A stretch of 64,000 nucleotides of DNA, from positions 285,845 through 349,844 of the forward strand of contig CAVXTW010000015.1 in the NCBI GenBank assembly GCA_963764695.1. The letters are read 5' to 3'. The position numbers and the translations under genes were made by a program. Of this stretch, positions 1 to 64,000 are shown piece by piece. The notes under the pieces are model-generated. The model saw nothing but the letters and a program-made list of their open reading frames with translations, searched no databases and was not told where the DNA came from. Within the stretch, counting starts at the first letter, position 1. Each line of letters starts with the position of its first letter. Source of the DNA: an uncultured delta proteobacterium (GTDB taxonomy: Bacteria; Myxococcota_A; Polyangia; Haliangiales; Haliangiaceae).

Positions 1-446
1 ACCAGGGCCAGATCAACCTGCAGGGCATCAACGTGGTCCGCGTCTTCGGCAAGTCCGGCCGCGCGATCCTGTGGGGCGCGCGGACGACGGCCACCGACAC
101 CAACTGGCAGTACGTGAACATCCGCCGGCTCTTCCTCTATGTCGAGGAGTCGATCCAGGAGGGCATCGCCTGGGCCATCTTCGAGCCGAACAACCTCCAG
201 CTGTGGCAGAAGCTCAAGCGCACGCTCAACGAGTTCCTGGAGCGAGTCTGGCGCGACGGCGGGCTCTTCGGCGCGACGCGCGAGGAGGCCTGGTACGTGA
301 AGATCGACGAGACCATCAACCCCTTCTCGGAACAGGCTCTCGGCCGCCTGCACATCGAGATCGGACTCCGCCCGACCTATCCGGCGGAGTTCATCGTGGT
401 GCGCATCGGCATCTGGCCGGGCGGCAGCGAAGTCACCGAGTCCTGA
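1..446 (+). CDS. Contractile tail sheath protein, C-terminal fragment (5' end outside window)
   Basis: Open in frame from position 3 with a stop at 444-446. The C-terminal sequence (TTATDTNWQYVNIRRL...WYVKIDETINPF) is typical of phage/eCIS sheath proteins, and a tube gene follows immediately. Confidence 0.8.
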   Translation, partial: QGQINLQGINVVRVFGKSGRAILWGARTTATDTNWQYVNIRRLFLYVEESIQEGIAWAIFEPNNLQLWQKLKRTLNEFLERVWRDGGLFGATREEAWYVKIDETINPFSEQALGRLHIEIGLRPTYPAEFIVVRIGIWPGGSEVTES

Positions 447-469
447 ATCCCCACGCCCCGGAGATAGAA

Positions 470-907
470 ATGGCAACCGGCCAGGTCAAGGACCCCTACG
501 GCAGCTTTCGGTTCACCGTCGAGATCGACGGCATCGTGCGCGCCGCCTTCAAGGAGTGCACCGGCTTCGACTCCAGCTGCGAGGTGAAGGAGTTCCGCGA
601 GGGGGGCGAGAACACGACGGTGCGCAAGCTTCCCGGGCTCACCAAGTACAGCAACATCCAGCTCAAGTGGGGGTTGTCCGACGACAGGGACCTCTACGAC
701 TGGCACCGCGAGGTGGTGAACGGCGACTTCGAGCGCAAGAACGGCTCCATCGTGCTCTTCGATCGCAAGGGCGACGAGGTGGCGCGCTGGAACTTCGTGC
801 GCGCGTGGCCGACCAAGTGGGACGGCCCGGACCTCAATGCGGAGACGAGCGACATCGCCATCGAGCTCATCGAGCTCGCCCACGAAGGCATCGAGCGAGC
901 CAGCTGA
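470..907 (+). CDS. Contractile-tail tube protein (gp19/Afp1/Afp5-like)
   Basis: 145 aa starting MATGQVKDPYGSFRFTVEIDG, the conserved phage tail tube motif. Internal ATG at aa 134 of ORF 71..907. Sits 24 nt after the sheath stop. Confidence 0.9.
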   Translation: MATGQVKDPYGSFRFTVEIDGIVRAAFKECTGFDSSCEVKEFREGGENTTVRKLPGLTKYSNIQLKWGLSDDRDLYDWHREVVNGDFERKNGSIVLFDRKGDEVARWNFVRAWPTKWDGPDLNAETSDIAIELIELAHEGIERAS

Positions 908-953
908 GCCCCGATGTCCGCGATGTCCACACTCAATCGATGGAGCACCAGCC

Positions 954-1319
954 ATGGCCTTCCGCACCGAGTTCGAATTCAACCTGCCGTGCGGCTTCCT
1001 CGACGAGGACGGCACGCTGCACCGCGATGGCGTGATGCGTCGGGCCACCGCGGCCGACGAGATCCTGCCGCTCAAGGACCCGCGCGTGATCAAGAACCCC
1101 GCCTACCTGGTCGTGATCCTGCTCGCGCGGGTGGTGACCAGACTGGGGGGCGTGGAGCCGATCAACCCCGCGGTCATCGAGCGGCTGTATGCGACCGATC
1201 TCGCCTATCTGCAGGGGCTGTACAACGAGATCAACCAGCTCGACGCGGCCCGGGAACCGATCGTCTGCGATCACTGCCAGCAGGAGGTGCAGCGGCCGGT
1301 CCCCGGCCTGGGAACATGA
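954..1319 (+). CDS. Hypothetical small protein with C-terminal CxxC...CxxC; tail-assembly-chaperone-like by position (P2 gpE position)
   Basis: Internal ATG of ORF 837..1319 preceded by GGAG. Lies between the tube gene and the tape-measure-like gene. The 4-nt ATGA overlap with the next ORF suggests translational coupling. Confidence 0.5.
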   Translation: MAFRTEFEFNLPCGFLDEDGTLHRDGVMRRATAADEILPLKDPRVIKNPAYLVVILLARVVTRLGGVEPINPAVIERLYATDLAYLQGLYNEINQLDAAREPIVCDHCQQEVQRPVPGLGT

Positions 1320-1477
1320 TCGGCTACCCCCTCGAGCTCTTGCTCGAGGAGGTGGCCTTCGTCGCCTACCACTTCCACTGGCCCCACGAGGAGGTGATGG
1401 CGCTCGAGCACGACGATAGACGGGGCTGGGTCGCTCGGATCTCGAGCATCAACCGGCGGATGAACACTGATGAGTGA
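1316..1477 (+). CDS. Small hypothetical protein (53 aa) coupled to the upstream ORF
   Basis: Its ATG overlaps the stop of the previous gene (ATGA). Protein-like sequence MIGYPLELLLEEVAFVAYHFHWPHEEV. Position matches P2 E' / tail-assembly cofactor. Confidence 0.4.
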   Translation: MIGYPLELLLEEVAFVAYHFHWPHEEVMALEHDDRRGWVARISSINRRMNTDE

Positions 1478-2213
1478 ACGACCGCATGGCGCCGTGCGCA
1501 CGGCCACCTTCGTGGAGCGGCTGCTGGCCCGGTCGCGGCCGCGCGCGGGGCACCGGAGCCCGCTCGAGATGACGCTCCGGCGAACCGCGCCGGCCGTGGT
1601 CCGGACCATCGTGCAGCGGGCAGCGCCGATCACCGTGTCTCACCACCACGCCGGACCCGTGATCCACGTCGGAGTCGCGATGCAGGTGGCTGCCCGCGAT
1701 CGCGCTCCGGCCGAGCCCGCGCGCGCGGACCGGGCGCCGGTCGTGCGCAACGTGCTCAGGACCGTCGTGGTCCGCGACCTGCCGCGCATGTCGCCGATCG
1801 CTCCGAGGTCTGCCATGGCCCCGCTACCGGCGCCCATCGTGCTGCGCCCGGCGTCCCGCCCCGCCGAGCAGACCGCCGTCACGCATCCCGGCTCCCCGCC
1901 CGCGTCCACCGTCGTGACGACGGTCCGTCGAGAGGAGCGCGTGCGGGTCGAGACCGTGGTGCGCCGGGGCGTGGTCGATGCTCGGACCTCCTCGACCTCC
2001 CCGACCTCCGCGGTCTCGCCTTCGACAGCGGCTGCCCGGCGAGGCGAGGTCGCGGCCGAAGCGCGCCGCCCCGCGCCGGTGGAGCCCACCCGCGACGCAG
2101 CAGCCGGTCGGCCTCCCGGAGGCCGAGATCGGACGGCTCACCGATCGCGTGGTGCAGCGGATCCAGCGCCGCGTGAACACGCAGCGCGAGCGGATGGGAG
2201 GGCGCTGAGATGA
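1470..2213 (+). CDS. Pro/Ala-rich tail tape-measure-like protein, apparently frameshifted; true end probably 2208 in the +1 frame
   Basis: Frame 0 (1470..2213) is a low-complexity P/A/R-rich linker whose last ~40 aa look like nonsense. Frame +1 (1978..2208) ends in an amphipathic basic helix (LPEAEIGRLTDRVVQRIQRRVNTQRERMGGR) placed 1 nt before the next start codon. It occupies the tape-measure position between the tube/chaperone genes and the baseplate hub genes. Confidence 0.45.
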   Translation: MSERPHGAVRTATFVERLLARSRPRAGHRSPLEMTLRRTAPAVVRTIVQRAAPITVSHHHAGPVIHVGVAMQVAARDRAPAEPARADRAPVVRNVLRTVVVRDLPRMSPIAPRSAMAPLPAPIVLRPASRPAEQTAVTHPGSPPASTVVTTVRREERVRVETVVRRGVVDARTSSTSPTSAVSPSTAAARRGEVAAEARRPAPVEPTRDAAAGRPPGGRDRTAHRSRGAADPAPREHAARADGRALR

Positions 2214-2896
2214 CGCTCGAGAAGGCGACCCTCACCAACTCGGTCACCGGCAAGCGCATCCCGGTGCAGTTCAACCCGGAGGAGTACAGCGTCCAGCGCG
2301 ACGTGAACTACGCGCAGTCGACCATCCCCGGACTCGGCGCGCCGCTGCTCCAGTTCGTCGCCGGCAACATGCAGACGCTCGAGATGGAGCTCTTCCTCGA
2401 CACCTACGAGGCGCACAGCGAGGGGTCGGCTGTGCTGAACGAGGCCGGCAGCGACGTCCGCGACCTCACCCGCAAGGTGACCGACCTCATGAGCATCGAC
2501 GGGACCACGCATGCCCCGCCGGTCCTGCTCTTCGTCTGGGGATCGCTGTCGTTCACCTGCGTCCTGGCCCGCGCGACCCAGAAGTTCACCATGTTCCTGG
2601 GCGACGGCACGCCGGTGCGCGCGACGCTCCAGGTCACGTTCAACGAGTTCAAGAACGTCGATCTCGAGGCCAAGGAGATCAAGCGCGAGACGGCGGACTA
2701 CTCGAAGACCTGGGAGGTCCACGAGGGCGAGACCCTGGCCGCCATCGCCCACGCCGAGTACGGCAACGCGAAGCTCTGGCGTCCCATCGCGCTCCGCAAC
2801 GGCATCGACCGGCCGCGTTCGCTCACCGTCGGCCAGCGGCTGATCGTGCCCCGGCTCCCGTATCGCGACCCCGACACCGGCGAGGTCTACCCGTGA
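2210..2896 (+). CDS. LysM-domain tube initiator / baseplate hub protein (Afp7/gp48-54-like)
   Basis: Tube-like N-terminal domain plus a C-terminal LysM (HEGETLAAIAHAEYGNAKLWRPIALRNGID...GQRLIVP). Confidence 0.85.
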   Translation: MTLEKATLTNSVTGKRIPVQFNPEEYSVQRDVNYAQSTIPGLGAPLLQFVAGNMQTLEMELFLDTYEAHSEGSAVLNEAGSDVRDLTRKVTDLMSIDGTTHAPPVLLFVWGSLSFTCVLARATQKFTMFLGDGTPVRATLQVTFNEFKNVDLEAKEIKRETADYSKTWEVHEGETLAAIAHAEYGNAKLWRPIALRNGIDRPRSLTVGQRLIVPRLPYRDPDTGEVYP

Positions 2897-4134
2897 CGCT
2901 GGGCCCGCGCTACGTGCCCGACTTCTCGCTCACCATCGACGGCGATCCGATCCCGTCCGAGCTGCGCGCGTCGATCTCCGGCATCACCCACGAGACCGGG
3001 CTCGAGGGCGCCGACCGCGTGGACATCGACATCGTCAACGAGCGGTTGCGCTGGCTCGACCACCCGCTGCTCGCGCTCAACACGGACGTGAAGCTGTCGC
3101 TCGGTTACCGCGACGGGGCCATGGAGCAGCTCTTCGTCGGCGAGATCGTCGGCCGCGAGTGCAGCTTTCCCTCGAGCGGCGTCCCCACCCTCCGCGTGGC
3201 GTGCCAGGACCGGATGCACCTGCTCCAGGAAGGCACCAGCACGCTCTCGTACGGGATCCCGATCCCGTCCTACGGCAACGTCCCCTTGCCCGATATGGTC
3301 GTCGCCGGCGCCGTGAGCGCGATGAACCTGCTCGTGCCGGCCTTCGATCCGGTGGGAGCGGCGCTGTCGATCCTCCTCGGCGGGCTGCAAGTGGCCGCCC
3401 TGGCCGACAAGGACGACGCACAGAAGTTCATCCGCAAGCAGGAGGGCCAGAGCTACTTCGACTTTCTGTCCATCGTCGCCCGCGAGAACGGCTGGGAGAT
3501 GTCCATCGACCACAGCGGGCCGCTGGGCGGGTGGATGCTGCGCTTCTCGTCGCCCCTGGCACACCTCAACGCCGACGTGACGCTCGCCTACGGCCGTTCG
3601 CTGATGGAGTTCACGCCGCGGCTGACCACCGTGGGCCAGGTGGCGGCGGTCAGCGCGAACGTCTGGGTGCCGATGGTGAAGCAGACCTTCACCGTGACCG
3701 TGGGCTGGGACTGGGACCGCGCCCAGCTCACGCTGAGCATCGCCCTGGCGGGCCTCCCGATCCCGACCACTCCGCCCGGCAACATCGAAGCGCGGGTGCA
3801 GTCGGTGTACCTGCTCGACCAGCCGGTCACGCTGACCACGGCGCCTCGATACATCGTCGGGACGCTCATCCCCAAGCTGAACGAGCGGCTCACCGGCTCG
3901 GGGAGCACCGTGGGCGATCCGCGGATCCGCGCCGGGACCGTGCTCCGCCTCGAGGGGCTCGGCGAGGAGTTCGGCGGGCTCTACCGAGTCACCCAGGCCA
4001 CTCACACCCTCGACAGCGGCGGCTATCGCACCAGCTTCGACGTGCGCAAGGACATCTGGTTCGGCTCCATCCCCAAACGCGAGCAGGGCGCCTGGCCGGT
4101 GGACTGGGTCGATCCGGCCGGCGCGAGCGCCTGA
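2893..4134 (+). CDS. Baseplate hub, phage late-control gpD / gp27-like (VgrG N-terminal module, Afp8-like)
   Basis: 413 aa with a GLYRVTQATHTLDSGGYRTSFDVRK-type gpD signature. Start overlaps the upstream stop. Confidence 0.9.
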   Translation: MTLGPRYVPDFSLTIDGDPIPSELRASISGITHETGLEGADRVDIDIVNERLRWLDHPLLALNTDVKLSLGYRDGAMEQLFVGEIVGRECSFPSSGVPTLRVACQDRMHLLQEGTSTLSYGIPIPSYGNVPLPDMVVAGAVSAMNLLVPAFDPVGAALSILLGGLQVAALADKDDAQKFIRKQEGQSYFDFLSIVARENGWEMSIDHSGPLGGWMLRFSSPLAHLNADVTLAYGRSLMEFTPRLTTVGQVAAVSANVWVPMVKQTFTVTVGWDWDRAQLTLSIALAGLPIPTTPPGNIEARVQSVYLLDQPVTLTTAPRYIVGTLIPKLNERLTGSGSTVGDPRIRAGTVLRLEGLGEEFGGLYRVTQATHTLDSGGYRTSFDVRKDIWFGSIPKREQGAWPVDWVDPAGASA

Positions 4135-4161
4135 GAAGAAACGATCGGAGAACGGACGACC

Positions 4162-4818
4162 ATGCTGCCAGAGCTCATCTCCAGCCTCATGCGCCCGGCG
4201 CCACCCGAGACCAGGAAGGTGTTCGGCGTCGTGGTGGCCACCGTGGTCAACAACGTCGACTCGACCATGGAGGGGCGCGTGCAGATCCACCTGCCGTGGG
4301 CGCCCGGGCTCGATCCGTGGGCGCGCGTGGCGGCGCCCATGGCCGGCATCCTGCACGGGGCCTACTTCATGCCGCAGTTCGGCCAGGAGGTGCTCGTGGC
4401 CTTCGAGGGCGGCGATGTCGGTGCGCCCTTCATCATCGGCGCGCTGTGGAACACGGTGGACCGCCCGCCCATCCTGGCCCCGACCGACGCCGTGACGAAG
4501 CGGGTGATGCGCACGCCGCTGGGGCACCAGATCGAGTTCGACGACGCCACCCAGATGCTCACCATCACCTCCACCACGCTGCAGAAGATCACGCTCGATC
4601 CGGCGCGCATCGAGCTCTCCGCCGGGATCGGCGCGGCCACCGTGCAGGTGACCACCGCCGGGACCGTGACCATCACGGCGTCCACCAGCATCGAGCTCAA
4701 CGCGCCCAGCATCACGGTGAACGGCGCGACCGCGGTGACGATCCAGGGCGGCACGAGCGCGACCTTGAACGGCGGCGCCCTGTGCACGGTGCAGGGCGGC
4801 CTCGTGAAGATCAACTGA
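4162..4818 (+). CDS. Spike protein, gpV/gp5-like (VgrG C-terminal beta-helix module)
   Basis: 218 aa with an OB-fold N-terminus and a C-terminal repetitive beta-helix (ITVNGATAVTIQGGTSATLNGGAL). Confidence 0.85.
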   Translation: MLPELISSLMRPAPPETRKVFGVVVATVVNNVDSTMEGRVQIHLPWAPGLDPWARVAAPMAGILHGAYFMPQFGQEVLVAFEGGDVGAPFIIGALWNTVDRPPILAPTDAVTKRVMRTPLGHQIEFDDATQMLTITSTTLQKITLDPARIELSAGIGAATVQVTTAGTVTITASTSIELNAPSITVNGATAVTIQGGTSATLNGGALCTVQGGLVKIN

Positions 4819-4834
4819 TCGAGAGGAGCAGGCC

Positions 4835-5116
4835 ATGTCGATCGCAGCGCGCGTCGGAGATCTGTCGGCCCACGGGGGCGTCGTCGTCGGCCCCGGTGTG
4901 CCCACGGTGCTGATCGGCGGGCTGCCGGCGGCAGTGGCCGGTGACTTCCATACCTGCCCGGTGGTCTCGGGCGTCGTCGCCCACGCGTCGACGCCGTTTC
5001 TGGCCGGCAGCGCCACCGTGCTGGTGGGCGGCAGGCCGGCGCTGCGCGCGGGGGACTTCTGCGCCTGCGGTGCGCCGATCGCCGGCGGGGCCGCCAACGT
5101 CCTCATCGGAGGCTAG
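4835..5116 (+). CDS. PAAR-domain spike tip protein
   Basis: 93 aa, Gly-rich, with conserved PAAR-like motifs (GDLSAHGG, GLPAAVAGDFHTCP, PALRAGD). Confidence 0.85.
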   Translation: MSIAARVGDLSAHGGVVVGPGVPTVLIGGLPAAVAGDFHTCPVVSGVVAHASTPFLAGSATVLVGGRPALRAGDFCACGAPIAGGAANVLIGG

Positions 5117-5118
5117 CG

Positions 5119-5529
5119 ATGTCGAGCGCGACGGATCCACGTGCGTTCCTCGGGGTCGGATGGTCCTTCCCCGTCGTGCTCGGGGCAGACGGCGACGTGG
5201 CGCTGGTGAGCCACGAGGAGGATGTCCGCCAGGCGATCCTCCTCATCCTCGAGACCGAGCCGGACGAGCGGGCGATGCGGCCGGACTTCGGCGCCGGGCT
5301 CCGGGCGCTGGCCTTCGAGCCGCTCAGTACCAGCACCATGGCGCTGGCCCGCCACCGCGTGGAGACCGCGCTGGTCACCTGGGAGCCGCGCATCGACAGC
5401 ATCGAGGTGAAGGCGATCGCGACGCCGAGCAAGGGCCGGCTCGACCTCGACATCCGCTACCGCGTGCGCACGACCAACACCTTCTACAACCTGGTCTACC
5501 CGTTCTACCTGCAGGAAGGGCGGTCGTGA
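5119..5529 (+). CDS. Baseplate wedge protein gp25/GPW-like (Afp9-like)
   Basis: 136 aa lysozyme-like GPW fold signature (LGVGWSFP...DVRQAILLILETEPDERAMRPDFGAGL). Confidence 0.9.
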   Translation: MSSATDPRAFLGVGWSFPVVLGADGDVALVSHEEDVRQAILLILETEPDERAMRPDFGAGLRALAFEPLSTSTMALARHRVETALVTWEPRIDSIEVKAIATPSKGRLDLDIRYRVRTTNTFYNLVYPFYLQEGRS

Positions 5530-8525
5530 GCTGCAGGCCCTCCAGGCCCGCTGTCGATGCGCGGGGGCGTGCAGCCATCGAGACGGAGCTGCGGGCGAAG
5601 ATCGCCGGTCACGTGCCGGGCTGGAGGCCGGGCCCGGGCTCCGCGAGCGGTGCGCTGCTCGAGGCCTTCACGCACCATCTCTGGCTCCTCGCCGCCCGCC
5701 TGGGCGAGGTGCCGGCGCGCAGCAAGCTCGCCTTCCTCGACATGCTGGGCACGCAGCTCCTGCCCGCGCTCTCGGCCCGGGCACCGCTCGTCTTCAAGCT
5801 GATGGAGACCGCGCCGTCGGCGGTGATCGTTCCGGAGAACACCCGGATCGCAGCTCCCGCGGCCCCCGCGCCGGCGTCGCCGCTCGCGGGATCGAGCGAC
5901 GCGAGGGCGCCCTCGGACGCGGTGGTGTTCGCCACGACCCAGTCGATCAGCGTCACTCCGGCCGCGCTGGCCGCGCTCTACAGCATCAGCCCGGCCGACG
6001 ACGCGGCGGCCGATCACGGCGCTGCGCTGGCGACCGGCTTCTCGCTGTTCGATGAGGCCGGGGCCATCGAGCACGTGCTCTACCTCGGCCACGACGCCCA
6101 CTTCGCGGTGCAGGGCGCGGTGACCATCCGCGTGTCCTTCCGAATGATCGCCTACCCGGCCGAGGCCGTCCGACAGGATCTCGCGCTGAAATGGGCCTAC
6201 CTCGCCGACGGCGACTGGGTGTCCTTGACGGTGGCCGAGGACGGCACCGAGGGCCTCACGCGCTCCGGCACCGTCACGCTGACCTCCACGTGCGGGCCGG
6301 CGGCGACTCTCGAGACGATCGGCGGCCACGAGACCTACTGGCTCCGGGCTGTCCTCGAGACGCCGCTCCCCCCCGAGGGCGCGGGAGGCGTGGGGCGGCT
6401 CCCGGCCGTGGACCTCGTCGAGGTGCGGGTCGAGTTCGCGACCAGCGGCGTGGTGCCCGACGCCGCGTTCACCGACACGGCGCCGGTTGACACGTCGAAC
6501 CGCTTCTGGCCGTTCGGCCGCCGTCCGGCGCTGCACACCACCTTCTATGTCGCGTGCGAGGAGGTCTTCGCGCGCAAGAACGCGAGCGTGACCATCTCGT
6601 TCCAGCTCTACGCAGGCGTGTCCGCAGATGGCAAACCCGAGCTCGACTGGGAATACAACGACGGGACAGCGTGGCGGACCCTCGGGTCAACCAGCCTCGA
6701 CGACGGTACCGCCGCTCTGACCGCGGCCGAGGGGGACGTCACCTTCACCTGCCCCGATGACTGGGGCCAGACCGAGGTGAACGGCACGAAGGGCTACTGG
6801 CTGCGCGTGCGCCTCGGCTCCGGCAACTACGGCGAGGAGATGAAGCTCACCGCAAGTGCCGACGGAGTGGTGAACCTGGACCCTGCGACGTTCGATCCGC
6901 CGGTCGTGACGGCGCTCGAGCTGGCCTACGTCTACCAGACCGAGCCCGAGCTGGTCAACCACTGCGTGACCTACAACGCCTTCGTCCACACCGATCAGAC
7001 CGACGCCTGCCGGCTGGCGCGTTCCCCGTTCGAGCCCTTCGTCCCGGTGGACGAGCTCGTTCCCGCGGTCCACTTCGGCTTCGACCGGGCGCTGCCCAGC
7101 GGCCTGGTCAGCCTCTACGTGCACTCGGCCTCGGAGGAGGTCATCGGCGAGGAGGGCGCGGCGGTGTCGCCCTACGTCTGGGAGTACCTCGGTGTGCGGG
7201 GCTGGACCGAGCTGGGCGTGCTCGACGAGACCGAGGGCTTCCAGCGGAGCGGGCTCATCCAGCTGGTCGGTCCGGGCGACATGATCGCCACTGCCGGCCT
7301 CGGCGGCTCGCTCTACCGGATCCGGGCGCGTCTGGTGCGCGGGGCCGTGGCGGAGGCGACAGCAGTCGAGGGCGTCTGGCTCAACGCCGTCTGGGCGACA
7401 CATCGCGAGCTGGTCTCGGGCGAGTTCCTGGGACAGAGCGACGGCAACCCGGGCCAGAGCTTCGACCTCGTGCGCGCGGTGGGGACCGTGCTCGAAGGTG
7501 AGGTCATCGAGGTGCGCGAATGGCGCGGCCAGGGCGCGGACTGGGAGACGGCAGCCGAGGGAGTCGACCAGGCCGATCTGCGCCTCGAGACCGATGCGGC
7601 CACCGGCGAGGTGACCGCGGTCTGGGTGCGCTGGCACGTCGTGGACCACCTCTACGACTCGGGCCCCGAGGACCGTCACTGCACGCTCGAGCGGAGCGGG
7701 GCCATCCTCCGGTTCGGCGACGGCACCTACGGCCGCATCCCCGCGGCAGGCTGTCAGGTCGCGGCCACCTACGACAGCGGTGGCGGTCTGGTCGGCAACG
7801 TGGAGGCGGAGACGATCGCCGAGCTTCGCGCCGGCGTCGCCTTCCTCCAGTCGGTGACAAATCCGGTGGCGGCGGCGGGCGGCGCCGAGGCCGAGACCAC
7901 CAGCCGCGTCGATGAGCGCGGGCCGCAGCGCCTCCGCCACCGCGATCGCGCCGTGACACCCGAGGACTTCGAGTGGCTCGCCCGCGAGGCTTCGCCCGCG
8001 GTCCATCAGGCCCGCTGCCGGTCGCTGGTCGGCCCGGAGGGCTTCGCCCGGCGCGGCTGGGTGACGCTGGTGGTGGTCCCGGACGGTCCCGAGCGCGAGC
8101 CCTCGCCGACGGCGGAGCTCCTGCGCCAGGTGCGTGACCACGTGGCCGCGCGCTGCCCGGCGGCGGTGGCCTCACGCATCCGCGTGTCCGGGCCGGTCTA
8201 CGTGCCGGTGACGATCATGGCCGAGGTGGTGCCGCTCGATCCCGAGCAGGTGGCCATCGTCCAGGCCCGCGTCCGGGCGAACCTCGACGCCTTCCTGCAC
8301 CCGGTCACCGGCGGTCCGGACGGCACGGGCTGGAGCTTCGGCGCGCCGGTCTACGTCTCGCAGCTCGCGCAGGTGGTCGAGGCGGAGACCGAGGGCGTGG
8401 ACTACTGCCCTCACCTTCGCGTCGCGGTGCGGGGGGCGATGGTCGAGGAGGTCGTGCGGGTGGGTGAGAACGCCCTGGTGAGCGCCGGAGACCACGAGAT
8501 CACGATGTCACTGGGGAGCGACTGA
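5526..8525 (+). CDS. Baseplate J-like protein (gp6/Afp11-like), large
   Basis: GTG start overlapping the gp25 stop (GTGA). ~999 aa in ORF 4941..8525. N-terminal baseplate-J domain. Confidence 0.8.
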   Translation: MSCRPSRPAVDARGRAAIETELRAKIAGHVPGWRPGPGSASGALLEAFTHHLWLLAARLGEVPARSKLAFLDMLGTQLLPALSARAPLVFKLMETAPSAVIVPENTRIAAPAAPAPASPLAGSSDARAPSDAVVFATTQSISVTPAALAALYSISPADDAAADHGAALATGFSLFDEAGAIEHVLYLGHDAHFAVQGAVTIRVSFRMIAYPAEAVRQDLALKWAYLADGDWVSLTVAEDGTEGLTRSGTVTLTSTCGPAATLETIGGHETYWLRAVLETPLPPEGAGGVGRLPAVDLVEVRVEFATSGVVPDAAFTDTAPVDTSNRFWPFGRRPALHTTFYVACEEVFARKNASVTISFQLYAGVSADGKPELDWEYNDGTAWRTLGSTSLDDGTAALTAAEGDVTFTCPDDWGQTEVNGTKGYWLRVRLGSGNYGEEMKLTASADGVVNLDPATFDPPVVTALELAYVYQTEPELVNHCVTYNAFVHTDQTDACRLARSPFEPFVPVDELVPAVHFGFDRALPSGLVSLYVHSASEEVIGEEGAAVSPYVWEYLGVRGWTELGVLDETEGFQRSGLIQLVGPGDMIATAGLGGSLYRIRARLVRGAVAEATAVEGVWLNAVWATHRELVSGEFLGQSDGNPGQSFDLVRAVGTVLEGEVIEVREWRGQGADWETAAEGVDQADLRLETDAATGEVTAVWVRWHVVDHLYDSGPEDRHCTLERSGAILRFGDGTYGRIPAAGCQVAATYDSGGGLVGNVEAETIAELRAGVAFLQSVTNPVAAAGGAEAETTSRVDERGPQRLRHRDRAVTPEDFEWLAREASPAVHQARCRSLVGPEGFARRGWVTLVVVPDGPEREPSPTAELLRQVRDHVAARCPAAVASRIRVSGPVYVPVTIMAEVVPLDPEQVAIVQARVRANLDAFLHPVTGGPDGTGWSFGAPVYVSQLAQVVEAETEGVDYCPHLRVAVRGAMVEEVVRVGENALVSAGDHEITMSLGSD

Positions 8526-36292: not shown

Positions 36293-37030
36293 ATGACCTA
36301 TCGCGACGACCTCGATGCTGCGCACGAGCGCATCGGGGCGCTCGAGCGGGAGCTCGCCGACGCGCGGCGCGAGCTCGGGGAGTCGCAGGCGCTGGCCCGG
36401 GTGGAGCGGCGCGAGCTCGCACGCGCCGAGAGCGGGACGGCGGCGACGCGCTGGTTCGGAGCGCCGACGCAGATCCGGCTCGAGCGGGTGCTGGACGTGG
36501 TCGCGCCCGAGAGCTGCTATCTCGAGATCGTCCAATATCTCGAGCGGCAGTTCGGGATCGGCGGCCGCACCAGCACGCTGCCCGGCCGGCTCGAGTGGGT
36601 CACGACGCCGCCGTCGAACGGGATCGGCCCCTTCATCACGGTGACGGTGACCGTCGTGCGAGGGTCCACGACCATCCGGGTCGAGGAGCGGGCAGGCAAC
36701 GTGGCCGGCGTCGTCTTCGGCGGCATCGGCGGCGGAGTGGGCGGCGGCGCGCTGATGGCACCGGCCGCGCTCTTCATCGTCAACCCGATCCTGGGCGCGC
36801 TCGCCGTGTCGGCGTGGCTGGGCGGCTGGTACGTCGGCTGCCGCCGCATCTTCGCCCGGTCGATGCGCAAGCGCGCGAAGCGGGCCGACGAGGCGGTGCA
36901 GGACATCGCCGACATCGTGGAGGCCGCCGCCAACGCGGAGGCCGATGCGACCCGAGCGGCGATCGAGGCCCCGGCCAGCGACGTTCGCGCGCTCACCGCC
37001 GGCGACCCGACCGTGAACGCGAGGAGGTGA
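36293..37030 (+). CDS. Hypothetical membrane protein (coiled-coil N-terminus, Gly-rich TM segment)
   Basis: 245-aa ORF with good codon periodicity and a GGIGGGVGGG...ALFIVNPILGALAV membrane stretch. Confidence 0.5.
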   Translation: MTYRDDLDAAHERIGALERELADARRELGESQALARVERRELARAESGTAATRWFGAPTQIRLERVLDVVAPESCYLEIVQYLERQFGIGGRTSTLPGRLEWVTTPPSNGIGPFITVTVTVVRGSTTIRVEERAGNVAGVVFGGIGGGVGGGALMAPAALFIVNPILGALAVSAWLGGWYVGCRRIFARSMRKRAKRADEAVQDIADIVEAAANAEADATRAAIEAPASDVRALTAGDPTVNARR

Positions 37031-38825
37031 CCACGGTCAGCGGAGCTCGATTCTGATCGAGCTCGACGCGGAACGGACCGGCGGTCGGGCCGGCTGCGAA
37101 CAGGAGCGCGACCACGGCGCGACGCCGGGCCGCCGGAATGCTGGTTAGCGTGAGCGACCGGGCGGTCCATCGCCGGGTCGCGACGAAGCTGCCGAGCTCG
37201 AGCGGTGACGAGTCGCCCAATGTGAAGGCGAGGACGCGGTAGCGAGCGCCGTCGCCGCGGGCCTGGAAGCGGAGCGCGGTGAGCCCGCTCAGATCGGCCG
37301 GCTCGGTCGCCTCGGCGCCGACGAAGGCAAGAGCGCCGGCCCACCCGGACGGCGCGACCCGCCCGGAGACGGCCAGGGCGCCCGCGGTTCCGTCGGCTCC
37401 GGGCACGATGCGCTCGACCTCTGCCTCGGATTGCCCGCCGTCGATCCGGTCGCTGCGGCCCCTCCAAGTGTCCTCGCCCTCCTCGAACGCGCCGATCGCG
37501 GCCGGCTCGAGCGGCGGCACGGCGACCGCGACGTTGGCGGCGCGCGGCCGGCGGTCGAGCCGCACCCCCGCCTTCCAGACCGCGACGATGCGGCGGGTGG
37601 CGCGGATGTCGCGGGTCGGATCGCCGTCAACCAGAACCAGGTCGGCGCGCCGCCCGACGGCGATGCGCCCGCGGTCGACGAGCCGGAACGCGTCGGCCGG
37701 CGCGCTGGTCGCGGCGGCCAAGGCCTGCGCCGGCGACAGCCCGGCATCGACGAGGAGCGCCAGCGCATCGTGCACGCTCGCCCCGTGCGCCGTGCCCGGG
37801 CTGGGCGCGTCGCTGCCGGCCAGGATCGGAACGCCGCGATCGGTCAGCTCGCGCGTCGCGGCCAGGAGAGCGCGGCAGTCGATGCCCGGGCTGAGCAGGT
37901 GGTACGACCGGCGCAGCGCGTGGGCCGAGGCGGCCGACAGATACGGCGCGACGTGCGGGTCGGCGGCCAGAGCCGGGCCGCGGGTGCCGTCGCAGACCGA
38001 GAACAGGACCGGCAACGTGGCCATGACGAACGCGCCCGAACGCGCGATCAGCTCGGCGAGGAGCGCGCTCGGCCCCTCGATGTAGAGATGTGCCAGTCCG
38101 TCGACCCCGGCGTCGATGGCCGCGGTCGCCTCCGCGTGGGTGGCGACATCGACGACCGCCACCACGCGGGCGCGGTGCGCGGCACCGACGGCGGCCACCA
38201 GCTGGGCCGGCGACAGCGACGGCGCCTGCACGCCCCAGCCGGTGCCGTGGTCGTACATGATCTCGATGTGGTCGGAGCCCTCGGCAAGACGCTGCGCGAC
38301 GAACGCGGCGGCGTCCCCGCCGGCGGCCAGAGTCGGCACCGGATCATCGCCGGTGCCGAGGCCGTCCGGCACCGTGATGGGCCACCCGGCCGAGAACAGC
38401 GCGGCCCGGGTGGGCGCACCGCTGGCACGCTCCTCGGCGCGGCGCGCGCGCGCGTGGGCCGGATCGCCCATCATGCCGATCTCGGTCGTCACGCCGAACG
38501 CCAGCGCCTGCTCGAGCGCCGCGACATCGCGCCCGTGGGTGTGAGCGTCGAGCAGGCCGGGAAGCAGTGTCTTGCCGGCTCCGTCGACGATCGTCGCGCC
38601 GTCCGGAACGTCGACCTCCGCGCCGACCGCGGCGATCGTTCCGCCACGGACCAGGACCGTCGCGCGCGGCAGGACCGCGACGCCGTCGAACACCCGCGCG
38701 TCGCGGATGGCCAGCACCGGCCCGGCCGGCCGCGGCGCGGGATCGCCGCCGCAGCCGACCACAAGGGCGAGCGCGAGAGTCACGGGTCGTCCGCCCGGGG
38801 CGGCATCAGCACGCCGAGCCGCCAT
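36993..38825 (-). CDS. Amidohydrolase-family lipoprotein with a C-terminal extra domain
   Basis: Lipobox LALALVVGCGG. Metal-dependent hydrolase motif KTLLPGLLDAHTHG. Convergent 38-nt overlap with 36293..37030. Confidence 0.8.
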   Translation of the reverse strand: MAARRADAAPGGRPVTLALALVVGCGGDPAPRPAGPVLAIRDARVFDGVAVLPRATVLVRGGTIAAVGAEVDVPDGATIVDGAGKTLLPGLLDAHTHGRDVAALEQALAFGVTTEIGMMGDPAHARARRAEERASGAPTRAALFSAGWPITVPDGLGTGDDPVPTLAAGGDAAAFVAQRLAEGSDHIEIMYDHGTGWGVQAPSLSPAQLVAAVGAAHRARVVAVVDVATHAEATAAIDAGVDGLAHLYIEGPSALLAELIARSGAFVMATLPVLFSVCDGTRGPALAADPHVAPYLSAASAHALRRSYHLLSPGIDCRALLAATRELTDRGVPILAGSDAPSPGTAHGASVHDALALLVDAGLSPAQALAAATSAPADAFRLVDRGRIAVGRRADLVLVDGDPTRDIRATRRIVAVWKAGVRLDRRPRAANVAVAVPPLEPAAIGAFEEGEDTWRGRSDRIDGGQSEAEVERIVPGADGTAGALAVSGRVAPSGWAGALAFVGAEATEPADLSGLTALRFQARGDGARYRVLAFTLGDSSPLELGSFVATRRWTARSLTLTSIPAARRRAVVALLFAAGPTAGPFRVELDQNRAPLTVVTSSRSRSGRRR

Positions 38826-38867
38826 TTCCTCGCACCTTAGCGCAACGAGGCGCAGCGCGCGACGGCG

Positions 38868-41241
38868 TCAGTCCACGTGCGGGCACTCCGCGCCGTCGAG
38901 GCCGTCGGCGTTGTTGCTCTCGTCGCACTCCGCGATCGCTCCCCCGCCCGAGCCCGGGTCGACCCTCGCGAAGTAGTTGGCGCTCGTCTCCGGCTCGTCG
39001 ACCTGGAGCGCCACGGTTGTCGAACTGTCCGGGCAGGAGCGGGATGGCGGTGCTGGCGGTGCCGAGCAGCGCGCCCGACGAGCTCGTGCCCAGGTGGAAC
39101 GCGACCGGAACGCCCATCGGCACGCCGAGCGCACCCAGGTTGGTCACGCGCGCGCGCAGCTCGACCTTGCCCTGGTTGCACGGGTCGAGGCTGAGCGAGA
39201 GGTCGAGCGCGAGATCGGGCGCATTGAAGATGCCGTCGCCCTGCACGTTCTGGCGGTAGTTGTTGAGGCCGGCCTGGGTCCAGTTGTCGGCCTCGACCAT
39301 CGGGACGTTGCCGGCCGAGGTCGCGTTGCTCACGTGGTACGCGTGCTGGGTCCACACCTTGCGGGTCGGGACCCACTCGTCATTGGCGTCGCCGTACATG
39401 AACAGGCCCTTCCGGGCCGGCACGTCGAGGCCGCAGTTGCCCTCCGCGTTGGTCTCGTTGGCCACCACCAGGATCTCCGAGTTGCCGTCGCCGTCGGCGT
39501 CCACGACGATCGGGTACTCGTGGATGGTGCCGGTGGTGTTCGGGATCTCGAGCTGGACGGATCCGTCGGTGCCGGTGTACACGCGCATGTAGCACTCGTC
39601 GGCGTAGACCACCTCGGCCGCGCTGTCGCCCTGGAAGTCGAACACCGACGATCCGGTCGCGTTGGACGACAGGTCGTGTGTCTCCTGCGACCAGCGGACG
39701 AAGATGGCGCCGTCGGCCGGCTCCGGCACACCGTCGGGGATCGCCTCGCCGCTGCGCGCGAGATCGTAGACCGAGTAGCTGTAGCCACCCGCGACGCCGA
39801 TCTCCGGCCGTCCATCGCCGTCGAAGTCGCCGATGGTGGGCGGGCCGCCGCGGTTGTTGGCCACCTGGCCCGGGATCGCGATCGGCTGGGTGCGCAGGCC
39901 GTCGTTGCCATCGCACGCCACGCCGGTCGGGTCGATGCCGCACCACAGCGCGCCGGTCTGGCCGTCGAGCGCGATGACCCGACCGTTGGCGACCAGGACG
40001 ACCTCGGGATCGCCGTCGTCGTCGAGGTCGGCCACCGCCGGGTAGCCGTCGTCGCCGGCGTAGGTCCAGTACGGCGTCACGAGCACGGTCGGCGGCGCGC
40101 CGCTCACGCCGTCGGTCCAGGCCACCTTCCAGGCGTGCTTGCCCGAGACGATCTCGGGATCACCGTCGCCGTCGAGGTCCGCCACCGCGGAGATGCCGCC
40201 CAGGTAGCCATTGTTGCTGCCGAGCTGGCCCCCGGCGCCGTTCACGCCGCCGTCCCACACGACGAGGCCGTCATTGTCGAGCAAGGTGCCGCCGAAGACG
40301 ATCTCGGCTTCGGCATCGCCGTCGAAGTTGGCCAGAGTGGCGCCGCCGTTCTCGATGCGCAGGCCGTAGTCGGCGCTCGACGCGTCGTGCGAGCGCCACA
40401 GCAGCGCGCCGGTGCGGTCGATGGCGACGATGAGGCTGCGCCCGCTGACCGGACGGGCCGCGTAGATGATGTCCGGCGCGCCGTCACCCGACACGTCGCC
40501 CAGCGCGATGGTCGACCGCCCGTGGGAGCCGTAGCTCGTGGGCGGGTCGTGCGGCACCGCGGGCAGCACCACCTCGCCGGTGGCTCCGTCGAGGATCGCG
40601 ATCGAGCCTACCGGCCAGTCGGTCGGGTTGGGGAGCTGGCGGGCCAGGTTGACCACCACCTCCGGCGCGCCCTGCCCGTCCAGGTTGGCGACCACCGGGA
40701 TCGAGATGATCTCGTCGCTGGTGAACGACCACTCCTCGACCACCGACAGGGTGTCGAAGACAGGCGAGTACTCGCAGGTGAGCTCGGTCGGCTGGGAAAG
40801 ACACTGGCCGAGGGTGGGCTCGCAGAAGTTGCCCGGGTCGCAGTCGTAGGCGTCCTGGCAGCTCGCGCCGGGCACCTCGCACTCGCCGTTCACGCACACA
40901 TTGCCCGCGTCGCAGCACACCGACTGGTCGCTGCCGCAGCGGACGCCGCTCTCACATGCAGGGAGGCATGCGTCGTCGACACACTCGTTGCCGGCCGCGC
41001 AGCAGCTGGCCGGACTGCCACACAGCGCACCTCCGGTGCATGGATCCCCGGCATCGACATCGCCGGACTGATCGTCCCCCGGATCCCCACCTCCGGCGTC
41101 ATCGGCCTCATCATCGCCGCCGTCATCGGCGCCCGCGTCAGGATCGCCGGATCCCGGTCCGCCAGCGCCGGCGCAGGCAGCAAGGATGTAGGCGAGCGCG
41201 AGAGCGCTGCAGAGATTCAACCACCGACCCATCCACCGCAT
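38868..41241 (-). CDS. FG-GAP/integrin-alpha-like repeat lipoprotein with Cys-rich N-terminal region; frameshift near 39030 (ORF track continues to 38806 in the wrong frame)
   Basis: Lipoprotein signal MRWMGRWLNLCSALALAYILAAC. Repeats of the DFDGDGRPE/DLDGDGDPE/DVSGDGAPD type. The real C-terminus (VDEPETSANYFARVDPGSGGGAIAECDESNNADGLDGAECPHVD) is in ORF 38868..39134. Confidence 0.75.
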
Positions 41242-41369
41242 CTATCGAAGCTCCTGGGTAGGCGCGCGAACCGTCGTGTTCCGCACGCACATCCCCAGCG
41301 CTGTTTCGGCGGTATTCGGGCGATCTGAAGGGCCGGGCAGCTCGTCGTCGCCGCCGCCCGGCCGGCACG

Positions 41370-42605
41370 TCACCGCGCCGCGGCTGCGACCTTGCTACCG
41401 TAGACCGCGCCGGCGATGTCGGACGAGAACGCGCCGCTCATCCCCTCGACGCCGGTGTTGGTGATGACGACCACCGAGAGTTGCCGAGCGGGATCGACCC
41501 ACCAGCTGTGCCCGTAGACACCGCCCCAGCGCCAGCTGCCGGCCGAGAGCGGCACCTTGGCTGCGACCGGATCTTCGACCACGGAGAAGCCGAGACCGAA
41601 GCCCCAGCCGGGGCCGAGGAACGACTCGGCCAGCTTGCCCACCTGGTTGCGGGTCATCTCGCGCACGGTCGCCGGCTTCAGGATCGGCGCCCCGCCAGCG
41701 CGCAGCGCCTCGAGGAAGCGAAGGAAGTCGCCCGCGGTACCTGCCATGCCCGCACCTCCTGACGGGTACGAGGCCGGGTCGAAGATGCGCGCGGGGGCGT
41801 AGCGCAGCGCGCTGGCGGCGAATGCCAGCGAGTGATCGGCCGACATCCGCGCCGGACGCGGGCGGGCGTCCGCGTAGGGCGTGGCGAGCCGCTGCCGATC
41901 GTCGACCGCGAACCCGGTGTCGCGCATGCCCAGCGGCTCCGTCACGGTGCGCTTCACGACCTCTGGCAGTGTGCCGCCGCCCGCGCGCCCGACGATCTCA
42001 CCCAGGACGTCCGTCGCGAGCGAGTAGCTCCAGCCGGTGCCGGGCTCGTACAGGAGAGGTACAGACGCGAGCCGGCGCGCGTTCTCCTCGAACGACAGGC
42101 CGGGCTGATCGAAGCCATTGGACACCTTCGCCACGTGATACGGCCCGTCCTCCTTCTCGAAGAAGGGATAGCTGAGCCCGGCGGTGTGCGTGATGAGGTG
42201 GCGCACGGTGATGACCGGCTCCCGTCCATCCGCGAGCTTCGGCCTGAAGTCCGGCAGCCAGCGCGTGACCGGATCGTCGAGACCGAGCTTCCCGGCGTCG
42301 ACGAGGGCGAGCGCCGCCGCCGAGACGATCGGCTTGGTCACCGACGAGAACAGCACGATCGAATCCTCGCGCATCGGCCGCGCCGATTCCCGGTCGGCCA
42401 GACCCGCGGCACGGCGATAGACCACCTCGCCTCCCCGCGCCACCATGACGACGGCGCCGACCACGCGCTCATCGGCGATCGCCCGGTCGATGACCGCGTC
42501 GATTCGCTGTGCCAGCGGATCCGGCGGCGGAGCGGACTGAGCCCCACCGCAGGCGGCGACGAAGGAAAGCAGGACGAAGGGCAGCGCGCGCGATCGTGGG
42601 TGCAT
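41370..42605 (-). CDS. Serine hydrolase, beta-lactamase/transpeptidase-like family lipoprotein
   Basis: Signal/lipobox MHPRSRALPFVLLSFVAACGG. SxxK motif (FSSVTKP). Confidence 0.85.
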   Translation of the reverse strand: MHPRSRALPFVLLSFVAACGGAQSAPPPDPLAQRIDAVIDRAIADERVVGAVVMVARGGEVVYRRAAGLADRESARPMREDSIVLFSSVTKPIVSAAALALVDAGKLGLDDPVTRWLPDFRPKLADGREPVITVRHLITHTAGLSYPFFEKEDGPYHVAKVSNGFDQPGLSFEENARRLASVPLLYEPGTGWSYSLATDVLGEIVGRAGGGTLPEVVKRTVTEPLGMRDTGFAVDDRQRLATPYADARPRPARMSADHSLAFAASALRYAPARIFDPASYPSGGAGMAGTAGDFLRFLEALRAGGAPILKPATVREMTRNQVGKLAESFLGPGWGFGLGFSVVEDPVAAKVPLSAGSWRWGGVYGHSWWVDPARQLSVVVITNTGVEGMSGAFSSDIAGAVYGSKVAAAAR

Positions 42606-42716
42606 CCGGACCTCTGGAGTGGAAGATCCCAGTCATGTGAGGCGCTGACCAGCGGCGTCAAGCGACCGGACCTACATGGACACTGGGAGTGACCACAGCT
42701 AGCCTGGAACTTACCC

Positions 42717-43532
42717 GTGCGAGCGAGCCCAATATTTGTGGCAGTCGTGCCCGCTTGGCACGCCGCCGCACTTGCAGTCTCGATCGCCGCAGTGCTGGTC
42801 TGCGGTGCGTGCACCTCCGCCAAGTTCGGCGATGGGGCAGCCGGTGAAGATGCGGGCGTCGAGAGCGACGCGGGCGGAGGCGAAGTCGAGCCCACCCCCG
42901 ACGCCGCGCCTCCTGCCGCGGACGCCGGGCGCATCGTCCTGACGCAGTCGCAGAGCATGGACATCGTCGGCTTCACCGGGGTGGCCTGCTTCGACGACAA
43001 CGACGTCGAGACGGTCAACAGCTTCTACCGGGTGTTCGATCTGGCGACCGAGGGTATCGCCGGCCCGATCGAGGTGACCAAGGTGATCTTCGGGGTCGAG
43101 GAGTCGGTATCGGGCAGCACGGGGCTGCCGGCCACCGTCATCCTCCGCACGCTCGACGGCGAGTTCACCGCCGACCAGAATCAGCTCGCCCTCGCCAACA
43201 TGAGCGGCCCGCCGCTCGGCAGCGCCGAGACCGTGATTCCCGAGGTCGCGTTCCCGGGCAAGGGCCAGCTGGGCGGCATCCTGCACGAGGTCCCGATCCA
43301 GGCGACGGTCCCGGCTGGCTCTCGCCTCGTCGTCGAGGTCGCGCACCAGGCGCTGCAGCCGGGCCAGGCCCTGCTCCTGGGCGCCAATCGCCTCGCCCAG
43401 GACGGCTTCACCTACTGGCGCGCGGCCGAGTGCGATCTCGCCGAGCCGGTCAACCCGGACACCGTCGACGACGATGCCGGCGACCCGTTCATCATGCACT
43501 GGGTCCTCGTGGTCGAGGGCACCGGCGGGTAG
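42717..43532 (+). CDS. Hypothetical secreted/lipoprotein
   Basis: 271-aa ORF with N-terminal hydrophobic segment and a Cys (AVLVCGAC). No recognisable domain. Confidence 0.5.
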   Translation: MRASPIFVAVVPAWHAAALAVSIAAVLVCGACTSAKFGDGAAGEDAGVESDAGGGEVEPTPDAAPPAADAGRIVLTQSQSMDIVGFTGVACFDDNDVETVNSFYRVFDLATEGIAGPIEVTKVIFGVEESVSGSTGLPATVILRTLDGEFTADQNQLALANMSGPPLGSAETVIPEVAFPGKGQLGGILHEVPIQATVPAGSRLVVEVAHQALQPGQALLLGANRLAQDGFTYWRAAECDLAEPVNPDTVDDDAGDPFIMHWVLVVEGTGG

Positions 43533-43595
43533 CGCCGGGCCGGCGTCCACGACGCAGCAAGATGCCCTCGCGGCGGGGGCGGCTATACTCGGCCG

Positions 43596-45236
43596 ATGCC
43601 GGCGCGTCCTGGCCTCCACGAGAACGCGCTGGCCCGTGATCCGAGCAGCCCTCTGGTTGACACCGTGGAGGCGCGCGCCTTCTTCCAGTCGCGCCTGGCC
43701 ACGTTCGCGCTGGCCACTCTTCTCCTGTCGGGAACCGCCTGGCTGTCGCTGGCGGTGGCGCAGCTTGTCGTCGGCGGCGACCCGTCGGTCGATCACGCCC
43801 CGTTCTCGACCGGCGGCACGCTCCACTTCATCGGAGTGCTCGGAGCCGCAGCGATGTGGCTGGCGACTCGCCGTGGCGAGCGCGCTCCCTCGGTGCTCCA
43901 TGCCTTCGACATCGGCGGGACCCTCGCGATCATCGGCCTGTTCGTGGCCGCCGGCGGCGTGCTGGCGCCGGGGATAGGCACGTTCGTCGGGTTGCTCGCC
44001 TTCCTGATGGGCACGCTGACCCGCGCGGTCGTCGTCCCCAGCACCGCGCGCCGCAGTCTGTTCGTCGGACTGATGATCGCCGCCGAGGTGATGGCGTTTG
44101 CCGTCTTGAGCGACCAGTCGGCCGGTCGCGGAGCTGTCCAGGCGGTGGTGGCGACGACGTGCTGGGGCCTGGCCGGAGTCGCCCTGGGCACCTTCGCCTC
44201 GCACACCATCTTCGGCCTCCGCCGGCAGGTGCGCCGCGCCCACGTACTCGGTCAGTACCGGCTCGAGGCCAAGATCGGCGAGGGCGGGATGGGCGAGGTG
44301 TGGCGGGCCAGCCACGCCTTGCTGTGCAGGCCGACCGCGGTGAAGCTCTTGCCGCCGGAGCGGATGGGCGAGGACGCGATCCGCCGCTTCGAGCGCGAGG
44401 TGCAGATGACCGCGCGGCTGACCCACCCGGGCACGGTCGCGATCTACGACTACGGGCGCACTCGCGACGGCATCTTCTACTACGCGATGGAGCTGCTCGA
44501 CGGGACCGATCTCGAGAGCCTGGTCAGGCAGCACGGACCGCAGCCATCCGGGCGGGTGGTGCACATCCTGGTGCAGATCTGCGGCGCGCTGGCGGAGGCC
44601 CACGACCTCGGGCTCGTCCATCGCGATGTGAAGCCGGCCAACATTCTGCTCTCACCGCGCAGCGGCGAGCACGAGTTCGCCAAGATCCTCGACTTCGGCC
44701 TGGTCAAGGCGATACCGAGCGAGCTCCAGCTGGAGACGGCGCTCTCGGGGGCCAACACCATCACCGGGACTCCGCTCTACATCTCGCCGGAGGCGATCCG
44801 CACGCCGAAATCGGTCGACGGACGGAGCGATCTCTACGCGCTCGGCGCGGTGGCGTGGTTCCTTCTGGTCGGCCGCCCGCCGTTCGGAGGCCAGAACATG
44901 CTGGAGGTGTGCAGCAAGCACCTCCAGACCGCGCCGGAGCGCCCATCGACAGCCCTCGGTCAGCCGGTTCCCCCGGATCTGGAGGAAGCGGTGCTCGCCT
45001 GCCTCGAGAAGCGTCCGGAGGCGCGCCCCGCCGGTGCACGCGCGCTGCGCGACCTTCTCGAGCGCTCGACCGCCGCAGGGCAGTGGAGCGCGACGGACGC
45101 GGCGGCCTGGTGGCAAGAGCGCCAGCCGAGGACAGCGGCCAGCGTCGAGCACGCACTCGGCCGCACGATCGAGCTCGACATGGACGCGCGGGCGACGACG
45201 ACCGTCGGGGCGAAGAGCCGGGCCCCGGAGGGCTGA
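43596..45236 (+). CDS. Membrane-anchored Ser/Thr protein kinase
   Basis: Several N-terminal TM helices, then a Hanks kinase domain (GEGGMGEVWRA...AVKLL...HRDVKPANILL...DFG). Confidence 0.85.
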   Translation: MPARPGLHENALARDPSSPLVDTVEARAFFQSRLATFALATLLLSGTAWLSLAVAQLVVGGDPSVDHAPFSTGGTLHFIGVLGAAAMWLATRRGERAPSVLHAFDIGGTLAIIGLFVAAGGVLAPGIGTFVGLLAFLMGTLTRAVVVPSTARRSLFVGLMIAAEVMAFAVLSDQSAGRGAVQAVVATTCWGLAGVALGTFASHTIFGLRRQVRRAHVLGQYRLEAKIGEGGMGEVWRASHALLCRPTAVKLLPPERMGEDAIRRFEREVQMTARLTHPGTVAIYDYGRTRDGIFYYAMELLDGTDLESLVRQHGPQPSGRVVHILVQICGALAEAHDLGLVHRDVKPANILLSPRSGEHEFAKILDFGLVKAIPSELQLETALSGANTITGTPLYISPEAIRTPKSVDGRSDLYALGAVAWFLLVGRPPFGGQNMLEVCSKHLQTAPERPSTALGQPVPPDLEEAVLACLEKRPEARPAGARALRDLLERSTAAGQWSATDAAAWWQERQPRTAASVEHALGRTIELDMDARATTTVGAKSRAPEG

Positions 45237-45244
45237 CGCTGGAC

Positions 45245-45808
45245 TCAGCGGAGCCGGGCCCGGTACCCGGTTCCGTCGTGCTCGACCAGGTACGAGGCGG
45301 CGTTTCCGACCGCGGCGACGTCGGGGCCGAGGAGCTCGACGAGCCAGAGGCGCATGACGCCGCCGTGGGTGACGACCAGCGCGGGGCCGCCGTCGGTGCC
45401 CGCGATGCGATCGAGGGCGCGAGAGATCCGAGCGATGGCGTCGGCGCGCGACTCCGCGCCGGCCGGTGCCTCTCGCCGGGCGAGGTAGGTCTGCCAGGCC
45501 TCCGGGTGCCGGGCCGCGCACTCGTCACCGGTCAGGCCCTCGAAGATGCCGTAGCGACGCTCGCGGAGGTCCGGATCGAGCGCCGGCGCGGACAGGCCGA
45601 GCGCCGCGGCGACGATCTCGCCGGTCTGCCGGGCACGGGCCAGGTCGCTGGTCCAGATCGCCGTCACGCCGGCATCCGCGATCGCGTCGGCCAGGGCGCG
45701 CGCCTGGCCGCGCCCGATCTCGTCGAGCGGGACGTCGGTGTGACCCTGGAGCCTGCCGAGCGCGTTCCAGGCGGTCTGGCCGTGCCGGGCAAGAAGAAGC
45801 GGTCGCAT
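45245..45808 (-). CDS. Histidine phosphatase (phosphoglycerate mutase-like) family protein
   Basis: LLARHGQTAWN catalytic His motif. Confidence 0.85.
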   Translation of the reverse strand: MRPLLLARHGQTAWNALGRLQGHTDVPLDEIGRGQARALADAIADAGVTAIWTSDLARARQTGEIVAAALGLSAPALDPDLRERRYGIFEGLTGDECAARHPEAWQTYLARREAPAGAESRADAIARISRALDRIAGTDGGPALVVTHGGVMRLWLVELLGPDVAAVGNAASYLVEHDGTGYRARLR

Positions 45809-46138
45809 CGACCCTGCACTCTAGCGCAGCTCGCGGAATCGGCTGCGTCAGCGGATCCTGCTCGAGCGCACGCTGGACCGCGAAGCCGGCGCGCTCCAGC
45901 CAGGAGCGCACCTCGGGGCAGAACCCCGCGGCCGAGCGAGGTAGGCGACGAAGGTCGGCTGGGTCATGGCAGGACGCCCGCACGGGGCGACCTGTCTCGG
46001 ATCGGCCGCTCCGCTCCGCACGTTTAGCCGGCCGTGATGCTCCCGACCCACCCCCAGGCGTGCCTGCCGTCGCAGGGGGGACGTCGATCGCTCAAGTCGG
46101 CACGCCCGCGGCCGATCTCCACGCGAAGGGGGTCGGTA

Positions 46139-46487
46139 TTGAGCAAGCGCGTCCTCGTCGTAGACGATTCCGCGACGGTCCGCCAGATGGTGGGCACTAC
46201 GCTCGGGCAGGCCGGCTACGAGATCGTGGAAGCCGTCAACGGCGTCGACGGTCTGAGCAAGCTGTCCGACTACACCGACATCTCGATGGTGATCTGCGAC
46301 ATCAACATGCCGCGGATGAGCGGCCTCGAGATGATGGAGCAGATCGCCCAGAGCAAGGCGATCAAGAAGGTTCCGGTCGTGATGCTCACGACGGAGGGCC
46401 AGCCGGCGCTCATCCAGCGGGCGCGCCAGGCAGGGGCCAAGGGCTGGCTCGTCAAAGCCGTTCAAGCCCGAGCTTCTCCTCGCCACC
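46139..46487 (+). CDS. CheY-like response regulator receiver; frame break at ~46455 causes read-through into the downstream ORF
   Basis: TTG start with a GAAGGGGG RBS. Sequence SKRVLVVDDSATVRQ...DISMVICDINMPRMSGLEMM...KGWLVK. Removing one g restores the typical PFKPELLLATVNKLTALRR tail. Confidence 0.65.
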
Positions 46488-46526
46488 GTGAACAAGCTGA
46501 CCGCCTTGAGGAGGTCAGGAGCCGTC

Positions 46527-47030
46527 ATGCACAACGACAAGGTTCTGCAAGATCTCCTGATCCAGTGCGCCGGCGCGCTGTTCGCCGACTACAACCGACC
46601 TCTCACGTACACCGGTGCGAGATCGTCGGAGAGTCAGTCCTTCGTGCTTTCGGGGGTGATCGGGTTCGCCGGCAGAGACATGCGCGGCATGCTGCTCCTG
46701 GCCATGACGAGGGAGCTGCTCGAGGAGCTGAGCCCCAGCACCGCCTTCATGCGCGACTGGATCGCCGAGCTGTCCAACCAGCTGTTCGGCCGGTTCAAGA
46801 ACCAGCTCTTGCGCTACGGCACCGAGATCTACGGAACCACTCCGTCGGTGTTGCGCGGAGAGCTGCTCACGCCGCTACAACCAAGCGCGCTCGCCGGCCA
46901 TTGCTTCGAGTCTGCCCGGGGCAGGGCCTGTGTGTGGCTCGACACCGAGACCCGGGAGGGCTTCGCGCTCCCGGAACCGTCCGCAGAAGCCGTCGCCGAG
47001 GCCGAGGGCGGGGCGATCTTTTTCGACTGA
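46527..47030 (+). CDS. CheX/CheC-like phosphatase-fold protein
   Basis: GGAGG RBS, then MHNDKVLQDLLIQCAG...VLSGVIGFAGRDMRGMLLLAMTRELLEEL. Confidence 0.55.
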   Translation: MHNDKVLQDLLIQCAGALFADYNRPLTYTGARSSESQSFVLSGVIGFAGRDMRGMLLLAMTRELLEELSPSTAFMRDWIAELSNQLFGRFKNQLLRYGTEIYGTTPSVLRGELLTPLQPSALAGHCFESARGRACVWLDTETREGFALPEPSAEAVAEAEGGAIFFD

Positions 47031-47052
47031 ACCGGACCAGGCCGCCGAACCC

Positions 47053-49161
47053 ATGAGCGACACCGCGACCACGCGTCGTCCTACCTCCCGCGTCCGCCAC
47101 TGGGCATTCCTCTGCGGCGTCGCGGTGCTGCTGGGCGCCACCGCCGCCTATATCTGGATCCAGAGGCCGGTGCGGGAGTCCATCAGACTGGAGCGTCAGC
47201 TCGCCAGGAACGTCGGGCGGATCATGACGCTCGACGAGATCCTGACGATGTCCGCCCGCATGGCCGCGGCCGCGCGCGACAGCGGCTACCAGGAGCGCTA
47301 CAACGCCCACGTCGATGAGCTCGATCAATCGATCCGAGCCACCGTCGCTCTCGCGCCGGACGCCGACGTCGCGGCCGCGGTGAGCTCCACCGACGAGGCG
47401 AACCAGCGCCTCATCGCCATGGAGACCCGCTCGTTCGAGCTGAGCAACGGCGGGAGGCACGAGGAGGCGCTTCTGCTGCTCGAAAGCCAGCCCTACCGGG
47501 CGGACAAGGCCGTCTACGCCCACGGGATGGAGCGGGCGTTCGCCCGCCTCGAGAAGCTCACCGCCGCGGGCCGCGCGACGATGGAGCGCCGGGCCATCAT
47601 GCTGCAGATCCTGGCCGTGGCCGCGCTCGCGCTCGTCCTGGGCGCCTGGACGATGGAGCGGGGACGCCGCCGTCAGGCGGCGGTCCAGACCGCGTTGCTC
47701 GAGGCCACGGTCGCAGAGCGGACCCGCGAGCTCGCTCAGCGCAACCAGGCGATGCGGGTGGTCCTCGACGCGGTGCAGGAGGGATTGATCGGCATCGACA
47801 CCAAAGGCTGGATATCGCCCGAACGTTCCGCGATCGTGGACCGCTGGTTCGGGCCGGTGACGGAACGGCTCAAGTTCGCCGACTACGTCCGCTCTCACGA
47901 TCCGGCCTTCGCCAGCTGGTTCGAGCTCCAGCTGGACCAGCTGCGCGAGGGACTCTTGCCCATCGAGGTGTGTCTCGATCAGATGCCGGGACAGATACGC
48001 CTGGGCGAACGGATCCTCCAGGTGTCGTACGAGCCGATCCTCACCAACGGGGCCTGCGGTGGCTTGCTGGTCGTCCTCGACGACATCACGGCCAAGCTCG
48101 AGCGGGAGCGATCCGAAGCGGAGCAACGCGATCTGATCCGCGTGCTCGAGCACATGGGGCGCGATCGGACCGGGTTCCTGAACTTCTTCCACGGTGCAGA
48201 GAGCCTGGTCTCGGAGATCCTCGCGTCGGGCACCAGCCACGTGGTCACCGCTCGCCTGCTTCACACGCTCAAGGGCAACGCGGCCCAGTTCGGACTGCTG
48301 ACCCTGGCGGAGCTCTGTCATGCCATCGAGGGACGCCTGCGGGACGGCTTCGATATGAGCGCCCTCGATCGCGAGCTGCTCGACCAGATCTGGCAGCGGC
48401 TGGCCGCGCGCATCCACCAGATCCGCGGCGAGCGCTCGCTCGAGCACCTCGAGGTGCGCACGAGCGACTATCGCGACGTGGTCCAGCTCGTGCAGCGGCG
48501 CCGCAACCACGAGAGCATCCTGACCGCAATGACGGCCTGGGAGCTCGATCCTATGCAGGCGCGGCTCGAACGGCTGGGTGAGAGCGCTCGCGCGCTGGCC
48601 GACCGGCTCGGCAAGCCTGGTCTCGAGGTCGTCTGCGAGGGCAACGGCCTGCGCACCAGCAACGCCGACTGGGCGCCGCTCTGGTCGTCGTGCGTCCACT
48701 TGATCAGGAACGCCGTCAACCACGGGATCGAGCCGGCGTCGGCGCGCGCCGCGGCCGGTAAGAGCAGGGTGGGCCGTCTGGTCCTATCGTCCACGCGCGA
48801 AGCGGACGAGCTGGTCATCCGGGTCAGCGATGACGGCGTGGGCATCGACTGGGACGCGCTGGGCCGGAAGGCCGCCGAGGAGGGCCTCCCCTTCGACACC
48901 GACGAGGCGCGGGTGGCGGCGCTGTTCAGGGACGGGGTGTCGTCACGCGATCAGGTCGCGGAAGTCTCGGGGCGCGGGGTAGGCCTGGCGGCGGTGCTGC
49001 AGGAGGTCAAGCGGCTGAACGGCGCGATCGCGGTGACCAGCCGGAGAGGGCACGGCACCACCGTAGAGATGCGCTTCCCGGCGGCCACGATGATCGGACG
49101 ACAGCTCTCGCCCGCGACCGGGTCGGCCGTGGCGACGCCGCCTCCAGGACCATCCTCCTGA
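47053..49161 (+). CDS. Membrane sensor kinase with Hpt domain and HATPase_c (CheA-like core without a P3 dimerisation domain)
   Basis: N-terminal TM helices and coiled coils, an Hpt motif (LLHTLKGNAAQFG), and a C-terminal ATPase (HLIRNAVNHGIE, GRGVGL). Confidence 0.7.
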   Translation: MSDTATTRRPTSRVRHWAFLCGVAVLLGATAAYIWIQRPVRESIRLERQLARNVGRIMTLDEILTMSARMAAAARDSGYQERYNAHVDELDQSIRATVALAPDADVAAAVSSTDEANQRLIAMETRSFELSNGGRHEEALLLLESQPYRADKAVYAHGMERAFARLEKLTAAGRATMERRAIMLQILAVAALALVLGAWTMERGRRRQAAVQTALLEATVAERTRELAQRNQAMRVVLDAVQEGLIGIDTKGWISPERSAIVDRWFGPVTERLKFADYVRSHDPAFASWFELQLDQLREGLLPIEVCLDQMPGQIRLGERILQVSYEPILTNGACGGLLVVLDDITAKLERERSEAEQRDLIRVLEHMGRDRTGFLNFFHGAESLVSEILASGTSHVVTARLLHTLKGNAAQFGLLTLAELCHAIEGRLRDGFDMSALDRELLDQIWQRLAARIHQIRGERSLEHLEVRTSDYRDVVQLVQRRRNHESILTAMTAWELDPMQARLERLGESARALADRLGKPGLEVVCEGNGLRTSNADWAPLWSSCVHLIRNAVNHGIEPASARAAAGKSRVGRLVLSSTREADELVIRVSDDGVGIDWDALGRKAAEEGLPFDTDEARVAALFRDGVSSRDQVAEVSGRGVGLAAVLQEVKRLNGAIAVTSRRGHGTTVEMRFPAATMIGRQLSPATGSAVATPPPGPSS

Positions 49162-49209
49162 AGGACGGCGTTCGCGAGCGTCGGCGGCCAAGGAGCCGGC
49201 GCGAGGCTG

Positions 49210-50403
49210 CTAGGGCGTTGGTCGCAGTGATTCCAGGTACAGCTGCTGGAATCGCTGCACGTTGACCTCCCAGCGGCCGGCGAAGCGGGCGCGGTTTCCG
49301 ATCGCGTGGTTCGTGGGTTGCGTGTCTTGCCACGCGTCGAGGAGCACGGCGTCCTGCTCGTTGAGCAGCTCCCAGGCCTGCACGGCCGCGTCGACGGCGC
49401 CCTGGTGCACGCCGTCGGGCTGGACGCGGGGGTCGAAGTAGAAGTCGTGCCGATGTTCGTAGCTGGTCGCGTCGATCGGCAGGACGATCTCCATCGACAG
49501 CTGATCGGAGGCCGCGAAGACGCCGAGGTTGGGGAACAGCACGATGTAGGTCTGCCAGCGCTCGCCGCGCTCGAGCCATTGCGGCAGCGGCACGCCCGAA
49601 TAGTAGATGGGGCCCGCGCCGTAGCTGCCGCTGATCAGGGCCTCCGACCCGAGCATGTGGCGATCGATGATCGGGTCGTCCTTCCACGTGAGCGGATCCA
49701 TGCCCGCGAAGATCTGCGGATGGGCCGCCTTGAGGTGATACTCCTCCAGGGCGCTCTCGAGGTATCCCTTCCAGTTTCCGCGGACCCGGTCGGTGTGGAT
49801 GCTTCCGCGCGCGTGGTGATGAAGGGCGCTCCAGTCGCGCTTTCCGCCCAGGTGGCGGACCAGCGGATCGACGTGCTCGTCGAGCGAGGGCGCCTTGCCG
49901 TCGAGGTTGACGAAGATCGTGTTGCACCAGACGCCGGCGCGAACCGGAACCAGCCCGAGGCTGTCCTTGTCGAACCCGTCGAGCGTGTGGTGGCCGACGC
50001 CGCCGACGTAGGGCATCGCGCGGAGCCGCCCGTCGAGCCCGTACGTCCAGTTGTGAAACGGGCACACGAAGCTGCGCAGGCCCTGCGAGGCCTGGCACAA
50101 GAGCTTCATTCCGCGGTGGCGACAGGCGTTGTAGAACGCGCCGATCGTTCCGTCGTCGCCGCGGACCAGGACGATGTTTCGGCGGGCGACCGTGACGGGG
50201 ACTGCGTCGCCCGGGGCCGGGATGTCGGAGGCAACGCCGACGGCCACCCACGTCCGCGGAAACAGCCGCTCGCACTCGGCCTCGAAGACCGCCGGGTCGT
50301 AGTAGATCCGCGCCGGGAGCCCGCGGGCCGAGGTCGTCTCGGCATCCAGCTCCGCCGCCACGCCGGCGTCGAGGAAGTCGAGTGTCGTCGTCGGATGACT
50401 CAT
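49210..50403 (-). CDS. Rieske [2Fe-2S] non-haem iron oxygenase alpha subunit
   Basis: CRHRGMKL...CPFHNWTY Rieske motif. ATGA overlap with the aminotransferase gene. Confidence 0.85.
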   Translation of the reverse strand: MSHPTTTLDFLDAGVAAELDAETTSARGLPARIYYDPAVFEAECERLFPRTWVAVGVASDIPAPGDAVPVTVARRNIVLVRGDDGTIGAFYNACRHRGMKLLCQASQGLRSFVCPFHNWTYGLDGRLRAMPYVGGVGHHTLDGFDKDSLGLVPVRAGVWCNTIFVNLDGKAPSLDEHVDPLVRHLGGKRDWSALHHHARGSIHTDRVRGNWKGYLESALEEYHLKAAHPQIFAGMDPLTWKDDPIIDRHMLGSEALISGSYGAGPIYYSGVPLPQWLERGERWQTYIVLFPNLGVFAASDQLSMEIVLPIDATSYEHRHDFYFDPRVQPDGVHQGAVDAAVQAWELLNEQDAVLLDAWQDTQPTNHAIGNRARFAGRWEVNVQRFQQLYLESLRPTP

Positions 50404-51719
50404 GCCGTCGCTCCGAGCTCGGCTGATGGACCGGTGAGCTGGCCGAGTGCGGTGAGAAACATGCCCAACCTCCGGGCGAGCTCCGAGAAGAATTCCCGAT
50501 CCGCGGTGTACGGAGGGCCGAGCCCGAACTCGATGTGGTCCTGCTGGATGTCCTCGATCCACAGGAGCAGGCCGCACGAGAGCGCCGTCCGCTGCACGGC
50601 CAGGTAGAACTGGTCGCCGCCACCCTCGGGCGACGTGCACGGAACGATCAGTCGACCCATGGCGCCGATGACCGACATCTTCGCTCCGGGGCAGCGCTCG
50701 CAGATCGACCCGAGGACCTCCGCGAGCCGCGATTCGATGGACGCGATGGCCCTGGCGGGGAGCAGTCGGGACTCGATCTCATCCAGCACGGCGATGGCGA
50801 TCTCGCACGACAGGACGTGGCCCGAGTATGTATGTCCGCCCCAGAAGCGCCCCGACTCCGCCAGCGAGTCGCGCACGTCGGCCGTGACCAGCGTGGCGAA
50901 GATGGGGATGAAGCCGGCGCCCAGGGCCTTCCCGGTGGCGACGATGTCAGGGACCACGTTCCACCTGTTGAGGGCCACGGCCGGGCCGATCCGCCACATG
51001 CCCTCGAGCACTTCATCGGAGACCAGCAGGATCCCGTACCGGGTGCAGATCTCGCGGATGCGCGGCCAGTACTCGTCCGGCACCGGCCCGCCGTTCGTCG
51101 TCGGCACGCCGACGAATGCAGCGATGGTGTCTGGCCCCTCCGCCTCGATTAGACGCTCCAGCGCCGAGGCGCACATCAGGTCGCAGGAGGGATACGCGAG
51201 GCCGAAGGGACACTTGAAGCAATCCTGCTGTTCGAGCTGCACGAAGTTCGGCACGTCCTGTGCGCGGACGCTGCCGGAACCGCCCAGGGCCAGGGCGCCC
51301 GTGGTGAGCCCGTGGTAGGCGCCTCGCCGTCCGATGATCTTCGTCCGCGACGGTGAGTGCCGCGTTCGCGCGACTTGAAGAGCGGCCCGCAGCGCCGCCT
51401 CGACGGCATCTGCCCCGCTCTGGTAGAAGCCGGTTGCCGCGAACTCCGGCATCAGCGCCAGCAGGCGATCGGCGAGGCGGTCGGCGGCGCCGTTCTGAAA
51501 GTAGGCCATGCTCGCGAAGCTGAACGCCTCTGTCTGTGCGCGCAGGACGTCCGCGACCGGCCCGGGCATCGTGTGTCCGAGCACGCAGTTGTACGCGCCG
51601 GAGGTCGCGTCGAGATATCGATTTCCCTCCGCGTCGTAGTAGTGGTAGCCGTCGGCCCGCTCGACGCGCGGATTCCGCCGGTTGAAGAGGTAGTAGAGGA
51701 TCTTGTCACTGGTGGGCAT
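50400..51719 (-). CDS. Class-III (omega) aminotransferase, PLP-dependent
   Basis: 439 aa with an aspartate-aminotransferase fold-type I class III signature. Confidence 0.8.
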   Translation of the reverse strand: MPTSDKILYYLFNRRNPRVERADGYHYYDAEGNRYLDATSGAYNCVLGHTMPGPVADVLRAQTEAFSFASMAYFQNGAADRLADRLLALMPEFAATGFYQSGADAVEAALRAALQVARTRHSPSRTKIIGRRGAYHGLTTGALALGGSGSVRAQDVPNFVQLEQQDCFKCPFGLAYPSCDLMCASALERLIEAEGPDTIAAFVGVPTTNGGPVPDEYWPRIREICTRYGILLVSDEVLEGMWRIGPAVALNRWNVVPDIVATGKALGAGFIPIFATLVTADVRDSLAESGRFWGGHTYSGHVLSCEIAIAVLDEIESRLLPARAIASIESRLAEVLGSICERCPGAKMSVIGAMGRLIVPCTSPEGGGDQFYLAVQRTALSCGLLLWIEDIQQDHIEFGLGPPYTADREFFSELARRLGMFLTALGQLTGPSAELGATA

Positions 51720-53484
51720 GTGCGTCGCTTCCTCGGCCCAGCTCGAGCGGCGGAGCTCGCCACTCTCCGGGGCGCGGATACATTCGTCGGCGGAACCGTT
51801 CCCAGATCTGCTCGACCTCGCTGTCGCCGGGCCGCAGCGGGATCCTCAGCAGCGTCTCCAGCGCGAGCGCGCGCTCGACATCGTCGAGCCTCGCCGTGCC
51901 GAAGGCCGAGCCGAAGCGGCGCTTCGTGTCGGGCAGGTCGCCCGAGGTCGCCGCCAGATCCAGGAAGTGCCCCACGCTGCGGGCCGGTCCGGACGGGCCC
52001 GGGTCCAGCCGGCGCCAGAGCCGGGCGGCCTCCGCGAGGTCGCCCGCGTGATAGCGCAGGCCCGCGACCAGCATCGTGAGCGGAACGCCGCGATGGCCCT
52101 GCTCCAGCGTCGCGTCGAGCCGTGACGACACCGGCCAGGAGAAGTAGTCGCAGACGTCCTCGCTGTCGGGCCTGCCGGCGAACGGGTTGTCGAGCAAGGC
52201 GGCGAGCGATCGCGAGGCCTCGAAGTCGCCGCGGCTGCATCGGTCCAGCGCCGGCAGATGGTCGTGGAGCCAGCGGTCCCTGCTCACCTCGACGAGCGCG
52301 CGCGCGTTGGCCTCGACCCCGAGCAGCCCCTCTTGAGCGACGAACGAGTACTCGGACAGCGTTCCCGCGTAGACGTGCACCGCCGCGACGTCCAGGATCG
52401 AGCAGTCGCGCACGAACACGTCCGCGTCGAACCGGCGGCAGATCCGCAGGCAGGCGCCGAGGAGTGAGGCGGTGTTCCGGACGGGCAGCTCGAACGCGGC
52501 CCGGAAGTCGCGCGAGTAGGGCTTCTCGAGCTCCACCTGGGCGAGGCTGCCGCCCCATCCGGCCGTGAAGCCGGCGCGGCTCCACGCGCGCAGGAGGTCC
52601 GCAGTATCGACAGTGGCGGACCAGCCGGCGATGCGATCTCCGTAGTACTCGTCGGACAACATCTCCCGGACGCAGTGCTCGACGGCGTGCTCGACGCGGT
52701 GGCCGCCCGCGACGGCCAGCGACATGCTGTCGAGCGCTGGATCGACGAGCAGCACCCCGACCACCGGCAGCCGACCGCCGAGCGTCATGTCGAGGTAGAG
52801 AAGCTCGCGGCCCTGCGCCCTCAGATATGCGGCGACCCGCTCCACGGGCCCGCCGGCAAAGGTCTCCGGGTCAATGAGCGGAAACCGCGCCGTGCGAAGG
52901 GCGAACTTGCGGAGCGCGTACCGCTCGAAGGTCTCGAACAGGGCCGCGACGATCGCCTCGGATATGGTCGAGCCGACCGCGCCGCCGTTGTTGCGCCCGA
53001 CCACCTCGAGCCCGATCTCCCTGGGAAACAGCAGCTCCTCGCCGCCCGCCAGGCCCACGTAGCGATGGACTCTGTGCTCGGTTCGCGGAGACGCCGCCGC
53101 CATGGTCGCCCGCAGCCCGCTGCCGCCCGGGAGCGTGTCGATGCATTCATCGACGTCAACGCGGCGCTCGTCCCAGAGGGGCGCGATCTCGCGCCGGCAG
53201 GGGAGCCAGTCCGGATACCAGAGGTCGCAGCTCACGTTCTCGATCATCTCGCCGTACGCGCCGGCGAGGCACCGCTGCGGCGACAGCGTCTCTCCTGACT
53301 GGCTGCCCGACGCGTGACCGAACCATGGCGAGCTGAACACCGGGTCCGTCAGGATGGCGTACGAGATGCAGGTCGCTCCATACTGCCTCGTCCCCACCTC
53401 CTGTAGCGGATGAAGGTCGTGGCGGACGGCGGCGCCGCTGAAGGCGCGCAATGCCTCCCCGGGAGAGAGCTGCCGGATGGTCAT
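51706..53484 (-). CDS. YcaO-domain protein with C-terminal TPR-like extension
   Basis: YcaO ATP-binding block (GGAVGSTISEAIVAALFETFERYA). ATGA overlap with the upstream NRPS gene. Confidence 0.7.
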   Translation of the reverse strand: MTIRQLSPGEALRAFSGAAVRHDLHPLQEVGTRQYGATCISYAILTDPVFSSPWFGHASGSQSGETLSPQRCLAGAYGEMIENVSCDLWYPDWLPCRREIAPLWDERRVDVDECIDTLPGGSGLRATMAAASPRTEHRVHRYVGLAGGEELLFPREIGLEVVGRNNGGAVGSTISEAIVAALFETFERYALRKFALRTARFPLIDPETFAGGPVERVAAYLRAQGRELLYLDMTLGGRLPVVGVLLVDPALDSMSLAVAGGHRVEHAVEHCVREMLSDEYYGDRIAGWSATVDTADLLRAWSRAGFTAGWGGSLAQVELEKPYSRDFRAAFELPVRNTASLLGACLRICRRFDADVFVRDCSILDVAAVHVYAGTLSEYSFVAQEGLLGVEANARALVEVSRDRWLHDHLPALDRCSRGDFEASRSLAALLDNPFAGRPDSEDVCDYFSWPVSSRLDATLEQGHRGVPLTMLVAGLRYHAGDLAEAARLWRRLDPGPSGPARSVGHFLDLAATSGDLPDTKRRFGSAFGTARLDDVERALALETLLRIPLRPGDSEVEQIWERFRRRMYPRPGEWRAPPLELGRGSDAHAHQ

Positions 53485-56400
53485 GCTCGACGCCGCTCCT
53501 GTTCGCCATCGGCGACCGCGGCGTGGGCCTCGAAGAATCGGGTCACCAGCGCGACCGGATCGAAGTCTCCCGCGTCCGCGCGCGTCCTCGACGGCAGCTC
53601 GCCGGTCTCGTCCAGGTAGGGGCCGAGCAGGTTCGCCGGATCGGTCGGGTGAGTGGCACAGAAGGCGGCCAGACGATCTCGCCAGGTCCGGCGGGGGACG
53701 ACCGCCAGGTCCAGGCCGCTGGCGGCAGAGGCGGCGAGCACCGTCTCGCGCGTGATCTCGCGCTCGCCGTGGACCAGATGGAAGGCGCGAGGAGGCGCGT
53801 CCCGCTCGCTCGCGAGGTCATCGATCGACTGCACGAGGAGATCGACCGGCGTGAGCGCGAAGCCCGGCATGTCCTCGGGAACGCTGCGCAGCTTGAACAT
53901 CGCTGCCAGATACAGCTCGACCCAGCCTGCCGGATTGGCATCGATGCCGCGCGAGTGCGGTCCGATGTAACCGACTCGATAGATCCGGGCCGGGACTCCC
54001 CGCGCCGCGGCGCGAGCGACGAGCTGGTCGGCCACCCACTTGGTCCCGCCGTAGCCCTCGATGTGATCGGGCGGGTCGATGACCAGCGATTCCGGCCCAG
54101 GGCTGCCGGCGAGCGGGACCACATCGATGGAGGAGACGTGATGCACCTCCTTCGGCCGGCTGGCGACGGCGAGGCGCAGGAGCTCGAGCGTGCCACGGAC
54201 GTTGGGCGCGCGGAGCGAGTCGTAGGACCTGACGTGATTGACGGCGGCGCCGACGTGGAAGATGCGGCTGGTGCGCTCGCTCAGGAGCCTCCACGCGCGC
54301 GCGGACAATCCCAGCCAGGGCAGCGCCAGAATCGCCTCGCACGACGCTGACCCGGTCGGCGCCGGCGTCCAATCCGGCGAGCTCCAGAGCACGCCGGAGC
54401 CTGTGGCCAGCTGCCGCCACGCTCGGTGCTCGAACGAGGCAGCGGATCCGGTCCCGGGTGCGGTCCAGGAGCGCGCGGAGGAGATGGCGCCCCAGATAGC
54501 CGGTCGCGCCGGTGACCAGGATGTCGCCGGCGCTCGCGGAGGCTCGACCGGGTCGCGGGACGATGTCGTCGGGGAGCGACGCGTCGGCCAGGAGAGTCCC
54601 CCGGGCGGGCCGCTGTCGGCGCGGACGTCCGCCCGGTCCGGACGCGATGGCGGCGGCCATGCTCTCGACGGTCGCCAGCTCGTCAACCGAGCGCAGCGAC
54701 AGCTCGACCCCGAAGCGGGTCCGGATCTCGTGGATCAGGCGAACGGCCAGGAGCGAGTGCCCGCCGAGGTCCACGAACCTGTCATGGATTCCTATCTGCA
54801 CGACTCCCAGCAGCTCGCTCCAGATCGCGGCCAGGCGCGTCTCGACGTCGGTCCGAGGAGGGACCGGATCGGCGAAGTGGAGCGGCTCGGCGCCGATCGA
54901 CCGGAGCGCGTCCCGGTCGATCTTGCGGTGGCGGGTCAGCGGCCAGCTCGACAGCGGCACGACCGCCGCGGGAAGCATGTGCGAGGGCAATCGGTCCGCG
55001 AGATGCTCCCTGAGCGCCGCGGGGGAGAGCGTGGCTCCCGCCAGCACGTATGCCATCAGGCGCGGGGCGGCCGACCCGTGCTCGTCGAGCAGCACGACGG
55101 CGTCGATGATCCCGGCATGCTGGCGCAGGGCGTTCTCGATCTCGCCGAGCTCGACCCGGTGCCCGCGCAGCTTGACCTGATGGTCGACGCGGCCGAGAAA
55201 CTCGATCTCGCCGCTGTCGAGCCACCGGCCCAGATCGCCGGTGCGGTACATGCGGCCGCCGGGATCGCGAGCGAACGGATCGGCGAGGAACCTCTCCCGC
55301 GTGAGAGCCGGGTTGTCGAGATAGCCACGGGCGAGGGTATCGCCGCCGATGTAGATCTCGCCGGTCGCCCCGATCGGCTGCGGCATCCTCTCCGGGCTCA
55401 GCACGTAGAGCTGGGTGTGAGCAATGGGCCGGCCGATGGTCACGAGCCGACCCGGGCGACAGCGATGAAGGGTCACCTGGCACGACGCCTCGGTCGGGCC
55501 ATAGGCGTTGAAGACGTCGCGGCCCGGCAGCGTGCGGGCGATGTGTCCGAGCAGCGCGAGCGGAAGCGCCTCGCCGCCACAGATCACCGTCCGCAGCGAG
55601 GGGAGGCCGCACCCTCTCCTGTCGATCTCGTCGAGGATGGCGGGCAGTAGCGACGGGACCAGGTCGACGACGGTCACGCCATCTCGCTCGATGCACCGGA
55701 CGATCTCGACCGGGTCGGATGAGTCTTCGGTCAGCACCACGCGGCCGCCCCAGCAGAGCGGAGCCAGAAGTTGCCACACGGCGGCATCGGATCCCGGACA
55801 GGCGAGGCCGAGGAATCGGTCGTCGCGGGTCAGCGTGCGCGCTCGCTGCGCGCCCGCGAACGCCTTCAGGAGCGATCCGTGCTCGACGAGGACGCCCTTG
55901 GGCGTGCCCGTTGACCCGGACGTGTAGATGACGTAGGCGAGATGGCTGGCTGCCATCTCCCGGCGCAGAGGGCCGCCGTCGCACCGGTCGATCTGCTCGG
56001 CGACGGCCGGGTCGTCGAGCGCGACGGAGTGGCGATCGCCAGCGTGCTGCCGCGCCGCCGCGTGACAGACAACGATCGATGCGGCCGCGTCGGCGAGCAT
56101 CCAGCGGATCCGCTCGCGAGGCTGGCCGGGATCGATCGGGACGAACGCGCACCCGGCCTTCCACGCGCCGAGCATCGCGACGATCGCGTCTCGTCCCCGC
56201 TCCAGGCAGATCGCGATACGCGCTTCCGGTGGCGGCGCAAGGGCGCGCAGGAAGCGAGCCAGCTGGTTCGCCCGCCGGTCCAGCTCCGAGAAGCGCAACG
56301 GCGGCCCCTGATGGTCGACCACCGCGACGGCCTCGGGACTCTCCGAGGCGCGGCGCTCGATCAGCCGGGCGACGCTTCCGGCGCGGCCGTCCCCTGCGAA

Positions 56401-57839
56401 GGGCGACCAGTCGCGGTAGAGCTTCCCGCGCTCTTCGTCGGTCAGGAGGTCGAGCGAGAAGATGGAGTCGGCCGGACGTGCCAGCGCCTGCTCCAGGAGT
56501 CGACGGTAGTGAGTTGAACATTCTCGCGACCAGGCGCGGTGCGAATGCGGCGGCGTGATCGATGACGATGTCGATCCCGCCGTCCCGTTCCTGGTAGGTC
56601 CAGGACAGCGCGACGGCGGCCGGCGTCGCGCCCTCGCCGGCCTCGGTGAAAGCGACGTCGAAGGGGCGCCCTCCCCGGCCGAGCCGGCGTCCTGCGTCGT
56701 CGTCGAGCCCTTCCGCGTGAGACGCCGCCAGGTCGCACTGCTCGCGCACCCGCATCACGGCGTCCTCGAAGCCGACATCATCGGGCAACCGGACCCTGAT
56801 GGGGAGCGGTCGCCGAGAGGTCGCCGCCGGTAGCACCGTCTCGATGCAGATGTCCCGCGCTCCACCGTATCGGGCCAGGAGTGCGAACAGCGCGGCGAGC
56901 AGCCCGTCTCTCGGCTCGACGTTCCGAGCTGCCGCCCAGCCGCGGAGCTGTTCCGCCGTCCCTCGCTCCAGGGCGAACCGGTGCCGTCCGCGAGCGGCGT
57001 CCGCGACCGGATCTTGATGGGCACCGTCGCCGCCCGCGGCAAGACGCAGGGGCGGGAGGTCGGCGAGCTGACCCAGCCAGAACGCGACCGAGCGGCGGCG
57101 GTCGGTCGCGTCGATGGTCACCCGGCGCCGGTCGAGGTGAGCGCGCAGCTCCACGATCCGGCGGACGAGGTCCGGGGGCAGAGCGCCGTCGAGAGGACCG
57201 AGATCCGTGGCCCGGTCGAAGTCTTCGTGCTCGCGGTAGCCGGGCAGCCGATCCAGATCTCGCGACGTGTAGAGCCGGGTCGCTCCAACCTCCGCGATCG
57301 TCGCACGGTACGTCCGCCGGGCGATGCTGTCGACGTGGTCGTCGAACATCCGCTGGCTCAGGTCGGCGCAACGGAGTATCAGCTCGTGCAGCCGCATCCG
57401 GGGTGAGATGGCGAAGCGCTCGATGGCCAGGATCGCGCCCGCGTCGATGGCAGCGTCCAGCTCGTAAAGAGAGACGCCGTACTCGGGGCTCCCGTCCAGG
57501 ATGGCGAACATGGCCGCGACGATCGGGTCGCCGCGCTGGATGGGAATGATGCCGCTGTGAACCCCGAAGAAGGAGATACCCGCCGAGGCCAGAAAGCTGG
57601 CCTGGAGCAGAAGCGCATTGTCGATGGAGAACCCGACGCCATCGGAGCACATGGATCGAGCTCTGGAAGGATCGGCCTGGAGGTCGCGCGCGGCTGCAAA
57701 CGGCACTCGATGCCGGGCACAGAAGGAGCCGAGGCGGTCGCTGTTGCCAAAAACTCCGTCGAACCCGGTACCCTCGTGTGAGTGCGCTCGACACCGCTTG
57801 CTGCAGCAGCGCGCCGTCGCCAACGAAGATCATCGTCAC
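53481..57839 (-). CDS. NRPS module with formyltransferase-like, degenerate C-like, A, T (PCP) and R (thioester reductase) domains; 3 frame breaks at ~57760, ~56510 and ~54375
   Basis: Formyltransferase-like domain MTMIFVGDGALLQQAVSSALTRGYRV / FGVHSGIIPIQRGDP. A-domain cores: LAYVIYTSGSTGTPKGV, NAYGPTEAS, GEIYIGGDTLARGYL, YRTGDLGRW, GRVDHQVKLRGHRVELGEIE. PCP: DLGGHSLLAVRL. R domain: VTGATGYLGRHLL...YGGTKW. The pieces lie in three frames (ORFs 56778..57839, 54782..57823, 53818..56322, 53481..54686) but are colinear. Confidence 0.75.
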
Positions 57840-57934
57840 CTCACGACATCGACGTCGCAGATCTCAGCCGCGCAGTAGAGCACGACTCCCGAGATTCGAG
57901 TCGTCAACAAATCGACGACCGAGCGGGTCCGTAG

Positions 57935-58765
57935 TTGCCGTACGAATTCGTCGCGCCCTGTTTCGCCCTCGCCGCAGCGGTCCTGTGGGGCGGCGCAGAC
58001 TTCAGTGGGGGGATGGGAGCGAGAGGCGCACATCCTGTCCTCGTCGTCGTGCTGTCACAGGTGGCGGGGCTTGCGTGCCTCTTGACTTTCGCGCTCGCGG
58101 CCGGCGAGCAGATGCCGCCCGCGCCCGCGCTTCTGTGGGGCGGCGCCGCCGGTGTGGGCGCGAGCATCGGCTATCTCTGCTTCTACCGGGCGCTGGCCAT
58201 CGGGAAGATGGGCATCAACTCGCCGATCGCGGCGATCGTGACGAGCGGACTGTCCGTCCTCTACAGCGTCGCGATCTTCGATCAAGGGCTGCCGACGACC
58301 ACGCAGCTGGTCGGCTTCGCGATCGCGCTGGTCGCGGTCTGGCTGATGACGGTGTCGAGCGGAGAGACCAGGGGCCTGGGGCTCGCCATCTGCGCCGGCC
58401 TTGCCTTCAGCGCGTACCTGACCTGCAGCAAGCAGGCCACCGGCGAGGCCGTCTACTGGCCTCTGGTCGCCGCGCGCGCCGCGGGGGTCGCCGTCCTCGC
58501 TCCGGCGCTCGTCTCCGCGCGGGTACGCGAGCGGCCGGCCAGCTGGTGGTACATCGTCGGCGCGGGTGTCCTCGATGCGGCCGCCAATGCGCTGTTCGTG
58601 TACGCCACGCGGCACGGGCGCCTCGACGTGGCCACGATCCTGTCGGCCTTCTATCCGGCGATCACGGTGCTGTGCGCCAGCGTGATCCTGCACGAGCGCG
58701 CGACCCCGCTGCAGCGCGCGGGGATCGCCTGCGCCCTGGTGGCCATCCCGCTGACTATGGCGTGA
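57935..58765 (+). CDS. EamA/DMT-family transporter (10 TM)
   Basis: 276-aa hydrophobic protein with duplicated EamA-type halves. Confidence 0.8.
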   Translation: MPYEFVAPCFALAAAVLWGGADFSGGMGARGAHPVLVVVLSQVAGLACLLTFALAAGEQMPPAPALLWGGAAGVGASIGYLCFYRALAIGKMGINSPIAAIVTSGLSVLYSVAIFDQGLPTTTQLVGFAIALVAVWLMTVSSGETRGLGLAICAGLAFSAYLTCSKQATGEAVYWPLVAARAAGVAVLAPALVSARVRERPASWWYIVGAGVLDAAANALFVYATRHGRLDVATILSAFYPAITVLCASVILHERATPLQRAGIACALVAIPLTMA

Positions 58766-59603
58766 ACTGGGTGGCGGTCGATGTGGGCTGGTCGAGGTAG
58801 GCCTCGATGACGCGCGCGATGTCCGGCCCCATGCCGAAGTTGTAGTGCGTGTAGCCCGGCACGATCGCGAGCCGTGCGCGGGAAAATCGCGGCTTGCTTT
58901 CCCAGCCGGCGTCGCGCACGCCACCCTCGAACAGCGCGAAGAACTCGGCGATGTGACGCATCGAGATCGCATCATGGTCGGCGAACAGCAGCAGCGTCGG
59001 CACGCGCAGCTTCGCGATCTCGGCGCGCCAGTCGTAGTCCTTCTTCATCAGCTCACCCATGCGGTCGAGCAGCCGGGGGAACTGATCCGGATGTGGCGCG
59101 ACGGCGGTGTAGCGCCTGTAGAACGGCGTCTCCTTCATGATCTCGGCCTGCGCCGAGCTGACGGCTTCCATGCCCTTGAGGACCTCGGGATACCAGCCCT
59201 CGCGCGCGGCGGCGGTGGAGATGACGATCAGGTTGCGCACCATCTCGGGATGCTGGATCGCCATCCGTATCGCCGCATCGCCGCCATGCGAGTAGCCGGC
59301 GACATCGGCCTTCGCGATCTTCAGGTGCCGCAGCACCGCGGCGACGTCATCGCCGTTTCTGTCGTGAGTCAGCGGGGTCGCGCGCAGCGCCGTGCGGCCG
59401 TGCCCCTCGAGGTCGATGCCGATCACCTGACGCTCGCGCGACAGCGGACCTATCGTCTGCGCCATCGAGCTGATGTCCCCCAGCCCGCCGGCCAGCACCA
59501 CGATCGGCTCACCTTTTCCGTGGATCTCGTAATAGACGCGCAGGCCCTCGGCAGCCTCGGCATGGCCCGTGTCACTCGGCTTCAGCTGTTCTTGCTTGCT
59601 CAT
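58755..59603 (-). CDS. Alpha/beta hydrolase
   Basis: Start at MSKQEQLKP. Nucleophile elbow AGYSHGGDAA. HGR oxyanion region. Confidence 0.75.
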   Translation of the reverse strand: MSKQEQLKPSDTGHAEAAEGLRVYYEIHGKGEPIVVLAGGLGDISSMAQTIGPLSRERQVIGIDLEGHGRTALRATPLTHDRNGDDVAAVLRHLKIAKADVAGYSHGGDAAIRMAIQHPEMVRNLIVISTAAAREGWYPEVLKGMEAVSSAQAEIMKETPFYRRYTAVAPHPDQFPRLLDRMGELMKKDYDWRAEIAKLRVPTLLLFADHDAISMRHIAEFFALFEGGVRDAGWESKPRFSRARLAIVPGYTHYNFGMGPDIARVIEAYLDQPTSTATQFTP

Positions 59604-59757
59604 CGGAAGAAACGAAACATCGGGGTCGCTCCTCACGCAAGCGAGATCGCGGATGGCTCCGGGATCCGCGCCCACACTTCTTCGTCACCCGATGACGCCC
59701 ATACGTCCACAACAGGAGTGATGACAGCAATGCATCTGCGGGCCGAGGAACTGCTTC

Positions 59758-60096
59758 TCACGTGGTCCGGGGGTCGAGGAAGCGAGCGAGGATGGCCGAC
59801 ATCTGCTCCCATTCCCGGGCCTCCTTCTCGACCTGCTTCCGGCCGGCTCGCGTGAGGGCGTAGAACTTCGCCCTCCGGTTGTTCTCCGACAGACCCCACT
59901 CGGAAGCGATGTATCCCTCCTGCTCGAGCTTCAGCAGGGCCGGATACAGGGTCCCGTAGTTGACCGACAGGAGATCGGCGCTCGTCCGCTCGATCTGGCG
60001 CGCGATGCCGTAGCCGTGCAACGAACCCTGGCGCTCCAGCGTCTTCAAGATCATGAGCGCCAGGGTGCCCTGCCACACGTCCGTCTTGCTGCCCAC
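59758..60096 (-). CDS. PadR-family transcriptional regulator
   Basis: 112 aa with a PadR winged-helix (LMILKTLERQGSLHGYGIARQIERTS...YPALLKLEQEGYI). Confidence 0.8.
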   Translation of the reverse strand: MGSKTDVWQGTLALMILKTLERQGSLHGYGIARQIERTSADLLSVNYGTLYPALLKLEQEGYIASEWGLSENNRRAKFYALTRAGRKQVEKEAREWEQMSAILARFLDPRTT

Positions 60097-60174
60097 GGGC
60101 GACGACGATACACACCGACCTATGGGAATGCAATAGGAGGATCGAAGGCGGGCGGCGCGTTCAGGCCGGCGTGG

Positions 60175-61446
60175 CTACTTGCACTCGTACTTGGGGAAGC
60201 CGGAGCACTTGCCCGACTTGCACTTGTGGTCGTTGCCGAATGACCCGGCCTTGCCGCACTTGGCGCCGTTGCTCAGCTTGGGGCGGCACGCGTTGATCTT
60301 CGTGTCGATCCCCTTGTCGCAGTAGCTGCTGCTCGAGCCGCAGTCGTCGTCGTCGTTGCACACGCAGACGCCCTTCACGCCGTCGATGTCGCTGCACCGG
60401 CCGGACCTGCAGGCATCGTCCATGTAGCAGGTGTCGCCGATGTTGGCCGCGTCGGGGGTGTAGCAGCGCGAGAACCGGCAGTGGCCGCTCTTGCACTGGT
60501 GGCCGCCGCCGACAAGGTCGCAGGTCTCGTTGTCGCTCTTCAGCGCGACGCAGCTGTTTCTCTTCAGATCGACGCCGGCGTTGCAGTACTCGCCCTCGTC
60601 GCAGTCGCCGTCCTTCTTGCAGGTCGGCCGGTTGACGGCGTAGGTCTCGCCGTCCTTGAGCGTCTTGCCGGGCACGCCGGCGATGACCGGGTTGCGCGCC
60701 TGCGACGGATGGTAGCCGGCCAGCTCACCGCTCGAGTCGCCGATGCCCGGCTTCCAGCCATCCGGCGGCCTGACGATCTCGAAGTGCAGGTGCGCCGGCC
60801 AGGCGCAACCGACCTTGCCCTCGTCGCCCAGGTAGCGCCCCGCCTCGACCTTGTCGCCGACGTCGAGGCCGGCCTTCCCGGTCGTCGTGTACTGCTGCAT
60901 GTGGGAGTACTTGGACCACTCGCCATTGGCGTGCTCGATCCAGACGTAGTTGTTGTTGCAGGCCCTCATGTTCCGCAGCCAGCGTAGCGGATGCTGCTGC
61001 TTCGACAGGCGGTCCTCGATGAAGCGGATCGTGCCCGGCGCGGCGGCCACGATGCGGTAGGGCCCGCCCCCGCGGCCGGACATGTCGAGCTTGCCGGGCT
61101 CGTTGTGGGTCTTGAAGTCGCGCGAGACGTGGACCCTGCTGCCGTCGGCATACGGGAACCGGTAGATGTTCACCGACAGGTCCGGGTTCACGGGCGCCGG
61201 CTGGGTGCCGCCAGTGGACGACGGGTACCTGCACCGGTTGTACGCCTCGTCGTACGCGCGCAGGCACGCGTCGCGGTCCGCCTTCGGGCCCGCCATGCAC
61301 AGGTCGTAGACCCGGCGACCGAGCGTCTCGCATTGCTCGTCCTTTGCGGCGTTGCCGGACCTGTTGCCGCGACCCGAGCCGGGACCACCGTGCGCCGGCA
61401 AGCTCATCAGCGCGACAAGTCCGACCAGAAACATTGCTGCTCTCAT
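60175..61446 (-). CDS. Secreted M23 (LytM-type) metallopeptidase with C-terminal Cys-rich repeat domain
   Basis: GGAGGAGG RBS. Signal MRAAMFLVGLVALMSLPAHG. M23 motifs (HANGEWSKYSHM, AHLHFE). About 30 Cys in the C-terminal 170 aa, in CxxGxC-type repeats. Confidence 0.8.
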   Translation of the reverse strand: MRAAMFLVGLVALMSLPAHGGPGSGRGNRSGNAAKDEQCETLGRRVYDLCMAGPKADRDACLRAYDEAYNRCRYPSSTGGTQPAPVNPDLSVNIYRFPYADGSRVHVSRDFKTHNEPGKLDMSGRGGGPYRIVAAAPGTIRFIEDRLSKQQHPLRWLRNMRACNNNYVWIEHANGEWSKYSHMQQYTTTGKAGLDVGDKVEAGRYLGDEGKVGCAWPAHLHFEIVRPPDGWKPGIGDSSGELAGYHPSQARNPVIAGVPGKTLKDGETYAVNRPTCKKDGDCDEGEYCNAGVDLKRNSCVALKSDNETCDLVGGGHQCKSGHCRFSRCYTPDAANIGDTCYMDDACRSGRCSDIDGVKGVCVCNDDDDCGSSSSYCDKGIDTKINACRPKLSNGAKCGKAGSFGNDHKCKSGKCSGFPKYECK

Positions 61447-61604
61447 CGTTCGCCTCCTCCGCCGGGTCGGAAGAGCAACGATGATGCCGGGCCGAGCGAC
61501 GGGTGCCCGCCGAGCGTTTCTGGCTTCTTGCGCGACCTGGCCGCCCCGCGGAGCGCCGCGCATGCCGAATCAGCATGCTCAGCCGGCACGACCGCTCGTT
61601 CGCT

Positions 61605-62258
61605 TCAGGAGTCGAGCGCCTCGACCAGAGCGGCAAAGGACGGATGGGTATGGTCCGGCGCGGTGGCCCGCCCGAAACCGTACGTGACGAACGCGAAGGG
61701 AATGCCGCACTGGCGCGCCGCGATCTCGTCGCCTTCCGCATCGCCGACCATCAGCGGTCGTTGCAGGCCGTTGCGGGCGACGATGGCCGCGAGGTTCTTG
61801 CCCTTCGGCTCGCCAGATCTTCCGAAGCACTCGAAGTCGTCGAAGAGATGGCCGAGACCGGAGAGGGCGAGAAAGGTCTCGATGTAGCCCGCCTGGCAGT
61901 TGCTGACGATGAAGAGCCGGTACCGCTCTTTCAGTCGGCTCAACCCCTCGACCACGCCCTCGTAGAGCGTTCCGCCCAGGCGGGCGATCGCCTCGATGTC
62001 CGCGACTGCGGTGGCGTCGATCATCGACGTCACCACGTCCTCCGGCACTCCGGTGAACGTCAGGCGAATGCACTCGTCGTGCGGCTTGCCGGTCACCTTG
62101 CGCACATCCTCGGCGGTGATGGTCCGGAACACGACGCCGTGGGCGGCCGCGACCTCGTTCCAGGCGACCGCACACGCTTCTGTGGTGTCCCAGAGGGTGC
62201 CGTCGAGGTCGAAGACGATCGCGTCGAAGTCCATCAAGGACGCGAAGCGTACCGTCAA
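61605..62258 (-). CDS. HAD-superfamily hydrolase
   Basis: FDLDGTLWDT motif I. Start may be the downstream Met (MDFDAIVFDLDG, 62234). Confidence 0.75.
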   Translation of the reverse strand: MTVRFASLMDFDAIVFDLDGTLWDTTEACAVAWNEVAAAHGVVFRTITAEDVRKVTGKPHDECIRLTFTGVPEDVVTSMIDATAVADIEAIARLGGTLYEGVVEGLSRLKERYRLFIVSNCQAGYIETFLALSGLGHLFDDFECFGRSGEPKGKNLAAIVARNGLQRPLMVGDAEGDEIAARQCGIPFAFVTYGFGRATAPDHTHPSFAALVEALDS

Positions 62259-62409
62259 CTCGCGTGGGCCGGGAGCCGGACGAGATTTCGGCGATCCAGG
62301 AGCGGGACGGGTCCCGGGGGCGCGCCGCGAGGGTGTCCAAGGGAAGGGCTGTTCGGCGGTCTGCGTGACGGATGGCGCGTGACCCCCGCCTCAGCCGAGA
62401 GGAGACGAC

Positions 62410-64000
62410 ATGAGCATTCCTGGAAGAGGAAGCCCCATCGCGATCGCCGGGGCCGCGGCCACGGCGTGCCTGGCCGTCGGCCTCGCGGCATGCGGAGTCG
62501 ATCGTTCCAGCGATGCAGACGGGGTGGCTGGCTGGAGCGCGAGCGCGGAGCTCCGGCCCGATCGCGCACGGATCGCCGGGTCGGTCTGGGACGACGCCGA
62601 CGGCGACGGACGCTTCGATCGACACGAGGAGGGACTGCGCGGCGTGCGCGTCTATCTCGACGACAACGACAACGGCCTCCTCGACGACGGCGAGCGCGCG
62701 ACCGTCACCAACACGCGCGGCCGGTATTCGTTCGGTGGACTCCCGGCGGGCACCTACAACGTCCGCCAGGAGGTCCCGTTCGGGTTGCGCAACACGACCG
62801 GCGGCGAGGGCCCGACGGTGACGCCGATCGCGGTCGAACGCTCACCCGGCGCGAGCATCATCGGCGGCGCGGTGACGACCATCGAGGAGTACCCGTTCCT
62901 GGTGGCCGTGGGTGTCCTGTTCGACGGAGAGTTCATCCAGATCTGCGGCGGCTCGCTCATCAGCGATCGCTGGGTGGTGACGGCGGCGCACTGCACGGAG
63001 GCGATCTTTCCGGAGGCCGCGGTCCTCGCCGGCACCGGCGACGTGACCGACGGGAGCGGGCAGCTGTTCGAGGTGGCCGCCACGCACATCCACCCGGACT
63101 ACGTCCTCACGCCGGAGGAGCCGACCGACGAGCCCTTCTCCGTGCTCGCCGGTTTCGATATCGCCCTGTGGGAGCTCGCGACGCCGGTCGCCCTGGCCGA
63201 GAGCGACCTGAACACGGTCGAAATGCTGCAGCCCGGCACCCGGCTGGACCGGACCGGAACCCTGGCCACCACCATCGGCTGGGGCGTGACCGAGGTCGAC
63301 ACCCGCCTCCTGCAGGAGGTCCACGCGCCGATCTTCGACCAGGACGCGTGCCACGAGGTCTACGTCGACTCCACCAACTTCGAGACCCAGATCTGCGCGG
63401 GTGTCCCGGAGGGCGGCATCAGCAGCTGCTTCGGTGACAGCGGCGGCCCGCTGCTGGTCCGCAGCCGCGACGGCGTGGAGTGGCGGCTGTCCGGCATCAC
63501 CAGCTACGCCTACGGATGCGCCGAGCCCGGCCACCCGGCAGTCTGGGCGCGCGTCTCCGCGCTGTCCGGCTGGGTCGAGGCGACCGCCCGCGAGCCGTCG
63601 CGCGTGCACCGCGTCGAGGTCCGCGCGGAATCCAGCGAGACGGCCGATTTCGGCGACCGGACCACCCTTCGACCCCGGCGCGAGCGCATCGACCCGCGCT
63701 GGCAGCTCACCAACCTGAGCACCCAGCGCGAGGGTGAGGAGCGCCTGGCGCTGAGCTGGACGATCATCGACGAGGCGCGCCGGCCGCGCCCGTACGAGTG
63801 CAGCTTCGACCTCGACGGGCCCGGCCCCCGCGCGATCGAACACCTGCCTTGCGCCGCAGGCCCCAACCACGCCGAGATCGACGGCGCGCCGGCGGGCCTC
63901 TATCTCTCCGATCTCGTCGCCGCCAGGTCGGACGCGAACGAGAGCTTCCGTCGAGACCCGATCGTCTTTGTCGGGACCCCGCCGGTGAGCTCGGCGAACG
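62410..64000 (+). CDS. Secreted lipoprotein: SdrD-B/Cna-B-like domain plus trypsin-like (S1) serine protease plus C-terminal domain; 3' end outside window
   Basis: GAGAGGAG RBS. Lipobox LAVGLAACG. S1 catalytic-triad motifs (TAAHC, DIALWEL, GDSGGP). Open to the end of the window. Confidence 0.8.
   Translation, partial: MSIPGRGSPIAIAGAAATACLAVGLAACGVDRSSDADGVAGWSASAELRPDRARIAGSVWDDADGDGRFDRHEEGLRGVRVYLDDNDNGLLDDGERATVTNTRGRYSFGGLPAGTYNVRQEVPFGLRNTTGGEGPTVTPIAVERSPGASIIGGAVTTIEEYPFLVAVGVLFDGEFIQICGGSLISDRWVVTAAHCTEAIFPEAAVLAGTGDVTDGSGQLFEVAATHIHPDYVLTPEEPTDEPFSVLAGFDIALWELATPVALAESDLNTVEMLQPGTRLDRTGTLATTIGWGVTEVDTRLLQEVHAPIFDQDACHEVYVDSTNFETQICAGVPEGGISSCFGDSGGPLLVRSRDGVEWRLSGITSYAYGCAEPGHPAVWARVSALSGWVEATAREPSRVHRVEVRAESSETADFGDRTTLRPRRERIDPRWQLTNLSTQREGEERLALSWTIIDEARRPRPYECSFDLDGPGPRAIEHLPCAAGPNHAEIDGAPAGLYLSDLVAARSDANESFRRDPIVFVGTPPVSSAN

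Follow-up and report, generated by a model that had tools for sequence, protein, structure and literature searches.

The window, the whole 64,000-nucleotide stretch of DNA that was analysed, carries on its minus strand (49210-57839) four translationally coupled genes, with a divergent gene for an EamA protein upstream of them. There is little doubt that this cassette (EamA, then NRPS-YcaO-aminotransferase-Rieske) is real, intact and conserved. It is best explained as a selected, horizontally scattered set of five genes for a small nitrogen-rich metabolite that would be made from one alpha-amino acid. The five genes are as follows.

57935..58765, plus strand: EamA/DMT-family transporter gene (Pfam EamA, 79.7 bits); the start codon is uncertain
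53481..57833, minus strand: single-module NRPS, 1451 aa once three inserted T's are removed
51706..53484, minus strand: YcaO, 592 aa (Pfam YcaO, 95.4 bits, cut-off 25.7)
50400..51719, minus strand: class-III (omega) aminotransferase, 439 aa (Pfam Aminotran_3, 193 bits)
49210..50403, minus strand: alpha-only Rieske non-haem iron oxygenase, 397 aa (Pfam Rieske and Ring_hydroxyl_A)

The NRPS and YcaO genes overlap by 4 nt (ATGA), the YcaO and aminotransferase genes by 14 nt, and the aminotransferase and Rieske genes by 4 nt, in agreement with an earlier note on this DNA, which had described four minus-strand genes overlapping by 4-14 nt. The Rieske open frame extends over 49210-50640, and its true start is the ATG at 50403. 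The Pfam matches bear out the YcaO, Rieske and divergent EamA assignments of that note, and over 53481-56322 they comprise AMP-binding, PP-binding and NAD_binding_4. The catalytic sets are complete, namely the core motifs of the A, T and R domains of the NRPS, the aminotransferase lysine, the Rieske and iron ligands, and the four Mg/ATP glutamates of YcaO. The EamA protein is probably an exporter.

The cassette is rare; with an intact NRPS of 1474-1501 aa, it recurs in about ten soil-metagenome loci with GC contents of 49-70%, and this conservation strengthens its reading as a compact operon. The four-gene order, the 4-14-nt overlaps and the intact NRPS are found in L002/L003/L004, L006, L007, L008, L022, L024 and the P0012 locus (YcaO identity 52-58%, GC 57-70%). 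L015 (GC 49%) is a partial locus, in which only EamA and the beginning of the NRPS are present. The divergent EamA gene occupies the same position in L002/L003, L007, L008, L011, L015, L022, L024 and the P0012 locus, and the flanks of the cassette vary between loci. No published description of the cassette was found.

In the window, the NRPS gene is divided into four frame segments by three single extra T's.

57762..57763, minus strand: frameshift site 1, extra T in GGGT[T]CGAC, GTYRAC context; absent in L011 and L005
56517..56518, minus strand: frameshift site 2, extra T in AATG[T]TCAAC, GTYRAC context; also present in the MAG contigs L011 and L005
54330..54331, minus strand: frameshift site 3, extra T in GAT[T]CTGG, GATC context; absent in L011 and the JGI contig L010

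When the three T's are deleted, an uninterrupted protein of 1451 aa with no internal stop is obtained, and the NRPS is not irreparably truncated. With the intact 1501-aa L002 orthologue as the tblastn query, the window NRPS is covered in four consecutive frame segments. Three frame changes within 4.4 kb, one of them (site 2) also present in two related assemblies, might be taken as real and as signs of a decaying pseudogene cluster, a reading which we find scarcely credible. The contig L011, 99.73% identical to the window over 8901 nt, differs solely in having no extra T at either site 1 or site 3, and P0016 (85% identical, from a different data source) crosses site 2 in one frame (...LVARMLTHYR). 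L005, a 93% identical MAG, differs from the window mainly at third codon positions once the frames are corrected (22/19/47, 30/38/90 and 14/13/31 by position), against 75/26/29 in the uncorrected upstream frame, and the comparison indicates purifying selection in the corrected frames downstream of every frameshift site. The unrelated RtcB gene of the same window (33288-34527) is also split, over three frames. L005, from a set of Nanopore Microflora Danica MAGs (PMC12313526), has 1-nt indels of its own in YcaO and Rieske, mostly adjoining GATC. According to L011, P0016, the codon positions of L005 and the broken RtcB gene, the three NRPS frameshifts are very probably consensus errors of long-read metagenome assembly, not gene decay. 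As site 2 is common to three related assemblies, a real ancestral frameshift is still conceivable at that point.

The NRPS starts at the ATG at 57833 (its orthologues begin MIF...), with the GTG at 57839 as an alternative. The Pfam, NCBIfam and PDB profile matches give the domain order that the earlier note had read.

57181..57833, minus strand: formyltransferase-fold (F-like) domain, residues ~1-217 (PDB profile matches)
56440..57127, minus strand: C-terminal lobe of a condensation (C) domain, residues ~236-464 (Pfam Condensation, profile positions 189-277 only)
54922..56400, minus strand: adenylation (A) domain (AMP-binding, 254 bits, and AMP-binding_C; TIGR01733, 419 bits, cut-off 317)
54646..54837, minus strand: thiolation (T, PCP) domain (PP-binding, 56.8 bits; GGHSL serine, within LGGHSLLAV)
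53484..54516, minus strand: terminal thioester reductase (R) domain (GATGYLG; YGGTK as YxxxK)

A full chemical route to an imidazoline-type amine is proposed here tentatively, as a possibility that falls somewhat short of an even chance. As its motifs show, the A domain would load an alpha-amino acid onto the T domain. The F-like domain may then formylate the alpha-amine, or attach another one-carbon or an acyl group to it. This is the weak step, and if there were no N-acyl group, YcaO would have no obvious amide to act on. The R domain, judged by its family, would free the thioester as an N-acyl amino-aldehyde. From this the omega-transaminase would produce an N-acyl vicinal diamine by turning the aldehyde into a primary amine, perhaps with putrescine as the donor. 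YcaO would O-phosphorylate the amide with ATP, and attack by the new amine would give a 2-imidazoline (cyclic amidine), by analogy with the chemistry of daptide DapY, pseudochelin MxcM, ectoine EctC and 5-formyl-THF cycloligase. More speculatively, the Rieske oxygenase might hydroxylate the side chain or a position adjoining nitrogen, and might aromatise the ring, yielding an imidazole. The EamA protein would export the product.

The profile matches indicate that the F-like domain descends from bona fide formyltransferases. Residues ~14-217 of the window sequence alone match Rv3404c (2.8e-5), a profile of five NRPS orthologues matches WlaRD (4.7e-8) and also ArnA, Fmt and the LgrA F domain, and the match to NCBIfam ArnA/fmt is at 1e-6. 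The motifs HxGIIPxQRG and D-x-G, named in the earlier note, are found as VHSGIIPIQRG and IDAG. The fold is thus recovered by profile, though the window domain scores 16.4 bits with Pfam Formyl_trans_N, under the gathering cut-off of 26.1. In the N-x-H...D triad, the window has Gly in place of the catalytic Asn, and each of the five orthologues examined has either Gly or Ser there. Because of this lost Asn and the sub-threshold Pfam score, formyl transfer is unproven, and the N-formylated product suggested previously is not established. The LgrA F domain of linear gramicidin synthesis (F-A-T initiation) acts on the first aminoacyl-S-T, and in both proteins the formyltransferase-fold domain comes first. 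Over LgrA F residues ~62-173 the orthologue profile gives a weak alignment (domain E about 0.03-0.05). In LgrA the F domain retains N-x-H, and elongation modules follow, whereas the cassette NRPS is a single module ending in R, with half a C domain between F and A.

The nearest outside relatives of the F-like domain are Formyl_trans_N proteins of 222 aa (44.9 bits) from loci with Lys/Orn-N-monooxygenase and NRPS genes, and the nearest standalone relatives keep N-V-H. Since the Asn is gone in all cassette copies and kept in standalone relatives, the F-like domain might be dead or otherwise employed. YcaO would then activate another carbonyl, such as a carboxamide or ureido group in a side chain or the amide of a dimer, giving another cyclic amidine or guanidine-like ring; the half C and F-like domains could both be structural remnants, and Q331 of the specificity pocket could fit a polar side chain. 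We consider this improbable. His92, Asp130, the HSGI(I/L)PxxRG loop and ~35 other positions are invariant in the cassette copies aligned with the standalone proteins, which suggests that a role in ligand binding or catalysis has been kept, and the F-like domain is the best-conserved portion of the NRPS N-terminal region.

Residues ~238-476 match the C-terminal lobe of C domains only (LgrA residues 948-1202, 4e-18, with the orthologue profile). The N-lobe, which carries the HHxxxDG motif that the earlier note had found lacking in this domain, is absent, and for this reason the half C domain is presumed to be non-catalytic, serving as a scaffold or for docking. After frame correction, as that note had proposed, the A-domain specificity code was extracted as DAWSIGACQK against GrsA-PheA; as a check, the D lands at position 235. 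As D235 and K517 are present, the predicted substrate is an alpha-amino acid. DAWSIGACQK and its variants matched no assignable specificity code.

The NAD_binding_4 match of the R domain is split across two frames, and the C-terminal piece alone scores 159 bits with TIGR01746 (Thioester-redct). Together with the score of the A-T-R part against the NCBIfam MxcG model (416 bits, cut-off 2300), this upholds the pairing of a terminal reductase with a class-III transaminase. The PLP lysine of the aminotransferase lies within ATGKALGAG. Its nearest structures are omega-transaminases and putrescine/polyamine transaminases (5lh9, 1.2e-48; 6gwi, 8.8e-44; 9j4z, 3.4e-36), and it scores 165 bits with the daptide aminotransferase model (cut-off 450). 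AguA lies beside the cassette in L001 and L008, AguB in L007 and agmatinase in L006, each above its NCBIfam cut-off; a pyruvoyl arginine decarboxylase adjoins it in L024/L025, and saccharopine-dehydrogenase-like genes are present in L006 and L008. The agmatine/putrescine genes hint at a building block or a step that the imidazoline route does not need.

These recurring neighbours, with agmatine/putrescine genes of three non-homologous kinds, and the polyamine transaminases among the relatives of the aminotransferase, would suit an acyclic amidine in which an external amine (putrescine, agmatine or ammonia) joins the NRPS-derived amide, or a polyamine as building block, with the transaminase possibly acting on it. 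According to work cited in PMC12338566, YcaOs take exogenous ammonia for backbone amidines. Such a product is nevertheless unlikely. The agmatine/putrescine genes are absent from the window, L002/L003 and L022, which makes them accessory, not core, and a role in providing the transaminase locally with a diamine donor would explain them equally well; an R domain with an aminotransferase is the established myxochelin-B logic for aminating a released aldehyde.

The YcaO protein (pI 5.6) consists of the YcaO domain and a C-terminal helical domain, and its ATP/Mg-binding glutamates E79, E82, E184 and E187 are invariant in the family alignment. The tail, previously taken as TPR, is indeed helical (AF2 helices 390-568, pLDDT 80-92 over 410-555), but no Pfam TPR model matched it. 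Two structure models were too poor in quality for pocket inspection. The PxPxP motif is not present in the cassette YcaO family; DapY-type enzymes carry it, and this counts against the imidazoline route. As the earlier note had stated for TfuA and dehydrogenase partners, no TfuA, ThiF/E1 or FMN dehydrogenase was detected by Pfam in the scanned parts of the window, which were every large ORF at 42.7-64 kb and ten among the largest open frames at 4.9-41.2 kb. Ten annotated orthologous loci likewise showed none in the 10 kb to either side.

The closest solved and characterised relative is E. coli YcaO (PDB 4q84-4q86), the top Foldseek match, to which the cassette YcaO aligns at 1.3e-16 (4q84; ~18% identity, with E75/E78 and E199/E202 aligned). 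The E. coli enzyme forms thioamides in proteins and is no cyclodehydratase, which also counts against the route. It thioamidates the ribosomal protein uL16 without a TfuA partner, so TfuA is not needed in that group (PMC13063428). The two proteins are alike in length (586 aa in E. coli; both ~590 aa) and overall layout, including the helical C-terminal domain, the kept glutamates and no TfuA/E1 partner, whereas E. coli YcaO is a standalone housekeeping gene and the cassette YcaO lies inside an NRPS operon and is not acidic. The cassette YcaO might likewise thioamidate, giving a thioformamide or thioamide amine with primary metabolism as the source of sulfide, as has been suggested for the E. 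coli enzyme. We regard this, too, as improbable. The kinship is remote (45.8 bits with the YcaO_for_S12 model, cut-off 700; in an exhaustive search the nearest YcaO outside the family scored ~105 bits), and the cassette YcaOs have a pI of 5.3-6.2, whereas uL16 binding is associated with an acidic pI of 4.4 (PMC13063428). A sulfur-transfer gene is conserved in none of the ten loci, and the transaminase encoded directly after YcaO provides a ready internal amine nucleophile.

The imidazoline (amidine) reading has a direct enzymatic precedent by analogy, as DapY YcaOs form a C-terminal imidazoline from a transaminase-installed amine and the neighbouring amide with ATP and Mg, and amine nucleophiles are used by YcaOs for amidines (PMC12338566); behind the thioamide reading stands only the distant E. 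coli relationship (PMC13063428). The observation of the earlier note is confirmed, and its interpretation partly supported.

The YcaOs characterised to date all have peptides or proteins as substrates (PMC13063428), which would favour a YcaO merely co-located with a separate NRPS-aminotransferase-Rieske pathway and modifying a ribosomal peptide or a protein (RiPP or housekeeping). This is very unlikely. In every locus YcaO lies between the NRPS and aminotransferase genes with 4-nt and 14-nt overlaps, and no precursor-like ORF, RRE/E1, TfuA or protease is conserved near the cassette. The YcaO clade is very small and stands apart, forming a single 50%-identity cluster in a set of 1.84 billion representatives, and all 15 homologues with readable context are in the cassette, with no other context found. 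The overlap of its start with the stop of the NRPS (ATGA), seen at every locus, and the lack of RiPP partner proteins nearby link YcaO to the NRPS.

The iron ligands of the Rieske oxygenase lie in CRH-x17-CPFH and HLKAAH, and no beta subunit or reductase gene was found near its gene. The nearest structure is the carnitine monooxygenase CntA (6y8j, 2e-29), and the best NCBIfam model is GbcA (131 bits, far below the equivalog cut-off of 670). Its closest relatives are CntA/GbcA/Stc2-type alpha3 Rieske monooxygenases, alpha-only enzymes of ~400 aa for small charged amines; the cassette holds no dedicated reductase gene. CntA and GbcA hydroxylate the carbon adjoining a charged nitrogen in small molecules, and the kinship is consistent with a small cationic amine product.

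The same order of steps as proposed here, a carbonyl, an amine from a class-III transaminase, and an imidazoline formed by YcaO with ATP and the neighbouring amide, is found in daptides (DapB/C/D and DapY; PMC12338566). Daptides are ribosomal peptides with leaders, and their carbonyl arises by oxidative decarboxylation of the C-terminal Thr, whereas NRPS reduction would supply it here (PMC12338566). Myxochelin B/pseudochelin (MxcG, MxcL, MxcM) and the cassette are alike in that a thioester reductase frees an aldehyde which a class-III aminotransferase aminates. In pseudochelin, the resulting beta-amino amide is cyclised to an imidazoline by the amidohydrolase MxcM. MxcG, however, is a C-A-T-R module acylating lysine with dihydroxybenzoate, whereas the cassette lacks both a functional C domain and the machinery for aryl acids, has an F-like domain, has the ATP-dependent YcaO as its candidate for cyclisation, and adds a Rieske oxygenase. 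In ectoine/hydroxyectoine synthesis (EctB, EctA, EctC, EctD), a diamine that the transaminase makes from an aldehyde is N-acylated, cyclodehydrated to a cyclic amidine and hydroxylated by a non-haem iron enzyme. This logic is analogous to the proposed route (class-III transaminase, cyclic amidine, non-haem iron enzyme), but the acylation, cyclisation and hydroxylation enzymes are non-homologous to those of the cassette, no NRPS is involved, and a six-membered ring is made from aspartate semialdehyde. To our knowledge, no YcaO has so far been demonstrated to act on a non-peptidic small molecule. If the proposed route is true, the YcaO of this cassette would be the first outside ribosomal peptide and protein chemistry.

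The window has a GC content of about 70%, and the cassette lies on its minus strand, with a divergent transporter gene upstream. The features of the cassette, including three positions at which the reading frame of the NRPS gene changes, are as follows.

Features of the cassette in the window
49210–50403, minus strand: Rieske / Ring_hydroxyl_A protein (Pfam), 397 aa, true start at the ATG at 50403
50400–51719, minus strand: class-III aminotransferase (Pfam PF00202, 193 bits)
51706–53484, minus strand: YcaO protein (Pfam, 95.4 bits; cut-off 25.7)
within 53481–56322, minus strand: AMP-binding, PP-binding and NAD_binding_4 domains of the NRPS (Pfam)
54330/1, minus strand: site 3, one extra T, GAT[T]CTGG
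56517/8, minus strand: site 2, one extra T, AATG[T]TCAAC
57762/3, minus strand: site 1, one extra T, GGGT[T]CGAC
57935–58765, plus strand: EamA transporter gene, divergent from the NRPS gene

The NRPS/YcaO and aminotransferase/Rieske junctions are both ATGA, and the YcaO and aminotransferase genes overlap by 14 nt. The four packed genes described in the earlier note are thus each confirmed by Pfam, and their overlaps are seen. Genes for an alpha/beta hydrolase, PadR, an M23 peptidase and an HAD hydrolase are located past the EamA gene, and a CheA-like kinase and a response regulator are encoded downstream of the Rieske gene. None of the flanking genes of the window is conserved with the cassette at other loci. 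Rfam (gathering thresholds) and ARAGORN gave no matches in the window, and a promoter/terminator scan of 48.9–58.2 kb gave no signal above shuffled expectation. At the other end of the window, about 1–20000 of the plus strand corresponds to an extracellular contractile injection system or phage-tail-like locus, with Baseplate_J (4914–8525), an NHL and Tail_P2_I protein (11788–13839) and an eCIS_core-domain protein of 1129 aa (16470–19859). The last lies in the window's sole low-GC stretch (18–20 kb, GC 0.60).

The NRPS gene is spread over four frame segments. An intact 1501-aa orthologue from the metagenome locus L002, reached via its YcaO gene, was used as the tblastn query against the window, and frame changes were detected at residues ~25, ~450 and ~1198, corresponding to sites 1, 2 and 3. 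When the three extra T's are deleted, an NRPS of 1451 aa with no internal stop is obtained. Thus, the NRPS is not irreparably truncated, an outcome that the earlier note had considered. The ENA contig L011 (764 kb) shows 99.73% identity to the window over 8901 nt with exactly two indels, the T missing at sites 1 and 3, and the JGI contig L010 is also without the extra T at site 3. The extra T at site 2 is common to the window, L011 and a 93%-identical MAG (L005). In the 85%-identical protein P0016, which comes from another data source, the sequence LVARMLTHYR is read in a single frame over site 2.

The differences between the window and L005 were counted by codon position. In the corrected frames the counts are 22/19/47, 30/38/90 and 14/13/31, whereas in the uncorrected upstream frame they are 75/26/29 and the third-position pattern is gone. 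The third-position excess indicates that each segment downstream of an apparent frameshift has been under selection in its corrected frame. The unrelated RtcB RNA-ligase gene of the window (about 33288–34527, minus strand) is also split over three frames by at least three frame changes, giving independent evidence of single-base indel errors in the assembly. Directly downstream of RtcB, and beside the sigma-54 activator RtcR (34615–36234, plus strand), a major-vault-protein-type protein of 848 aa is encoded (30749–33295, minus strand; MVP_shoulder 85.9 bits, Vault_3 43.6 bits). A bacterial vault-protein homologue within an Rtc RNA-repair locus is unusual; neither Y-RNA nor another Rfam family was detected at this locus.

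L005 has 1-nt insertions of its own, most of them next to GATC, in its genes for the NRPS, the YcaO and the Rieske protein, and because of these its YcaO is called as two fragments. It is the MAG MFD03602.bin.2.3, and this name agrees with the Microflora Danica catalogue of Nanopore MAGs (PMC12313526). Sites 1 and 2 share the signature GT[T]CRAC (GTYRAC context), and site 3 is located within GATC. The indels that distinguish the related MAG contigs are likewise in or beside GTYRAC and GATC (in L005 at 5576, 6212, 9151–9154, 9337 and 13186). From these sequence contexts, methylation-linked (Nanopore) basecalling or consensus errors are suspected behind the indels.

Two other accounts of site 2 were considered. 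Programmed frameshifting was rejected: it would call for a slippery or shifty motif, and none is present; moreover, site 1, whose extra T is demonstrably specific to the assembly, shows the same GT[T]CRAC. A split gene, with the A, T and R (adenylation, thiolation and reductase) domains translated from the GTG at 56322, is not supported, as the first stop in the upstream frame comes at 54782. The 65 codons between site 2 and this GTG match the orthologues, and their substitutions are too few for a selection test. We conclude with high confidence that the frameshifts at sites 1 and 3 are assembly artefacts, and with good confidence that the same holds for site 2. Long-read MAG indels can therefore make a functional NRPS resemble a pseudogene.

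A profile of five orthologous NRPS N-termini, drawn from loci located through YcaO, was searched against PDB sequences. Residues ~14–217 probably correspond to a formyltransferase fold, matching best the sugar N-formyltransferase WlaRD (4.7e-8), then ArnA, Fmt and Rv3404c (1e-6 to 1e-7) and, weakly, the F domain of LgrA. The domain of the window reaches 16.4 bits with Pfam Formyl_trans_N against a cut-off of 26.1. His92 and Asp130 are invariant, but in every cassette copy (five orthologues) Gly or Ser stands where the catalytic triad has Asn. In a metagenome scan, the closest non-cassette relatives are standalone 222-aa proteins of 33–36% identity, which pass Formyl_trans_N with 44.9 bits. These relatives (loci L016–L021, e.g. 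L019 815–8364; GC 72–77%) have a Lys/Orn N-monooxygenase, an aspartate decarboxylase, a C-A-T-T NRPS and an MFS transporter as neighbours. Such a setting is typical of N-hydroxy-ornithine formyltransferases in hydroxamate siderophore clusters, and these loci are probably clusters of this kind. About 35 positions, including His92 and Asp130, are invariant between the cassette and standalone domains; the motif is N-V-H in the standalone proteins versus G/S-V/I-H in every cassette copy. The domain thus clearly appears to descend from formyltransferases, with one member of the Asn-His-Asp triad lost, and formyl transfer by it is plausible. The N-terminal formyltransferase-like domain of the earlier note stands as a probable fold, but not with a complete triad. 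When the NRPS N-terminus was the query of a word-indexed search, either alone or in the five-sequence profile, only frameshift fragments of the same MAG lineage were returned. The AlphaFold model of the N-terminal 414 aa, made from a 3-sequence alignment, has a pLDDT of 36.4 and is unusable.

Residues ~238–476 match the C-terminal lobe of C domains only (LgrA 948–1202, 4e-18), and Pfam Condensation is covered at profile positions 189–277 only. HHxxxDG is lacking, as the earlier note described for its C-like domain, but this is actually a half domain from which the whole HHxxxDG-bearing N-lobe is absent. It presumably has a structural role. All core motifs are present in the A domain, including LAYVIYTSGSTGTPKG, NAYGPTE and YRTGDL, as are D235 and K517, which indicate an alpha-amino acid as the predicted substrate. 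The 10-residue code obtained after frame correction is DAWSIGACQK in the window and in locus L006; DTWSISQSQK, DTWSIGSCQK and DAWSVGACQK are found at other loci. In a comparison with codes of known specificity, the best matches (Phe, Lys, Thr and Leu) agree with it at no more than 5–6 of 10 positions. The code proposed for extraction was thus obtained, but the side chain is not assignable from it. The T domain has the serine of GGHSL. The R domain has GATGYLG (GxxGxxG) and YGGTK (YxxxK), and matches the thioester-reductase and MxcG models.

According to a word-indexed search of 5.8 billion proteins, the YcaO of the window has 15 homologues, all of at least 52% identity and all with PF02624 (15/15). 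Searched exhaustively with HMMER (E ≤ 1e-30), 1.84 billion representatives at 50% identity yielded one full-length cluster and four fragments, and beyond the cluster the score falls from 1125 to 105 bits. One locus was found in 185,579 species genomes, and an exact-sequence look-up of the YcaO gave no contig. The clade is very small and isolated. The next relatives have ~580–630 aa and match in the catalytic domain only. Among solved structures, E. coli YcaO (4q84; 1.3e-16) matches best. All 14 sequences share E79, E82, E184 and E187; these correspond to the ATP/Mg2+ residues E75, E78, E199 and E202 of E. coli YcaO and align to GEYFER and SEVFER of 4q84. With these glutamates kept and the Pfam score far over its cut-off, the YcaO assignment of the earlier note is supported. 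The AlphaFold model (mean pLDDT 50.8) is unusable, and its top Foldseek match, E. coli YcaO with a TM of about 0.22, is weakly informative.

The cassette YcaO differs from both kinds of YcaO compared here. The azoline-forming and DapY-type cyclodehydratases have a C-terminal PxPxP motif, whereas it is found in 0/14 members of this family. The uL16-thioamidating E. coli YcaO is acidic with a pI of 4.4 (PMC13063428), whereas the window YcaO has a pI of 5.6 and the family a range of 5.3–6.2. The NCBIfam model YcaO_for_S12 gives 45.8 bits against a cut-off of 700. Among the called genes of the window flanks and within ±10 kb of ten loci, neither an E1-like/Ocin-ThiF/RRE protein nor TfuA nor a precursor peptide was found, in line with the earlier note, which saw no TfuA partner in the window. 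The source annotations are 'hypothetical' or 'S12 methylthiotransferase accessory factor'; the family is seen only in uncultured soil bacteria and is thus invisible to annotation.

The aminotransferase has the PLP-binding lysine in ATGKALGAG, and its nearest structures are omega-transaminases (1e-48), including putrescine and polyamine transaminases. The Rieske protein (Rieske 65.9 bits, Ring_hydroxyl_A 65.8 bits) has the cluster ligands CRH...CPFH (CxH-x17-CxxH) and the mononuclear iron site (Hx4H + Asp, with HLKAAH). It is closest to CntA and GbcA, with 131 bits for the GbcA model against a cut-off of 670. CntA and GbcA are alpha-only enzymes that hydroxylate a carbon beside a charged nitrogen in small molecules. 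This relationship fits the oxidation of a small cationic heterocycle, possibly with aromatisation to an imidazole.

The order NRPS-YcaO-aminotransferase-Rieske is found at every YcaO homologue with a readable contig. In the orthologous loci the NRPS is intact (1474–1501 aa), and the EamA gene is usually divergent upstream. The host GC of the loci is 49–70%, the flanks vary by locus, and in L022 a phage-type integrase (14611–15921) is located directly downstream of the Rieske gene. The GC spread, the differing flanks and the integrase point to a mobile, self-contained unit. L024 has a second Rieske and EamA pair plus an OprB porin (14920–17162); this duplication and the L022 integrase hint at mobility and clade-specific elaboration of the cassette. 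The accessory genes are as follows.

Accessory genes beside the cassette at other loci
L001 (agmatine/putrescine genes 4922–6913): agmatine deiminase, N-carbamoylputrescine amidase
L007 (agmatine/putrescine genes 14326–16330): agmatine deiminase, N-carbamoylputrescine amidase
L008 (agmatine/putrescine gene 11553–12620): agmatine deiminase
L006 (agmatine/putrescine gene 4308–5213): agmatinase, Sfp-type PPTase, saccharopine-dehydrogenase-like gene
L024/L025 (agmatine/putrescine gene L024 19060–19605): pyruvoyl arginine decarboxylase, second Rieske, second EamA
L002 2169–4172, L022 2322–4295, L024 2215–4218 and the P0012 locus: PigB-like flavoprotein

Agmatine/putrescine genes are located beside the cassette in five independent loci and are absent from the window; several accessory genes score above NCBIfam equivalog cut-offs. 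Three non-homologous agmatine/putrescine routes beside the same cassette are hard to ascribe to chance, which suggests putrescine or agmatine as an amine donor or building block. The flavoprotein (FAD/NAD_binding_8, amine-oxidase/PigB-like, 654–667 aa) adjoins the EamA gene only in the 54–58%-identity clade. Its PigB match is weak (3e-12), and it could be a candidate heterocycle-aromatising oxidase in that clade.

YcaO enzymes activate an amide oxygen with ATP, and a nucleophile then attacks. Release by an R domain followed by class-III transamination is the established myxochelin-B logic. The 5-formyl-THF cycloligase follows the same logic of formamide, vicinal amine and ATP, and ectoine and pseudochelin are further cyclic-amidine parallels. 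In daptides, the DapY YcaOs convert a transaminase-installed amine to a C-terminal imidazoline (PMC12338566).

The sequences show which domains are present, that their motifs are intact, that the genes are coupled in an operon, and that the cassette is conserved and under selection; all of the following chemistry is inferred. The first intermediate would be an N-formyl-aminoacyl thioester on the T domain. Reductive (2-electron) release by the R domain would give an N-formyl amino-aldehyde, which the aminotransferase would convert to an N-formyl vicinal diamine. By analogy, YcaO would then close the ring with ATP to a 4-substituted 2-imidazoline, and the Rieske protein would oxidize this small cationic heterocycle, possibly to an imidazole. 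The accessory genes would be accounted for most simply if putrescine served the aminotransferase as a self-cyclising amine donor; a polyamine as a building block of the product remains a rival to it. The imidazoline mechanism is the best-supported hypothesis, though unproven. The earlier note had proposed an N-formylated, possibly thioamide- or amidine-containing amine; its domain identities and operon coupling stand, and its chemistry is likewise interpretation.

The substrates of all characterized YcaO enzymes are ribosomal peptides or proteins (PMC13063428). A full-text literature search, of incomplete coverage, found no description of an NRPS-YcaO-aminotransferase-Rieske cluster or of any YcaO whose substrate is a small molecule of non-ribosomal origin. 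None of the cassette proteins comes near the equivalog cut-off of the named family closest to it: the NRPS has 416 bits against 2300 for MxcG (myxochelin), and the aminotransferase 165 against 450 for the daptide model. The parts, reductive-release NRPS with transaminase and YcaO amide activation, are known, and the variation is their combination here. Tentatively, and with somewhat more doubt than belief, we propose the first YcaO on a non-ribosomal, carrier-protein-derived small molecule. One N-formylated amino acid, once reduced by the NRPS and transaminated, would be cyclised to a 2-imidazoline (and then to an imidazole) as the YcaO activates the amide with ATP.

To our knowledge, the imidazoline/imidazole amine scaffold is pharmacologically important and has few known biosynthetic origins. 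With its four enzymes, the cassette would be a compact pathway that turns an amino acid into an amine of the imidazoline or imidazole type. A YcaO hard-wired in an NRPS-reductase-transaminase operon would carry ATP-dependent amide activation into small-molecule biosynthesis. If this is true, the cassette would represent an assembly-line route to imidazoline/imidazole alkaloids, and YcaO chemistry would no longer be confined to peptides and proteins.
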